Part shown: one piece after another, positions 1-64,000 of the stretch
How the letters are laid out: every line of letters begins with the position of its first letter
How positions within the stretch are numbered: position 1 is the first letter of the stretch
Assembly (NCBI GenBank): GCA_019056785.1
Contig: DXJV01000085.1
Span: 1-64,000 of the forward strand
DNA: 64,000 bases
Direction: 5' to 3'
Origin: Candidatus Heimdallarchaeota archaeon
GTDB taxonomy: Archaea > Asgardarchaeota > Heimdallarchaeia > JABLTI01
Program-made: the position numbers and the translations under genes
The notes under the pieces: model-generated
Seen by the model: the letters and a program-made list of their open reading frames with translations, nothing else
Told to the model about the DNA's origin: nothing
Database searches by the model: none

Positions 1-907
1 AAAGGGAAATAAAATAATTTTCGGGCCCGACAATGGTAGATTCAAAGGGAATTGGTTCTTCCTTCAGCAAGTTTTGTAATTTATAACAAGTGCCGCCATC
101 ACATTCTCCAAGGGCAAGAAAAGAGTTGTAAATTTCAAAAGGTTCCCAGCGTAAGAAAACCCGATATTGTGCAATTGCTCGCTGTTTTATGAAGGCAAGT
201 TTTCGACTTATTTTTTGCGGGAAACCAATGGCTTTTTTATTCAGCTTAAGCGCATCCATCAAGTCAATATTTTTACGTCTGGCATTCATTGTTAATTCTG
301 CTAACAATGCAATGTCCAATTCATCGATTCTCTCTAAAATTGAGGGCGAGTTCTCTTCAAGGATTTTTTTACTAGTGGTTTTTAGAAACTTTGCAAACCA
401 GTCTTCCCAATCAAATTTCCAATGCATCAATTTTTGTTCCCAATTCGCTAAATTAGCCCTAGTGTAAATGGTCGACGTATTCGGTAGTGTTTGAGGTAGA
501 AAATAGTTTTGTATTTGACCTTCGGCTTTAAGACTCTCGAAAAGTTCTAGCAAGAGTGTTCGTGTTTGGTTTGGGATCCGGAATTGTAAATACAAACCAT
601 TAAACTTCCCCAAGCAGCGTATTCGAAAGAGTGTGAAAGGGTGATTGTAACAGATCCTTTGCTCAACAAATTCTATATCTTTCAGTCTATTAATCTCAAG
701 TAAAACATCGACTATTTCGAGCTCTAATGCTGAAGGTTTTAAGTCCGCAATAACACTATAATAATCTTTGTTTTTTCGAAGCATCTTAAGTCGAGAAATA
801 ACTGTTGGCGTTGAAAGTTTGACTGCTTTCGCTATTTCTGAAGCAGGTGCTAATGGATTCTCTTGTAGAGCTATAAGTATTCGTAAGTCCTTTTCATTTA
901 TCACCAT
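1..907 (-). CDS. Lrp/AsnC-family winged-helix transcriptional regulator, tandem-HTH type (3' end runs off the window)
   Basis: Manual translation from ATG 907: MVINEKDLRILIALQENPLAPASEIAKAVKLSTPTVISRLKMLR (AsnC-type HTH). A second HTH-like unit follows (IDELDIALLAELTMNARRKNIDL). The frame is open to the window edge, so it is absent from the ORF track. Confidence 0.75.
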   Translation of the reverse strand, partial: MVINEKDLRILIALQENPLAPASEIAKAVKLSTPTVISRLKMLRKNKDYYSVIADLKPSALELEIVDVLLEINRLKDIEFVEQRICYNHPFTLFRIRCLGKFNGLYLQFRIPNQTRTLLLELFESLKAEGQIQNYFLPQTLPNTSTIYTRANLANWEQKLMHWKFDWEDWFAKFLKTTSKKILEENSPSILERIDELDIALLAELTMNARRKNIDLMDALKLNKKAIGFPQKISRKLAFIKQRAIAQYRVFLRWEPFEIYNSFLALGECDGGTCYKLQNLLKEEPIPFESTIVGPENYFISL

Positions 908-991
908 AGCTAATGTACTGTCCTTGAGCTGTTTTTTTTGCCTTCCAACTTTTCTTCTTTGTGAGGGAATTACCTTTCAGTTTTCAATTAA

Positions 992-1504
992 CTATAAACC
1001 AATAGTCGGTGTGCCCCCTCCTTCGCCATGACCGGTGGGGGGGTCGAAAGTAGTGCTACAGAAGCAATCATAAAGGATGTTTTTAACTTGTACGGTTGAA
1101 TAGAAATTAATGGTATACCAGCCGCTTTCAGAAATGGTATTATACACATCGAATTGCACGATCACCTTTGGCTTACTATAAATAAGCATAAATCCTTTAT
1201 AACTATAAGTCGTTCCTGAAGGGAGGATGATCTCAAACTCACAATTAACTTTGCTTAGTCGGCCAACAAAAACGTCTTGACAGAAATAGCATAAGACATA
1301 GAAGCGTGTGTCATCTGCATAACCATCATTATCAGCATCGAGGTAATAAGCATCGATAAATTCCATAGAATAAACCGAACATTCAGTCAAAGTGCAAAGT
1401 TGTCCTTGAGTTTTCGTAGGTAAATGTTGAAAGGTCAAGAAAAAGGTTCCAGCGAATAAGCTAAAAAGAAAAATTACTACAGTTATTTTCCTGTGGCTCT
1501 TCAT
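992..1504 (-). CDS. Hypothetical secreted/membrane-anchored protein
   Basis: 170 aa, N-terminal hydrophobic signal, DADNDGYADD Ca-binding-like motif, beta-rich body. Confidence 0.6.
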   Translation of the reverse strand: MKSHRKITVVIFLFSLFAGTFFLTFQHLPTKTQGQLCTLTECSVYSMEFIDAYYLDADNDGYADDTRFYVLCYFCQDVFVGRLSKVNCEFEIILPSGTTYSYKGFMLIYSKPKVIVQFDVYNTISESGWYTINFYSTVQVKNILYDCFCSTTFDPPTGHGEGGGTPTIGL

Positions 1505-2017
1505 TTATTCTATCCTCATATTAAATAACTCTCTTAATATAGACTAATTAAAGTTCTTTAAATATCTATCTTGAAAAATACCTCGAAAAAACTTGCTTAA
1601 ATAATTTTTCACTAAAAAAACCATTCTAGAAAGTAATAATTGCTAGGACAAAAATTCACTCTTTCTTTTTCTTAACCTAATGGCAAAAAGTTACTTTTGT
1701 AGGAATTCTTTCAATTACTGCCTTAGAAGCACATTCAATAACCCCCTACTTTTCAAAATAATTGTTTATATGAATACCAGTTTGCTTGACTCGAGTGAAG
1801 TAGTAATCCCCTTTTTTCCTAAAAGGTCTTGCTAAAATTAATCCTAAAGCCACACTCATATTTCTAAGCGACTTTTTTTACTTTTCAAAAGGAACTTTTC
1901 AAACCTTCTTTGCCCAGAAATTAGACTCTCGGTGGATTTTTTAAAAAAATTTATTAATATGCTTAAGAATATCCAATTAATCTGAACTTTTCTTCTGGAA
2001 AAGAAGAAGAGGAAGAG

Positions 2018-3142
2018 ATGATAAACATGAAGAGAAAAGTCTCATATGGACTAATTCTGATTGCTGTTTTTATAATGGCTTCAACACCATTCATGTTGAA
2101 AACTTCTACAAGCGTAACAGCAATCACGCGTGCCCCCCCTTGGAAACGAGTGCCTTCTGTGACAATTACTGATCCTTCGGATGGTGAAACTGTTTCTGGA
2201 GTGATTGATATCAAGGTCAGGGTATCAGATAAAAACGCCATACCTGATATCTATATTGATGGCATATTTGTTGCCCATGCGACAACTTATACTTGGGATA
2301 CAACGAGTGTCGAAGATGGTTCACACACTATTTATGCTGAGGCAACTAATGCTGCCGGCACCGGTTCAGATACAAATGTCGTGACCGTTGATAATGGTGG
2401 CGGCGGAGGCGGCGGCGGTGGAGGTGGCGGCGATGAAGTAGTCCATCGATACGCAGTTATTGTAGGAATTTCAGATTACAAAGCTATTAACGACCTTTCA
2501 TTTTGCGACGAGGATGCAACAGACTGGTATAACCATCTTCATGCCAATGGCTACACTTGTGAAGTCTATGGCGATGGTCATACTGCCAACTACCCGAAAT
2601 ATGATGGTTACGCAACAGAATACAACGTTAAACAGGCAATTGCATACTACTTGAGTATTGCTGACGCTGATGATATTTTCGTCTATGCTTCGAGTGGTCA
2701 TGGAACTTATGACCGCAAGGGAAGATCTGTCAGTGAAACCCTCTGTATGTGGGATTATGCTGAAGGCGAGAATGGTGAAGACGGCTCACTGCATGATGTC
2801 GAACTTTCTGCACTCTTTGAAAATGCGGTTTGCAAATGGTTCATCTTCTTGGATCATTGCTACTCCGGTGGCATGAATGAAGTAATGGATAATGCAAACG
2901 CAGCAAACGGTTACTTAACAACCACTTGCACAGAAAAAGGCTATGGCTATGATATGACTGAATATGAAAATGGTGCTTGGACTTACTTCTTCCTTGAATA
3001 TTCCTGGATAGGGCACTATGACGGAAGCATGGCTGTCTCTATGGAAAACATTTTTGCTTATGCATTGGCAAATTACCCATATGGTGGCAATGATACCCCT
3101 CAGGAATTTGATGGCGATACTTCGAATCCATTCTACCTCTAA
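2018..3142 (+). CDS. Secreted caspase-like (clan CD, C14-like) cysteine peptidase with an N-terminal Ig-like domain
   Basis: Signal peptide; Ig-like segment PSVTITDPSDGETVSG...DGSHTIYAEATN; poly-Gly linker; RYAVIVGISDY, SSGHG (His) and FLDHCYSGG (Cys) dyad motifs. Confidence 0.8.
   Translation: MINMKRKVSYGLILIAVFIMASTPFMLKTSTSVTAITRAPPWKRVPSVTITDPSDGETVSGVIDIKVRVSDKNAIPDIYIDGIFVAHATTYTWDTTSVEDGSHTIYAEATNAAGTGSDTNVVTVDNGGGGGGGGGGGGDEVVHRYAVIVGISDYKAINDLSFCDEDATDWYNHLHANGYTCEVYGDGHTANYPKYDGYATEYNVKQAIAYYLSIADADDIFVYASSGHGTYDRKGRSVSETLCMWDYAEGENGEDGSLHDVELSALFENAVCKWFIFLDHCYSGGMNEVMDNANAANGYLTTTCTEKGYGYDMTEYENGAWTYFFLEYSWIGHYDGSMAVSMENIFAYALANYPYGGNDTPQEFDGDTSNPFYL
2396..2431 (+). repeat. (GGN)12 poly-glycine-coding low-complexity tract
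   Basis: ggtggcggcggaggcggcggcggtggaggtggcggc, in frame between the Ig-like and peptidase domains. Confidence 0.9.
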
Positions 3143-3281
3143 AAATTCTCTTTTCTTCTTTTTTTTCTATTTTCTTCAAATTTTATTAATGTAACTATTA
3201 CAAGCTTGTTTTCAAAAGGTTAGTAATTTAACTATTGGAATACAAATACTTTAAGAATTATAAAAAACTAGTCACTATATT

Positions 3282-4379
3282 ATGAGTCCTTCAAAGGTTT
3301 TTATTGGAATCGAACCAGTGCATTTTGCACAAGAAGGTTTAGGTGTAGAACCAGCTGTATGGGAAGATGGTCGAAGGGTTCCATTGGACCGCCGACATTT
3401 CGAATGGTGGTATACCGATGCTGAATTAGACGATGGTTCAGTAATTGTGGTTGTATTTGGCATCAAACCTTTCTTTGACACCCATTTTCCTGTTGCTCCT
3501 CTTGTGGCTGTGGAATACCGCCCGCCTGAAGGAAAGAGTATTCAAGCCGTCTATCAGACAAGAAATTATCGGAAAAAAGCGCATTTTGCTAGTGACAAAT
3601 GTGATATCCGTATTGGCGAGAGCAGCATGACCGGTGACTTGAAACATTATTCTATTACGGTAAAAACAAAGAAGATTTCATTACAACTTGAACTCGAGAA
3701 TCTCTTGAAACCATGGCGATTTGGCAATGGTTATATGTATTTCAAAGAGAAGGATGCCCTGAAAAAATTCGCTTGGTTTCCGGCAGTCCCCTTAGCAAAA
3801 GTTACAGGAACCATAACCGTTAAAGGAACAAAGCATGAAATCACGGGGAAAGGTTATCATGACCACAATTGGGGAAATGCTGACCCGAGCAACCTTTTTC
3901 ACCATTGGTACTGGTGCCGCGGACACATAGGCAAGTATAGCGTCATTGCCGGTGAACTTGTGACCCATAAGCGATTTGGTTATAGCCGGCATCCCTATAT
4001 TTTAATGATGACAAAAGAGGAAATTATTACAAGAGAGACCGCAAAAATAACCGTGGAGCGTTCCTTGCCTGTTCGTCACCCCCGTACGCGGAAATTAGTT
4101 AACAATCAATTAAAATTCGGCTATTCGGATGAGCAGCGCACATTTGATTTATTAATAGAGCGCCAAAAGGACTTGGTCGTAAGAAATCTCATGCTCTTTA
4201 ATAGCCCTCACCTTTTCTTTCACCAAATAGGAAAGAACCCTTGGTATCATCGTTTCTACGGGAAAATGACCTTGAACCTTGAGGAATTAGGACATGCCAA
4301 ACCGCAAAAGGAACAACTCGAATCGAGTGTTATATACGAATTGATGTACTTTGGGAGGAACTATCAAATAGCTCCGTAG
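3282..4379 (+). CDS. CrtC/AttH-like (carotenoid 1,2-hydratase / lipocalin-like) family protein
   Basis: FEWWYTDAELDDG and GKGYHDHNWG motifs, then WYW. Confidence 0.7.
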   Translation: MSPSKVFIGIEPVHFAQEGLGVEPAVWEDGRRVPLDRRHFEWWYTDAELDDGSVIVVVFGIKPFFDTHFPVAPLVAVEYRPPEGKSIQAVYQTRNYRKKAHFASDKCDIRIGESSMTGDLKHYSITVKTKKISLQLELENLLKPWRFGNGYMYFKEKDALKKFAWFPAVPLAKVTGTITVKGTKHEITGKGYHDHNWGNADPSNLFHHWYWCRGHIGKYSVIAGELVTHKRFGYSRHPYILMMTKEEIITRETAKITVERSLPVRHPRTRKLVNNQLKFGYSDEQRTFDLLIERQKDLVVRNLMLFNSPHLFFHQIGKNPWYHRFYGKMTLNLEELGHAKPQKEQLESSVIYELMYFGRNYQIAP

Positions 4380-4615
4380 GTTCTTCAAAAAACGAAAAGA
4401 ACATGTGACTTGAAAAACCTCTACTTGTATTTCACTCGAGTAAATCTGTTCCCCCTAACTTTTTTTTCAAGAAAAAGTGCTCTTATTCAATTATAGTCGT
4501 AATTTATCTTTTTTCCCTTACAAAATAACAAGTCTTGAGTGGGGCGATTAGCATATCTTTTTAATAAAAGAAGGTCTTCGTTTTCTTGTACACCTTTTAA
4601 GGAGTTATTTCGAAG

Positions 4616-5677
4616 TTGAAAAAAATAGTTATTGTTTTTTTGGCGCTAATGTTTGGCGTAACTGTTGTTAATGGTGTTTCTGGTAAACAGCCTTTAATTA
4701 TCACTGAGAATCTCCTCTCAGCAAAAGCTGCCTTTCCTAGTGCCATTATTGCAGACCATCGGGTTGTTAATTATGTGCGTTTTGATATGATCCCCGAAGA
4801 GAATATCACTAATGCGAAGAATAGTTTACACATTGCCTATGGCCATACCTCCCATGGAAGTCAAATTGTCACTGGTATGACTGGTTTGATTGCCTTTAAA
4901 GAGAGTCAGAATGGTACTGCCGGTCTTTATGACTTCAATAATGGCGGGGCGGATGGCGCGTTAGACTTTCATGACTACTTTGTTTCAGGTGACCTTGGCA
5001 ATCCTGATAGGATAACCTGGAGCAACCGGACTCGAACCTATCTTGATGACCCTGCTAATGCAGATGTTAACGTAGTAATGTGGTCTTGGTGTGGTCAAGT
5101 GTCTTCTGCATCTGAAGAGGACATTGAACTGTACCTTTCATTAATGAGTTCTTTAGAAAATGATTACCCCAACGTTACCTTTGTCTACATGACTGGTCAT
5201 ACCGATGGCACAGGCCTTGAAGGAAACCTGCATATTCGGAATGAGCAGATTAGAAATTATTGCAAAGCAAATAATAAGGTATTATTTGACTTTGCTGACA
5301 TCGAGTCCTACGATCCAGATGGCAATTATTATGGTGATAAGCATTGCAATGATAATTGCGATTACGATTCAAACAACGATTCCACGCTTGACGCGAACTG
5401 GGCCATTGAATGGCAGAACGCTCATCCAGGTGAATGGTATGATTGTACCTCCGCTCATAGCCAGCCGTTAAATGCTAATATGAAAGCTTACGCTGCATGG
5501 TGGCTTTGGGCAACATTAGCAGGTTGGAACACAACAACAATCCCGCCCACAAGTAATCCTACACCGCCAACTAATATTACTCCAACATTTCCAGTACCAA
5601 CAATACTGATAGTGATGGGAACAGTAGGAAGTTTAGCAACAATTGTTCTAATCAGAAATGACAGAAAAAGAAGGTAG
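4616..5677 (+). CDS. Secreted, C-terminally anchored SGNH-like putative hydrolase
   Basis: Signal peptide; YGHTSHGSQI, VVMWSWCGQ, FDFADIES and AHSQPLN motifs; Pro/Thr linker, TM helix and basic tail. Confidence 0.55.
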   Translation: MKKIVIVFLALMFGVTVVNGVSGKQPLIITENLLSAKAAFPSAIIADHRVVNYVRFDMIPEENITNAKNSLHIAYGHTSHGSQIVTGMTGLIAFKESQNGTAGLYDFNNGGADGALDFHDYFVSGDLGNPDRITWSNRTRTYLDDPANADVNVVMWSWCGQVSSASEEDIELYLSLMSSLENDYPNVTFVYMTGHTDGTGLEGNLHIRNEQIRNYCKANNKVLFDFADIESYDPDGNYYGDKHCNDNCDYDSNNDSTLDANWAIEWQNAHPGEWYDCTSAHSQPLNANMKAYAAWWLWATLAGWNTTTIPPTSNPTPPTNITPTFPVPTILIVMGTVGSLATIVLIRNDRKRR

Positions 5678-5811
5678 CTCCTTCACTTTCCTTTTTTTTG
5701 AAATTTTTTCTTAATGACTCAAAGAGTAATAAAAAAAGATTTTTATCAAAAAGAAGAAAAGTTTTTGAAAAAAAGTAAATGAAAGAGGAAATTATCCTCT
5801 TTATCAGTTTC

Positions 5812-8475
5812 TTATGATTTTTTTGATTTGCTTTTCTTAATTATCACTGTAATGATAATAATTAGCAGAATAAGGCCAAGGACACCACCTATGATGTACC
5901 AGAGGTATTGGGGTAATAGTTGAGTCTTAGTTACACTGATCACGTAAGTTAAAGTGCCACCTTCATATTTCGTTCCAATGAATCCTTGATAGATGGCTTC
6001 GAAGGTAAGTGTATAGTTTCCAACAGTGTCAAATTGTATACTCCAGGTCAAGCCACTTGTATCATCTTTCGGAAGAGTGAATGATTGGACTAAAGGATCA
6101 GTTGTTGTTCCAAATCCTGTTGGTAAAATCAATTCTATCTGGCCAGCTCGCGCAGCTGTCAAACCATGATTCTGCATTTCAATGGTATAGTTGTAAGCAT
6201 TTCCTTTTAGAATCGTTGTCGGGAAGGAGGGGGTAAAGGTCAATTTAGGTCGTAGCATAAATGCAATTTCATTCTTCCAGAGCTCAAAGCTATCCATAAC
6301 TGTGGAGTCATCTGTGTCTGCGGAAAATTCATCGAGTAAATAGCCGTTAAATAATGTTTGCTCGTCATTTCGCAGAACAATGACCGCTTCATCTGTTTGT
6401 TCTGTAGCTGTAATACCCGCTAGAGCAGTAGCATTAGTAAAAATTGTTAGTTTATCACCGTCGTCAAAATAAATGGTGCCATACGTGAAATTATCGGCTT
6501 TATAATCAACTGGTTGAGAGAAGATATCATGTCCGGCATCCCAAATGTATAAGGAAGGTTGATCACTAAAGGTAGCGTTAAATCTGAAGCCAAGTTTAGC
6601 CCAAAGAGGGTTAGCAGGATAATTGTCCACATTGAAATAGCTCATGATAAGGTGTCCGCCAGAATCAATGTAATCACTAATTTCAGCAAAATAATTGTTT
6701 AAGCCAAAGCTACTGGGATTATCAATTATTACCAAATCCCATGAATAAAGGTTAAGGGAGAGGTTTAAATAGGCAAAATTTACTGCATCATAGGGGGCAG
6801 CAAGGTAGTATTTGACGCCTAAATCATTCAACGCTAAAGCAAGAGGTGTTCGATAGAAGTTGGGAGAAGAAAGCCAATCAGTATACATAAGTACTTTAGC
6901 GGTGCTGGCAGTTAGCCAATTTGCTACGTTGAGCAAGAATTGTTTGTTGTCAGTTAAATCAATAATGCCGCTAACACTTTGCAGCCAATTAATATCTGAA
7001 ACAAAGATAACCCTTCCTTTGCCATATTCACTACCTGCAACATGAATATTCGCCCCGTCCTTCCAAATCGGAAACGCTTCGCCGGAAACATTGAGATAAG
7101 CATAATACGACAAAGTAATGCTAGAACAACCATCAATAGTGGGATGTTTTTCAAATTCAGTAATCCCATTTGAACCAATAACGCCAGGTAAAGATATATT
7201 TACTGCTAAACCAAAGGGGCTTAAGAGAAGATTCGCTTGTTGTGCGGGCTTTGCGAATGATAGATATGGTCTATCAGTCATTGCTAGCAATGAGCCACCA
7301 TTGGCAATCCATGCCTCAATTGCAATACGATCACCTTCAGTATAATTGTAATCATTGGCTGTGAGAATTAACATGTCATATTTTTGTAATCTTTCAAGAG
7401 TGAAATTGTCGCCAGAAGAAACAGGGAACAGTTTATCAACTGTATATTGATGAGCAACTAATAAATCACGCATGCCATAATAATATCCTGGGTAGGAACT
7501 GAATTCATCCCAATCATCAATGCCTAAGCGAGGTAAATGCGATAAATCAAAGGCAATCCGTGCTTTCGGTCGAGGTGCCAGCCAATTAATCGAATTGCGA
7601 ATCAGTTGGTTGAGTTTGGGAATACTCTCGTGATCCACGTCAAAACCAATTGAAACAACCTTACCACCCCGGTCTGTGGGATCGAAAGCTAAAATAGTAA
7701 TCTCATTCTCATCGGTAGGACTGTGAGCAACAGGCACTAAATCGCCACCAATGGTAAAGGCAGACAAAGCAGTCCAATTCCAAGAAGCATAACCATAAGC
7801 ACCATCCGCCGGAATAACAGTCCCTAAAGAATAAGCTTTAGCAATGGGGTGACGTACAGTGAAATTATAGCCAAAAGAAAAATACCTCCAGATATTGAAA
7901 TAACCATCATCACCAGCCGATTCAGGAGGAAGAATGCCAGAATAAGCAAGAAAAGCAGCAGAAGAATCAAAGCTAAGCAAGCCACCACCAGCAAGCCAGA
8001 AGTCAAGCACATTATTAACAATGAACTCGCGGGGGTTGTTGTCAAGCATAATAAAGACATCAAAGTTAGCAGTAGTCAAAATATGCCCGGAAATCTCCGA
8101 AGCAGTGAGAAGCGAAATGTCAAAGCGGGGGTTAACAGAGAGTATGTCTAAAAGAGCAGTAATATTGTTAGTGTTATAACCAAAACTACCATCATAGGAG
8201 GGAGAAGTTAGGTTGGGCTCATTGTAAACCGCAACACGAATAAGAGGCTCGTCAGGAAAGGGAAAAGCACTCTCAGAAACAAAGCCACCCGTAATAGGAG
8301 AAGGGCCAGTACTCGAAGTGAAACTGCTGTCAGTAATTTCAACAGAAAACCGGGAGGAACTAGCCGTCCTGATCACAGAACTCTTTAAAGGAGTTATAAA
8401 TAAGAAAAGAGCTAAAAGAAAGAAAATGCCAAGCATCCTTCTTTGCTCTCGAAAAGAAATTTTATTGTTAAACAT
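5812..8475 (-). CDS. Large cell-surface protein with repeated class I GATase-like/DUF4350-like domains and a C-terminal Ig-like domain plus TM anchor
   Basis: 887 aa; signal peptide; three xxGGxLL flavodoxin-like repeats (LAGGGLL, ANGGSLL, DSGGHLI); GKGRVIFVSD; C-terminal TM and KKSKSKKS. Confidence 0.6.
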   Translation of the reverse strand: MFNNKISFREQRRMLGIFFLLALFLFITPLKSSVIRTASSSRFSVEITDSSFTSSTGPSPITGGFVSESAFPFPDEPLIRVAVYNEPNLTSPSYDGSFGYNTNNITALLDILSVNPRFDISLLTASEISGHILTTANFDVFIMLDNNPREFIVNNVLDFWLAGGGLLSFDSSAAFLAYSGILPPESAGDDGYFNIWRYFSFGYNFTVRHPIAKAYSLGTVIPADGAYGYASWNWTALSAFTIGGDLVPVAHSPTDENEITILAFDPTDRGGKVVSIGFDVDHESIPKLNQLIRNSINWLAPRPKARIAFDLSHLPRLGIDDWDEFSSYPGYYYGMRDLLVAHQYTVDKLFPVSSGDNFTLERLQKYDMLILTANDYNYTEGDRIAIEAWIANGGSLLAMTDRPYLSFAKPAQQANLLLSPFGLAVNISLPGVIGSNGITEFEKHPTIDGCSSITLSYYAYLNVSGEAFPIWKDGANIHVAGSEYGKGRVIFVSDINWLQSVSGIIDLTDNKQFLLNVANWLTASTAKVLMYTDWLSSPNFYRTPLALALNDLGVKYYLAAPYDAVNFAYLNLSLNLYSWDLVIIDNPSSFGLNNYFAEISDYIDSGGHLIMSYFNVDNYPANPLWAKLGFRFNATFSDQPSLYIWDAGHDIFSQPVDYKADNFTYGTIYFDDGDKLTIFTNATALAGITATEQTDEAVIVLRNDEQTLFNGYLLDEFSADTDDSTVMDSFELWKNEIAFMLRPKLTFTPSFPTTILKGNAYNYTIEMQNHGLTAARAGQIELILPTGFGTTTDPLVQSFTLPKDDTSGLTWSIQFDTVGNYTLTFEAIYQGFIGTKYEGGTLTYVISVTKTQLLPQYLWYIIGGVLGLILLIIIITVIIKKSKSKKS

Positions 8476-8721
8476 TTTACTATCCTCAAATGTATAAGTT
8501 ATTAATTCATCGACGTAAAAAGTTAGTAATAAGAAACTCTCTACATCTGTATAATGTATATTTACCTCCTCAATTATATTAATGATTCTCTATAGAAATA
8601 AATCAGAAAGAGAATTGGATTTCTAGGAAACGAAATCAATAAACCATCCAATATAGGAGCGAAAGTCAAATAAAAGGTAAAGAGAAATAAAAGCAAAAGA
8701 AAAAACAAGAAGGGAAAATAT

Positions 8722-9195
8722 GTGGGAAAGGAAAACGAGAAACTAAAATTAACAATTGAATTGGTTCCAAGCACTGCCTGGACTGAAAACTTGAGAAAAT
8801 ATCTGCCAAAAAAAGATTGGGACAAGATAAGAAAAGAAACTTATGCGAAAGCCGGATATCGGTGTGAAATATGTGGGGCAGAAGGAAGAATGAATTGTCA
8901 TGAAATTTGGGAGTACGATGATAAAAACCACATTCAGAAATTACTGGGATTTATAGCTTTATGTACCATGTGCCACTATGTGAAACATATAGGATTCGCA
9001 GGAATTCTGGCTAGTGAAGGAAAATTGGATTACGAAAAAGTTGTAAAGCACTTTATGGCTGTAAACAATTGTGATAGAAGAACCTTTGAAGAACATCGGA
9101 AAAGAGCTTTTCTAATGTGGGAGGAGCGTTCAAAATATGATTGGCAAATAGATTTAGGGGATTTTAATCACATTATCCAACAAAAAAAAGGATGA
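8722..9195 (+). CDS. HNH endonuclease family protein
   Basis: RCEICG...CHEIWEYDD...LCTMCHYVKH zinc-finger HNH signature. Confidence 0.8.
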   Translation: MGKENEKLKLTIELVPSTAWTENLRKYLPKKDWDKIRKETYAKAGYRCEICGAEGRMNCHEIWEYDDKNHIQKLLGFIALCTMCHYVKHIGFAGILASEGKLDYEKVVKHFMAVNNCDRRTFEEHRKRAFLMWEERSKYDWQIDLGDFNHIIQQKKG

Positions 9196-9218
9196 CTAAA
9201 AATAAGGAGTTATAAAAG

Positions 9219-9653
9219 ATGGATGAACTTCCCTTTGCACATCCTGATGCCAAACCTTCAGAGGTAAGAGATGTATATTGGCTTTACGCTAAAAGAAAGA
9301 AGGGTAATTATCCGGCTTATACTCCAAGGGGAGGAAAATGGCTCATATTTGTACATGTAAAAGAAATAGATGAAGTCTGGAGAAAAATTAAGAAAGCAAC
9401 AGAAGATGGAAAATTGGGTAATGGCGCAAAAGTTGCGACTGCAAAACCTAACCCCAATGCAAGGAATCCTGATATCAAAGTCATTTGCGTGTATACTTAT
9501 GATTGGACAGATGAAGAAGATGTAAGAAGAATTCGAGAGGAACTTAGAAAGCTTGGAATAACACAAAAGATTCCCTATAAAACAGATGAAGATACCTTAA
9601 AAGGAAAATATAGAATCAAAGGCCATACAAGAATTAGCAAATACTACGAATAA
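9219..9653 (+). CDS. DUF1917 family protein (eIF4E-like fold; BLES03/C11orf68-like)
   Basis: GKWLIFV...IDEVWRKI...GKLG..AKVAT...VICVYTYDWTDEEDVRRI...LGI...YKTD pattern. Confidence 0.75.
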   Translation: MDELPFAHPDAKPSEVRDVYWLYAKRKKGNYPAYTPRGGKWLIFVHVKEIDEVWRKIKKATEDGKLGNGAKVATAKPNPNARNPDIKVICVYTYDWTDEEDVRRIREELRKLGITQKIPYKTDEDTLKGKYRIKGHTRISKYYE

Positions 9654-9856
9654 CTTCTAAGAGTTTTTTAACTATAATGATTTAATGGTAGATGCTTGTA
9701 TATTAATTGATGTAATTACAAATCTATAATTTTCCTTTATTATTCATTTGCTCACTAGTTGTGAAATATTCATTATTGTTTGTGTTTTATTTATATGTTC
9801 ATATAAAAAACAATGGTTTTATATTAGTAGTAAACGAAATAGGAAAGTGAAGTAAT

Positions 9857-10813
9857 GTGGCCAATAAAGAACCCCAACAAATAGATCTATTCCACCGAAG
9901 AGTTCTCAAAGCTAAACCCTTCCTTAAATGGGCCGGTGGTAAAGGGCAATTATTACCAGAAATTGAGAAGAGGTTACCAAAAAAGATAAAGAATACTCGA
10001 AAGGTTGACAATTATGTTGAACCTTTTGTTGGGGGCGGAGCAGTATTCTTTTATTTAAACAATAATTATACCATTAAAAAAGCAACTTTGATTGATAATA
10101 ATAAGGAATTAATTATTGGATACAAAGTCATTCAAAATAACCCACAAGAGTTGATAGAACAATTAAGATCAATTGAAAGACAATATTTGAAAAAATCATC
10201 CACTGAAAGAGAACGTTTCTATTATGAACAAAGAGACAAGTATAATAAACAAATGCGAGATTTCGATTACCAACATTACTCTGAAGAATGGATCAAACGA
10301 GCAGTCTATCTAATTTTTCTCAACAGAACTTGCTACAATGGACTTTTCCGGCAGAATTCAAAAGGAGAATTTAATGTTCCGATGGGGAGGTATAAGAATC
10401 CAACCATTTGTGATGCTAAGAATATCTTAGAAGTGCATGAGTCATTGAAAAAAGCCACAATCATTTGTGGAGATTTCTCAGAAGCAGAACAATATATAAC
10501 TCAGGACTCATTTGTCTATTTCGACCCACCATACCGACCTTTGAGTAATACAGCAAATTTCACAGATTATTCGAATGCAGGCTTCACAGATGAAGAACAA
10601 AAGCGTTTGGCAGCATTCTATAAGAAAATGGATAAACGAGGAGCTTTTCTAATGTTAAGCAATTCAGATCCAAAGAATGAGGACCCCAACGATGACTTTT
10701 TTGACAAATTATACGCTGAATTTAATATTCAACGGGTGAAAGCAAAAAGAGCCATTAGTTGTAAAGGCACCGGAAGAGGGGAGATAACTGAGTTATTAAT
10801 TACAAATTATTAG
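9857..10813 (+). CDS. Dam/DpnM-type N6-adenine DNA methyltransferase (alpha class)
   Basis: KPFLKWAGGK, YVEPFVGGGAV, NRTCYNGLFRQN.KGEFNVP, YFDPPY, ELLITNY. Confidence 0.92.
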   Translation: MANKEPQQIDLFHRRVLKAKPFLKWAGGKGQLLPEIEKRLPKKIKNTRKVDNYVEPFVGGGAVFFYLNNNYTIKKATLIDNNKELIIGYKVIQNNPQELIEQLRSIERQYLKKSSTERERFYYEQRDKYNKQMRDFDYQHYSEEWIKRAVYLIFLNRTCYNGLFRQNSKGEFNVPMGRYKNPTICDAKNILEVHESLKKATIICGDFSEAEQYITQDSFVYFDPPYRPLSNTANFTDYSNAGFTDEEQKRLAAFYKKMDKRGAFLMLSNSDPKNEDPNDDFFDKLYAEFNIQRVKAKRAISCKGTGRGEITELLITNY

Positions 10814-10875
10814 ATTGTTATCTGGATCTTCTCTTCTCATTTATACTATTTTTTTTTACATCATTTGAATTTGAT

Positions 10876-11496
10876 ATGAAGCTAGAAGAAATGTTTGAAG
10901 TTATTAGAACTCTTGATTTCGATAAAAAATTACAAGTGAAAAGAGTTGATGATTGTTCCCTCTACGTTTTACGCCCTTCAAAAGTTTCAAGGCGCTTTAA
11001 AAATTACGACCCAAAAAGAAACTTTCAAGTTTGGCTTAAAGAGGGTAATGAAGAATCATTCAAACCCAATCACCTTCGAGTGCTTCTCGATTTGAATTTG
11101 AGAGTACGAAGTAATCCTGATTTGAAGGAAGTTCTCCTAGAAGCTTTTGATGCAATCTTTTATGGTGAAGATCCAATGAGTGCTATCAAGCCTTTACAAG
11201 GGATTCATTTTGAGCATTTTCTAAATCCTTTGCCTATTATTGCTCACATGTCGCAATTATTCATAATTGAACAAACTCTAGGGTACACTTCAGCAAAAAA
11301 AAGTAAATATGACCCCCCATCCTTATTCTATCAAGGGTGGGTTCGCTCTTTTATTGATGGATCTCGAGAAATTGATCAGTTATGTATGAGCGCAAGTAGA
11401 AGACAACCACCATCAATAAAATACACCAAACTCGAGAATAAAAATAGGAAGGAATATTTAGAAAATCCTCCAAAGTTATGGTATTTAAAGAAATAA
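10876..11496 (+). CDS. Hypothetical protein; candidate restriction endonuclease
   Basis: 206-aa basic soluble protein between two DNA MTases. No canonical nuclease motif recognised; function inferred from context only. Confidence 0.45.
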   Translation: MKLEEMFEVIRTLDFDKKLQVKRVDDCSLYVLRPSKVSRRFKNYDPKRNFQVWLKEGNEESFKPNHLRVLLDLNLRVRSNPDLKEVLLEAFDAIFYGEDPMSAIKPLQGIHFEHFLNPLPIIAHMSQLFIIEQTLGYTSAKKSKYDPPSLFYQGWVRSFIDGSREIDQLCMSASRRQPPSIKYTKLENKNRKEYLENPPKLWYLKK

Positions 11497-11552
11497 AACA
11501 AAATCAATTAAAGCTTGAAAGATTTTAGTTAGATTGTGGTGTTTTTATCTTC

Positions 11553-12476
11553 ATGTGTCAAGAATATATTGAAATGATGGCTGTAACTGGAAAAGATTTC
11601 TCAACATTTAAACAAGCAAATAAAAAAGTGGTTATAGACGATGTTGAAATTGAAATTGGAGCTTATAAGAAAATCACCGAATTGCAACCAAAAGATTTCG
11701 CGTTAGAAATAACCAATGTTTGGAGCTTCCCAAAACGAGGGAAGTGGGCTACACACTATCTCAATGCTAAATATCGGGGTAATTGGGCTCCCCAAGTACC
11801 GAGGAATCTTATTTTAAGATATTCTAAAGAAGGTGAGATTGTACTCGATCCCTTTGTTGGCTCAGGGACAACATTAATAGAATGCAAACTAACGAACCGT
11901 CGGGGAATAGGAATTGATATCAATCGTGAAGCAGTGATGCTTGCCTTGGACAGATTAGACTTTGAGACATTACACGATGATTACCTTGAGCAAAAAGTCT
12001 TTCAAGGAGACGCCCGGAACTTGAATTTTCTAACAGATGAAAGCATTGACTTGATTGTTACTCATCCTCCTTATGCTAATATTATTGGTTACTCAAAACT
12101 ATCAAAAAAAGAGGGTGACCTTTCAAAAGTAAGTTCGATAGATGAATTCTGTGAAGAAATGACAAAAGTTGCTAAAGAATTTTTTCGCGTGCTCAAACCT
12201 GGGAGGTATTGTGCCATATTAATTGGTGACACCCGCCGGCAAAAACACCAAGTGCTAATTTCTTTTCGAGTGATGGAGAAATTTCTCGAGGTAGGATTCG
12301 CTTTGAAAGAGGACATCATTAAAATTCAACATAATACTAAAACTGAGCACCTGTGGCGAAAGCAATCCATTAAAAGTAACTTCCTTCTTTTAGCTTATGA
12401 GCACTTGTTTATTTTTCGTAAGCCTGAAGCAAAAGAAACTGAACGCCGCGTTCGAGAAAGTAAGAAATGGTGGTAA
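11553..12476 (+). CDS. N4-C/N6-A DNA methyltransferase
   Basis: VWSFPKRG.WATH, YRGNWAPQVPR, LDPFVGSGTT (SAM binding), THPPY (catalytic), VLKPG. Confidence 0.85.
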   Translation: MCQEYIEMMAVTGKDFSTFKQANKKVVIDDVEIEIGAYKKITELQPKDFALEITNVWSFPKRGKWATHYLNAKYRGNWAPQVPRNLILRYSKEGEIVLDPFVGSGTTLIECKLTNRRGIGIDINREAVMLALDRLDFETLHDDYLEQKVFQGDARNLNFLTDESIDLIVTHPPYANIIGYSKLSKKEGDLSKVSSIDEFCEEMTKVAKEFFRVLKPGRYCAILIGDTRRQKHQVLISFRVMEKFLEVGFALKEDIIKIQHNTKTEHLWRKQSIKSNFLLLAYEHLFIFRKPEAKETERRVRESKKWW

Positions 12477-12498
12477 TGTTATTCTTTGCTGATTGTTC

Positions 12499-13584
12499 TT
12501 ATGTTTCATTTAATTTTCTGGTAGTAGAAATAAGAGTTGTAATTCTTTTTTCAAATTGTTTGTCAAAGCAGAGAAATTCCAGTCGTTTATTTTCCCAGTC
12601 GTTATGTTCTTTTCCTTTATAATAAATTCTGAATTGAATATTATAGCTATTGATTCTTATAGTTCCTAGGAATAGAGTTAATTGATAAATTAATTTTGCC
12701 CCATTTTCTATATTGCAGTGTAGTTTTTGTGGAATTTCTTGTGGTACCTTAACTTTAATGCTTTCAAATCGATCCTTTGCCAAAGCAAAAGATTGATCAT
12801 CAGAAGTAATGTAGATAAATTTTACATCTTTTAATGAACTTTTATACTCTTCATATTCATTTATTATCGCTTGATCTTTGAGGTTTTTATCCTTCATTAT
12901 TTCATATTTCTCTTCCCCTCTTATTCTACTTTCTAATTGGGTGTAGGATTCTTCTAACGTTTTTAATTCTGAATAAATAGAATATGCTAATCTTGCTTTT
13001 CTGTCGATTTTTTCTGGGAGATAAAAATTTAGTTTCTTTAGTTTATTATTTAATTCTACTATTCCTTTACTACTTTCATTTCGCAAGAAAGCATCTCTTT
13101 CTACTAGCACCCAATTTGAGATTATATAGCTAAGAAAATTTCTCATTTGGAGGTTTTCTTTAGATGAAAATTCCTCTTCGACATAGCTACTCATTAGATT
13201 GTCTATAAGTTGATTTGTATCGAGGGCAATCAAAACCCTTTTTCGTCTATTCATTCTTTTTTTTGGTTGAAGATAGCTTTTAATCTCATTTATTAAAACA
13301 TCAATCCCTTCCGGCATTAATAATCCTGCAGAAACAACTGCTTTTTTTATGTCGTCAAATTGCGGCAATTCTTCTTGGGCTTTTTTGGAGAGTCCATACT
13401 CTTTAATTAATGTGTCAATGGATTTTTCCCAATCACTAGGTGTGGTGTTCAAATGCAATTCATTGTAATCTATGTTATACTCGAAAATTTTCTCTTTTGT
13501 GAGGGACATTAAAGATATCTTCTTTTTCCCTTTTGCACTTAATTCATTTAGTATTATTTGGATTTCAGGGTAAGAAATAATCAT
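12499..13584 (-). CDS. PIN-domain ribonuclease
   Basis: IALDTNQL, LVERD, KDQAII and YITSDD acidic PIN motifs. Its start overlaps the stop of the upstream CARF gene (ATGA). Confidence 0.75.
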   Translation of the reverse strand: MIISYPEIQIILNELSAKGKKKISLMSLTKEKIFEYNIDYNELHLNTTPSDWEKSIDTLIKEYGLSKKAQEELPQFDDIKKAVVSAGLLMPEGIDVLINEIKSYLQPKKRMNRRKRVLIALDTNQLIDNLMSSYVEEEFSSKENLQMRNFLSYIISNWVLVERDAFLRNESSKGIVELNNKLKKLNFYLPEKIDRKARLAYSIYSELKTLEESYTQLESRIRGEEKYEIMKDKNLKDQAIINEYEEYKSSLKDVKFIYITSDDQSFALAKDRFESIKVKVPQEIPQKLHCNIENGAKLIYQLTLFLGTIRINSYNIQFRIYYKGKEHNDWENKRLEFLCFDKQFEKRITTLISTTRKLNET

Positions 13585-14096
13585 TGAAACACTTCCATTA
13601 AGTCAACGCAGTTAAAATTCGTCCGAGGAATTTCGGAATACCATTTATTTTGATATTTTTCACTATCCCTTAAATGCCAGTAAATTATGTGTTGAAGAGT
13701 GATATTTTTGAATTGCTCTTTTCTTCTAAGAATTTTTATTGCAAATAAAACCCCAGAAATACTCATCGTCTTCCTCCCAGGAGTAATATCAATAACCAGT
13801 GTTTTTTTGTTATCACTCTTCTCCATGACTAAGTCAACTAGCATGTCAATATTTTTCTTAATTTCCCATTCAGAGATTATACCAGAGTTAATTTTGCATT
13901 GGCCATCAAGAAATTCATCCACCAAGGCTTGAATTGAATTCTTGATCTTATCTGAAATTAGCTCTTTGTCTGAAAATAGTAAGACTATTTCTGAAGGGAT
14001 AATCTTCTTTTTATCAATAGACGCCCAAATCGAATTAACAATTGAAAAACGGTTTACTCCACATAAAATCCAATAGGTACAATTTTCTACAGACAA
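13581..14096 (-). CDS. Stand-alone CARF-domain protein (ring-nuclease/Crn1-like or sensor)
   Basis: 171 aa Rossmann-like pattern with VIDITPGRKTMS CARF signature; GAGGT Shine-Dalgarno-like site before the TTG start. Confidence 0.7.
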   Translation of the reverse strand: MSVENCTYWILCGVNRFSIVNSIWASIDKKKIIPSEIVLLFSDKELISDKIKNSIQALVDEFLDGQCKINSGIISEWEIKKNIDMLVDLVMEKSDNKKTLVIDITPGRKTMSISGVLFAIKILRRKEQFKNITLQHIIYWHLRDSEKYQNKWYSEIPRTNFNCVDLMEVFQ

Positions 14097-14187
14097 TAAT
14101 TTGACCTCTGCTCACTTTCAACAAATAATTGTCAAAATGAAATAAAAAAGTTACTGTGAGTAAAAAGCGAAAAAAAGATTGTCTGTT

Positions 14188-14853
14188 TTATTTAGAAAAT
14201 ATGCGCGCAAAAAGCCGTCCGGTATTAGTGAGTTTTACAGTTTTATTTCGACCATCTATCGAAATTACAATCAACTCTTTTTGAGCCAGCTGCTTTAAAT
14301 GATAACTAATATTTTGTTTTGAAATCTGAAGCGCCTCATTTAAGGCAGAATTTGCTCGTTCAATTAAGCCATTTTCATGATAAATAAATGAGAGAATTTT
14401 TCGTTGCGTTTCCTCGAGTTCATGAATACTTGTTTTTGGAACTGGTAACTCAATAGTTAATTCTTTAACCCCTTTTCCTTTATTTCTAGGAATATTGCCA
14501 TCTTGAATATAATAGACATTAACCCCCAAAATGTAACCTGCTAAAAGTGCAGCAGAAGCCATTACTTTTGTGCCACCGGTAAGGTTAATGGAGATATTGT
14601 CTTTTTTGTGTTGCTTATGGAGATCCATAATTGTAATTACGACACTCTCAAGATCAAAGGCATCAACTTCGTGAATTTCACATTTAATCTCCATTTCTTC
14701 AACAACTTTTGCAATCTCTGAAGAATTTTTCCTAGAACCATCATCATTACTGCAAAGTAAAATTAACTTGTCAACAGGATAAACATTAACCCCAAGGAAA
14801 ATGGGTTCTTTTGTCAATCCGACAGTGGCAATATGCACTTCCATCGTCTTCAA
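14188..14853 (-). CDS. CARF-wHTH transcriptional regulator (Csa3/DUF6293-like)
   Basis: VHIATVG...DKLILL...SINLTGGTKVMASAALL CARF domain; C-terminal ISKQNISYHLKQL...GRNKTVKLTNTGR wHTH. ATG at 14844 is an alternative start. Confidence 0.85.
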   Translation of the reverse strand: MKTMEVHIATVGLTKEPIFLGVNVYPVDKLILLCSNDDGSRKNSSEIAKVVEEMEIKCEIHEVDAFDLESVVITIMDLHKQHKKDNISINLTGGTKVMASAALLAGYILGVNVYYIQDGNIPRNKGKGVKELTIELPVPKTSIHELEETQRKILSFIYHENGLIERANSALNEALQISKQNISYHLKQLAQKELIVISIDGRNKTVKLTNTGRLFARIFSK

Positions 14854-14888
14854 AGTCCTTTTTTCTCTCTTAGACTATTAACAGTTAT

Positions 14889-14923
14889 CTTTTATGATAA
14901 AAATCAAACTTTTATTATAAAAG
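14889..14923. promoter_or_regulatory. Tandem palindromic operator/TATA pair in a divergent promoter
   Basis: TTTTAT-G-ATAAAA (14890-14902) and C-TTTTAT-T-ATAAAA-G (14909-14923), 20 bp apart, between the CARF-wHTH gene and viperin. Confidence 0.55.
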
Positions 14924-14960
14924 GTTTTCTTTAAATATTAAATATACTTCATTACTAATC

Positions 14961-15854
14961 ATGAAACGCGGAAATTTAGAGATAAAAAAACCAATCAGCG
15001 TCAATTGGCATTTTTGGCCTTGGTGTAATATGAAATGCCGGTTTTGCTTTGCAACATTTAATGATGTCAAAAAAGTTCTACCAAAAAAGATGGCATTATG
15101 TGTTCCAAAGATGTTAAGAGACGCAGGAACAGAAAAAATAACTTTTGTAGGTGGGGAGCCAATGCTTTGTCCTTACTTGGGCGAATTATTAATTGAAGCA
15201 AAAAAGCAGGGATTAAAAACAAAAATAGTTTCTAATGGGACAGGTTTCACAAAAGAATTTTTGATAAAGTATTCTCAGTTCATTGATCAAGTTTCTCTAA
15301 GTATTGATAGTGCCAGCAACCAAATTGAAAAAGAATTGGGTAGAGGTTGGGGGGCACATGTCGACAAGATTCTCAAGGTGAGCAAATTGCTAAAAGAATT
15401 TCATATTCCAATGCAAATCAATACAACGGTAACAAAACTAACCTATACTGAAGATTTACATGAACTTATTAAAGCGCTTCAACCGTTTCGATGGAAAGTT
15501 TTTCAAGTATTAAAAATAGAAGGGCAAAATGATGGTCGAGTTGAAGAATTGTTAATAACAAAAACCGAATATGAAGAGTTTAAATTACGTCACAAAGATA
15601 TTCCGATAGCCGTTTTTGAAGATAATGAACTAATAACCGGCTCGTATATAATGCTGGACCCAGTAGGTCGGTTCTTTGATGATACCACAGGAAAACATGT
15701 TTATAGTGAGTCAATCTTCTCGGTAGGAGTGCAAAAAGCCTTCAGCCAAATCACCTGGGAGTCGCAAAAATTCTTGAAAAGAGGAGGACTATATTTTCAA
15801 AGTCCACTAAAAAAAAGTTTTAATAGTTATAATGGAAACATAATAAGGTCTTAA
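14961..15854 (+). CDS. Viperin-family antiviral radical SAM enzyme (ddhNTP synthase)
   Basis: SVNWHFWPWCNMKCRFCFATF (CxxxCxxC in viperin context), KITFVGGEP, SLSIDS, INTTV, RWKVFQVL.IEGQN, EDNELITGSYIMLDPVGRFF, FLKRGGLY. Confidence 0.92.
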   Translation: MKRGNLEIKKPISVNWHFWPWCNMKCRFCFATFNDVKKVLPKKMALCVPKMLRDAGTEKITFVGGEPMLCPYLGELLIEAKKQGLKTKIVSNGTGFTKEFLIKYSQFIDQVSLSIDSASNQIEKELGRGWGAHVDKILKVSKLLKEFHIPMQINTTVTKLTYTEDLHELIKALQPFRWKVFQVLKIEGQNDGRVEELLITKTEYEEFKLRHKDIPIAVFEDNELITGSYIMLDPVGRFFDDTTGKHVYSESIFSVGVQKAFSQITWESQKFLKRGGLYFQSPLKKSFNSYNGNIIRS

Positions 15855-15870
15855 AGGAGTTTATGAGAGA

Positions 15871-18630
15871 ATGTCAGAATTATTCTATCGAAACTTACCG
15901 GGGGTAAACTCTGATACACAAGCCCAAAAACTTATGCATCTCACCTATGAGAGTTTAGAACCATATTTCAATTATTTTCATAAATGTCGGAAAAAAATAG
16001 AGCAAAAAACAATTGAAATGACTCTCGTAAAAGTGGACTTGGAAGAAATAATCTCTGAGGAAATTTCTGTAATAAAAAGCGAACTTGTGGATGAAGAGCT
16101 AAGCTTTGAAGAAATTGAGTCTACCTTGAATTTTGAAATATACCTGGATAAAAGATTAATAAAATTTGCCAAAAAAGTTCGTAAAGAAAAATTCTTTGTT
16201 TATCAAATCGTAGAAAAAGATGATGAGTCATTTGCGAAAGAGAAAGAATCGTTTCTAAATTCTGAAGAAGTTTATTTTCATAAGAAATTTAGCAATAATA
16301 AATGTCGAATTGTTGGAATTTATGAACCATATAATTTAGTTGCTTTAGATAGAGTGTCTAAAGAGTTTAAAAATAAGGAACAAATAACGGTTTATGCAAG
16401 AGCAAGCATGTATGTTCTCGATATGATCTCAAAATCATTAAGATTCCTCCAAGATAAACCACAAGCACATAATCGTAATTTGATTAAATTGTTTGAAGAC
16501 AAAAAGTATGTTAATTTTGCGGATACGATTTTAACAAAATTTGTAGAAGATGATGAATGGCTCTTTCTAACAGAACTTGGGAGAAAAGGGACTAAAGAAC
16601 AAAGGGATTTTGTAAATATTGCTTTAACGACTTCTGATTTTGCAATATTAGAAGGTCCTCCTGGGTCAGGGAAAACTACAACAATTTGTGAGATAATCTA
16701 CCAAGGGATAAAACGTGGTAAAAGAATCTTACTTGTTGCTTCTACTCATGTTGCAGTAGATAATGTTCTAGAGAAATTATTTGATGAAGAAAAGGACTAT
16801 TACAACAAAGTTAAAGAAACAATTTTACCGATAAGAATTGGTAAACAAGACAATTGGAAAATTTCAGAGCTGGCTTCGCAGTTTCAGTTTGAAAATTTCT
16901 GGGAAGAAGAAAAAAACAGATTAATCACTTCGTTAACAAAATTAAAGGTCAAAACTCCTGCTCAAGAAGCTTTTCTAAGTTTGTTAAAACAAAAAGAAAA
17001 AAGTAAATTTGTTTCTAAATCTTTTTTAAATGCTGCAAATTTGGTCTGTGGTACCACTATAGGTATTCTAATGCACCCTGAATTAAGAAAAGTTAGATCT
17101 AAAGAAGCCATTACGCGCCCCTTTGACATGTTAATTTTGGATGAAGCTAGCAAAACAACCTTTCAAGAATTCCTTGTTCCGGCTTTAGCTGCAAAAACTT
17201 TTATTATCGTCGGAGACGTAATGCAATTACCCCCTTATGTTGAAGAAGAAGGTGTTTCATCAAACCTTGAATTTCTCTCTGAAAATAAAAATCACGATTT
17301 AGTTAATTTACATTTTAATTTAGACTCAATATATAAAAGGCATCTAAAAATTCCAAAAAGATGCTTAATCATCACTAAAAACACAAATGATTATCAACGA
17401 TACAAGTTACTTGAACAATATTATGATCGTAGTATTGCTTTTCTATACGAAGAAGATGAAACAATCGATCTTGCGACATTATGGGGTGCAGAATTTATAA
17501 TTGGAACAGAAGGAGCAATTAAAAAACATCAAGCGATTCTTCCTATAAGTTTGAGTTTTGTTAAAGAAAATTCAAATGATCTTTTGAAACCCATTGATTT
17601 TAAAGAATTAAGGCTTGAGCATTTTCAATTTACAAATAATTATTTTAAAGATAAATTCTTGAAAGAACAATCTATAAATTTTCGCCGTCAAGATGAATCA
17701 TGGGCTCATGGAATTAGCTGGCGATTAAATCGCTCATTTGAACATAGATTTCTTCAAGAAAATTTCTACGATTTGGAAATCGAGAAAAGACTTCCAAAAT
17801 GGTTAGAAGAAGATGAATTAAATGAAATCAAATTTTTCCTTGAAGATATAAAGAAAATTTCTTATCCTTCAGTTATTGAATTATTGCAAAAAGGTTTCAA
17901 AAGAAAATACCGAAAAGAAAATACTGTGCTTACTGAAGGGTTTAATGAAAGGGATCTCAAATTACGGCATCGAAAATTAATTTACCAACACAGAATGCAT
18001 CCTGACATTTCTGCTTTTTCCAGAGAAAATTTCTATGACAAAAAGGCACTTTTAGACTTTCCGGGGATTGAGGGAGAGAGAGCTCATACAATTAGAGATT
18101 ATCAGTATCATCTTTATTGGGTAGACGTTAAAGTGCCTTCAAGATACAAGTCGCGAAATGTAAATTTGAATAAATATGAAATTAAAGCTATTTTGCAAGA
18201 ACTGGGTTATCTTGAAAAATGGTTAATAAATAATCCAAAACCAAAGAATCGATTTTGGACAATTGCAATTCTTCCATTCTATAAAGCACAAGAAAACCTC
18301 TTGAGAGAACAATTACGGAAAAAATTTAAATCAAAGAGATTTCGAACATTTGTAGATAGGAAAAACAGAATTCGAATTGAACTATGCGTTATAGACAGAT
18401 TTCAAGGGCATGAAGCAGATTTCGTTTTTCTTTCTATGGTTCAAAATAGACGTGTCGGTTTTCTTGATTGCCCTAATAGATTAAATGTCGCTCTAACTAG
18501 AGGAAAATATCAAGTACTAATAGTTGGAGACAATAAATTTTTTGCCAGCGAAAATCATCGTTCTGATATTTTAAGAAAATTGGCTCGAACAACAAAATGC
18601 CTAAAAAGGATTTACAAATATGGGAGTTGA
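15871..18630 (+). CDS. Superfamily 1 helicase (UPF1/DNA2/Nam7-like, AAA_11/AAA_12)
   Basis: EGPPGSGKTT, ASTHVAVDN, ILDEAS, VGDVMQLPP, QHRMHPDIS, IDRFQGHEAD, NRLNVALTRGK. Confidence 0.92.
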   Translation: MSELFYRNLPGVNSDTQAQKLMHLTYESLEPYFNYFHKCRKKIEQKTIEMTLVKVDLEEIISEEISVIKSELVDEELSFEEIESTLNFEIYLDKRLIKFAKKVRKEKFFVYQIVEKDDESFAKEKESFLNSEEVYFHKKFSNNKCRIVGIYEPYNLVALDRVSKEFKNKEQITVYARASMYVLDMISKSLRFLQDKPQAHNRNLIKLFEDKKYVNFADTILTKFVEDDEWLFLTELGRKGTKEQRDFVNIALTTSDFAILEGPPGSGKTTTICEIIYQGIKRGKRILLVASTHVAVDNVLEKLFDEEKDYYNKVKETILPIRIGKQDNWKISELASQFQFENFWEEEKNRLITSLTKLKVKTPAQEAFLSLLKQKEKSKFVSKSFLNAANLVCGTTIGILMHPELRKVRSKEAITRPFDMLILDEASKTTFQEFLVPALAAKTFIIVGDVMQLPPYVEEEGVSSNLEFLSENKNHDLVNLHFNLDSIYKRHLKIPKRCLIITKNTNDYQRYKLLEQYYDRSIAFLYEEDETIDLATLWGAEFIIGTEGAIKKHQAILPISLSFVKENSNDLLKPIDFKELRLEHFQFTNNYFKDKFLKEQSINFRRQDESWAHGISWRLNRSFEHRFLQENFYDLEIEKRLPKWLEEDELNEIKFFLEDIKKISYPSVIELLQKGFKRKYRKENTVLTEGFNERDLKLRHRKLIYQHRMHPDISAFSRENFYDKKALLDFPGIEGERAHTIRDYQYHLYWVDVKVPSRYKSRNVNLNKYEIKAILQELGYLEKWLINNPKPKNRFWTIAILPFYKAQENLLREQLRKKFKSKRFRTFVDRKNRIRIELCVIDRFQGHEADFVFLSMVQNRRVGFLDCPNRLNVALTRGKYQVLIVGDNKFFASENHRSDILRKLARTTKCLKRIYKYGS

Positions 18631-18636
18631 GATTAA

Positions 18637-19755
18637 ATGAAGATTGTGCTAGAAAAAGAAGTTATGATTGAGAAATACCAAGTACTAATGGATATAGAAG
18701 TAGAAAAGGATCGCCCTGAAGTGTTAGCTTGGTTAAAAGTTATTAAAGAAGGAAATGAGTTAAATAACGATGTTATTCTCTACTTTCAAGAAAAGATATT
18801 CTTTGAATCACAAAAACCAAAGCAATTTATCAAGAACATTTTGCAAGAATTGGTGGTACTTGGTTTCTTGGATGAAAAGTTTAATTTAACTCAAAAAGGT
18901 TTAACAGCATTAGAGGAAGGAACTGTTTTCATACCTCAAAGCGGTATCTATGAACTTTTAGTTATTAACGATCCTTTATTTCCACAAGTAATACTAGATT
19001 ATAAAGAATTTAAACCAGACCTCCATGAAGAAAAAAAGCAATGGAAGAATAACCCTGGAAGTGTTAATTATGAAAACACAACCATCCCATCTTTTATTAG
19101 CAAATGTAAGGAGTTTGGTCCTATTAGACCCTTGAAAAATTCCGGCGAAACATTAATCAGAATTTTTAACATTAAAAAGGTAGGTAAGAAAGAAAAATTT
19201 CAAAAAAAGACCAAAGTGCGTATGGATATAGGTGAAATGACACAAATTTCTTTAAAAATTGAATACAATAAAAAGTTTCATTTTCTAGAACCTCCGAGAG
19301 ATATTGATAAAATAAAATTAGTAGAATCGATACTTCGAAAGCTCCCCTATCCTGTGGATGAAGAAGTCTATAGTGTTCTAATAAATTTTGATGAAACTAC
19401 ACCAAAAGAACGAAAAACGTTCTCTAAAAACTTCAGCTTAATAAAGGAAACCCTCTTAAATTTAGGGAAATTTGAATCTATTAAATTGATTGATGTACCT
19501 ATTCTTCCTAGTAGCTTTGATTCTGCAAAAAAATGGGCTAAGGAGTTAATTAAAAACGAGATAAATACTTTTCTTACAACCAACGAATTCGATTTAATAT
19601 CAAAAGAGATTACCCATAAAGAGGAATTTGCTATGTTTAATTTACCTAATATTTCTATTGATGAAATGCTCCTTGAGGCTTCCTTTGGTAGTCAAGTATT
19701 TTGGTTTCTTAAAGCTCCTCGAGATTTAAAGTTAGAAAAGGTGATTAGTAAATGA
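18637..19755 (+). CDS. Hypothetical protein with a probable N-terminal winged helix
   Basis: 372 aa; ILQELVVLGFLD..FNLTQKG wing motif; tightly linked to both neighbours (6-bp gap upstream, 4-nt overlap downstream). Confidence 0.55.
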   Translation: MKIVLEKEVMIEKYQVLMDIEVEKDRPEVLAWLKVIKEGNELNNDVILYFQEKIFFESQKPKQFIKNILQELVVLGFLDEKFNLTQKGLTALEEGTVFIPQSGIYELLVINDPLFPQVILDYKEFKPDLHEEKKQWKNNPGSVNYENTTIPSFISKCKEFGPIRPLKNSGETLIRIFNIKKVGKKEKFQKKTKVRMDIGEMTQISLKIEYNKKFHFLEPPRDIDKIKLVESILRKLPYPVDEEVYSVLINFDETTPKERKTFSKNFSLIKETLLNLGKFESIKLIDVPILPSSFDSAKKWAKELIKNEINTFLTTNEFDLISKEITHKEEFAMFNLPNISIDEMLLEASFGSQVFWFLKAPRDLKLEKVISK

Positions 19756-21227
19756 TCAAACCAATAATAATTGAGAAGGTTTTTAACAATAATGAAATTA
19801 TCCCAAATTATTGGGCAATTCTTGACCATAAAAATCCTGAAATTATTCGAACAAAGAAGATTATCCCAATAAGTAATGATAATTACAAATTTAAAAGTCT
19901 CATGACTTCTGCAATTAATAATGCCTCAGAAACGATAATGCTCTGTTCATTTATTCTAAGTGATAATGAAATCATTGAGTCACTAATTGCTGCTGCTGAA
20001 AGAAATGTTCGAGTTTATCTTCTTTTTAGTACTGAAACCCAATTAGATAAAGAATTCAAAGAAGACAAGTCAGAATTTGATGTTGAAATGGTTGAAAGTC
20101 ACAAAGCATTTCTTAAGAAAATCTCAGGGAAGGCGCTTGCTCGTTCAGCTATTTTTCATGCTAAATTTCTTTTAGTCGATTATGGCTTGCCAAGTCAAGT
20201 TGGCTTTATTTCAACTGCTAATTTTACTAGTGAAGCCCTCTCTCGAAATCAAGAACTAGGCGTGAGACTTCAATCAAAATCAGACCTTGATATCTTGTTC
20301 TCTTTCTTCCAGCACGGATTTTGGGAGGAAGCTGAAATGGAATTTCACAATGATAGCTGGATTGGTGCGAAAACCTTTTCATTAATTCCAATAGAAACAA
20401 GCGATCGTATTGTTTCCACTTCTAAAAATAATAAATCTCTAAAGAAAAAAATATTGAACTTGATAAAATCAACATCTGGACCACTTATTGTCTCGAGTTA
20501 CAGTTTTAAAATGGATAATGAGTTAACTAAGGCACTTATTGCTTTAGCAAAAGAACGGGAAATAACCATTCTAACACGACCAAGATTTCAAAACTTGGAA
20601 GTATTAAATAGCTTTCTCGCAAATGGTGCAGAAATCTATTGCTATGATTATATTCATGCGAAATTCATTCTCGCCCCAAGAGAAAACAAAGGGATCATAA
20701 TGACTGCTAATTTTGACGATCGTGGAATAGAAACTGGCTATGAGGTTGGTATTGTTTTGAATCCATCGGAGATTGAAGAGTTAAAAACTATTAGTAATTC
20801 ATGGATTGCTAATGCCCAGTATCAATTTAAAGAAGGTAAAAAAATTGTTGAAATTGAAGCAAAAGAAATACAATATTTTGAGGGTAATGAATTAAAGAAG
20901 TTTTCAGTTATCACTGAAGAAAATATTTACGAAGAGAAAAACCCCGAGGACTTAAGAGAAATGAGTCCTTTAAGCAACATAAACAGTTTTAATTTTCAAT
21001 TTAACGATGAAGACAAGCTCATAAAAAAAGTCAATCTTAAGAGAAAAATAATCCCCCCAAAATTACCTGCAGGCGCCAGAAAGTTAAAGGACAATCCATA
21101 CCCTTATGATTTATTTGAATTTAAAGGGCAAAATTATTTACTACTGAAAAATGAAAGAGCGCTAACCAGTATTCTTAAAGAAGCCGGGCATAAAAAGTAT
21201 CACAAGATTCGTTTCGTAACTAATTAA
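19752..21227 (+). CDS. Phospholipase D-superfamily protein with two HKD-like domains (probable nuclease)
   Basis: FHAKFLLVD...STANFT...NQELG and IHAKFILAP...MTANFD...GYEVG. No signal peptide or TM segment. Confidence 0.85.
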   Translation: MIKPIIIEKVFNNNEIIPNYWAILDHKNPEIIRTKKIIPISNDNYKFKSLMTSAINNASETIMLCSFILSDNEIIESLIAAAERNVRVYLLFSTETQLDKEFKEDKSEFDVEMVESHKAFLKKISGKALARSAIFHAKFLLVDYGLPSQVGFISTANFTSEALSRNQELGVRLQSKSDLDILFSFFQHGFWEEAEMEFHNDSWIGAKTFSLIPIETSDRIVSTSKNNKSLKKKILNLIKSTSGPLIVSSYSFKMDNELTKALIALAKEREITILTRPRFQNLEVLNSFLANGAEIYCYDYIHAKFILAPRENKGIIMTANFDDRGIETGYEVGIVLNPSEIEELKTISNSWIANAQYQFKEGKKIVEIEAKEIQYFEGNELKKFSVITEENIYEEKNPEDLREMSPLSNINSFNFQFNDEDKLIKKVNLKRKIIPPKLPAGARKLKDNPYPYDLFEFKGQNYLLLKNERALTSILKEAGHKKYHKIRFVTN

Positions 21228-21332
21228 TTTCTTTTTTTTCTTTAGAATTCTTTCTACTTTAAAATCTAAATGTTTAAATTTCAACATAAACTAATTATTA
21301 GCAGTTAAAATAACACGAAAGGAGCTTTTTAA

Positions 21333-23405
21333 TTGTCGAAAAAATTTTTAGCAATGTTTAGTGTAAGTTTCTTAGTTGCTCTTCTAACGATTTCATGGTC
21401 TTCCTTTTCATTTACCGGTAACTCTTCTCTTACGCCATCTCCTGTTTTGCCTTCTTTTCAGACCCAACCTTCTCCGGCCGATGGCCCTTTGGCTTTTGAC
21501 TATGATTGGTTGGTTTTGAATTACATTGATGGCGACAATAATCTTGAGGCGGAAGCGATTGGGGATATGAATGAGTTGGAGGTTGCTAAGGTTTCTTCCA
21601 GCCGGGTAATGATCCTTGCATTGGTTGATCGTGCAAGTGGTTATGATGACACCAATGGCGATTGGACCGGCACGCGTTTGTATGAGATTACTCATGATTC
21701 TGATGCTGATATCATTGCTTCTACCTTGCTGGTTGATTATGGCGAGCTGAATATGGGTCAGGCTTCGACGCTCGAGTTATTATTGAATTATGGTTTTGCC
21801 AATTATTCTGCCGAGAAAATTTGGTTGAATCTTTGGGACCATGGTGGTGGTATAGATGGCATTTGTTGGGACGATGAGTCAGGCAACGATTATCTTTCTA
21901 TTAACGAGATGCAATCAGCTATTGCTACTAGTACTACTACTTATGGTCGCACCCTTGATCTTATCTCTCATGACGCTTGTTTCATGAACATGATTGAGGT
22001 TGCTTATGAGTTGCGAGATTATGCTGACTTTTTTGTTGCCTCTGAGGACTCTATTCCTGGTATGGGCTATAATTACACTGCAATTATTGATGACTTAGAA
22101 GCAGATACAACGATGAATGCCGAAACTCTTGCAGGGGTACTTGTTGACACTTACGAGGATATGTATGATAGTATTACGACTGATGTCACCCTTTCCGCTT
22201 TGAATTTGAGTTATATTGTGGATTTTGCAGTTCTTACCGATTACTTAGCGCATAACTTAACTGCGGTGTTAAACGATGGTCAGATTTCTGCTGTTAAAAC
22301 AGCTTTTCTTGATTCCTATGATTTTTATGATAATTACATTGTTGACTACAAGGATTTTGTGGACCAATTGCTGGCGAATACTACCCTGATGTCGAGTTAT
22401 CCTGCCTTACAAGCTATTGCAACCAGTGTTCAGTCAGCATTTAGCAACTTAGTGGTAGCGAATTATCAACACAGCAGTTATTCAGGAAAAGCTCAAGGTG
22501 TGACGATTTTCATGCCAGTGCCTTCGAGTACCTATCAGAGTTATATTGATAATTATGTTGGCCATCTTGATAGGTTTGCAGGCATCGATTGGTTGTCTAA
22601 TGTTTATTGGGACGAGTTTTTGGATCTTTTCTATAGTCTCTACGATACGACCAGCATCTATCCAGTCATATCATTGGATGAGCTACTTACTTCGCAATCG
22701 ATCAACTATGATGAGTCCCAATTTTTCGAGTTCAACGCCCCTGAAGACGCTATTTACTTATTCTCGCTGAGCATTCTAGATGGCGATATCGACCTTTACC
22801 TTCGAGATTATTATTCCAACGATATTATTGCCTATAGCCAATTTTACAATCCAGATGACGGTTCCACAGAAAAAATCCAACACTACTTTAAGGGCGGCAA
22901 ATATCTAATTGAAATCTACGGCTTTGAACTTTCACATTACAACTTCATCATTACACAAGAGGAACCAACTATCTTACAATTAAACTCCCTGGTCTCCGGT
23001 AGCAGCGGCAGCCAAGAAGGCACAGATTCTAACCATTATATGCAAATTTTCAATCATTTCTACCAGATAACTCTGTTAGAGGGTGATTATCAGATAACTA
23101 TCACCTATGATAGCGATGTGGTGGACTTTGACCTCTTCCTTTTGAGTACAAATTTCGTTGAGCTAAATAAATCCGCAAGCATTTATGACAAGGATGAAAT
23201 TGTTGTTAACGTTAACTCTGAGACAACGTACATTATTGCTGTCTATAGTTATTCAGGTCATGGCTCATTTAATCTCATTGTAACTGTTTATACTCCTCCA
23301 AGCCCATCGCCTTCAGGGTTCATTCCGGGCTTTACAGCAGCAATTGCTCTGGTAGCCCTTTTGGGTCTTAACACAATTGTTTTCCTTAGAAAGAAAAGGA
23401 GCTAA
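21333..23405 (+). CDS. Clostripain-family (C11) peptidase with PPC-like domains and a PGF-type C-terminal anchor
   Basis: YIDGDNNLE, ELNMG, LWDHGGG (His), HDACFM (Cys), ASED; DIDLYL/DFDLFL PPC-like repeats; PGF-TM-RKKRS tail. Confidence 0.85.
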   Translation: MSKKFLAMFSVSFLVALLTISWSSFSFTGNSSLTPSPVLPSFQTQPSPADGPLAFDYDWLVLNYIDGDNNLEAEAIGDMNELEVAKVSSSRVMILALVDRASGYDDTNGDWTGTRLYEITHDSDADIIASTLLVDYGELNMGQASTLELLLNYGFANYSAEKIWLNLWDHGGGIDGICWDDESGNDYLSINEMQSAIATSTTTYGRTLDLISHDACFMNMIEVAYELRDYADFFVASEDSIPGMGYNYTAIIDDLEADTTMNAETLAGVLVDTYEDMYDSITTDVTLSALNLSYIVDFAVLTDYLAHNLTAVLNDGQISAVKTAFLDSYDFYDNYIVDYKDFVDQLLANTTLMSSYPALQAIATSVQSAFSNLVVANYQHSSYSGKAQGVTIFMPVPSSTYQSYIDNYVGHLDRFAGIDWLSNVYWDEFLDLFYSLYDTTSIYPVISLDELLTSQSINYDESQFFEFNAPEDAIYLFSLSILDGDIDLYLRDYYSNDIIAYSQFYNPDDGSTEKIQHYFKGGKYLIEIYGFELSHYNFIITQEEPTILQLNSLVSGSSGSQEGTDSNHYMQIFNHFYQITLLEGDYQITITYDSDVVDFDLFLLSTNFVELNKSASIYDKDEIVVNVNSETTYIIAVYSYSGHGSFNLIVTVYTPPSPSPSGFIPGFTAAIALVALLGLNTIVFLRKKRS

Positions 23406-23438
23406 TTATAATTCCTTTTCTCCCTCTTTTCTCTTTTT

Positions 23439-23891
23439 CTAATCTTCCCAATCAAAATCATTGTTGTATTGAAAAACGAAGTCTATTTCTTCTGGGATTT
23501 CAAACCCAATCACTTTTTTAAACTGCTGGATGTTTCTTTTGCCGACAATAAAAAGCTCGGGCCGTTCATCTTCTCTTTGCGGGAAGTAAAGAAAAGAATG
23601 GATCCCAAACATTTGCAGTCCTTTTTGATAGCGTTCCAGTTTCAAGAAGTTGTGTTGTTGAATCGAGAGAATAATGTTTGTATTGTTGTTAAAGTAAATG
23701 ACCCCACAACTATCGAACACGCCACGGAGAAAGGATTGTAAATTACTCTTATCCATTGAGACTATTTCGCCACTTTCATCTGCACTGCTTCTTTGAGTAG
23801 TGTGGTGCTCTAAATTATGAATCAACTTCTCTTTATCGAAACTCTTCAAAAGGCTTTCACCAAATGTATTGCTCAATCTATCTCTCAGCAA
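23439..23891 (-). CDS. LAGLIDADG-like domain protein
   Basis: FLRGVFDSCGVI helix and IQQFKKVIGF motif typical of LAGLIDADG_3 domains. Confidence 0.55.
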   Translation of the reverse strand: MLRDRLSNTFGESLLKSFDKEKLIHNLEHHTTQRSSADESGEIVSMDKSNLQSFLRGVFDSCGVIYFNNNTNIILSIQQHNFLKLERYQKGLQMFGIHSFLYFPQREDERPELFIVGKRNIQQFKKVIGFEIPEEIDFVFQYNNDFDWED

Positions 23892-23993
23892 TTTTCTTTA
23901 AAAATCCCTAATAGAGACCTTCTGTTTAAAATTTCTTCAGTTTTCAGAGGTTTTTTTAGTGAAATGGTTACTAGTTCAGAGAAAAGGTAAACG

Positions 23994-25094
23994 TTGGAAA
24001 TTAAAGCAATGCCCTCTTTGAACCCCTTCCAAATTCGTGCTCCAGGAAGAGTGTTCCTCTTTGGAGAGCATAGTGATTATTTTCATCTTCAGGTTATTTC
24101 AGCGGCTCTTAATCTAGCAATTTTTCTCGAAGTCGTTCCACGAGAGGATGATAAACTGGTAGTTAACTTCCAGAACCTGGGGACAACCGATCAGTTCTCG
24201 ATTCGAGACAAGTTGCTCCCTTATCGTTTTTCCCGGGATTATTTACGAAGCGCTTTTAATGTTATGAAAAAGCATGGCTTCACAATAAAAACAGGGGCAA
24301 CTATTACTGTTCGTGGGACAATACCGATCGCTACAGGGTTATCAAGTTCATCAGCTCTTGTTGTGGCAGCAATACAAGCCTTTGCTCAGTTAGCCGAAGT
24401 TTCTTTGACAAAAGTTGAAATTGCTCGATATGCTTTTCAAGCGGAAGTTGAGGAATTCAAAGAAGCTGGTGGAATGATGGATCATTTGGCCTCCACGTTT
24501 GGGGGCGTTTTGCATGTTGATTTTTCCCAGCCTTTGCGAAGAACACCTCTCCACATCCAACTCGAGGGTTTTGTAATTGGTGATTCTCTCGAGAAAAAAG
24601 TTGATACTGTGGGTGATATAAAAATGATTAAATCAACAGTACAAACTGGCTATCAAAAGCTTAGCAAGTTTCTACCCGAATTTAATCATCGGCTTACAGC
24701 TCTCGAGGAAATTAGGCCCTTTCTCTTCCATTTGTCTGAACCAATGCGAACAATGACTGAAACAACATTAAAAAATAGAGATTTAACAAAAAGAGCGTTT
24801 ACTTTATTAAAACAAGGGAAGGTGAAACCCACTCTTCTTGGTGAGCTCTTGGATAGGCATCATCAACTGCTGCGAGATGGATTAAAGCGTTCGACTGTAA
24901 AAATAGAGCGAATGATTGTTGCGGCAAAAAAAGCCGGCGCACTCGGAGCAAAGATGAATGGTAGTGGTGGTGGGGGAACGATGCTTGCTTATGCCCCAGG
25001 CCTAGAGAAGGAAGTTGCCGCTGCAATAGAACGAGAAGGCGGAAAAGCTTATCGTGTTGCTATTAGTCTTGGCGTGACGATTACGCGTTTCTAA
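23994..25094 (+). CDS. GHMP kinase, galactokinase-like
   Basis: RAPGRVFLFGEHSDY, PIATGLSSSSA, GMMDH, GAKMNGSGGGG. Confidence 0.85.
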   Translation: MEIKAMPSLNPFQIRAPGRVFLFGEHSDYFHLQVISAALNLAIFLEVVPREDDKLVVNFQNLGTTDQFSIRDKLLPYRFSRDYLRSAFNVMKKHGFTIKTGATITVRGTIPIATGLSSSSALVVAAIQAFAQLAEVSLTKVEIARYAFQAEVEEFKEAGGMMDHLASTFGGVLHVDFSQPLRRTPLHIQLEGFVIGDSLEKKVDTVGDIKMIKSTVQTGYQKLSKFLPEFNHRLTALEEIRPFLFHLSEPMRTMTETTLKNRDLTKRAFTLLKQGKVKPTLLGELLDRHHQLLRDGLKRSTVKIERMIVAAKKAGALGAKMNGSGGGGTMLAYAPGLEKEVAAAIEREGGKAYRVAISLGVTITRF

Positions 25095-25130
25095 AGCAAA
25101 TAGTTTTTTACTGAATAAAGAATTAGTCAA

Positions 25131-25727
25131 ATGCAACTCATTGGTGGAAAGTTTATGACTACCGAAAACACTCAAGAGAAAACCTGCGAACAAAAAGAAA
25201 CGAATTTGTTGCTCGTACGGGTGGAATACCTTGAGGATGAAATTAGTCTAAAAAGTACCTATGAGTATCAAGCCATTCATGCGTTTAAGGGTTATAATGA
25301 AATTCGCTTTGCAATTTTTAACCATTTGAAAGAAGAGTTCATTGATCCAGTAATTAATAAAGGATTGCAAAAAGAAGAGCAAAAGCAACTCTTTAAAGAA
25401 AATTATAATGAATTTATTCGTTTTCTCGAGCGAAAAATTAGATATTGGTTGGCAGAATTTCTTAACTCGAAGGAGTTGCGAAAGGTCGTTGTTAGTTACA
25501 ATAATCATCTCGTCCAAGAACTCGAGTATAACTATCTAGCAACAAGAGAACAAATGGCAAAACCCGACATTACAAAACTGACGAAAATAAGTAATGATTA
25601 TCTCCAGCACGCGTTGGTAACTTCTTTCCCTAAACGAATTAGTTCCTATATCTTGTCGAAAAACAAATACAAAGAACATCTCTTAGGGTTTTTCAACGAA
25701 TTCCTAAAATACCTAATCATCTTTTGA
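25131..25727 (+). CDS. Hypothetical protein
   Basis: 198-aa ORF filling the gap between genes; no motif recognised. Confidence 0.5.
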   Translation: MQLIGGKFMTTENTQEKTCEQKETNLLLVRVEYLEDEISLKSTYEYQAIHAFKGYNEIRFAIFNHLKEEFIDPVINKGLQKEEQKQLFKENYNEFIRFLERKIRYWLAEFLNSKELRKVVVSYNNHLVQELEYNYLATREQMAKPDITKLTKISNDYLQHALVTSFPKRISSYILSKNKYKEHLLGFFNEFLKYLIIF

Positions 25728-25742
25728 AATAGAACCGCATAC

Positions 25743-26336
25743 TCATTCCTTAGTGAAGTGATGAACCTTTTCGTGGGCAAAAGAGTCCCAATGCAACATT
25801 TTCGCTGTAAAAACACCATTATAGCGGAAGAATGCCTTACTCATGTCAAGCAACTCCTCTAACGTTAGATTCAATTCACGATAATGGCCAAAAAAGATGG
25901 CTAAACGACCTTTTGGTTTCAAAACACGGTGGAATTCTTTCAATAACTCAGTATATGCCTGCACCCCTTGTCGCCGGCAGAGAGAATATAAAACATCAAA
26001 GAACAAAATAAAGTCAACAGAATTGTCTCCTAATGGAATCGTTACCTCTCCTGTAGTGAGAATAGTTTCAATGTTTTTAAGCTCATAAAACCGAGCTCGT
26101 CTCACCAATTCGTCTAAGGCTCCCGCATCGACATCAAGAGCATAGACTTTACCATCAGGGCCAACAAACATCGCAGCTGGAATAGCATAATTTCCTACGC
26201 GAGAACCGAAATCTAAAATAGTGTCATTTTTCTCGAGTTTTAATTGTTGGAAGAATGCCCGCGCCTCGCTATCAAACCATTTAGCAACATCTGAGGGTAA
26301 ATTTAATTTTTGTTGATGCTTATGTGGTGAAGTCAT
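25743..26336 (-). CDS. Class I SAM-dependent methyltransferase
   Basis: ILDFGSRVG, VYALDVD, SVDFI, RVLKPKG. Confidence 0.8.
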   Translation of the reverse strand: MTSPHKHQQKLNLPSDVAKWFDSEARAFFQQLKLEKNDTILDFGSRVGNYAIPAAMFVGPDGKVYALDVDAGALDELVRRARFYELKNIETILTTGEVTIPLGDNSVDFILFFDVLYSLCRRQGVQAYTELLKEFHRVLKPKGRLAIFFGHYRELNLTLEELLDMSKAFFRYNGVFTAKMLHWDSFAHEKVHHFTKE

Positions 26337-26505
26337 GAAGAGTACATCTCGAAGAATAACTAATGGCCATTCTTCTTAGAAAACTTTTGGTTAATATTCT
26401 TAAAGGGTTGATTAATAGTATTTTGACTGATGAAGAGAAAAAGCATGTCATCTTTCTCTCGAAAAGATTTTTTAATCAGTAGAGAGCTCTCTCGCAAGAG
26501 AAAAG

Positions 26506-27225
26506 ATGTATAGGGAATTTGCCAAATATTATGATAAAATCTACCATCGGAAGAATTACAAAAAAGAGGTTCGCGTCCTAAAAAAATTGATCCGTCGATA
26601 TAAGCGGTCCCTTGGAAATGATCTTTTAGACTTAGCAACAGGCACGGGCAACCACATTGCCTACTTTTGTGATAGTTTTAATTGCACAGGCTTAGACCTT
26701 AACGAAGAGATATTGGCTGTTGCGCGTTCAAAAGGATTAAACGCAACCTTCGTTCAGGGAGACATGCAGGATTTCAATCTGCAGAAGCAATTCGATGTTA
26801 TAACCTGTCTTTTCAGCTCGATTGGTTATCTTTTAACGGAAGCAGCTCTTGAAAAGACTTTCAAATGCATCTATCACCATTTGAAACCCGGAGGAGTTGT
26901 GTTTATTGAACCGTGGTTAGAAAGAGAAGTTTATTGTGTAGGGTCCCCCCATATGGAAATCTATGACGATAACGACCTTAAAATAGCTCGTTTGAATGTT
27001 TCTGAGTTAAAAAAAGAGTCTATCGCTTATTTTAAAATGCATTATCTGGTTGCTGAAAGAAACAAACCAGTCGAGTATTTCGTAGATGAACACGAATTGG
27101 CACTTTTCCCCCATAGTTTACTTATTACTAAGATGCAAGAAGTAGGACTGAAGACCAAAGTTTACGCGAAAGGGGTCTTTAAGAGAAGAACATTGCTCAT
27201 CGGATTAAAACTGGAAAAAGTCTAA
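26506..27225 (+). CDS. Class I SAM-dependent methyltransferase (TylM1/DesVI-like)
   Basis: AKYYD, LLDLATGTG, GDMQDF, FDVITCLFSSIGY, HLKPGGVVFIEPW. Confidence 0.85.
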   Translation: MYREFAKYYDKIYHRKNYKKEVRVLKKLIRRYKRSLGNDLLDLATGTGNHIAYFCDSFNCTGLDLNEEILAVARSKGLNATFVQGDMQDFNLQKQFDVITCLFSSIGYLLTEAALEKTFKCIYHHLKPGGVVFIEPWLEREVYCVGSPHMEIYDDNDLKIARLNVSELKKESIAYFKMHYLVAERNKPVEYFVDEHELALFPHSLLITKMQEVGLKTKVYAKGVFKRRTLLIGLKLEKV

Positions 27226-27503
27226 TTCCATTCTTTTTTAGTAGTGTTTTTATGTCCAAATAGAAAATCATTGTAAAAATAGAGTGATAATTTTGGCTGA
27301 AATAATTGCAAAAGAAAAAGAACGAGAAGAAATACCAACAATCCACCTTTTTGTGAAGAAACAGACCCAATTTTATATTCGATCCAATGTTACCGTGACA
27401 ACAACAAAAGTTCGATTACTAAAACGCGCAGAGTAACGGGGAAAGTTTGGACTAACAATTCCTTGGTACATTGCAAGCTCTTTTTCGTATGTAAAATTAG
27501 CAG

Positions 27504-28563
27504 TCATTTCAGAAAGACCATTTCGTGTAGTGCTTCAGTCTGCTCAATTATGGTTCCATTCTCAGTCGTACATTCAACATTACAAGTTGACAGGAAGCGA
27601 AAATAGCCGGGTTTAATCTTGAGAATTTTTTTCGTGAAAAATTGTACCAACCTGCTCTGTTCTGACAGAAGGTCTTGCGCATCAATGATCTTTTATATTT
27701 CCAGTTGTACTTTTACCTGTGAAGGAATCTCGAGTTGAAACCTTTTTGGATAATAAGAATGAATTCTCGTGTTTAGGGCAATTTCTTTAGTAGAGATGAT
27801 GAATTCGCCGGTGCTATTTTTCAGTTTGTCCTTTTCAGCAAGCATAAAGACAGCTATTTTATAGTTCTTCATTTTTTTATTTAATTGAATAATCGCAAAA
27901 ATCACTGTGAAAGTTTTTGTGTAGATTTTTCCCCATTGCCAGCAGTCAATAATTTTGGAAAGATTAACCCCAGAACCCCAAGTGATCGTGATAGCCAATG
28001 CCTTCCTTTGTGAATTCTTCAGTCCCGAAACGGACCTGTGCTTTGACTTGTGCTCTAGGGAGGGGGACAATCCAGTGAAAATATCCCTTTTGCCCAAACG
28101 TGGTGAATCCTTTGCTTGGTTTCCAGCCAGAAACGATGCCGGTGAAATGAAGTTTGATGGAGATTTCGTCCTCTTCAACAAACAATTCATATACAGGTGC
28201 CTCTGCAAAAGAATAATCGACATGAAGATAATTGTTTCGAAGCTTGATGTCAGTTTTTTTCTGTGATGCTTTAAATTCATGCGTTTGAAAAGGGAAACGA
28301 TAAGATTCCTTTCCTCCCTCCGGCTTGTAAATTGTTACTTCAATTTTTGTTTTCCAGGATAAATGGTTACGGGCATAGAAAAAGACAATCACTGTAAAGC
28401 CGTTATCTAAATGTGTGTCGAAATACCATCACTTGAAATTATCCCTCTTAGCGAGATCAATGTGTAACCCCCTTTCTTCCGGCGTAAGTGATTGTATTTT
28501 TCCATCCTTTTTTCCAGGACCAATCCATCCTTCATTGACTTCGGTTGCGAGTTTATGTGACAT
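27504..28563 (-). pseudogene. Disrupted paralogue of the CrtC/AttH-like gene at 3282
   Basis: From ATG 28563: NFK*WYFDTHLDNG (TGA at 28429-28431 in the FEWWY Trp position). A frameshift after GYHDH (~27978) continues as WGSGVNLSKIIDCWQWG. There is an internal TAA at 27693-27695, then ...PGYFRF...ALHEMVFLK* to 27504. Confidence 0.8.
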
Positions 28564-28679
28564 TGAATGATCTCTTTTTCTATTATTTTGGGCCAATAAT
28601 TATTTGAATCTAACCTTTTTTATAAGACATCGCGGGTGTTTTTTGGAAAACAACACTAAAAAAGAAGGAAAGAGGGGGA

Positions 28680-29492
28680 TTATTCGTTTGCATAAGCTTC
28701 TAAGCCAAAAGCTTCGCCGAGAAGCTGATGTAACCTGCTTACAAAACGGACTGCTGGGGCGCCATCAACAATATCATGATCAAATTCAACAACAATGTGG
28801 AGAATGTCGCGGGGCACGAGTTCGTTGTTTATATAGACAGGTTTTTTTACAATCGCTCCTAATGCACAAGTAGTTGCGTGAAAGGTCTTTGGAATGGCAT
28901 AGCCGACAATACCTTTACCAAACATTCCCATAGCTGTTACTCCCACAGTTCCTAGGTTCTTCCGGATTTTAAAGGGGTCTTTAATAATACTGCGCCAGAG
29001 AAGAGCCCGAATTATCTTAGGTAACTTCATAAGCAATTTTTGCCGCTTTTTCTGTTTTGCTTCTTTCTCGCGCTGATCTTTGGAATGCTTTTGAGCCATG
29101 CGAATTTCGTTTTGAATTTCTTGAAAAGACTTCTTATTTGCTTGTCGTATGATGTACGCAATAGGAACTTTTTGGCCGCGAACCTCTTTTTCAACAAGGC
29201 ATTTTATATCGACATCTTTGAATTGGATCATCTTCCGCCGCCCCTTTCGGAAGGTCTGGACAATGGGGTTCTCTTCAACAACTTGGGCAACGCATTTCAT
29301 AATCCAAGAGGTAATGGACAGCTTTTCACCTGTTTTCTCTTCATGCTTTTTCATTATTGCCATTGCTTTAGTGACATCCATTTCAACAATGCCAATATTA
29401 TGATTGTAATAACGACTGAGATTTACTGCTTCAGCAATTATTTCTCGTTCTTTAGTAAATTTCAAAACACGATAATTTTCTGTTTCTGTCAT
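28680..29492 (-). CDS. 2-oxoacid dehydrogenase acyltransferase (E2) catalytic-domain-only protein
   Basis: GTVGVTAMG, FDHDIVDGAPAVRF (HxxxDG); no lipoyl domain. Start moved to ATG 29492 (MTETENY) because the upstream extension is low-complexity. Confidence 0.8.
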   Translation of the reverse strand: MTETENYRVLKFTKEREIIAEAVNLSRYYNHNIGIVEMDVTKAMAIMKKHEEKTGEKLSITSWIMKCVAQVVEENPIVQTFRKGRRKMIQFKDVDIKCLVEKEVRGQKVPIAYIIRQANKKSFQEIQNEIRMAQKHSKDQREKEAKQKKRQKLLMKLPKIIRALLWRSIIKDPFKIRKNLGTVGVTAMGMFGKGIVGYAIPKTFHATTCALGAIVKKPVYINNELVPRDILHIVVEFDHDIVDGAPAVRFVSRLHQLLGEAFGLEAYANE

Positions 29493-29769
29493 TTTTTCAT
29501 CACTCGAGCCACAATTAACTAGTTTGAGATGAATTCTGCCCTTTTTTTTTAATGGATTATTTTTATTTACTTGAATCTCGATTTTAATTAATTTTGTGTT
29601 TAAACGAGAAGAAAAACAAGGTTGAAAGGGTATTTTCCAATGGAAAAGTGGGAAAAAAGGTATGAAAATTAGGGTTTTGTTAAAGAACAAGCTAAAAAAA
29701 CTAACTAGGGCCTTTTTTAAAGAGAAAAGGAGTCTCAATAATTAGTGAATAATAACTTGTGAAAAACTC

Positions 29770-30339
29770 ATGACCGGTTTATTTAATCGAATTGCTCATC
29801 GTTACGATGGTATTGTTGGTTCTTTCGATTTGGACGAAATTCTGAAGCATCTGCCCTTAAATGAGAAAACATTATTTTTAGACCTGGGTGGAGGAACAGG
29901 TAGGGTAAGCTATCACCTTTTGTCCCTTGTTAATGAATGTATGATCGCTGACTTGTCTTTTGAAATGCTTGAACAAGCCAAGAAAAAAACAACCGAGTTC
30001 ATGTTGCTTCAAGCGAATGCAGACAATCTCCCAATAAAGTCAAATTCAATTGAAACAATTTTTCTAAATGACTCATTACATCACATTCGAAATCAAAAAG
30101 AAACGATCGCAGAATGTTATCGAATCTTGGAAAAAGGGGGAGCACTATATATACGAGAATTCAATCGCAAGTATTTCTGGAATATCTTCTTAATTCTAGG
30201 AGAAGCATTGCTCTGTTTCAAGAGTAAGTTCTATTCGCCCAAAGAACTACAAAAGGCTTGCGAGGATGTGGGGTTCGAAGTGAGTATAATCACTTGCCGA
30301 AAAGGAACTTTCCTTATGAAAGCAAGCAAAATTCATTAG
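29770..30339 (+). CDS. Class I SAM-dependent methyltransferase (UbiE-like)
   Basis: FNRIAHRYD, LDLGGGTG, DLSFEML, LHHI, RILEKGG. Confidence 0.8.
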   Translation: MTGLFNRIAHRYDGIVGSFDLDEILKHLPLNEKTLFLDLGGGTGRVSYHLLSLVNECMIADLSFEMLEQAKKKTTEFMLLQANADNLPIKSNSIETIFLNDSLHHIRNQKETIAECYRILEKGGALYIREFNRKYFWNIFLILGEALLCFKSKFYSPKELQKACEDVGFEVSIITCRKGTFLMKASKIH

Positions 30340-30361
30340 CAAGAGAAACGATGTATTAAGA

Positions 30362-32194
30362 ATGGAACAAAATAGCCAGTTTATTATTAGCAACAGCCTT
30401 TTATGGGCTTATCACCAAGAAAAAATGGTTCATTTGTTTTCGCAAGGGAACTGGCTTCTCTCTTATACGCTACCAGAAGAGTATCAGTTAACCAAAGCAG
30501 AAAAGATAAAAGATGAAGGTAACCAAGCAGTTATCTATTATCCGAACGACGAAAAAAGGCTTCTTATCCTTGAAAAGAGTGCATTAATCGAACAGAAAGC
30601 CCAAAATGTTCACTATACTCTTCAGCCTATGTTTAGTAATAGCTTGATCTTTAGGGGCGATAGCCCAGCTCTTGAACCTCTCGCGCCAATAAAACAACTC
30701 TCAAAAAATTGCTACACGCGAGAGGGGTTCCCTGTAGTAGAATTAAATCAAACACCAACGAAAATTGTTATCATAACCAAACTTGCAAACAGCAAAAGAG
30801 GGTTTGTTCCACTGGCATATAAAGAGTGGCAAGAACAACAACCTAAAGTGAAAAGCAAGAATGCATTTTTTAATGCCCTCTATCAAAAAACATTGAAATC
30901 ACTCTATAAGCTCCGACTAAAAACAATAGATGGAGAAATAAAAGTAGCAGGACTGCCAGATTTTCCATCGTTATTTGGTAGGGATTTCTCGTTAAGTGCT
31001 CTGGCAGAAATTTATCTTTGGCCAGAAAAAGTGAAAGAAGAGCTTTTAATTCATCTAAAACATGTTGGTGAAAAAACTGATATTATCCGGAACGAGCAAA
31101 AGGGCAGAGCTATTCATGAATACAATTATGATGCCATAACAATGGCAGGGGCCTATCAACAGTTCCCAAGCTATTATGCAAATGATAGCAACGCCCTTCT
31201 TCTAATTACTATCTTTCGCTTGGCAAAAATCCAAAGAGATTTCACTATAGTAGAAAAATACCCAGCTATTATTACTGAACTCTTTCAACACATGCTAAGC
31301 CTTGATGTAGATGGCGACGGCTTTATCGAATATCAGCAGCAAGCAGGACAGCTACTTAAACACCAAACATGGCGGGATGGCGGAGACGAAATTCGCTCGC
31401 TGGAAGATAGAGCTGTACTTCAACCAATCGCCCCTCTTCATGATCAACTTTGTATGCTGGGAGCAATAAAAGAAATTATCGCTTATCAAGAACAGTTCAA
31501 AAATGCGATTCTTGGTTGGAAAACAAAAGAACTACGCAGGCAATTTCAAAAGCTGAAAAAGGCTTTGAATGAGTCTTTTTGGATGTCAGAATATGAGGGC
31601 TATGCTTTGGCTTTAGATGGCAATAATGAGCAAGTTAAAGTGGTGAATTCAGATGTTTGTTTAGGGTATTATTTCCAGCTTTTCGATGAGAAAAAAGCTC
31701 ACTTGCAATATCATGCTTTAGTGGATAAAGAACGATTGTTGGCAAAAGAAGGCATTCGCACGGTCTCAAAAGAGCACCTGTTATATTCTCCGCGAAAGTA
31801 TCAACGAGGTGGTGTCTGGCCCTGGCAATTAGCGGTCCTTATTCCCGGACTGCGAAATTATTCTCTCGATACTGAGCCATTTCTTCGTTGCTTAGATTAT
31901 CTTGCAACAACAGGTAATTCTTTGGCTGAAGTGTATATCCCCGATAGAGATGTTTTAACTCCGTTATCAAATTGCATAGAGCAACGATGGTCTGCAGCAA
32001 TTCCATGGCTTGCTTTACTTGAAGGGTTTTGTGGCTTAAAAGTTGGCTATAATTCTATAGATCTCAAACCAAGGAAAAACGCGAGCAATTATTACCCACT
32101 AAGTATTAGGGGAATTTTCATTTATTCGAAAAAATATGATTTATTATTAGAGACAACAGAATCAGCAAAAATCATACAACGACAAACTCCTTGA
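30362..32194 (+). CDS. Glycogen-debranching / amylo-alpha-1,6-glucosidase-like (alpha/alpha)6 glycoside hydrolase
   Basis: AGLPDFPSLFGRD, DGDGFIEY, QTWRD, LALDG, YQRGGVWPW. Confidence 0.75.
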   Translation: MEQNSQFIISNSLLWAYHQEKMVHLFSQGNWLLSYTLPEEYQLTKAEKIKDEGNQAVIYYPNDEKRLLILEKSALIEQKAQNVHYTLQPMFSNSLIFRGDSPALEPLAPIKQLSKNCYTREGFPVVELNQTPTKIVIITKLANSKRGFVPLAYKEWQEQQPKVKSKNAFFNALYQKTLKSLYKLRLKTIDGEIKVAGLPDFPSLFGRDFSLSALAEIYLWPEKVKEELLIHLKHVGEKTDIIRNEQKGRAIHEYNYDAITMAGAYQQFPSYYANDSNALLLITIFRLAKIQRDFTIVEKYPAIITELFQHMLSLDVDGDGFIEYQQQAGQLLKHQTWRDGGDEIRSLEDRAVLQPIAPLHDQLCMLGAIKEIIAYQEQFKNAILGWKTKELRRQFQKLKKALNESFWMSEYEGYALALDGNNEQVKVVNSDVCLGYYFQLFDEKKAHLQYHALVDKERLLAKEGIRTVSKEHLLYSPRKYQRGGVWPWQLAVLIPGLRNYSLDTEPFLRCLDYLATTGNSLAEVYIPDRDVLTPLSNCIEQRWSAAIPWLALLEGFCGLKVGYNSIDLKPRKNASNYYPLSIRGIFIYSKKYDLLLETTESAKIIQRQTP

Positions 32195-32291
32195 AAGAAT
32201 GAATGAGACCCCTTCCACGCTCAAAAGACTTTAAAATGAAAAATGGTATCTATTAAATATTTCAATTAAAAAGATAAAAGAGAAAATCATT

Positions 32292-33062
32292 ATGGATTAT
32301 TACTTGATAATTCTCTTAGCAGGATTAGTTGGATTATTTGCTGGCTTTCTGAGTGGAATGCTAGGTATTGGCGGGGGGTCAATACGTGTTCCATTGTTAA
32401 ATCTTTTAGGGTTTGATTTGCTTGTCGCTTTTGGGATTAACCTTTTAACAATCCCTTTTTCAGCGCTTTTCGGCGCTAAATCTCATATTGATAACATAGA
32501 TATGAAAACTACTCTTTTTTTGACTCTGGGTGGTTGTGGCGGAACATTGGTGGGTTTGGTTTTAGCATTTCATCTCTCTCTCTCGAAATTACTTTTACCT
32601 GCAATTTTTTTCCTTTCATCAATTTTGACGGTATTAGGGTTGAATCTATACAAAATCTCTCCTAAAATTTCGTCAAAACTGAAACCAACAGCATTTAACA
32701 TTATTTTAGGCGCCATGACCCTCAATTTTATTACAGGCTTGAAAGGTGGAAGTGGTGGTTCACTTTTCCCGCCATTCTTAAAGACATTAGGTTATGACAT
32801 TCACAAAGCAATTGCCATCTCTCTTCTTACAACTTTTTTTACATCAATTACGGGTGTCTTTTACTATTATTTTAAGGGTATTCCCTTTGCGAGTGAAGGT
32901 ATGGTTGTAATTTTGGGTTCAATTATTGGGGTTAAGTTAGGGAGTGTTGTATCAATTAAAACAAAGCCTCGCATGCTAGAAGTAACTCTATCAATAATTG
33001 TAGTTTTGTTAGCTCTAATACCACTGATAAAAGCAATTATCAAAATTTGGAGTATATCTTAG
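32292..33062 (+). CDS. Sulfite exporter TauE/SafE family membrane protein
   Basis: About 8 TM; GFLSGMLGIGGG and TGLKGGSGG repeats; HKAIAISL. Confidence 0.85.
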   Translation: MDYYLIILLAGLVGLFAGFLSGMLGIGGGSIRVPLLNLLGFDLLVAFGINLLTIPFSALFGAKSHIDNIDMKTTLFLTLGGCGGTLVGLVLAFHLSLSKLLLPAIFFLSSILTVLGLNLYKISPKISSKLKPTAFNIILGAMTLNFITGLKGGSGGSLFPPFLKTLGYDIHKAIAISLLTTFFTSITGVFYYYFKGIPFASEGMVVILGSIIGVKLGSVVSIKTKPRMLEVTLSIIVVLLALIPLIKAIIKIWSIS

Positions 33063-33295
33063 TTTTTTCTCAAGGGAAAAAATGACATTTGAAAAGTAAA
33101 TAATAAGACAAATGTAAGGGTGATTTGTAAAAAATCGCCACAAAGATTCTTATAAATTTTCTAATCTAAGAAGTGATGGTTGGCTACCCTTCTCTTTTAA
33201 GCAATACTATTTATTTTTTGGCAATAACTTTCTTGAAAGACCAATTTACGATTTAGTCATATATTAGTCCTTTAAGTTAAGAGTAGAAAGGAAAA

Positions 33296-34585
33296 TTATG
33301 GTTTTACTCTTGCCATTGTTCGAGGGAAGGCAATAGCATCCTTTATTGTATCAAATCCACAGAGCCACATTACTACTCGAGCAATACCCATTCCAAATCC
33401 CGAGTGGGGGACAGAACCATAGCGTCGAGTGTCCAGGTAGAAATCATACTCCTTTGGATCCAATCCTTCCTGTTCAAGGCTTTCGAGGATTTTATCCATA
33501 TCAGACTCACGCTCTGAACCATCGATGATTTCACCAACTTCTGGAGCAAGCATATTGGCATTAAGGCATACTTTTGGATTTTTCGGGTCAACTTTCTTGT
33601 AAAAGGCCATGATCTCTCGAGGATAACGGGTAACAATAACCGGTTTATCAAAAAAGGTACCAATCAGTCGTTCTTCATGAGCCCCAAGATCCTTACCATA
33701 TTGGAATTCAATGTCTTTTTGCTTTAACAAATCAATGGCTTCATCATAAGTGATGCGTGGAAAGGGTGGGGTAATTTTCAACAATGCTTGAGGATCCCTG
33801 CCTAAAACCTTAAGCTCGTAATCATTCTTTTTAGCAACATTCTTGCAAATGGCTGCGATGACGTTTTCCATCAATTTCAAGAGCCCCTCAAACTCCAGCC
33901 AGGTAGCCTCAACCTCATAATGCCAATACTCTGTAACATGCCTGGCAGTTTTCGACTTTTCAGCACGAAATGAGGGAGCAATAGTATAGGCCTTTTCTAC
34001 AGCATAAATAAAGTTCTCAGCATAGAGCTGCCAGCTCTGGCTTAAGAACACTTCTTTATCGAAATATTTCACTTTGAAAAGTGTGGACCCTCCTTCAGAG
34101 CCAGCCGTGGTGAACATTGGTGGTTGAACTTCTGTATATCCTTCCTTACGCATGTAATTATGAATGGCTTCAAAAACAGACGAACGAATCTTCAACATCG
34201 CTGTAAGTCTTTGGGAACGAAGTGCAAGATGACGAACGTCGAGTAAGAACTCCTGGCTTTGATCCTTGGTAATTGGAAAGTTTTCAGACTTGCCAACAAC
34301 AACGATTTTTTCCGCGCGAATTTCATATCCGCCCGGTGCACGGGTGTCTGCCACAAGTTTGCCTGTGATAATAAGGGCAGCCTCATAACCAATGCTATCA
34401 GCAATATTATACATTTCCTCATTTGCCTCGCGATTTACAGAAACCTGGATCCTCCCAGTAGAGTCCCGGATAGTGAGAAAAGCAACCTTTTTGCTGCTTC
34501 TCTTCCTGGCTACCCAACCACGTAAACTGACAGTTTTATCAACTCGTTTGCCAGAAAGCAATTCGCGAATCTGAGGAAATTTCAT
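33296..34585 (-). CDS. asnS: Asparagine--tRNA ligase
   Basis: OB-fold GWV..KR, LSQSWQLY, PSFRAEKSKTARHVTEYW, EIIDGSERE, RRYGSVPHSGFGMG. Confidence 0.92.
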   Translation of the reverse strand: MKFPQIRELLSGKRVDKTVSLRGWVARKRSSKKVAFLTIRDSTGRIQVSVNREANEEMYNIADSIGYEAALIITGKLVADTRAPGGYEIRAEKIVVVGKSENFPITKDQSQEFLLDVRHLALRSQRLTAMLKIRSSVFEAIHNYMRKEGYTEVQPPMFTTAGSEGGSTLFKVKYFDKEVFLSQSWQLYAENFIYAVEKAYTIAPSFRAEKSKTARHVTEYWHYEVEATWLEFEGLLKLMENVIAAICKNVAKKNDYELKVLGRDPQALLKITPPFPRITYDEAIDLLKQKDIEFQYGKDLGAHEERLIGTFFDKPVIVTRYPREIMAFYKKVDPKNPKVCLNANMLAPEVGEIIDGSERESDMDKILESLEQEGLDPKEYDFYLDTRRYGSVPHSGFGMGIARVVMWLCGFDTIKDAIAFPRTMARVKP

Positions 34586-34723
34586 ATTAAATCACCAGAT
34601 AGATAATGTCTTATCAGCAGAATAATTATTATTAAAACTTTATTCCTCCAATGAATTAGCCGTTTAAAGGTAGCGGCTACTTTGCTATAAAAATAATTTG
34701 TCATCAGCCTAGTACGCGTGTGC

Positions 34724-35035
34724 CTATTTTCTATTCTTTTCAAGTCGCTTCAAACAAAAATCGCGCAGGACAGCCATCTCACCAAAAATGGCTAATTCTT
34801 CGATTGTCGGTGGTGTACCATTATTCTTCTTTTGTATTAATTCTTGAGCAATTCGTGAGAGTTCTTGATATCTTGCAACAAAAGTCTTCGTATAGCCTTT
34901 TTCATCTGTTTTCACAATGGCCTTAAAATCTTGTTCGATCTGTTCATACGCTTTAGAGAGCTCTTGAAATGAATTTGCATGCGTAATTTCGAGGGTGGAC
35001 TTGCTAATTGCCGGAGGGTTTGTTTCAGCTGTCAT
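34724..35035 (-). CDS. Hypothetical protein
   Basis: 103-aa helical ORF with an ATG start. Confidence 0.45.
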   Translation of the reverse strand: MTAETNPPAISKSTLEITHANSFQELSKAYEQIEQDFKAIVKTDEKGYTKTFVARYQELSRIAQELIQKKNNGTPPTIEELAIFGEMAVLRDFCLKRLEKNRK

Positions 35036-35180
35036 CTTTTCTCACGAGCTTTCTTGCTTACTTTTCTTTTTAAAGTTCTAACTGCTTTTTTATTAGTCTT
35101 TTTTTCTTTTTCCTTTTATATTGGAAACTGCTACATTATTTTACATACATTAACATATAAAAAAGTTCGCAATTCGAATA

Positions 35181-35735
35181 TTAAGGTCTGGAACAGAGGA
35201 CACCGACATCTTCAACTTGAGCGGTCCATTCATCTTCAACGATGAGAGAGGTTTTGGCGAGCTCTTCACGCAACAACTCGAGTGACCATTTCTTGCGAAG
35301 GATGGAAATTGCTAATTTTGCCTTACTTTTGGCTACACGCTCAATTTCGGTCAGCGTTTTAATTGGAAGGGGTAAATTTTGCAAATGGGTTACAGAGACT
35401 ATCTTATCAAATAATTCGGAACGAAAGGGAAGGTGGTCAGAATCAGCAACGATAAAATCGATGTCCGGAAATTTTTCGTGAGCAATTTTAATCATTTCGT
35501 ACGATAGGTCGATACCAATAAGTGGGGCATTTCTAATATCTTCATGCTGTTCTTGTAAAATCCCTAAGAACATGCCTGTGCCGCAACCAACGTCTATAAT
35601 GGCATCGTTGCTTGTAAGCACTAAACGTAAGAATATTTCCCAATATTTCTGCTCTTGAATGCTAGAATATCGTTTGTCATAGATTTTTGCTGAAGCGTTA
35701 TACCGATCAGCAATCTCTTTTTTGTGTTTCGCCAC
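35181..35735 (-). CDS. Class I SAM-dependent methyltransferase
   Basis: YNASAKIYD, IDVGCGTG, GIDLS, LPFRSELFD. Confidence 0.85.
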   Translation of the reverse strand: MAKHKKEIADRYNASAKIYDKRYSSIQEQKYWEIFLRLVLTSNDAIIDVGCGTGMFLGILQEQHEDIRNAPLIGIDLSYEMIKIAHEKFPDIDFIVADSDHLPFRSELFDKIVSVTHLQNLPLPIKTLTEIERVAKSKAKLAISILRKKWSLELLREELAKTSLIVEDEWTAQVEDVGVLCSRP

Positions 35736-35856
35736 TAACTAGAACTGTCCTTTTTAATTACCACTTTAAATTTCAAAGGTTGTTGTCTTTTACCAACCGT
35801 GTTCTTTTTTTTCAACTGGGCTATGCTTTTTAAATTGCACTGTAGCTTTTCGAAAG

Positions 35857-36567
35857 TTATTCTTCTTTTTTCGTTAAGATAATTCGAGCATCTACGACCA
35901 AAAGGTCATTTTCATAGGCGAAAATGGGGTTTAAATCAACCTCTAAAATATCTTGAATATAATCTATGCTCAATTGCGAAACTTTCAATAAAACATCAAC
36001 AATATTTTGCAAATTCACTTTTGGCCCGCCTCGCGCTCCGAGTAGGATAGGCAGTGCTTTTATTTCGTGAATCATTTCCATAGCATCACGTTCGGTTATA
36101 GGTGCAATTCGGAATGCAACGTCTTTCAATACTTCAACAAAAATGCCACCAAAACCAAACATCACTGCCGGACCGAAAGTGGGGTCGCGAGTGACACCTA
36201 TGATCAACTCGTCTGCAGGCTCTGCCATTTTTTCGAGAAGCACGCCTTGAACCTCTGCGTTGGGGTTGTGCTTTTTGATATTCGCAATAATTTTATTGTA
36301 AGCGTTAATTGCTTCCTTTTCCGTTTTGATGTTAAGTTGCACGCCCCCTGCGTCTGTTTTGTGAATAACTTGGGGGGAGACGATTTTCATTGCCAACGGG
36401 AAGCCCACTTTTTTAGCAACACTTTTAACTTCGTCAGCCGACTTGGCAACTGCAAAATCAGTTGTAGGAATACCCAGTTCTTTAATGATCCTTTTTGACT
36501 CCGGCTCTAAAAGGAAAGTTCTATTCTCTCCTCTGGCCTTATCAATAATCTTTTGAATGGTTGTCAC
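35857..36567 (-). CDS. acdB: ADP-forming acetate/acyl-CoA ligase beta subunit (ATP-grasp)
   Basis: LLEPESK, GFPLAMKIVSP..IHKTDAGGV, RDPTFGPAVMFG.GGIFVE, DLNP, VVDARI. Confidence 0.88.
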   Translation of the reverse strand: MTTIQKIIDKARGENRTFLLEPESKRIIKELGIPTTDFAVAKSADEVKSVAKKVGFPLAMKIVSPQVIHKTDAGGVQLNIKTEKEAINAYNKIIANIKKHNPNAEVQGVLLEKMAEPADELIIGVTRDPTFGPAVMFGFGGIFVEVLKDVAFRIAPITERDAMEMIHEIKALPILLGARGGPKVNLQNIVDVLLKVSQLSIDYIQDILEVDLNPIFAYENDLLVVDARIILTKKEE

Positions 36568-36727
36568 GAATGATCAATCCAGTGTATTTGTTTATTACAT
36601 ATTCCGAGACTCCTTTTCTCTTTAAAAAATTTGGTTTGAATTCAAGAGAACCGCTATTAGGTGTTCTTTTTCTCCTTGAACAAAACAATCGGAAAGGTAA
36701 AAAATAGCTTAGAAGTATTACTGTGGT

Positions 36728-38851
36728 TTGATTAGAAAGTTATTGATTAGTTATTGGAGGACAAAACCAATAAAGAAGCAAATTAAAGAGCACCCCATTC
36801 TCCCACCTAAGGAAGGTCGTGTAGTAACATTCACTTTTGATGGAAAAGAGTTACAAGGCATAGAGGGGATGGCGGTCGCATCAGTTCTATTTATGAATGA
36901 TATCAAAGTTTTCGGCGAACATTATGTTGATCATTCACCACAAGGTATCTTTTGTGCCAACGGGCAATGCGCGCAATGCACCCTTATAATCGATGGGAAG
37001 CCATTAAAGTCTTGCATGACGGCCTTAAAAGAGGGGATGCGCATTGAAAGTTTGAAAGGCGTACCAGCACTTCCATCAGAGGATGAACCCGTTCCAGTCT
37101 CTAACATACAAACAAAAGAAGTGGAAGTGTTGATTATTGGTGGCGGTCCTTCAGGTCTGTCAGCAGCAAAAGTCCTTGGAGAGAAGAATATCCCTGTGTT
37201 GTTAGTTGATGATAAGGATAGACTTGGCGGGAAATTGGTTCTACAAACGCACAAGTTTTTTGGTTCGGCTGAAGATGTTTATGCTGGGAGACGGGGAATA
37301 GAAATTGCCAAGATTCTTGCAGAGGACTTGCGACAATTGCCCTCTGTTGAAGTTTGGCTTCAGAGCACCGTTGTAGGTGTTTTTAGTGATAAAATTGTTG
37401 GCGTTTTAAGAGAAAATGAGAATTATGTCCTTATTAAACCAAAATATCTCCTCGTCGCCACCGGTGCAAGAGAAAAAATGCTCACTTTCAAAGGAAATAC
37501 TCTGCCGGGTGTCTATGGTGCGGGTGCTTTTCAGACATTAGTAAATCGGGATCTTGTCAAAGCAGCTGAAAAGATTTTCATTGTCGGTGGTGGTAATGTT
37601 GGATTAATTGCCGGCTATCATGCCATACAGGCGGGAATACAAGTTGTCGGTTTAGTCGAAGCGTTACCTCGTTGTGGCGGTTATAAAGTACATGAGGACA
37701 AATTACGACGCTCAGGAGTGCCCATTTTCACCTCTCATACCATCTTATCAGCAAACGGCACAAATAAGGTGGAGTCAGTGACCATTGCAGCCCTGGATGA
37801 AAACTGGCATCCGATAGCTGGAACGGAAAAAACATTCGAATGTGATACAGTGTTAATTGCTGTGGGGTTGGCTTCTGTAGATGAATTTTACCAAAAAGCA
37901 AAGGATTTTGGAATGGAGGTTTGGGTAGCCGGAGATGCCGACGAAATCGCCGAAGCATCAGCAGCGATTTTCACGGGGAGAATTGCTGGCATTAAAATAC
38001 TCGAGACAATGGGGATTGATACAGGAGAAAATATTGAACAACTCGAGCAGAAGGCTGAAATTATGAAAAGCCGACCCCCGCCACCTAAAACGCCCACGGT
38101 TTTTGATCTTGAGGAAGGGGTCTTTCCTGTTTTCCATTGCACCCAAGAAATCCCTTGCGATCCTTGCACGTCTGTTTGCCCGCGTGACCTAATAAAAATG
38201 TCTGGTGATTCCATTCTCTCATTACCATATTTCACTAACGAAGAGCCATGTATTGGCTGTGGAAGATGTGTGGCTGTTTGTCCTGGTTTAGCCATTACTC
38301 TGGCGGACTATCGGAAAGATCCGGACTTTGTTTATGTCACATTACCTTCTGAATTGGGTGAGAAACGCATAAAGAAAGGTGATATTGTTCATATAATGAG
38401 TAATACAACAGAAATTGGTGACTACAAAGTAGAACGAGTGAGAATACTGAAGGAATTCCCGAAGACCGAGCTGGTAACAGTCAAACTTCCGAAAGAGCAA
38501 GCAAAAGAAGCAACAGGAATTTTGGTGCAAAGGGTGGAAAGCTATTCAGAACCAATGGAGATTTATCATAAAGAAGCTCTGGCAGATGAAGCTATTGTTT
38601 GCCGTTGCGAGCGTGTCACCGCAGGGGAAATTCGTAAGTGGATACGGAGAGGGATTGTTGATATGAATGAATTAAAAGCAATTACTCGTGCGGGGATGGG
38701 AGCATGTGGTGGAAAGACTTGTAACCTTCTTATTCAGCGAATCTTTCGTGAAGAAGGCATCAAAGATGTAGTGCCTGGAACACCTCGACCATTGTTTGTC
38801 GAAGTACCGCTGGGTATTTTCGCCGGGACCAAAAAGGAGGAAGAAAAATGA
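36728..38851 (+). CDS. Fe-S/FAD oxidoreductase, sarcosine oxidase / dye-linked proline dehydrogenase alpha-like (2Fe-2S + FAD/NAD + 4Fe-4S + BFD-like)
   Basis: GIFCANGQCAQC, IIGGGPSG, ATGARE, CDPCTSVCP/CIGCGRCVAVCP, VCRCE...GMGACGGKTC. Confidence 0.85.
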   Translation: MIRKLLISYWRTKPIKKQIKEHPILPPKEGRVVTFTFDGKELQGIEGMAVASVLFMNDIKVFGEHYVDHSPQGIFCANGQCAQCTLIIDGKPLKSCMTALKEGMRIESLKGVPALPSEDEPVPVSNIQTKEVEVLIIGGGPSGLSAAKVLGEKNIPVLLVDDKDRLGGKLVLQTHKFFGSAEDVYAGRRGIEIAKILAEDLRQLPSVEVWLQSTVVGVFSDKIVGVLRENENYVLIKPKYLLVATGAREKMLTFKGNTLPGVYGAGAFQTLVNRDLVKAAEKIFIVGGGNVGLIAGYHAIQAGIQVVGLVEALPRCGGYKVHEDKLRRSGVPIFTSHTILSANGTNKVESVTIAALDENWHPIAGTEKTFECDTVLIAVGLASVDEFYQKAKDFGMEVWVAGDADEIAEASAAIFTGRIAGIKILETMGIDTGENIEQLEQKAEIMKSRPPPPKTPTVFDLEEGVFPVFHCTQEIPCDPCTSVCPRDLIKMSGDSILSLPYFTNEEPCIGCGRCVAVCPGLAITLADYRKDPDFVYVTLPSELGEKRIKKGDIVHIMSNTTEIGDYKVERVRILKEFPKTELVTVKLPKEQAKEATGILVQRVESYSEPMEIYHKEALADEAIVCRCERVTAGEIRKWIRRGIVDMNELKAITRAGMGACGGKTCNLLIQRIFREEGIKDVVPGTPRPLFVEVPLGIFAGTKKEEEK

Positions 38852-40014
38852 CGACTTACGATGTGATTGTCATTGGCGCGGGCAGCGTTGGCGTACCATT
38901 AACGAAAATCCTCGCTGAAACAGGCTTAAAGGTTCTATGCATTGACCAACATCCCTCTCCGGGTCAAGGGGATAATAAACATGCCATAGGTGGCATCAGG
39001 GCTACCCATAGCCAAAAAGGGAAAATCTGGGTTGCTTTACGTTCACTCGAGATCCTACGAACTTGGGAAGAAAAATATGGCGAAGACATCGACTGGATAG
39101 AAGGTGGCTACCTCTTTGTCGCTTATAGAGAGGAAGAGGAACGGCTACTCAAAGAAACTATCAAGTTTCAAAAAAAACAAGGACTGAATATCAATTGGAT
39201 TGATGCCGAAGAGGTAAATGAACTTGTCCCGGGTATAACTTCTGAAGGGTTATTGGGTGGCACATATTCTCCGGAGGATGGGCATGCAAACTCCTTACTA
39301 ATTAATCATGCCTTCTATAGTCAAGCATTGATTAATGGCGCGGAATTCAAATTTAAGGAAGCGGTCACAGATATCATTGTTACACATGGCGAAGTCCAAA
39401 GTGTGAGAACAACAAAGAATAGCTATAACGCCATTTTTGTGATCAATGCTGCAGGAGCACATGCACAATACATCGCAAATATGGCTGGAATACAAGTGCC
39501 AGTAATGAGTGACATGCATGAGGCGGGGATAACAGAACCCGTGAAACGCTTCTTCGATCCATTGGTGGTTGACATTAGACCCCAGCAAAATGAATTGTTT
39601 GGCAATTCGAAGAATTATTATTTCTACCAAAACAAGCTTGGACAGATTATCTTTTGCATTACACCAGACCCACCACAATATGGTTTGAGTACACAAGAAA
39701 CAAGTCAGTTCCTTCCGCAAGTCTCACAACGACTTGTTAACCTTGTTCCTCGATTAAGAAATATCAAAGTCAGACGAACTTGGCGGGGGCGGTATCCAAA
39801 TACACCTGATGGTATGCCCATTGTTGGCCCTGTAAAAGGAGTAGAAGGCTATATCAATGTCGTTGGCCTTGGTGGCCAGGGATTAATGCTTGGCCCAGGT
39901 CTAAGTGAAGTCGTTGCGAGATTCATCAATGATAAAATGACAGAACGTGACCAATTAATTTTCGAAGAATTCTCCCTTTACCGGAACTTTAGCAGTCAAG
40001 AGTTACTTAAGTGA
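38848..40014 (+). CDS. FAD-dependent (DAO-family) oxidoreductase, sarcosine oxidase / proline dehydrogenase beta-like
   Basis: VIVIGAGSVG, GGIR, INAAGA, TPDGMPIVG, G.G.MLGP; 4-nt overlap with the upstream gene. Confidence 0.85.
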   Translation: MTTYDVIVIGAGSVGVPLTKILAETGLKVLCIDQHPSPGQGDNKHAIGGIRATHSQKGKIWVALRSLEILRTWEEKYGEDIDWIEGGYLFVAYREEEERLLKETIKFQKKQGLNINWIDAEEVNELVPGITSEGLLGGTYSPEDGHANSLLINHAFYSQALINGAEFKFKEAVTDIIVTHGEVQSVRTTKNSYNAIFVINAAGAHAQYIANMAGIQVPVMSDMHEAGITEPVKRFFDPLVVDIRPQQNELFGNSKNYYFYQNKLGQIIFCITPDPPQYGLSTQETSQFLPQVSQRLVNLVPRLRNIKVRRTWRGRYPNTPDGMPIVGPVKGVEGYINVVGLGGQGLMLGPGLSEVVARFINDKMTERDQLIFEEFSLYRNFSSQELLK

Positions 40015-40032
40015 GCCATGAAAGATCGGCAG

Positions 40033-40545
40033 CTAAGCATTACTACTGTTCAAAAATTCATGAACAAACGACCGTACTTTCTGGAATTCCACCCAAGAAA
40101 GAGGTTGAGAAGTGAAGCGCGCTTTTTCATAGAGAGCAAACATTTTTTTAGCGTTGGGAAGAGAAAGGGAAGGTGCCCCGGCTAAAAGTCGGAGAAGCTC
40201 GTCGGATGGGACAGTTAATGCTTTCGTAATCGAAAGTTCTTCTCTACAAAATAGTTTGAAGGCATAAAAGAGAACAATTACAGCTTCAGCATATTTTTCT
40301 TCTCGAGCAAATTTTTCAGCTCTGGATAGAACCGTTTCTATTGGCATTTGGTTGTTTAAATTCTCTTCGACTTCTGCCCGAAGATAACGAAGTTTTTTCT
40401 TTCGGAGAGTTTTTACTAACACATATAAAAGGATACTACCACAAGCTACCCCGAAAATGATTCCGAAGATGGTAAAGAGATCCAATGAAAATTTTCTCCT
40501 ACTCGAGTTTTTTATAACAGTTAATATTACTTCCAACTCTTGCAA
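40033..40545 (-). CDS. Membrane protein, DUF4129-like
   Basis: One TM, then AEKFAREEKYAEAV...LYEKARFT pattern. Confidence 0.55.
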   Translation of the reverse strand: MQELEVILTVIKNSSRRKFSLDLFTIFGIIFGVACGSILLYVLVKTLRKKKLRYLRAEVEENLNNQMPIETVLSRAEKFAREEKYAEAVIVLFYAFKLFCREELSITKALTVPSDELLRLLAGAPSLSLPNAKKMFALYEKARFTSQPLSWVEFQKVRSFVHEFLNSSNA

Positions 40546-40991
40546 TAACTAACTACTACTACTAGGGTTAGAAAAAGTCTATTAAAATGTAGTGAAAAAT
40601 TTCTTCTTTTTAAAATTAATGTTCGATAACCAGTCAAAATTCTCATTTTAGAGCTGGAGTATCTATACTGCAAGTTCCAAATATCCATCCTTTAATGAAC
40701 TTCTTTTTCCAGCTGGAATCATAGCGGTGTCATTTGAGTGAGTCCATTGATATGTGTCGACTTTGAAACTATTTCTTTAAGAATTCATAATAAAAAATAA
40801 TTTTAATGTAACTTTTTTCTTTATATGCATCCTTATACAAATCGACTAAAAGTATTTATTAATACAATTGACTTATTTTGAAAGAGAGCAGTGCTTGCCA
40901 GAGTATAAAAGGCAATTATTACTATTCATCAATAAAAATAACTCCTCCAACAAATATCTATGTCAATATAACTAAAGTGGGTGACCTACCG

Positions 40992-42455
40992 GTGGTAAAG
41001 CGAGCAAAAGTTAGGAATAAAAATTTTGCCAAAACAAAAATTGTTTGCACAATTGGCCCCAAGTCGGAAGACGAAGCAACCATCGAAGAGATGATTATCA
41101 CCGGTATGGATGTCGCTCGTTTGAATTTTTCTCACGGAACTCATGAATGGCATCGAAAGGTTTTCGAAAGAATTCGCACATTATCCGACGAAATCGCCAT
41201 TCTTTTTGACTTGCAAGGACCAAAAATTCGTTTAGGAGAAATTGAAGGACAAATTACCCTCACTCGAGGGCAAGACATTATCTTAACCACCGAAGACATT
41301 CTCGGAAAAGAGAATCGCTTTAGTGTTTCCTTGAAGACGCTACCCGAAACACTCAAGAAAAATGACCTTATTTACATAAATGATGGCATTATTAGCTTGC
41401 GAGTTCTTAAGGTGGAAGAGACAGAAATTTTTTGCCGTGTTCTTTCTTCAGGCATTATCTCGAGTAAAAAAGGAATCAATATCCCAAATGTTGAACTAAA
41501 TGTCCCGTGTTTAACAACCAAAGATAAAAACGACCTTGCTTTCGCTCTTTCTCTCGAGCCTGATTATCTTGCACTCTCTTTTGTGCGAATCGCTGAAGAT
41601 GTTAAAGCACTTCGAGCATTGATTAATGAAGAAGGCTTAACTATTCCTATTATCAGTAAGATAGAGCATGCATTTGCAGTGCGAAATTTTGATGCCATCT
41701 TGAAAGAAACAGATGCAATTATGGTTGCTCGCGGGGATCTTGGAATAGAAACGCCGGTGGAAAAATTACCACTCTTGCAGAAAGAATTGATACGTAAATG
41801 CAATTTCGCAGGGAAACCGGTTATTACAGCAACACAAATGCTCGAGTCAATGACAAACAACCCAAGACCAACACGGGCAGAGGTGAATGATGTAGCTAAC
41901 GCTATTTTTGATGGCACCGACGCAGTAATGCTTAGTGCAGAAACAGCAATAGGAAAATATCCAATTCATGCTATTCGCTTAATGAATAAAATTGCATTGA
42001 ATGTGGAAAAAGAATTGCACTGGAGGGACTATCCAAAACAAAAAATCCCAAAAGAAGAGCTTGTGGCGGAAAATCTTGCAACAGCTGCCGGCATGCTCGT
42101 CGAAAAGATGCCTGTGAAAGGAATCATTGCATTTACAGAAGGAGGTTTTAGTGCGAGACTAATAGCCAAACACCGGCCAAGTGCCCGAATCTTCGTAGCA
42201 ACCCCAAGTAAAAAAGTTGTTCGTGAATTAGGGCTTATTTGGGGGTGTTTGCCACTCTTGGTGAAAGAATATCAAAATATTGACCAAATGGTCGTGGAAA
42301 CTGTAAACTACGCAAAGAACATCGGCTATTTTAAGGATGATGATATAATTATCATAGTCTCAGGCTCACGCCTATCTCCCGGGAAGACGAATTTACTACG
42401 AGCATATACTGTTGGTGATATTCCTTCTCCGGAAGAATTTAATGCCATCCTCTAA
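40992..42455 (+). CDS. pyk: Pyruvate kinase
   Basis: KTKIVCTIGP, ARLNFSHG, DLQGPKIR, ISKIE, MVARGDLG, ATQMLESM, PTRAEVND, DAVMLS. GTG 40992 after GGGTGA chosen as start. Confidence 0.95.
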   Translation: MVKRAKVRNKNFAKTKIVCTIGPKSEDEATIEEMIITGMDVARLNFSHGTHEWHRKVFERIRTLSDEIAILFDLQGPKIRLGEIEGQITLTRGQDIILTTEDILGKENRFSVSLKTLPETLKKNDLIYINDGIISLRVLKVEETEIFCRVLSSGIISSKKGINIPNVELNVPCLTTKDKNDLAFALSLEPDYLALSFVRIAEDVKALRALINEEGLTIPIISKIEHAFAVRNFDAILKETDAIMVARGDLGIETPVEKLPLLQKELIRKCNFAGKPVITATQMLESMTNNPRPTRAEVNDVANAIFDGTDAVMLSAETAIGKYPIHAIRLMNKIALNVEKELHWRDYPKQKIPKEELVAENLATAAGMLVEKMPVKGIIAFTEGGFSARLIAKHRPSARIFVATPSKKVVRELGLIWGCLPLLVKEYQNIDQMVVETVNYAKNIGYFKDDDIIIIVSGSRLSPGKTNLLRAYTVGDIPSPEEFNAIL

Positions 42456-42472
42456 AGACAGGGTTGCGTTCC

Positions 42473-43600
42473 TTAACTCATTTGTTGTATAAGTGACATT
42501 ATTCGTTCGATTACTTTTTGATCCCCCAAGATTTGGAAATACTCAATCAAATCTCTGAGAAAGAGTCGAGCTTCCAGTGTATGTCCTAATTCTGCCATCA
42601 GTTGTGCATGGTCAATGAGTTTTAAGCAAAGATTGTACTCATATTTTGATGGGTTGTCTTTTGAAAGATAGCCGTTTAATTCAAAGCCAAAAAATTTCAA
42701 GGGAATCTTCTGAGGAGTAATTAACCGCTTAATTTTCCGGTCATATTTTGCCCGTTGCAATTTAATCATAATATCTTGTTTCATTGCTGCATTTAGTTCT
42801 TTAGAGATTTCAGTGAGAGCTCTGCTCTTCAAGGATTCAGTGACAAGAAAGTTTATGTGCAGATCCAAAGCTAAAAAGACATTCCCTTCCTTTGTTTTGG
42901 AATCCAGTTTTTTAACTTCACAGGGAACTTGAATTTCAATAACTCTATCCAGAATTCTTTTCTCTCGTTCCAGGTCCGCAAGACGGGAGTGGGCATCTTT
43001 ATTGAAAGTAATTTCATCCCAATAAAGATCGATGCCATCATACAAAGCTTTTTTCAAACTCTCTTGTGACTCGAGAACCGAAGCAGCAGTCTCGAATTCT
43101 AACGTGTAGATGAATCGCAGCAAGTTACTTGGAGAGAAGGCGCGTGTCTGCGCAGCAATAGTCCGTGGTGTTGTAGGTGTTATTTGATAATAATTGATAG
43201 CAACCAAACCAACAGTTACCAGGAATTGAGCAAACTTAGACTCAGCAATTTGCCGGTTTATTTCTGGAAGAAGAGTTGGAGATTGTTCTTCAAGTTGATA
43301 CACAGCAAGACCAACAACCTCGAGGTTAAAAGGGAGCATATATTTGAATGCCTGAATCTCCGAAAGCTCTTCCTTAGTGGGTATAATGCTTTGTTCTTTT
43401 ACAGTTGTGCCTTCTGTAGTTCTAAAATGAACAGCAGTAAGAACAGTGACCTCCTTTCTTTCTGGTTCTATCGTTCCAAGTAGAATTGAGAAGCGCAAAT
43501 CTTTTGAGTGTTCTAAACAGATTGTTCGCAAATCGTTAAGCAAGGGCTCATTAATAACAAGTGACAAACAACTCACCACTAAAGGATAACCATCTGCCAA
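42473..43600 (-). CDS. Hypothetical protein with a possible N-terminal MPN/ODR-4-like domain
   Basis: ILLGT..., VLTAVH and MLPFNLEVVGL pattern; no JAMM HxH motif. Confidence 0.4.
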   Translation of the reverse strand: MADGYPLVVSCLSLVINEPLLNDLRTICLEHSKDLRFSILLGTIEPERKEVTVLTAVHFRTTEGTTVKEQSIIPTKEELSEIQAFKYMLPFNLEVVGLAVYQLEEQSPTLLPEINRQIAESKFAQFLVTVGLVAINYYQITPTTPRTIAAQTRAFSPSNLLRFIYTLEFETAASVLESQESLKKALYDGIDLYWDEITFNKDAHSRLADLEREKRILDRVIEIQVPCEVKKLDSKTKEGNVFLALDLHINFLVTESLKSRALTEISKELNAAMKQDIMIKLQRAKYDRKIKRLITPQKIPLKFFGFELNGYLSKDNPSKYEYNLCLKLIDHAQLMAELGHTLEARLFLRDLIEYFQILGDQKVIERIMSLIQQMS

Positions 43601-43752
43601 TTATTAAAGATGTCTAAAAAATAGGTTAAAAGTTAAACAGAGGACATACTTAGTAAGGCAGCTGTTAAAAGATAAAAAGGAATAAAAACCTAAACAAAAT
43701 ACTTTTGAATCACGAAAAAATTATCGCGATAAAGCTTTGTGGATTGATGAAA

Positions 43753-44700
43753 ATGAAAAGAGTACTGGTTATTGGTGCCGGTGGACAAATCGGAAGCGAG
43801 CTTGTCCCCTTTCTCAGGAAAAAATATGGGAATGAAAATGTCATCGCAACAGGTAGACGAACCAAGCTACCAGAAACGATTACTGAGCATGGCCCTTGGA
43901 TGTACCTCGATGCCCTAAATCAAGATTCACTGAAAAAAGTGATCTATGAAAAGTCCATTGATATTGTTTATCATATGGCTTCCATTCTCTCAGCAACTGG
44001 AGAAAAAATGCCGCAGACCGCTTGGGACATTAACATTAATGGTTTGATAAATGTCTTAGAAGTCTCGAGAAGATATGATGTCGAACGAGTGATCTGGCCA
44101 AGTTCTATCGCTGCTTTTGGGCCAACTACTCCTAGAGAAAACACGCCAAACGAAACCATCTTACAACCAACAACAATGTATGGAATCACAAAAGTTGCAG
44201 GAGAATTACTGGCAGAATATTACTTCAAAAAGTACGGTTTACTAACATTATCCATGCGTTTACCCGGTATTATCAGTAGCGAAACTCCTCCCGGAGGAGG
44301 GACAACTGATTACGCAGTAGAAATATTTTATGAAGCAATAAAGCATAAAAAATATACTTGCTTCTTACGAGAAGACACAATGCTCCCAATGCTGTACCAA
44401 CCAGATTGCCTTCAATGCCATCTGGATTTTGCTGAAAAAGATCCATCACTATTTAAACGCCATGTTTACAACGTTACAGGAATGTCATTTACTGCTGGAG
44501 AACTTGTGGCAGAAATAAAGAAACATATTCCGGAACTTAAAGTAGAATACAAACCAGATTTCCGTCAAGAAATAGCTGATTCTTGGCCAAAATCAATCGA
44601 TGACTCTCTTGCGCGTAAAGAATGGGGATGGAATCCAAAGTATGACCTCGCCGCAATGACAAAAGACATGATAGAAAAACTTAGCAAACGGTTGAAGTAA
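43753..44700 (+). CDS. tdh: L-threonine 3-dehydrogenase (extended SDR type)
   Basis: LVIGAGGQIG, HMASILSATGE, PSSIAAFG, YGITK, PGGGTTDYA, RQEIADSWP; kbl lies nearby. Confidence 0.85.
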   Translation: MKRVLVIGAGGQIGSELVPFLRKKYGNENVIATGRRTKLPETITEHGPWMYLDALNQDSLKKVIYEKSIDIVYHMASILSATGEKMPQTAWDININGLINVLEVSRRYDVERVIWPSSIAAFGPTTPRENTPNETILQPTTMYGITKVAGELLAEYYFKKYGLLTLSMRLPGIISSETPPGGGTTDYAVEIFYEAIKHKKYTCFLREDTMLPMLYQPDCLQCHLDFAEKDPSLFKRHVYNVTGMSFTAGELVAEIKKHIPELKVEYKPDFRQEIADSWPKSIDDSLARKEWGWNPKYDLAAMTKDMIEKLSKRLK

Positions 44701-45077
44701 AGAATAACCTATCTTCTTCCTTGAGAGATGTTTTTTCTCTCCCTTTTTTCTCTGCTTCTTAATCTTTTTCTTGATATCAGCTCTCCTTATACTGTCTTTT
44801 TCTTCAATTATGTCTATTGTGAAATATTGTGGATTTGTTATTTTTTTAATCCTTTTTAGAAAAAATCTGATAAAAAGTTAAGGCACCTAATAACTTCCAA
44901 ATGTTTACAATCGCTTCGATTTAACTTGTGTATTAAGTATTACAAAAAGTTTTTTAATGGATAAAAAAACAAGCCACCCCCTTTTCGTCATATTGACGCA
45001 TCAGTTAATCAGAAAAAAGGAACGGTTTATATTAAAATAGCAAACTATATATTATGTATTAATTTGGGTGAAGCAAA

Positions 45078-46901
45078 TTGAGTGGGTTTGAAGTATCGTT
45101 TTATTTAATAATACTTCTTGTGATAGCTCAATTTGGTGTCTTTGGCTTGTTTGCTTATCTCTACATGAAGAAAAAACAGGCCTCCTTTCTTTCAATTATC
45201 ATCTCAGTAATATTCTTCATTATAAGCAACATTTTGAGCTTATATTTCATTAATCGCCCCCAGGATTGGAAGTTTGATTTCTTTCAAGGGCTTTTAGCGG
45301 CTGCAGGTCTTGCACCGATTGTGGTATTTCTCGAGATTTTCGAGAATGGTTATTCCTTTACACAAAGGAGTTCGCTATCTATTGTCTTTCTAATTGTAAT
45401 CGGGGCAATTAATGGTGCAGCAAAGGCTATCTTTCCATTGCGTGTTGGGAAATTCATCAACCTCATAGCGCCAATAATGTATATTGCAGTTGGTTCTTTT
45501 TACTTGAATACAATTAAAAAAATACGAGAACGAATTCGTTTTGAGAACCAAAAAAAGAAGATACAGGTGATCCGTCTGGGAATTTATTTGACATTCATTA
45601 TCCCAAAATTCGTCATAGGAGCAATCTTAGGGTTAACAGTTTTACCCATATTACTTGCCCTGGTGATACCGTCAAGTACATTTCTACAAAATTATGATGT
45701 AAGCTTCCTTGAAACACCTGAAATGAACCATATCATCGAATTTACCTTGAATGTTTTTCAAACAATCGGCTTAGTGGTGATAAGCTTACCAATTATCTAT
45801 AGCAAATCAGTATTTTTCATGCAATCACGAAAGGTCTCGAAATTAATTGTGATAAATGCTGATGGAACGCCAATCTATTCATTTGATTTCGAATCGAAAA
45901 AAGGCAATAAAATAAAAGATGAAACATTCCTCTTAGAAGCTTATGCCGCAGTAAGTACTCTGGTACAGCGAGGAGGAATAACCAAGCAGCGATTAAGATC
46001 CATACTTTTCGAAGATCTCGAGATTATGACGGAACTGCGAGAGAATTTTGCGGCATTGCTCGTGTGCGATAAGCCAACAAAATTCTTGAGTGAAGCTTTG
46101 GAAGACTTTGCAGATAACTTTGAAACTATTTACCCAAAAACAACATCGTTAAGTGAAATAAAAATACAGAAAATAAAATACAACGCTGAAAAAATGGTCC
46201 AGAAAAGCTTTGGGTTAGCAACAGAAGAATTCGATCAGATAAAAACAATCATACAAGAAGGGTATGATAAAGTTGCAAAAGAATACCTCGCATCGCGGTC
46301 GGAAAATGACCCGGAAGTTAAGCTCCTGCCGGATTTCATGAAACGATTGCCAGTAGGTGCGCGAGTGCTAGATGCAGGGTGTGGTGCGGGAGAACCGGTG
46401 ACAAGAATACTGAGTGAGAAGTTCAAAGTAACAGGTGTAGATATATCGAAAAAACAAATCGAAATTGCGAGAGAGAATTTGCCATTCTGCGACTTCATCT
46501 GGCAGGATATGACCTCACTAACATTCCCAGATGAATACTTTGATGGTATAATCTCTTACTATGCGATACCAAATGTCCCGCGAGAAGAACACAAAGGCTT
46601 ACTGGAAAACTTTTACAGGATGCTGAAACCAAATGGCTTGGCACTGTTATCATTCGGAACATCGGATGAACCAGGAATAGTGGTGGATGATTTCTTCGGA
46701 GTAAAAATGTATTGGTCAAGCTTCGACGCCGGAACAAATATCGATATGTTGAAAGAAGTGGGATTCCACGTTGTTTGGTTAAAATTTATTTTTGATGATA
46801 TTACTGATGAACAACATATTTTTGTCTTAGCACAAAAACTAGAACCAGATTTTATGAATGAGTTGGAAACCATAGAACCCAACGTAGCAGAAGAAATGTA
46901 A
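45078..46901 (+). CDS. Multi-pass (about 7 TM) membrane protein fused to a longin/Roadblock-like domain and a class I methyltransferase
   Basis: About 7 hydrophobic segments in aa 1-240; LIVINADGTPIYSFDF...LEDFADNFETIY; GYDKVA, VLDAGCGAG, GVDIS, LKPNG. Confidence 0.7.
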   Translation: MSGFEVSFYLIILLVIAQFGVFGLFAYLYMKKKQASFLSIIISVIFFIISNILSLYFINRPQDWKFDFFQGLLAAAGLAPIVVFLEIFENGYSFTQRSSLSIVFLIVIGAINGAAKAIFPLRVGKFINLIAPIMYIAVGSFYLNTIKKIRERIRFENQKKKIQVIRLGIYLTFIIPKFVIGAILGLTVLPILLALVIPSSTFLQNYDVSFLETPEMNHIIEFTLNVFQTIGLVVISLPIIYSKSVFFMQSRKVSKLIVINADGTPIYSFDFESKKGNKIKDETFLLEAYAAVSTLVQRGGITKQRLRSILFEDLEIMTELRENFAALLVCDKPTKFLSEALEDFADNFETIYPKTTSLSEIKIQKIKYNAEKMVQKSFGLATEEFDQIKTIIQEGYDKVAKEYLASRSENDPEVKLLPDFMKRLPVGARVLDAGCGAGEPVTRILSEKFKVTGVDISKKQIEIARENLPFCDFIWQDMTSLTFPDEYFDGIISYYAIPNVPREEHKGLLENFYRMLKPNGLALLSFGTSDEPGIVVDDFFGVKMYWSSFDAGTNIDMLKEVGFHVVWLKFIFDDITDEQHIFVLAQKLEPDFMNELETIEPNVAEEM

Positions 46902-46974
46902 AAAGAGAATCAGCTTGCCAACAATTCAGTGGCATTTTTAAAAGAGAAAAAAAGGGAAAAAAAGACAAAAAGTT

Positions 46975-48213
46975 TTAAAGAATACCTAACTTTTTGCCGT
47001 TGCGCTCAAAAGAAGCTAAAGCAGTATCAAGGTGCTCCTTGGTTAACTTGGCAGTCATCATCACCCGAATACGAGCAGTGCCTTTTGGGACCATTGGAAA
47101 TACAATGGGAAGCGCAAAAATACCGTCTTCGTAGAGTAAATTACTCATGGCTTTTGCTTTGTCGTTTTCACCACAAATAATGGGAGTTATACCAGTAGGT
47201 GTCTTTGCCGCTGCGGCAGTGATTTCATGCGTAAAGCCAATTTCAATTATTCGTTTCTTAAAGTAATCACAGTTGTCAAGCAGCATTTTAACGCGGGGTT
47301 CAAACTTTCCATCTTTATTCATAAGCACCTCAATAGCACCAATAGATGCTCCAGCAACAGCTGGGGGATGAGAGCCACTTAAAAGATAGGTTCTGGTTTT
47401 GTTGCGACAGAAGTTCACTAAGTCTTGGGAACCAGTAATTGCACCGCCAATAGTGCCCATAGCTTTACTGAAGGTGTTCATTTCGACATGGACTTTCCCT
47501 TGGAGCGCATAATGATCAACAATGCCTTTGCCTGATTTGTTACGACCAAGAACACCATCACCATGAGCATCATCAACATAAATTATAGCACCATATTGTT
47601 CGGCCAATTTTTGAATCTCATCAAGCTTGGCCATGTCACCATCCATGCTGAAAACTCCGTCGGTTATTACAAGTATTCTTCTGGCATTAACTTTTTCAGC
47701 ATTCTGCAAGCATTTTTCTAATCCCCCCATGTCTGAATGCGGATAAATGAAGTCTCTTCCTCTTTGAGCTTTTGTCAATCTCACTCCATCAATAATGGAT
47801 CCATGGTTCAGTTCGTCTGAGATTATTACGTCTTCGCTACTTGATGCTAATTGTGGTATTACGCCTGCATTTGCTGCGAAGCCTGTTTGCGTTATCATCA
47901 CTGCTTCTTGTTCTTTAAATTCCGCCAGTTTTCTTTCCAGTTCCTCATGTAGTGCCATGTTGCCTGCTATTGCTCTTACTGACCCTGAGCCTGCTCCGAA
48001 TTTTTCCATTGCTTCTAGTCCACGTTTCACAACATGAGGGTGTGTGCTCAGGTTCAAGTAGTTGTTTGAGCACATCATTATTACTTCTTTCCCATCGACG
48101 ATGCACACCGGGTCAGACGCCGATTCCAGTCTTCGATGTTTCCAATCCAGGTTATTCCTGACTAGTTCTTCGTACTCGGCTTTCAAAAAGCCTACGGGGT
48201 CTCTTTTTGTCAT
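46975..48213 (-). CDS. kbl: Glycine C-acetyltransferase (2-amino-3-ketobutyrate CoA ligase)
   Basis: CSNNYL, GSVRAIAG, SDELNHGSIIDG, ITDGVFSMDGD, VDDAHG, TFSKA, FPMVPKGTARIR. Confidence 0.88.
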   Translation of the reverse strand: MTKRDPVGFLKAEYEELVRNNLDWKHRRLESASDPVCIVDGKEVIMMCSNNYLNLSTHPHVVKRGLEAMEKFGAGSGSVRAIAGNMALHEELERKLAEFKEQEAVMITQTGFAANAGVIPQLASSSEDVIISDELNHGSIIDGVRLTKAQRGRDFIYPHSDMGGLEKCLQNAEKVNARRILVITDGVFSMDGDMAKLDEIQKLAEQYGAIIYVDDAHGDGVLGRNKSGKGIVDHYALQGKVHVEMNTFSKAMGTIGGAITGSQDLVNFCRNKTRTYLLSGSHPPAVAGASIGAIEVLMNKDGKFEPRVKMLLDNCDYFKKRIIEIGFTHEITAAAAKTPTGITPIICGENDKAKAMSNLLYEDGIFALPIVFPMVPKGTARIRVMMTAKLTKEHLDTALASFERNGKKLGIL

Positions 48214-48437
48214 GACTATTTTTCTCCGGAAAGCCTTTCAAGGTTTTCTTTCAGCTCAAACGTTTTTCCTCTTGTCTATTAAACTTTTTTTCTTGCTTTT
48301 GTTTTTCTTTTCTTCTTTCTTTTTCATCTTTTTTTCTGATTTTATCCTTATTTTTATTAGTTCCTGCTGTTGCAATCTCATCGAAGATTTTTTAACTACC
48401 ACCTCAGTTTAACAACTAGGGAAGTGTGAAGCAAAAA

Positions 48438-49298
48438 ATGTCTAAAAAGTCAGGACCCACTAAAAGCCGCCTGGAAGACGACCTTTTCGACCCAGCTGCT
48501 GTTGAGCGCGAAAAACTTTACGAGGGATTCCCCTCTCGCAATGAGCTTGTTATTGCTACTGTTATGGAAGTTGCCAAACACGGCTGTTATGTCCGGCTGG
48601 ACGAGTATGATAATCTCCGAGCATATATCCATATTTCGGAGTTGTCTCGTACTTGGGTGAAGAATATCCGTGTTCATGTTCGTGAAGGGCAGCGTATTGT
48701 TGCTAAGGTTCTTCGCGTTGATCCCAGGAAAAGTCAGATTGATTTGAGCATCAAACGTGTCCCTGAGCAAATGCGGAAGCTTAAGCTCCTTGAAGCAAAA
48801 CGTAACCAAACTGCTTATACACTTTTCAAGATGATTGTTGAACAAGTCCCCCCTGAGGAGCGAGGAAAAGCAGATGAGGTTCGTGATATTTTGATCGATA
48901 ATTTTGAGATGCTGTATTATGGTCTTGAATTTGCTTCCACTGCTACTCAAAAGAAGTTGGTAGAACTTGGTATCCCTCCTGCATGGGCAAAGGTTATTCA
49001 AAAAGTTGCTGCAGCTAACATTATTCCTGCCACAGTAGAAATTAAAGGCACAGTAGAGATTAGCATTCCCGGTGGTGAGGGGGTAATCCATTTGAAAAAT
49101 GCTCTTATCGCAGGCAAGAAAGCTGCTGAGAAAAATACCTCGATAACCATTTTTACTGAAGGAAGCCCACGTTATACCATCGAGGTGACTGCAGAAGATT
49201 ACAAGGTTGCTGAAAAAGCACTTGAAAACGCTCTCGAACGGATACAAGAAATTGTTGAAAAACATGGTGGGACCTTTAAGTTCACACGCAAGAAGTAA
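48438..49298 (+). CDS. eif2a: Translation initiation factor 2 subunit alpha (aIF2alpha)
   Basis: FP..NELV, YVRLDEY, HISELS..WVKNIR, VLRVD, IDLSIKRV, GSPRY; followed by nop10 as in the conserved archaeal order. Confidence 0.95.
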   Translation: MSKKSGPTKSRLEDDLFDPAAVEREKLYEGFPSRNELVIATVMEVAKHGCYVRLDEYDNLRAYIHISELSRTWVKNIRVHVREGQRIVAKVLRVDPRKSQIDLSIKRVPEQMRKLKLLEAKRNQTAYTLFKMIVEQVPPEERGKADEVRDILIDNFEMLYYGLEFASTATQKKLVELGIPPAWAKVIQKVAAANIIPATVEIKGTVEISIPGGEGVIHLKNALIAGKKAAEKNTSITIFTEGSPRYTIEVTAEDYKVAEKALENALERIQEIVEKHGGTFKFTRKK

Positions 49299-49345
49299 TG
49301 GTGAAGTTGAATTTGCTTATATGAAATTACTAGGAGCCAAAGGAA

Positions 49346-49519
49346 ATGTCATTGCATAAATGTTCGAAATGTGGTCGTTATACAATGAAAGAAAATTGCC
49401 CTTATTGCAAGGCTCCAGCAGTTTCACCGGTCCCTCCAAGGTTCTCTCTAGAACATGCTCAAAAATATAGCAAATATCGTCGGATGTTGGTGAAACGCTT
49501 AGAGCAGCAGTCAAAATAA
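49346..49519 (+). CDS. nop10: H/ACA RNP protein Nop10
   Basis: Manual translation MSLHKCSKCGRYTMKENCPYCKAPAVSPVPPRFSLEHAQKYSKYRR... (57 aa, below the ORF-track cutoff). Confidence 0.9.
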   Translation: MSLHKCSKCGRYTMKENCPYCKAPAVSPVPPRFSLEHAQKYSKYRRMLVKRLEQQSK

Positions 49520-49718
49520 CTCTCCTCGATAGAGATTTATTCTTTCTTGGATATTTTACTTGCCACCGCTTTCTCATCCTTTTTTATTTCCAAAAAGTTT
49601 TAAAGCACTTTAGATTCTTTTCTCTTGGAGGTTTATTTTTGCCATCTTATAGCTTTGAGAATGAGAGTAAGCGACTATTAAAACCAATTAAATAATACTT
49701 ACAACATCTGTTATTGTT

Positions 49719-50576
49719 TTGCTAGCAATAATCATTCCCTTACTAGTAGTGCTAACATTAAACTACAAGAGAGGCCCCCTGGGAATAATTATTAGCCTCA
49801 CTTATTTCGTCTTAATGCTTATATTTGACGTTTTGTTATTTCTAAGGCTTTTAATTTACAAAAAGCGAATCATTTCCTATCTTAGAGATTTAAGGGATCA
49901 GCAAAACATTCTCGGGCTTTTGGCAATTCTAAAGGGAGAGGATCAAAAATGGGCAAAACAATACCCACACCGGCGATTGGCTTGCTTGCTTTTAGTTGAG
50001 TTTGACCCTGCAAAAGCCCTCAGTTACCTCTCGCGGATTATTGAAAGAGATTTTGAAAATAAAGTTTATACTACTGACTATCTTTCGATGTTAAAGTTCT
50101 TTCCAGCAGAGGAATATAAAAAGATGCTCTTTGAAAGCTTATTCGAAGCAATTACCTTGGCCCAACTTGATTATACTTCTTCACAAAAAGACTACGTTCT
50201 CAGGCCATCAGAATATAATACTTATACAACAACCCTTTCGCCTTTGAATAGACAATCAAAAAGTGCTTTAACAACCATTGCAACAGCATTAGGCTACCAA
50301 AGTGTTGCCACTTTAATTAAAACTGTAATTTACACCCAGCTTGCAAACCATGCTCATGAATTTAAAGCGGAGAAAACTTTGACGATTGAACAACTTTTGA
50401 AGTTATGCCGGATTGGCGACGAGGACTTTCTCAGGAAAGCCATAAACGACTTGCTGATAATGTATCCTTCCCTTGGTTACTACAATGAAATTGAACAAAC
50501 ATTCACCCCCTCAGCTGAATTTAAGAATTTTAAAACAATAGTTGATATAGATATGGTGACCACAAAAGGAATATGA
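49719..50576 (+). CDS. Hypothetical membrane protein with a C-terminal PCI/wHTH-like segment
   Basis: Two N-terminal TM segments; helical middle; LTIEQLLKLC...LGYYNEIEQTF. Confidence 0.5.
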   Translation: MLAIIIPLLVVLTLNYKRGPLGIIISLTYFVLMLIFDVLLFLRLLIYKKRIISYLRDLRDQQNILGLLAILKGEDQKWAKQYPHRRLACLLLVEFDPAKALSYLSRIIERDFENKVYTTDYLSMLKFFPAEEYKKMLFESLFEAITLAQLDYTSSQKDYVLRPSEYNTYTTTLSPLNRQSKSALTTIATALGYQSVATLIKTVIYTQLANHAHEFKAEKTLTIEQLLKLCRIGDEDFLRKAINDLLIMYPSLGYYNEIEQTFTPSAEFKNFKTIVDIDMVTTKGI

Positions 50577-50752
50577 CTTGCTTTCTCTCTCCTTCAAATA
50601 AAAGAGCATTTCAAAAACTAATTCATAAAGTGTTGATGTTCTTTTACTTTTTTTTAAAAAAAGAAAAAGTGTGTAAAAATCTGGTAACCAAAGAATACTA
50701 AATAAAAAAATGTTGAAGAAGGAGAAAGAGTGTAAGGGTTTCACCCAGAAAG

Positions 50753-50828
50753 TGGTGCACCTCCCGGGATTTGAACCCGGGTTCCGACCTTGGGAGGGTC
50801 GAGTCTTACCAGGCTGGACCAGAGGTGC
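50753..50828 (-). tRNA. tRNA-Gly(CCC), intronless, CCA encoded
   Basis: GCACCTC acceptor stem pairs with GAGGTGC-A-CCA; anticodon arm CGACC-CTCCCAA-GGTCG; T arm CCGGG-TTCAAAT-CCCGG. Confidence 0.95.
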
Positions 50829-50989
50829 AGAGTAATTATGCTCGGTACAAACCTTCTTACTCAAATTTTTTTTGTTTGAGCAATATTTGTGTTGCTAAAG
50901 TTTCTCTTCTTCCTAAAAAAATTTTCGTGTGGTTTGATGCGCAAGTTATTTTCGAGTAAAAAAAAGGAGTAAAGAGTATGGTTTAATTT

Positions 50990-52180
50990 TTATCGTTGAT
51001 CATACTCTATTTGAAATTTTGGTGCCGCTTCAGGTAGTTCCTCTTTATATTTTGATGGGTATTTTCTTTCAGTTAGAGGATTTTCGACTAGTGGGAATTC
51101 TTTCTCTTCTTCAAAATTTACAATAGTGTTATTCGGTGTTGGTTGTGTAGTCAGGATCGTCAAGATTTCTTTCTTAAGTTCTTCTTTTAGCACTTTCATT
51201 TTCTCTGGTTCGTAGAGCTGGTATTTTAGTGAGAACATATATTTAATTTCAATTCTTTCTACATCTGCTAATACAATTGGTGTCGAAACAATAGTCTTTT
51301 CCTTTGCAGCTTGTGTTTGTGTAGTGTTAATTGTTAACTCTCCAAGATTTGTACTCTTTTGTTCGATGCTTGTGTTTTTTAATGCATAAATCTCATTTTT
51401 AATGTAAGCAATGCCTTGATAAACAAAATATAGACTGTTCATGTGTAAACCTGTAACAACATTTTTTGTTCCTTTTTTTTTGCAAAAAGAAAGTGAAAAA
51501 ATTTCCATCAGATTTATTACGATAAAAGCAATACCGGGCCCAATAAACCATTCATCAATGTAATGTATGAAGGCAATAATGCTAATCGCAATGGCTCCCA
51601 TGATTGCTAAACCAGTTAACCCCATAGTTAGAGGAATGAAAATTTTCTTTGTTTGTGTTAGAGGTTGTTCTTTTTTCTCTTCCAAGTCTTCTTGTCTCAT
51701 TGGCATTCTGTCTTTTTTCAGTTTTTTTATTAATGGCCCGTAGGGTATCGCTGAAATTACGATGAAAATGTAACAATAAATAGCTATGTCGATATATCCA
51801 CCTGCCATCCAAGAAATGAAAATTTCTACAATAGTATAAATTATACATAAGGTCAAAAAGAAAGTTAAAATAGCTATGCCGGTATTGCTCAATTGTACAG
51901 GTAAAATTTCTTTTCTCTCGTAAGCCTTGAAATACCCTCTGAAGGGGAGGTATTTTTTGTTGTTGGTGGGTTCAAACACCGGTAAAAACCTATCTTCGAT
52001 TATAAATCCATAATCTTCGATAGTCGATTCGAATAACGTACCATATATTTCAATAGGTCTTGGATTATCTATTTTTATATATGGCGACTCATAAAAATAA
52101 TTGTGCCTAACCAATTCACTTTTTGGATAAGCTCTCTTTTGATTAATCTGTCCCATATTCATTGGACTCACCAATTCCAA
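50990..52180 (-). CDS. Hypothetical membrane protein (4 TM)
   Basis: 396 aa with two pairs of hydrophobic helices. Confidence 0.55.
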   Translation of the reverse strand: MELVSPMNMGQINQKRAYPKSELVRHNYFYESPYIKIDNPRPIEIYGTLFESTIEDYGFIIEDRFLPVFEPTNNKKYLPFRGYFKAYERKEILPVQLSNTGIAILTFFLTLCIIYTIVEIFISWMAGGYIDIAIYCYIFIVISAIPYGPLIKKLKKDRMPMRQEDLEEKKEQPLTQTKKIFIPLTMGLTGLAIMGAIAISIIAFIHYIDEWFIGPGIAFIVINLMEIFSLSFCKKKGTKNVVTGLHMNSLYFVYQGIAYIKNEIYALKNTSIEQKSTNLGELTINTTQTQAAKEKTIVSTPIVLADVERIEIKYMFSLKYQLYEPEKMKVLKEELKKEILTILTTQPTPNNTIVNFEEEKEFPLVENPLTERKYPSKYKEELPEAAPKFQIEYDQR

Positions 52181-52393
52181 AAAACTTCTCGAAATGCACT
52201 ATATTAAGTTTGTTATAACGACATGGCATTTTTATTAATCTATTATTAATTAATGAACTTGATAAAATGGATATAAGTACCTTATTGAGTTGTATATTCT
52301 TTTTTTCAATAGTATCAAAGTAAGCCATTTGGTATTTAATTAACCCTAGATAGAAAAAAAGAAACTTGAAGAAAGGCAAAGGAGGAATTTTTT

Positions 52394-52464
52394 AACGCGA
52401 ACTTTCCACTCAAAATCGTCATCATCTTTGCATCAGAAGGGCCAGAGCGGTCATCGTTCGCGTT
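52394..52464 (-). ncRNA. Candidate box C/D guide sRNA
   Basis: Terminal 9-bp inverted repeat AACGCGAAC/GTTCGCGTT; ACGATGA (C-like), 14-nt guide, CTGA (D'), ATGATGA (C'), degenerate D (TGGA); upstream CGAAAG-TTTTTTTATT BRE/TATA and downstream T-tract. Confidence 0.5.
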
Positions 52465-52517
52465 GCTAATAGCTTCTTCTTTCAATAAAAAAACTTTCGT
52501 GTAGTATGCTTTTTTCA

Positions 52518-53228
52518 TTAGCTATCTTTTTTATATTCTCTTGCGTGTAATTTCTTAAGGATTGCTTCTCTTGTGATGTCTTTTAAAACATCTGTAGCAA
52601 CCCATTGCGCTGTTTTTGTTTTAATGGCTTTATAGCCTTCCACTTCTTTTTGGATGGCAGTGTTTAAGGTAAGGTTTCGTTTTCCAATTTGCCGCAAAGC
52701 CCAGCTTATGGCTAATCTAACTGTTCGTCGATCATCTCCAAGTCCCTCTTTAATCACAGGCAGAAAGGCTAGGAGTTCTTCATTCGTAGTTTTCATTCTT
52801 TTAAGAGCAAGCAAAGCCATTAATACGTAACCGGCTCGCCGAACATATTCTTGCTCCCGTCTAGCCCATTCTACAGCTTTCGTTTTTGCAAAAGGTGTTT
52901 TCACAATTAATGACATTAAACACTGGTCACAAATCTCCCAAAAATCAAATTCAGCCACCCAGTTCTCTAATTGTTCTTCGGTAACTGTTTTGTAATCTTC
53001 TATCATGCAGGCGAGGATTCTCGTTTCCCTTGAGTTTATTGCCCAAAGCTCTTCAGCCAAGTCGTGGTTTTGACCGATTCGTTTTGCCATGGCTTTTAAT
53101 ACGGGTATTTTCACTCCGAAAACCTGTTTGGTTTTAATACCCACTCTCGCCATTCCTTCAATTGCATCTGGATCCCCTTGCGCTTTTAGTTCTTCGAGAA
53201 TCTTATTGACTCCCAAGATTTCAGTCAA
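52518..53228 (-). CDS. AlkD-like DNA alkylation repair protein (HEAT-like repeat)
   Basis: FGVKIPVLK, FDFWEICD, YVRRAG, AISWALRQIGKRN. Confidence 0.85.
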   Translation of the reverse strand: MTEILGVNKILEELKAQGDPDAIEGMARVGIKTKQVFGVKIPVLKAMAKRIGQNHDLAEELWAINSRETRILACMIEDYKTVTEEQLENWVAEFDFWEICDQCLMSLIVKTPFAKTKAVEWARREQEYVRRAGYVLMALLALKRMKTTNEELLAFLPVIKEGLGDDRRTVRLAISWALRQIGKRNLTLNTAIQKEVEGYKAIKTKTAQWVATDVLKDITREAILKKLHAREYKKDS

Positions 53229-53279
53229 TTTTAGACCCCTTCCAATTTCTAATCTATTATTTATGCGTTGCTTGTTAGC

Positions 53280-53651
53280 CTACTCATCTTCTTCTTCGCT
53301 GCTTTCTTCGATGAATTTGTTGAGAATCGTTTTCGCGTCAGGAAAGTTTGGGTCGTCAATTTTTCGCATTACACCATTTCGTCCGAGGGACAACTGTGGT
53401 TTCCCTTGCCAGACATTACAATAACCATCTTTGATTTCTAATAAATCGCCAAAACGTGCTTCATTTATCTTGCTTCCCCAAAGGCTGAGTGTTACTGTTC
53501 CTGTTTCATCCCCTACTTTGAGGTCGCAAACTCGAGACATGCCATATTTTGTTTTAACAGAACGTGGCTCATTTTTTGCGATCACTCGAACAATGATGTC
53601 GATACCTGGCTGCTTTTTCGGTTTAAGATCCTTGACTTTAATAAAAGGCAT
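53280..53651 (-). CDS. ssb: Single-OB-fold single-stranded DNA-binding protein (crenarchaeal SSB/hSSB1-like)
   Basis: KVKDLKP, KVGDETGTVTLSLWG, GDLLEIKDGY..VWQG..QLSLGRNG, acidic tail. Confidence 0.85.
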   Translation of the reverse strand: MPFIKVKDLKPKKQPGIDIIVRVIAKNEPRSVKTKYGMSRVCDLKVGDETGTVTLSLWGSKINEARFGDLLEIKDGYCNVWQGKPQLSLGRNGVMRKIDDPNFPDAKTILNKFIEESSEEEDE

Positions 53652-53836
53652 AACTTTTTTTCTCCATATGAGATATTTGTCTTCTTATATCTGAGATAGT
53701 AATACTAAACTTTTATTAGTAATTTTCCCTTTTTTTTCGTAATTGTGTAGTAATTTTATTTGTCATTTAAAATTTCCATCGAATTTTTTATTAATGGCAG
53801 TCAATAATTCACTTCCGTATATGTGTGGTTTGAACC

Positions 53837-54349
53837 ATGAGTGAAGAGAAAAAGCCTTCAAGCGATTTTTCGGCTGTCTGGATGGATGATTTCAAGACTA
53901 TTATTCGAGACGCGGTAGATTTTGATAAGCAAGTGCAAGTCAATGGATTTGATTTAACGGTGAAGGAAGTCTTTCTCCTAAAAGGGGAAGGAGTGATAGA
54001 TTTCGACAACAGCAAGCGTATTCTTCCTGAATATGAACCCGTTCCACTAATTGATAATGATTATTGGTCGCTTCCAGCGGGTTCATATGTTATTCGATAT
54101 AATGAAATTGTCTCTGTTCCGTTAGATGCTTTGGGTATCATCCAACCACGAAGCACGCTTCTCCGTATGGGGGGGACCATTGTCGGTGCTTGGTGGGATG
54201 CTGGATACTCCGGCAGAGGACAAGGATTAATGATTCTCACTCGTCCTGTGAAAATTTATAAGAACGCTCGAGTTGCACAAATCGTTTTCTTGCGAACGAA
54301 AAAAGTCACTAAAGGTTATCAAGGTACTTATCAAAATGAAGCAAAATAG
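53837..54349 (+). CDS. Trimeric dUTPase / dCTP deaminase family (archaeal dUTPase-like)
   Basis: NGFDL, PRSTLLRMG, WDAGYSG, RVAQIVF, YQGTYQ. Confidence 0.85.
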   Translation: MSEEKKPSSDFSAVWMDDFKTIIRDAVDFDKQVQVNGFDLTVKEVFLLKGEGVIDFDNSKRILPEYEPVPLIDNDYWSLPAGSYVIRYNEIVSVPLDALGIIQPRSTLLRMGGTIVGAWWDAGYSGRGQGLMILTRPVKIYKNARVAQIVFLRTKKVTKGYQGTYQNEAK

Positions 54350-54435
54350 TTCTTTTTCATCGAGGATATTTTCTTAGCTTCAAAAGTAAAAAAAATTGAA
54401 AAGTCATTCATCGAGGGCAAGATTTTTCTTCTTTC

Positions 54436-54837
54436 TCAAAAAAAAATGCGAAAAAGCTCCTCAATCTCGTCCAAATATCTTTTAGCTGATTGTGTTGCTA
54501 ATCCTGCTCTCCGGGCTTTTTGTCCCTTAAACTTTAAGGCCATCGTGAAATGATCGGACCGGCAGATCAATAAACTTCCTTGCTCCGTGCGAATATTCAT
54601 ATGTCGAAAATTATCTTGTGAGTCAATACTTTGGAGGGCTAAAAGAGAGCTAATGCTTCTGATGGTATCAATTAACATTGCAGCTGTTCCTTCAACATTT
54701 ATGGATCCTTTATGTTCATGGACACTACAACATGGCAAGCCTTCTTCTGTAGTAAGAACAATATCAGATGCGCCTGCTTTTTCCATCAGCTCTTGGAGCA
54801 GTTTTTCTGCTGTAACATTTATTGACTCATTGTTCAT
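54436..54837 (-). CDS. Roadblock/LC7-domain protein
   Basis: 133 aa; helix - IVLTTEEGLP - helix (TAAM) - MNIRTEQGSLLI - helix topology. Confidence 0.7.
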   Translation of the reverse strand: MNNESINVTAEKLLQELMEKAGASDIVLTTEEGLPCCSVHEHKGSINVEGTAAMLIDTIRSISSLLALQSIDSQDNFRHMNIRTEQGSLLICRSDHFTMALKFKGQKARRAGLATQSAKRYLDEIEELFRIFF

Positions 54838-54988
54838 TACTATACCTTCTCATCAATAACCTCAAATTTCTGCATAGTCCACTGGTTAAAATTTTTTAAG
54901 TTTGTTTATCAATAATGAAGAAAGTCACTCTCCTATAAAGATTTAGTGTTATGAGCAGTTGTCTATTCTCAAGAATTCATACAATGGC

Positions 54989-55744
54989 TCAGAATAATAC
55001 TGGATAGGCAAGTTCGTGGAGTACCTCATATTTTTTCGGATCAAAGTCACTCTCGTCAAGCAACTCATTCAAAAAGCTAAACTCATATTCGTTAAGTCCC
55101 ACAGGGAAGATTTTATGGTCAATGTCTTCTTTTGGCACTTCGAAAAAGCGTATTAATAATGGCCCAAGATAACCAGTTTCAACATAAATTTGTACAATCC
55201 AATGGAAATACTTCATAAGCTCTTTAATGGTTGTATGCTCAATTGCATCTGCAATGATATGGTACGAGCTCATCAAAGCTGCCCGGCGGGTGAGGTAATC
55301 TTTTGTGTTTCCAGCTTCGATAAGGTCTGGCAGCAGGTCAAGGTTTGCGTAAGAACTTAAAGCCATGATGACAGCATATTGTAAATCTTCTTTGCTTTCG
55401 CGCAGAATTTTGAGAAGGATCGGAAGTGAATCTTGATGGCCAATACGCCCAAGCGTTTCTATCAGCGCTAATTTTTTCGCAAGAGAGGCTATTAATACCT
55501 CTGTGTGAATTCTTTGGATAAGTTCTTCTTGCGGTTTTCGCTCGTAGATTTTTGCTAGTGCCATCGAGCAGGCGTTTCTAACATTCCAAGAGCGGTCTTC
55601 AAGTCCCGCAAATAACACCTCGAGGGATTCTTTCCCACCGACTTCGAGAAGTTTTAACGCGCCACGAACACGGTCTATTTCTTTTTCAGACCCAAGACGC
55701 TTTTTCGCTTTGGAGCGTTGGAATGCTTTTTTAATAAATGCCAT
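54989..55744 (-). CDS. HEAT-repeat protein
   Basis: LEDRSWNVRNACSMAL, IETLGRIG, LQYAVIMAL, TRRAAL repeats. Confidence 0.75.
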   Translation of the reverse strand: MAFIKKAFQRSKAKKRLGSEKEIDRVRGALKLLEVGGKESLEVLFAGLEDRSWNVRNACSMALAKIYERKPQEELIQRIHTEVLIASLAKKLALIETLGRIGHQDSLPILLKILRESKEDLQYAVIMALSSYANLDLLPDLIEAGNTKDYLTRRAALMSSYHIIADAIEHTTIKELMKYFHWIVQIYVETGYLGPLLIRFFEVPKEDIDHKIFPVGLNEYEFSFLNELLDESDFDPKKYEVLHELAYPVLF

Positions 55745-55746
55745 CT

Positions 55747-57351
55747 TTATTTGCCTCCATCCTCTTTTTGGCTGACAATCTCCTCGATGAGAAGGCGTAC
55801 CGCTGTTAATTTTGAATGGCTCATCTTCTTCAGATGAGAGTAATCAATATTTTTCTTCGAGCTTGAAACGCCATAAATTGCCTCTGATTTTCGCCCTGTA
55901 TCTTCTTCGTCTCCTTTTTGTTCAGCTTTTTGTGCTGTAATGAAGTCGAAGAGCTCTTTTGATATATCAATTGCTCTGGTATAAATTGGTATGTCCCATG
56001 GAGAAATGGGATTATCCTCTAGATATCCCACAGAAAGTAATGTCCCGACAATCATTCTATCCATTTTTTTGAACATAATCACATCAGGAAAGCCGGGTGT
56101 AGGCATTACAAAGTCCTGTCGGTAAAGCAGGCTATGATTATGGAGGATAAGTAATTGTTCAAGGCTGATAGATTCATCGTCTATTTCGAAAACATAGACT
56201 GGTTTAGAGTTGACTTTTACATACCCATAAAATTGGAATGCCTTGCTATTTTCCAGCCATTGACCAACACTTCGGCATTGGTTTTTATTCAAGAATTTAA
56301 TATAATCATCGAGTTGATCCCATTCATGTTCATAGATGTTCCAAGTTTTCCGCCAATAGCCACTTGTATCTGCATGCCAATAGACATTTGTTGCTTGACT
56401 TGCTTCCCGAAGCTCTTTCAGGAGTCGTCGTACTTGGGCGCCGCCACCTGCTTTATTAATCAAGTCTAAATCGTTTGTTAATTGTAAGGTTTGCTTGATG
56501 ATTTCTTGAGGTTGGTCTTTAATTTCTTCAAAGGCTTCTTCTAACATCCGGTAGGAAAGTTTGTTGATTGGAGGGCCATAAATTGGCTTGAGAAAGCGAG
56601 GAACTGTACTGAAAGGATATTCGCCTTTCTCGAGTATTTTTTCACCGATTTTCATATGGATGTAATTTGCAAATGCTTCTCTCAGGAAACCAGTGAGATG
56701 TTTCTTCTTTACAAGTTCAGCCCGTTTATTGAGAATGGAAATCACTTCTAGTAGGAAGTTTTGAAAGAGCGAGACCTTTCGGGAGCTTTCAGGAGGGACG
56801 TAGAATTCTTGCACACCAAAAGAGGAGAGCAAACGAATAACCGCCACCATGTCTTGGAAATAGGGCAAGCCCCAGGTGGCATTTTTGGTTTCTTTTAAAC
56901 CATATACGTTATTTACAATTAACTCTTTGATGATCATATCTATTCTATAGATTTCAGAAAGAATCTCACTGTCGTTAGAGGCACTTTTCTCTGCAAAATA
57001 GGCGTGAGCAAAAGCATGGATGAACATCATTCGTAATGTGAAATCTCTGTCTGGACTCTCTTTGAACTCAAAAGGCAAGCTAAGATAAATCATTGTTGGC
57101 TTACTTGGAAAGACAGATATGCATTCATCGGGGAGGAAGTTTCTATTGCGGGATTTCCGTAAATTGTCAATCATTTCTTGGGAGAGTACGGCAAACGGAC
57201 TGCCACCTAATTCGATTACTTGGTAAAGGCTCGCATGAAGGTCGGGGTCAATGAAGAGAAGGACCTTATAGTCCTCCGGTGTTTCGCCGACAAATTCTTG
57301 GAAGTCTTTTCGTGCTTGTTTATAAATTTCAACCACTCGCGGATTGTCCAA
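55747..57351 (-). CDS. Hypothetical protein with degenerate zincin-like motifs
   Basis: MFIHAFAHAYF (HAxxH) and downstream LREAFANY. Confidence 0.5.
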   Translation of the reverse strand: MDNPRVVEIYKQARKDFQEFVGETPEDYKVLLFIDPDLHASLYQVIELGGSPFAVLSQEMIDNLRKSRNRNFLPDECISVFPSKPTMIYLSLPFEFKESPDRDFTLRMMFIHAFAHAYFAEKSASNDSEILSEIYRIDMIIKELIVNNVYGLKETKNATWGLPYFQDMVAVIRLLSSFGVQEFYVPPESSRKVSLFQNFLLEVISILNKRAELVKKKHLTGFLREAFANYIHMKIGEKILEKGEYPFSTVPRFLKPIYGPPINKLSYRMLEEAFEEIKDQPQEIIKQTLQLTNDLDLINKAGGGAQVRRLLKELREASQATNVYWHADTSGYWRKTWNIYEHEWDQLDDYIKFLNKNQCRSVGQWLENSKAFQFYGYVKVNSKPVYVFEIDDESISLEQLLILHNHSLLYRQDFVMPTPGFPDVIMFKKMDRMIVGTLLSVGYLEDNPISPWDIPIYTRAIDISKELFDFITAQKAEQKGDEEDTGRKSEAIYGVSSSKKNIDYSHLKKMSHSKLTAVRLLIEEIVSQKEDGGK

Positions 57352-58729
57352 GTCTCATACTCTCCGTTACAATTGTTTTTGCCAAAACATCCATCCTTGA
57401 TGGATCAATAACAATAGGATAGGTTATTCCTCGCAAGGCTCTTCTTGTATCGCGATACAGGTCAGTAAGTTTTAGCCGTTCAGAGCCAATGATGAAATAA
57501 GAGACCTTCCATGTTCGGCTCTGGTCGCGTATGGCGTCCCGGAGTAAGCTATTAATTTCAAAGTAGCAATTTCGTGTTACCGGGTCAATCCCCCCTGAGC
57601 GTTCTTCTTCGAAGTAATTTATAAGACTCTGGGAGGGGGTAGGTTCATAGCCTGGGATAAGCTCATTCGGTCTGCCATCAGTAACAATAATTAAATGAAC
57701 GTCTCGATTTTGGGTGTTTTTCTTGACTTTCGCGTGTTCTATTGCTGTTTTAATAGATGCACTCATTGGAGTTCGTCCTTTTGCTGTTGCTGTTAGCAGG
57801 AAACGTTCTAGCTGGTCCTCAGAAGTGATAATTTGCCTTGTTTTCGATATTGGTACAACAGCCGTTCGAAAGGCTCGCTGATTTGTCCTGCGAGTCCGTC
57901 CTTGTCGTTTGAAATAATAAAAGATCGCCAGTGAAGTTAGAAGCGCACCTTCCAGACGTGAAAAATGAGTCCCTTGAACAACATTCCTCATAGATTGCGA
58001 AGTGTCAACGATAAGATAGATTTGCGCATTTCGGTCCTTTTTCATGACAACAATATCATCAATATCGATAGACTTTGGGGGAATCGTCTGTGAGGTGAAA
58101 ATAGAGTGTTCAAAGGTTTTTTTCTTGTGAATTTTTCCTCGAGGGCGTACAATTGTGTCATTGACCGGTCGTGCTGGAAGTTGTCGCGCTAACCAATTGC
58201 CAAGCTGGTTGCCGAGAAAGTCCATCACTTCTTCCCGTTTAATGCGCATTTTATGTCCAAATCTATCGGTGATTTCAATATCAGTCAATTCCTCAAGTGT
58301 GCGAAGTGACTCTGTGAGTTGTTTTTTGTATTCTGCTGTTCCTTCGAAGCCTTTCAAATGTCGCTGGATGAATTGTTCGATTTCCTCTCGTGTCTGCAAT
58401 TCGCCCATGTTCACTTTTAATAAAGCATCCGGTAGTGCATTGTTGCCAATATACTCAAGTATTTCCAACTCGCGAATCAAGTCTTCTTCCTCGAGTGGCT
58501 CCATTGGAGTGACCAGAAGCCTGTGTTGTATGTTTTTTACAGCAACGGCATTTTCAAGAGCCATACCTAAAACCAAAGCCTCACGTGAGCTCTGTCCTTT
58601 CCGGGGATCACGCCATTTCTGAAGGACACTTGCAGCATCGGCAAAGTCGAACACAAAATCAGGGTCACGCCACACCATCAAAGGGTCTGTGAATCGCTCT
58701 CGACTGATTACGTGTATTCTGTGAGGCAT
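57329..58729 (-). CDS. von Willebrand factor A (vWA) domain protein
   Basis: LIVDTSQSM (MIDAS DxSxS), GRTPM, IIVTDGRPN. Confidence 0.85.
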   Translation of the reverse strand: MPHRIHVISRERFTDPLMVWRDPDFVFDFADAASVLQKWRDPRKGQSSREALVLGMALENAVAVKNIQHRLLVTPMEPLEEEDLIRELEILEYIGNNALPDALLKVNMGELQTREEIEQFIQRHLKGFEGTAEYKKQLTESLRTLEELTDIEITDRFGHKMRIKREEVMDFLGNQLGNWLARQLPARPVNDTIVRPRGKIHKKKTFEHSIFTSQTIPPKSIDIDDIVVMKKDRNAQIYLIVDTSQSMRNVVQGTHFSRLEGALLTSLAIFYYFKRQGRTRRTNQRAFRTAVVPISKTRQIITSEDQLERFLLTATAKGRTPMSASIKTAIEHAKVKKNTQNRDVHLIIVTDGRPNELIPGYEPTPSQSLINYFEEERSGGIDPVTRNCYFEINSLLRDAIRDQSRTWKVSYFIIGSERLKLTDLYRDTRRALRGITYPIVIDPSRMDVLAKTIVTESMRLGQSASG

Positions 58730-58780
58730 TTTATTTGCTCTCCAATTTTCTTAAAGTGTTCTTTAATCATTCTTTCGTTT

Positions 58781-60343
58781 TTAGATATGGTCTACAAGTA
58801 GCAATTGTTCATAGCTTGGTTTTAATTGTGAAATGACCGCTTCTTGTATTTTCTTTGGCTGCTTTTCTAAGCCTTCATAAGCAATTATGATTTTACTTAG
58901 TTCCTCATCTGTCAATGCTTTCATTTTATCAATATCTTCAGAAATTGATTGCACCGTTGTCAGTTCCTCGTCAGTTTTAATAGTTCGTCGAAGCATGGTC
59001 TTTACTTCTTGCATAGCATCATTGATGAGGTTTCTTGGAATATCGAAGAGCTCGACAATGCGTTTTGCGTCATCTAATGTGAGCATTGCAACACTGTTTT
59101 GTTTATAAAACTCATCCTTTCGGAGAACGGTCTCACCAATGAGCGAATAAAGAGTACGTAAGTCAACATGAGGAGTCTTTTCGGGGTCATGAATTTCAAT
59201 TAAAGATTTAAAGAACATATCTCGAGTAACTTTCTTACGAGCATAAGCTTCAGTTTCGCCGGATTTTAGTGCATTAGGAATTGAGAGGTCAGCCATCAAA
59301 CCGATGAATTGAATTGCTAGTTTGCTGACACCTTTCTTACCAAATTGTTTTGTCTTCTCGAGAAGTGATACTAGGGCAGGATTTGCTGTCATATCATTTA
59401 AGCAGAGTGTTAAATGCTCTTTAAACATGTCTTCAACGATCTTGATACGTTCGAGTTTTGTTCTTGCTGGCCACAGAACTTCAGGAATACGATTGATAAT
59501 TGGTTGTGCTTCTTCACCAAAAACACTAAGTGGAGCATTTGAAGTAAAGATCATTGCACCGTCTACGAAAACGGGTCGACCTTGAATACTATATTTGATA
59601 CCGCTTGGGTCCTCGAGGAAACCCATTAAGGCTTCCAAGAAATTCAATGGTAAACGCTGGATTTCGTTCACAACAACAAACCCTTGGGAGAGAACACCAA
59701 CTTTATGTGCCATCGGAGAAAATGTTGTTGAAGTTTTGCCACCGAACAATTGCTCAAGGTTTTCCACCCCTGCGAGGAGCATGTATAGCCCTTCTGGGTC
59801 ATTTCGAGGGTCAATTTGAGCAACATTTACAACAGTCTTGTCAGCTTTTACAGCGTTTAAAGCTTTTATGACTTGCTCTGTCTCGAGAGCTAAGATATCA
59901 TTACTTCTGTCGAGATTAATATCTTGATTTGTCACTTTCTTAATCGACTCAGCGATATTTTGCTTACAGAAAGGACAAAGATTCTTCAAGACTTCTGCAG
60001 AAGCAGCAGGATCCTTAGCATAATTTTCTGCAATATGAATAAGATACCCGGCATCTTCATTAAAGGGGCAACCAGCTATATGGTATTTCCGCTCATTAAT
60101 AGCGTTTGTGAGATGCTTAAGGATTGTTCGAGCAAAAAGAGTCTTGGCTTCTCCAGTAGGACCAATTAATAAGACCTTTCCAGAGACAGCAATCTTGTCC
60201 ATCACAATTCCTTTCGAATGGACGTTTCCGCGAACAGCAGGATCTTCATTGATTTGTTTTCGCAATTCAGGCTCATTTAATAATCTTCGAACAGAACATC
60301 CTTTATATCCTTTCTTCGCAAGGGACGCTATTGTCATCGTCAT
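58781..60343 (-). CDS. AAA+ ATPase of the Mg-chelatase/MoxR-like vWA-associated type
   Basis: LLIGPTGEAKT (variant Walker A), VVNEIQRL (variant Walker B), IFTSN sensor 1, PIINRI Arg finger, CPF..CPFC insert. Confidence 0.75.
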   Translation of the reverse strand: MTMTIASLAKKGYKGCSVRRLLNEPELRKQINEDPAVRGNVHSKGIVMDKIAVSGKVLLIGPTGEAKTLFARTILKHLTNAINERKYHIAGCPFNEDAGYLIHIAENYAKDPAASAEVLKNLCPFCKQNIAESIKKVTNQDINLDRSNDILALETEQVIKALNAVKADKTVVNVAQIDPRNDPEGLYMLLAGVENLEQLFGGKTSTTFSPMAHKVGVLSQGFVVVNEIQRLPLNFLEALMGFLEDPSGIKYSIQGRPVFVDGAMIFTSNAPLSVFGEEAQPIINRIPEVLWPARTKLERIKIVEDMFKEHLTLCLNDMTANPALVSLLEKTKQFGKKGVSKLAIQFIGLMADLSIPNALKSGETEAYARKKVTRDMFFKSLIEIHDPEKTPHVDLRTLYSLIGETVLRKDEFYKQNSVAMLTLDDAKRIVELFDIPRNLINDAMQEVKTMLRRTIKTDEELTTVQSISEDIDKMKALTDEELSKIIIAYEGLEKQPKKIQEAVISQLKPSYEQLLLVDHI

Positions 60344-60381
60344 TTTTTTTTCACACTCACTTTTTAAACTTCAATTTTTTT

Positions 60382-60930
60382 TCAATGCTTTTTTTCACTC
60401 TTTCTGGAAGAGGACTTCTTTTTAAGTACTTTGGGTTTAATCCCAAGAGTTTCAATGTACATATCCAGCCATTCCAAACAGGCCAGTATGTCTTCTTTTT
60501 TATTTTCATGAATTTCTAAAACATTCCAGAGTCGATCTGTCAGACGAATGAGAGAAAAGGCTTCGATAATCTCTGATTTTGTTAGAGCAATGGCTTTTTC
60601 AGCATTGTAACTCGCAATGAGGATGGGTATGTTTGCGGTTCGAGTGTCCCAAACGAATGTCTCCCAGAGGAATTCCTTAATCTTTGAAAGTTCGTCCATC
60701 TTTGTCGCGTTTACGATAAATATTGCACCATCGGTTTTTTTCAACACCGAGTCTGGTATCGTTCTATCAAAATCCGGTTCCTCAATAGAAAAGGTGTAAT
60801 GCGGAATGTTCTCTTTTGGATTCTTCACTTCTTCTTTGATGATGTTGATAATGTAGTCTCGAGTGTCATTCTTTTCACCAAGTAAGAGAATATGTTTGGG
60901 TGGTTTTTGTCGTTTGAACATTGTTTTCAC
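60382..60930 (-). CDS. Degenerate Arf/Sar-like small GTPase-fold protein
   Basis: HILLLG, TDGAIFIVNAT, IPILIA, EIIEAFSL...DRLWNV...CLEWL Arf scaffold; G1 (GEKNDTRD), G3 and G4 motifs are lost. Confidence 0.65.
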   Translation of the reverse strand: MKTMFKRQKPPKHILLLGEKNDTRDYIINIIKEEVKNPKENIPHYTFSIEEPDFDRTIPDSVLKKTDGAIFIVNATKMDELSKIKEFLWETFVWDTRTANIPILIASYNAEKAIALTKSEIIEAFSLIRLTDRLWNVLEIHENKKEDILACLEWLDMYIETLGIKPKVLKKKSSSRKSEKKH

Positions 60931-61181
60931 CGCAAGAGGAATGTTGTATTCAAGGCATCCTGAGTTTAATGAATCCTTCTTCCATTAAAGCTTTAGAGCG
61001 TTTTTTTTGGTGGCAGTTTTTGTTATTAAATTATTTTGTTATTCTTTTTATTCTTACAATGCCACCAATTTTACTGATTGTAGGAATTCATGTTTAAAAA
61101 GCTGTTGTTAGAAAAATTAAAAAAAGGTTCAAAAAGTTATTCAATAATAACCTCCACTATTTTTGCTGAAGGTGTAATTCA

Positions 61182-61874
61182 TTGGGTGAAAAAGAACTAA
61201 CGAAACAACCAGCAGAAGAACAAGAAATTCTTACGCCCGAAACAGAAGAAGAAAGAGAAGAGGAAAAGGGAGTATCAACAAGTGAAGAAGAGCAATCTTT
61301 CCGGACAGATTTTAGCCTGCCAATCAAAATCAAGCGGATAAAAATTCTCATTGCAATTGTTATTAACCTCATTCTGGGAGGAGTCACAACAAGTATGGGC
61401 ATTTATTTCTTTGTAAAACCTCAAGTAAACAATTCAACATATAATGTCATCTTTGCGATTTTTATGGTACTTTTTGGTGGCATTATCTTTCTCCAATTTC
61501 CCTTTGTTATGGCCCGTACTATCAACTCGCAACTGATCCTTTCTGGTGAAGAAATCAAATTGCGGAATGCCTTTAGCTGGAAAAAGGTCCTATGGAGAGA
61601 GGTAGAAGAGATTCTTGCCCGTGAAAAACTTTCAAAAGATCTGGCTGAAAGCGAGTTACTTGCCGTGGACTTGATACGCTTCCGTACAGTAACAACAAGC
61701 ATTCATTTCCTCGTAGAAAATTACCCTGCTGCAGATGCAGATGAAATGCTTCTTGCAATCGCCAGAACCTTCGAGCGTGTTTTAGAAGGTACGGATTTTG
61801 AAGTAGAAGAGCGTACAGAACGACCTTCTTTACAAACACGATTGCGCTATTTTGTTAAGGTAGCTAAAAAGTAA
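61182..61874 (+). CDS. Membrane protein (2 TM + PH-like domain)
   Basis: Acidic N-terminus, two TM helices, LILSGEEIKLRN..WKKVLWREVEEI. Confidence 0.55.
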   Translation: MGEKELTKQPAEEQEILTPETEEEREEEKGVSTSEEEQSFRTDFSLPIKIKRIKILIAIVINLILGGVTTSMGIYFFVKPQVNNSTYNVIFAIFMVLFGGIIFLQFPFVMARTINSQLILSGEEIKLRNAFSWKKVLWREVEEILAREKLSKDLAESELLAVDLIRFRTVTTSIHFLVENYPAADADEMLLAIARTFERVLEGTDFEVEERTERPSLQTRLRYFVKVAKK

Positions 61875-61883
61875 AAAAAGAGC

Positions 61884-61916
61884 GAAGCAAGTCTCACTCG
61901 AGTTGCTTCTGCTTTT
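61884..61916. terminator. Hairpin between convergent genes
   Basis: GAAGCAA...TTGCTTC stem flanked by A- and T-rich runs. Confidence 0.3.
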
Positions 61917-61938
61917 CAACCCCTCTTTCTTTTCCGAT

Positions 61939-63000
61939 TTATTTCTTAGTTTCAGCTTTCATTCGTGATTGTGCTATGAGTTCAAAACCCATGGCGTTGC
62001 ACATTACGGGATTATCTGGAATAACAACTTCATCCGGTGACTTAACAATATTGGATTCCCACATCTTTTGTTTCAGCACTTCACCGAAAACATGAGCACC
62101 ACCACCGGTAAGTATCACGCGTTCAATCCAAGCATCAGGTGGTAGGGTTCCCAATAATCTCGAGGTTTCATCGATGATTATTTCTGAAATGTTTTCGATG
62201 TAATAATTCTTCACTTCAGAGACATCGAATTGTTGGCCACTTACCATGACCGCTGAAAGATTCTTCTCGATGGTCTTCATTAAATCAAAGGGCCGGATGA
62301 TCTTTCCTGTTTGTTCTTGCAAAGTTCGAGCCATCCGTGTTGTGAGGGTGTCAACAGCTTCTTCTAAGCTCCCACTTGCGGTTCGCATCAATCTTCCTTG
62401 ATATACTGTAAGAATGTCTGTGGAGCCATGACCAATGTCTACAATAATCGCATCAACAGCACGATTTTCACCAGATGTTTTCAAAATTTGATAATAAGAG
62501 CCATAGGGTTCTGGTAAGACAAGGCATTTCTCAACCACAACATTATAATTGAGCGTTTCTCCAGTGGCATCGTTGCGTACTTTAATGTTCATCTCTTCGG
62601 AGAGTCCTTTGGAGAGCGTGGACATTTCTTCTTGTGAAGTTGCCACAGGCACACCTGTCGCAATAAGAATATGTTCGCCATCATTTTTAATGAAAAGAGA
62701 AAGCGCTGCTTTAATGGCTATCACAGCATCTTTAATGCTTTTCATTTTTCCTTCCGAAGCTAAGGGACGTTTAATTTCACTTTGTAAGCGTGCTAATTCA
62801 CCCACGAAGAAGTTTTGACCTCCTTCCTCCAGTACCAGGTTGTTTTCCAATGACTTGTCAAGAGTCATGCCAGTCCAACCAGGATTCGGATCACCAATGA
62901 TTGAGGGAATTCGTATCAATTTCTTTCCGGTGTCCGAAGACATTTTAATAGTACTAGTTCCCAAGTCAATTCCGACAGTTCGTAATACTTTTTTTGACAC
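61939..63000 (-). CDS. Actin-fold ATPase (ParM/StbA/MreB/Ta0583-like)
   Basis: VGIDLGTSTIK (phosphate 1), LPEPYG (connect 1), IVDIGHGSTD (phosphate 2), ILTGGGA (adenosine), NAMG (connect 2). Confidence 0.88.
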   Translation of the reverse strand: MSKKVLRTVGIDLGTSTIKMSSDTGKKLIRIPSIIGDPNPGWTGMTLDKSLENNLVLEEGGQNFFVGELARLQSEIKRPLASEGKMKSIKDAVIAIKAALSLFIKNDGEHILIATGVPVATSQEEMSTLSKGLSEEMNIKVRNDATGETLNYNVVVEKCLVLPEPYGSYYQILKTSGENRAVDAIIVDIGHGSTDILTVYQGRLMRTASGSLEEAVDTLTTRMARTLQEQTGKIIRPFDLMKTIEKNLSAVMVSGQQFDVSEVKNYYIENISEIIIDETSRLLGTLPPDAWIERVILTGGGAHVFGEVLKQKMWESNIVKSPDEVVIPDNPVMCNAMGFELIAQSRMKAETKK

Positions 63001-63313
63001 TTTCTGAACCTTCTATTGTTCTAAAATTGTTTAACATCTAGCAAATAAAAACTTCTCGCTTTTAGCATATCAATTTTATCAGCTAGAAGCAAGTTCTTTG
63101 TATTATTATGCTTTTTGCCTTGAATTTTATTAGAAAATCTTTCCTATTTAAAATAATTGTTCTGTGTTTAAATGTTCTGCCAAGAGTTTCAGCAAAAATT
63201 CATTCTTTTTCTTCTTTTTTTTCAATTTGCCTTCAAAGAAATTTTATTTAAAGAAGGAGTGAATTATAACGTATGGAAAAAATCACGGAAAAATACTTGA
63301 ATAGTGAGTTATT

Positions 63314-64000
63314 GTGACCTCTGAAATCTATGAGCATAGTTCAATTGTTGCTGCGCATTTAGCTGTGGACATTTGTAATGTTGAGAATTTAAATACCTTG
63401 TACGAAAAACCAGTTGATTTGGCAATCATCGCCCATAAAAAACGCTATGTAAAGCAAAAGCTCTTCGGAAAGATGCTCGATCATTTGGTAGCAAATAATT
63501 ACCTCGAAAAGCAAGGCGAAATCTATTCGCTCATGGAGAAATGGCGCCGGTCCCTCCCTCCCTTGAGTGTCTCGCAAGGTATTTTGCATGAGCAAGGAAT
63601 TTACCAGATTTATCCATTTATGCAAACACTCGCAAAAAATTTTGTTGATATTATTAAAAATGATGTTTCAAAGCTTGAATTGCAGAAATTAATTTATTAC
63701 ATTGATAGTATTGATAGTTCCAAAGGACTCCATAAAATTCGTTCTGAAATCATTTCCGCAACAAATATCAACAGTTCTGTCCAGAGCATTTTGGACATTA
63801 GTTTTGGAATGGGACATAGCGCTATTCAATTAGCCAACACTTTCCCAAAAAGGAATATTTATTCTTTACAGCTTAATCCATTATTTAGTGAAGCTTTTGA
63901 ATATACCATTCAGAAAACGCAAAAGACGAACTTGTCTTATTCCACAAAATATCCTTCTGAACTTCTACAAAAATTAAGAGCAGAAAAAGTCGATGCAATT
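63314..64000 (+). CDS. wHTH + class I methyltransferase-like protein (3' end runs off the window)
   Basis: Manual translation from GTG 63314: ...MLDHLVANNYLEKQGEIYSL...ILDISFGMGHSAIQLANTFP; no stop seen in the translated part and it appears to run off the window. Confidence 0.55.
   Translation, partial: MTSEIYEHSSIVAAHLAVDICNVENLNTLYEKPVDLAIIAHKKRYVKQKLFGKMLDHLVANNYLEKQGEIYSLMEKWRRSLPPLSVSQGILHEQGIYQIYPFMQTLAKNFVDIIKNDVSKLELQKLIYYIDSIDSSKGLHKIRSEIISATNINSSVQSILDISFGMGHSAIQLANTFPKRNIYSLQLNPLFSEAFEYTIQKTQKTNLSYSTKYPSELLQKLRAEKVDAI

Follow-up and report, generated by a model that had tools for sequence, protein, structure and literature searches.

A viperin gene and a Mokosh-like helicase-adaptor-PLD operon facing CARF genes in a Heimdall-group archaeon: a probable composite antiviral system

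The locus described here belongs to an Asgard (Heimdall-group) archaeon and comprises seven genes on a window of 64 kb, the whole stretch of DNA that was analysed (Table 1). Three genes, encoding a CARF-wHTH protein, a stand-alone CARF protein and a PIN protein, run divergently from four others, encoding a viperin and the trio formed by a helicase, a protein named g6 and a PLD nuclease. In a recheck of the open reading frames all seven genes and the 107-bp spacer were found where a sequence-only reading of this DNA had placed them, and so were the junctions: in the plus arm, intergenic distances of 16 bp and 6 bp and then an overlap of 4 nt; at the CARF/PIN junction, an ATGA overlap. An assembly artefact is excluded as the source of this layout by a second, independently assembled contig (L002, 99% identical), on which the same genes occur in identical order. 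On this near-identical contig the CARF-wHTH gene is annotated from the ATG corresponding to 14844 (218 aa), which is probably the correct start and would make the spacer 116 bp long. A T-rich gap of 91 bp sets the CARF-wHTH gene apart from the CARF/PIN pair, thus the left arm may comprise two transcription units. Archaeal terminators are T-runs, and the oligo-T tract behind the PLD gene likely marks the end of the plus transcript, judging from the sequence. The island has a GC content of 0.30-0.35 vs 0.36-0.44 across most of the remaining window, and is immediately preceded by an RM-like methyltransferase cluster; methyltransferase genes are also found near the trio in L028, L040 and L074.

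Table 1. Features of the locus, with positions counted from the first letter of the window.
Feature	Position	Strand	Remarks
PIN-domain RNase subunit, 361 aa	12499..13584	-	N-terminal alpha/beta domain + PIN core, ~residues 116-288
Stand-alone CARF domain protein, 171 aa	13581..14096	-	PADLOC CARF_m1; ATGA overlap with PIN = translational coupling
Csa3-like CARF-wHTH transcription factor, 221 aa	14188..14853	-	PADLOC CARF3, Pfam
Divergent promoter/operator spacer	14854..14960	.	Sequence read; compared with equivalent spacers of 9 other loci
Palindrome 1, TTTTATGATAAAA	14890..14902	.	Candidate operator half of twin site
Palindrome 2, TTTTATTATAAAA	14910..14922	.	20 bp from palindrome 1 = two helical turns
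Prokaryotic viperin (pVip), 297 aa	14961..15854	+	First gene of plus operon
UPF1-like SF1 helicase, 919 aa, MkoA-like core	15871..18630	+	AAA_11/AAA_12; N-terminal ~230 residues unassigned to a family
g6 adaptor, 372 aa	18637..19755	+	Winged helix (25-96) within beta-rich scaffold
PLD-superfamily nuclease, 491 aa, two HKD motifs in single chain	19752..21227	+	PLDc_2
Oligo-T tract	21228..21243	+	Directly 3' of PLD stop codon; sequence read

Profile searches upheld the earlier domain calls for the viperin, SF1 helicase, PLD, CARF-wHTH and stand-alone CARF proteins, and the catalytic motifs of every enzyme at the locus are intact. The CARF-wHTH protein matches PADLOC CARF3 over its full length (1.2e-51) as well as the Pfam families HFX_2341_N (9.7e-18), Csa3_N, CARF_Card1, the DUF6293_C wHTH and MarR, scores 45 bits against Csa3 (TIGR01884), under the cut-off of 60.2, and carries the conserved motif N90-x-TGGT95. 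The stand-alone CARF protein, with a conserved D103-x-TPGRK109, was recognized by CARF_m1 (1.1e-20) and CARF_m1--CARF_PIN (1.9e-15); its sole sequence match in the PDB, a weak one, is the N-terminus of SiRe_0806 (9jxw_A 67-101, common DITPGRK, E 0.6). The PIN call was weak by sequence (PIN_4, E 1e-4) and was confirmed by fold, as the AF2 model (pLDDT 78.9) found its top structural match in Sulfolobus islandicus SiRe_0806 (9jxw: Z 15.4, rmsd 3.2, 242 aligned, model 1-361 vs chain 155-418; Foldseek 9jxx/9jxw at E 1e-5), followed by other PIN domains (3i8o, Z 13.6; Nmd4, EST1A, Utp24). Residues D122, T123, E162, R195 and D262 are invariant among 8 homologues. The CARF and PIN genes stay paired in 8 loci, with the ATGA overlap also present in L040, L025 and L036. 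SiRe_0806, the closest solved relative of the pair, is one chain that binds cA4 and was crystallised with it, whereas here the CARF sensor half and the PIN nuclease half are separate genes; the pair is a split form of SiRe_0806.

The helicase matches PADLOC MkoA at 1.1e-78, its closest solved proteins are UPF1, SMUBP-2, NAM7, DNA2 and SEN1, and its Walker A (G262PPGxGKT269) and Walker B (D424EAS) motifs are conserved. The PLD protein matches PLDc_2 in two stretches (9.1e-29), and H136, K138, D143, N157, H302, K304 and N320 are invariant in 21 sequences. The protein called simply a wHTH protein in the sequence-only reading, g6, had no match in Pfam, PADLOC or NCBIfam, yet a search of 1.84 billion cluster representatives collected 328 relatives at E<=1e-3, and its AF2 model (pLDDT 94.1) shows a winged helix at residues 25-96 (match at Z 9.4, rmsd 2.0, 67 aligned). 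Foldseek retrieved nothing from the PDB for the g6 model at E<=1e-3, and the beta-rich scaffold is without a solved match. Complex prediction supported binding of g6 to PLD, with an ipSAE of 0.82 (0.81, 0.82 and 0.82 in three runs; best of 3 controls 0.00); contacts agreed by at least 97% between runs and partner pLDDT was at least 80. In calibration the mark for such scores was reached by 58/80 solved complexes vs 2/110 mismatched pairs, counts that hold only roughly because the alignments were those of this analysis. The modelled interface includes W356 (family-invariant) and D363 (near-invariant) of g6 and Y89 (invariant), R87, F186 and W191 (near-invariant) of PLD, so that g6 is predicted to bind PLD through invariant C-terminal residues.

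Twenty genomes of the phylum yielded 20 trio loci (24-47% identity), and every one of them has the order helicase, g6, PLD, as do 5/5 sampled bacterial contexts; the pairwise distances of one protein of the trio correlate with those of another at r 0.91-0.95. Comparison of these sequences strongly supports that the trio is inherited and evolves as one unit. The protein at the front of the operon is a bona fide viperin, as sequence comparison strongly supports: its matches are NF038283 (269.8 bits, cut-off 180), PADLOC pVip (1.6e-78) and mouse viperin 5vsl (E 7e-54), and it conserves C22/C26/C29 and GGEP. The conserved core at the centre of the locus is not this protein but the Mokosh-like helicase-adaptor-PLD trio; the viperin is an optional add-on, which 9/20 of the fetched trio loci carry, as do two truncated contigs, and which 11/20 lack. 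It leads the operon in Heimdall-class genomes; the trio accompanies 12 of 28 Asgard viperin loci and is not found nearby in the other 16. Where both occur, pVip lies 0-16 bp 5' of the helicase gene, or with only a UMP-kinase-like gene between, in the window and in L024, L026, L027, L028, L032, L040, L043, L052 and L063; the gap is 316 bp by ORF calls in L025, and in L035 pVip is two genes off. Eight viperin-linked helicases form one clade (support 98/96), and in L040, a locus of the same genus, the viperin is attached to a helicase of the other clade, evidencing a second, independent junction. AsgVip01 blocks T7 and makes several ddhNTPs; we infer that it is the viperin of Ca. Heimdallarchaeum aukensis at L024, where the identity of the helicase was checked.

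The proposal that the spacer is a regulatory site gained in substance with the detection of specific twin palindromes, a candidate operator. Within the 64 kb of the window the pattern TTTTATNATAAAA has only two sites, both of them in the spacer (expected 0.09; two or more in 0/100 shuffles); across the 2.87-Mb genome it has 6, among which the spacer pair is the only pair. Comparison of spacers revealed twin palindromes 19-20 bp apart also in L024, L026 and L027, and degenerate ones in L040; in L024 and L026 palindrome 1 is identical and palindrome 2 differs at its centre only. Being AT-rich, these palindromes could partly be archaeal TATA elements.

The sequence-only reading was to be abandoned if its two arms never co-occurred in other genomes. 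They do: L040, L024 and L025 hold all seven gene kinds, and that objection falls away. In L029, L030 and L038 the CARF-wHTH, CARF and PIN genes and the trio are merged into one operon, with six genes on a single strand in L029 and L030 and a 4-nt PIN/helicase overlap in L038. A CARF-wHTH gene is divergent from the operon or within it in 14/17 trio loci with the upstream side present, and the fourth gene of bacterial trios encodes an RtcR-like CARF-AAA+ protein (NF038308, 3e-56). These gene contexts strongly support an association of CARF proteins with the trio in bacteria as well as throughout the Asgard archaea. PIN and NYN RNases are among the companion genes of viperin/trio loci. In many distant relatives, too, these parts are found together. 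The seven genes therefore probably make up a single composite antiviral system, so far undescribed, around a Mokosh-like trio, a reading to which we give a probability of about 0.6.

The same composite system might possibly read, through its CARF domains, something other than a type III CRISPR cyclic oligoadenylate, although we lean against it. Neither Cas10 (TIGR02577, TIGR02578, PF22335) nor RAMPs nor CD-NTases/cyclases were detected in this genome (82.5% complete), the lone SMODS match being rejected as a cyclase since it is the CCA-adding enzyme; Cas10 was found in 0/11 other sampled genomes of the family, likewise without RAMP or cyclase, and is missing from 14/24 trio-bearing genomes, some closed or 96-100% complete. 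The earlier description of a second-messenger-inducible regulon is not borne out by these searches. The bacterial RtcR-like protein points the same way, as does the proposal of the CoCoNuT study that UPF1-like-helicase defence operons are under RtcR-type CARF control via cyclic-phosphate RNA (PMC11090510). Conversely, cA4 is the ligand of SiRe_0806, a complete type III-B cmr operon continues into helicase-g6-PLD in L036 (with CARF/PIN convergent downstream), another trio relative adjoins Cas6, and Cas10 is enriched in trio genomes (10/24 vs 59/376; OR 3.8, p 0.003, related genomes not being independent); moreover, incompleteness of the metagenome-assembled genomes could hide a Cas10.

A second alternative concerns the target: the trio would be a DISARM-like DNA-targeting restriction machine whose g6 winged helix reads DNA, excluding an RNA-targeting, Mokosh-like role. 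The trio resembles DISARM in make-up (helicase, middle protein, DrmC-type PLD), and the top families of the PLD protein are DrmC (2e-22; NF038319, 77.9 bits), far ahead of MkoB (7.9e-7). Its closest solved nuclease is NucT, a DNA nuclease; DNA2 and SMUBP-2 are UPF1-like helicases acting on DNA, the winged helix is structurally similar to the MarR/DtxR DNA binders, and methyltransferase genes lie nearby. Against this, the DrmC (NF038319) score is under its curated cut-off of 133, profile searches gave no match to DrmA, DrmB or DUF1998, the helicase is a strong MkoA match with UPF1 as closest solved relative, and the companions are RNases and an RNA-synthesis-poisoning viperin. DNA targeting is accordingly regarded as doubtful.

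The composite reading must also be set against simple neighbourhood: a viperin acting alone, a Mokosh-like trio sufficient by itself, and a CARF-PIN effector with its orphan CARF regulator would be separate systems gathered in one low-GC hotspot, with neither regulation nor mechanism shared. Every module is found without the others, an RM-like cluster adjoins, viperin distances track trio distances only loosely (r 0.40-0.55), and within one genus a conserved viperin/CARF arm is followed by an exchanged trio cassette: identity of the window to L040 is 53-74% for left arm and viperin and 24-35% for the trio, which could equally reflect independent cassettes landing in one hotspot. This explanation is unlikely given the operonic spacing (0-16 bp and overlaps), the pVip-Hel-g6-PLD order fixed in loci of four to five families, the monophyly of viperin-linked helicases, the merged operons of L029, L030 and L038, the CARF proteins linked to the trio in both domains, and the co-occurrence of viperin and g6 in 13 genomes, far above expectation (OR 33, p 2e-11, related genomes not being independent). 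Known stand-alone ring nucleases are CARF-only and about the size of the 171-aa protein, yet a Crn1-like enzyme degrading the signal and resetting the system, in place of an activating subunit of PIN, is improbable in view of the recurrent ATGA overlap, the pairing in 8 loci, the match to the CARF part of CARF_m1--CARF_PIN fusions and the correspondence of the two proteins to the N-terminus (weakly) and the remainder of SiRe_0806.

Altogether, what stands of the sequence-only reading is a recurrent, tightly packed gene set with co-occurring arms and twin palindromes, and what calls for change is the weight given to the viperin, the claim of second-messenger induction and the newness of the system as a category. 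The search of the literature retrieved no paper with this architecture; since each part is of a known kind (pVip, a UPF1-like helicase with a PLD as in Mokosh, a Csa3-like regulator, a split CARF-PIN), the composite is new and the category is not. In the composite system, a dimeric Csa3-like CARF-wHTH protein on the twin palindromes would gate both divergent promoters, and the operon would be switched on when the CARF domain of this protein binds a signal of infection, for which cyclic tetra-adenylate is the likeliest candidate. The viperin would then supply chain-terminating ddhNTPs and the helicase-adaptor-PLD machine would unwind and cut viral RNA or replication intermediates, while the same signal, bound by the stand-alone CARF protein, would activate its PIN partner for RNA cleavage as a split SiRe_0806-type effector.

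The seven genes of the locus probably form one composite CARF-governed system (probability roughly 0.6), made up of a minus-strand arm encoding a CARF-wHTH protein, a stand-alone CARF protein and a PIN protein, and a plus-strand arm encoding a viperin, a helicase, a 372-aa adaptor (g6) and a PLD nuclease. The layout proposed in the sequence-only reading was borne out, including the seven ORFs and their strands, the 107-bp spacer between the arms, gaps of 16 and 6 bp, a 4-nt overlap between the g6 and PLD genes and an ATGA overlap between the CARF and PIN genes; the same seven genes are present in a separate assembly, on a 99% identical contig (L002). The CARF-wHTH gene has alternative starts, TTG 14853 or ATG 14844 (window 14842-14853), and on the near-identical contig the gene was called from the ATG, which gives a protein of 218 aa and a spacer of 116 bp. 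The GC content of the island is 0.30-0.35, against 0.36-0.44 across most of the remaining window, and the locus is flanked on one side by a restriction-modification (RM)-like methyltransferase cluster and on the other by a clostripain-type peptidase gene (see the table). Relatives of these methyltransferases were also observed near the helicase, g6 and PLD genes in two related loci, L028 and L040.

The viperin assignment was confirmed by NF038283 (269.8 bits, cut-off 180) and by the PADLOC pVip model (1.6e-78), and the protein matches mouse viperin with an E value of 7e-54. As in the described pVips and AsgVip01, it scores above the curated cut-off and carries the radical-SAM cysteines C22, C26 and C29 (CxxxCxxC) and the SAM-binding GGEP motif (G64-G65-E66-P67), which are kept in 11 homologues. 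It is 47% identical to the viperin of L024, which occupies the same operon position, and the L024 helicase is 100% identical to a record of Candidatus Heimdallarchaeum aukensis. AsgVip01, the viperin of this organism, blocked T7 and made several ddhNTPs (bioRxiv 10.1101/2023.09.13.557418); since the H. aukensis genome (that of L024) holds a single viperin above the cut-off, we infer that AsgVip01 is the L024 gene. By analogy with this relative, the window viperin would make ddhNTPs and protect against virus. A published neighbourhood analysis found pVips solo or with nucleotide kinases only, whereas the window viperin is the first gene of a helicase-adaptor-nuclease operon presumably governed by a CARF-wHTH protein. 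Viperins above the cut-off were found at 28 loci in 26 of 400 Asgard-phylum genomes, and 12 of these 28 loci adjoin the helicase.

Two further genes accompany viperin in related loci. In seven Asgard loci, whether or not the helicase, g6 and PLD genes are there too, the immediate neighbour of viperin is a small RNase gene of the NYN (Zc3h12a-like) type, a second recurring partner of viperin. In loci of family f5, a UMP-kinase-like gene of the amino-acid-kinase family stands between viperin and helicase, and it is probably a substrate-supplying kinase as in other viperin loci, but with a different kinase fold.

The helicase belongs to SF1, as claimed earlier; it is UPF1-like (PADLOC MkoA, 1.1e-78) with intact Walker A and B motifs, and its nearest solved proteins are UPF1, SMUBP-2, DNA2 and SEN1. 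The PLD protein matches PLDc_2 and carries two invariant HKD motifs within one chain, in agreement with its proposed identity. The gene between them, g6, is without a match in Pfam, PADLOC or NCBIfam. It had been described as a wHTH protein, and its model (pLDDT 94.1) does contain a winged helix at residues 25-96 (Z 9.4); this was the only part matched by VIA-align, and a Foldseek search against the PDB gave no match at E<=1e-3. The scaffold that holds the winged helix thus matched no solved structure in these two comparisons, though more distant relatives of it may exist. Similar predicted folds occur among bacterial hypothetical proteins in the ESM Atlas (TM 0.74-0.81). A word-indexed protein search returned 2 relatives and an exhaustive search 328, which rules out an orphan.

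When 400 genomes of the same phylum were searched in six frames, g6 was located in 24 genomes of 20 genera; this search and five bacterial contexts define the taxonomic breadth covered. In all 20 loci fetched with 10 kb on either side of a g6 match, the order helicase-g6-PLD is constant, and the pairwise distances of the three proteins correlate with r 0.91-0.95. The predicted g6-PLD complex reached a binding score (ipSAE) of 0.82, the best of three controls being 0.00, so that the model supports binding; in the calibration of this score, which is approximate since own alignments were used, the mark was reached by 58 of 80 solved complexes and 2 of 110 mismatched pairs. At least 97% of the contacts agree between runs, partner pLDDT is at least 80, and the predicted interface is built of invariant or near-invariant residues (W356 and D363 of g6; Y89, R87, F186 and W191 of PLD). 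It is highly likely that helicase, g6 and the double-HKD PLD nuclease (the trio) are a genuine three-subunit unit, and they constitute a widespread three-gene Mokosh-like family without a name and with a new adaptor protein.

The co-occurrence of the two arms in other genomes, on which the sequence-only reading depended, was established in L024 and L025, where all seven gene kinds are present in rearranged order, the protein labelled c10 in these loci being a divergent PIN. Three layouts recur among the Asgard loci (table). Variants of the first include L025, with a domain-swapped HTH-CARF, and L028 and L063, which end at contig edges; in the single-strand layout, PIN and helicase overlap by 4 nt in L038. 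Eight helicases linked to viperin group together in a single clade (98/96). The relative from the same genus (L040, G082:C43) is 73.5% identical to the window in CARF-wHTH, 68% in PIN, 64% in viperin and 53% in CARF; its trio shows 35% (helicase), 24% (g6) and 31-35% (PLD) identity, and its PLD is split in two ORFs (456 + 124 aa). Since L040 shares the left arm and viperin but has a diverged trio with a helicase of the other clade, either the viperin-trio junction was made twice or the trio cassette was replaced.

Coordinates and composition of the locus, its surroundings and related arrangements
Feature	Location	Remarks
Seven-gene locus	window 12499-21227
Spacer between divergent arms	window 14854-14960	twin palindromes at 14890-14902 and 14910-14922
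144-aa ORF	window 9219-9653	Bles03 domain match PF08939, E 5e-25; domain typical of eukaryotes
D12-class Dam methyltransferase, 206-aa ORF without family, N6_N4 methyltransferase	window 9857-12476	all on one strand, directly upstream of locus
Clostripain-family C11 peptidase with PPC domain, 690 aa	window 21333-23891	followed by 150-aa LAGLIDADG-like protein on opposite strand
Layout A: CARF-wHTH divergent from viperin (pVip), at times UMP-kinase-like gene, helicase, g6, PLD	window, L024, L026, L027, L032, L040, L043, L052
Layout B: CARF-wHTH, CARF, PIN, helicase, g6, PLD	L029, L030, L038	one strand
Layout C: CARF-wHTH and trio alone	L031, L034, L035, L041
Type III-B cmr operon (RAMP, Cas10/Cmr2, Cmr3, RAMP, Cmr5, RAMP)	L036:172-13822 (G312:C1)	complete, cmr1-6
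Long Argonaute (PIWI + PAZ, 817 aa), enlarged helicase (1276 aa), g6, PLD (762 aa)	L039:3061-12825 (G134:C1)	same phylum, closed genome
NYN RNase gene	L026:14159-14650; L035:4362-4835; also L058, L059, L061, L062, L066	beside viperin
UMP-kinase-like gene	L027:1803-2549; L032:13182-13877; L043:5644-6366; also L052, L050	
Bacterial four-gene set: helicase, g6, PLD, RtcR-like CARF-AAA+	L044-L047:4932-14103; L048, L072, L073	

A few loci place the trio in other company. In L036, the complete cmr operon overlaps the start of helicase-g6-PLD, with a PIN and CARF pair convergent downstream, and the trio there resembles an accessory module of type III CRISPR; in L034, a Cas6 gene lies upstream of CARF-wHTH and the trio. 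In L039, the Argonaute gene is located 50 bp upstream of the helicase on the same strand, a setting met in 1 of 20 loci; this set of PIWI, UPF1/MOV10-like helicase and PLD is reminiscent of the piRNA pathway in its composition. A word-indexed search found no close relatives of the L039 g6.

The g6 family extends to Gammaproteobacteria, Dechloromonas and others, and the trio is present in 5/5 sampled bacterial contexts. In four of the five the next gene encodes a sigma-54-type AAA+ protein, the fifth contig breaking off at that gene; in both AAA+ proteins scanned, the best NCBIfam match is RtcR (3e-56 and 8e-54), with an alignment that extends into the CARF region. Because the bacterial trios carry this RtcR-like CARF-AAA+ gene, the CARF link of the trio spans both domains, archaea and bacteria. 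In Vibrio, Proteus and related Gammaproteobacteria the set is inserted between traV/trbC and dsbC/traC of SXT/R391-type ICE, beside AbiE, and another bacterial set adjoins an integrase and SoFic. No name for the four-gene set was found in the literature searched.

As to the left arm, the proposed domain composition of the CARF-wHTH protein was supported by matches to HFX_2341_N, Csa3_N and CARF_Card1 at residues 5-117 and to DUF6293_C and a MarR wHTH at 138-219; the protein matches PADLOC CARF3 over its full length (1.2e-51) and scores 45 bits with TIGR01884 (Csa3), under the cut-off of 60.2. The stand-alone CARF protein was likewise verified (CARF_m1 1.1e-20; CARF_m1--CARF_PIN 1.9e-15; D103-x-TPGRK109 kept), and the PIN protein proved to have the expected fold, with matches to the PIN domain 3i8o (Z 13.6) and to Sulfolobus islandicus SiRe_0806 (Z 15.4, rmsd 3.2, 242 aligned), the latter covering chain residues 155-418 and the model's whole length. 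Its acidic active-site residues D122, E162 and D262 are invariant. SiRe_0806 is a single-chain CARF-PIN protein, solved apo (PDB 9jxw) and with cA4 (9jxx), and the DITPGRK motif of its N-terminus recurs in the stand-alone CARF. Since the PIN model matches SiRe_0806 and the CARF protein has this N-terminal motif, the CARF and PIN genes are a split CARF-PIN effector. They differ from SiRe_0806 in being encoded by two ATGA-overlapping genes instead of one polypeptide, with just 14-19% identity and no CRISPR link here; the same split is found in L040, L025 and L036.

The Csa3 proteins of Sulfolobales (Csa3a/Csa3b) bind cA4 and palindromic promoter sites (PMC8844856, PMC8699464). The CARF-wHTH protein resembles them in its N-terminal CARF domain, C-terminal winged helix and length of about 220 aa and in matching the PADLOC Csa3/CARF3 models, and by this likeness it may bind cA4 and a palindromic operator. 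In contrast to Csa3, it falls under the TIGR01884 cut-off and has no adjoining cas gene, the genome yielded no type III system, and it presumably acts on a viperin/Mokosh-like operon instead of CRISPR genes.

The spacer contains the palindromes TTTTATGATAAAA and TTTTATTATAAAA, 20 bp apart. This pattern has only these two matches in the 64-kb window (0.09 expected) and six in the 2.87-Mb genome, the spacer pair being the sole pair. Of the four single copies, one falls inside a gene and another at the start of one, and a brief look at these copies did not establish a second regulon member. In related loci the equivalent spacers also carry paired palindromes, set 19-20 bp apart and differing in sequence from lineage to lineage: between L024 and L026 the first palindrome is identical and the second differs at the centre only, the flanks having diverged, and the pair of L027 has a different sequence that is not TATA-like. 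These candidate twin sites would fit a dimeric wHTH regulator on two sites. A scan for sigma-70 promoters was uninformative (35 found vs 35.9 expected), the model being for sigma-70 and the host an archaeon.

Regarding the source of the signal, the organism's own genome (82.5% complete) gave no match for Cas10, sought with three models, or for RAMP or CD-NTase, and Cas10 was likewise not found in the 11 further genomes sampled from the family. A SMODS match was rejected as a signalling cyclase, as it corresponds to a CCA-adding enzyme beside a 2'-5' ligase-like gene. The locus thereby differs from a type III CRISPR-Cas accessory module, an arrangement met in L036, in that no Cas10 or type III effector genes were found at the locus or in the 82.5% complete genome. 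Among the trio genomes 10/24 encode Cas10, an enrichment (OR 3.8, p 0.003) computed over related genomes that are not independent; the 14/24 genomes devoid of it, which include closed and 96-100% complete ones, make clear that Cas10 is not required for the trio. That the CARF ligand is a cOA has somewhat less than an even chance. What is known of SiRe_0806 and Csa3, together with L036, speaks for cA4, and the RtcR-like bacterial partners and the CoCoNuT precedent speak for an RNA signal with a 2',3'-cyclic phosphate.

In Mokosh type I, a helicase (MkoA), whose gene also encodes a serine/threonine kinase domain, and a PLD nuclease (MkoB) make up a two-gene system (Millman et al., bioRxiv 10.1101/2022.05.11.491447), the defence being abolished by mutation of the Walker A/B and HKD sites (bioRxiv 10.1101/2022.05.11.491447). 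The trio likewise combines a COG1112/UPF1-like SF1 helicase and a PLD-family nuclease in one operon, with Walker A/B and HKD intact. It differs in having three genes, g6 being the middle one in all loci examined; in the lack of a kinase domain, none appearing among the Pfam matches of the 919-aa helicase; in a PLD with two HKD motifs, matched by MkoB over part of the model only (7.9e-7, residues 48-175); and in being accompanied by CARF proteins and, in Heimdall-class archaea, viperin. The layout of helicase, middle protein and PLD recalls the DISARM core, and DrmC is the best PLD family match (77.9 bits), though below its cut-off of 133; in addition, the helicase is SF1 UPF1-like and not the SF2 DrmA, g6 is not DUF1998 (DrmB), and both a dedicated DISARM methyltransferase and DrmD/E are lacking. 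CoCoNuT superoperons combine an RtcR-like CARF regulator with UPF1-like CnuH helicases (PMC11090510), the shared concept being a CARF-domain transcription regulator over a defence operon with a UPF1-like helicase and nucleases; here there is no McrBC or coiled-coil nuclease, the archaeal regulator is Csa3-like and not RtcR-like, and viperin is not part of CoCoNuTs. The locus lacks defining features of Mokosh type I, DISARM and curated Csa3, and g6 is absent from PADLOC models. As the sequence-only reading had supposed, no described system with this architecture (viperin with a helicase-PLD operon or with CARF genes) appears in the literature searched. Every part belongs to a known kind; it is the combination that looks new.

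In the composite CARF-governed system, the CARF-wHTH protein would gate both divergent promoters, and a signal would induce viperin, which would supply ddhNTP as chain terminators, along with the helicase-g6-PLD machine, which may attack viral RNA or replication intermediates in the manner of Mokosh, while the same signal would activate the split CARF-PIN RNase. An unlikely alternative joins viperin and trio into one "terminate-and-decay" pathway, in which the UPF1-like helicase would recognise viral transcripts or replication intermediates ended by ddhNTP, as its substrate or trigger, and would hand them via g6 to PLD, as an archaeal forerunner of UPF1 aberrant-RNA surveillance and of the MOV10L1-PLD6 piRNA step, with the CARF sensors of most Asgard hosts reading a non-Cas10 signal; the PIWI/PAZ Argonaute directly before the same trio in L039 is cited with it. 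A housekeeping role in RNA quality control was set aside in view of the patchy spread (24/400 genomes), low GC, RM neighbours and mobile bacterial settings, that is, the ICE hotspot beside AbiE and the site next to integrase and SoFic.

The immunity of eukaryotes to viruses and transposons draws on viperin, UPF1/MOV10-type helicases and PLD6/Zucchini-type nucleases, and no known organisms are more closely related to eukaryotes than the Asgard archaea. Here, three part types of eukaryotic immunity are joined in one operon, repeatedly, under an alarm-sensing regulator, suggesting that ancestral viperin may not act alone and providing a counterpart among prokaryotes to the induction of viperin in animals. 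The three-gene family would be broken up or overlooked by current defence-finding tools, and its distribution raises the question of which signal the CARF sensors read in hosts without type III CRISPR.
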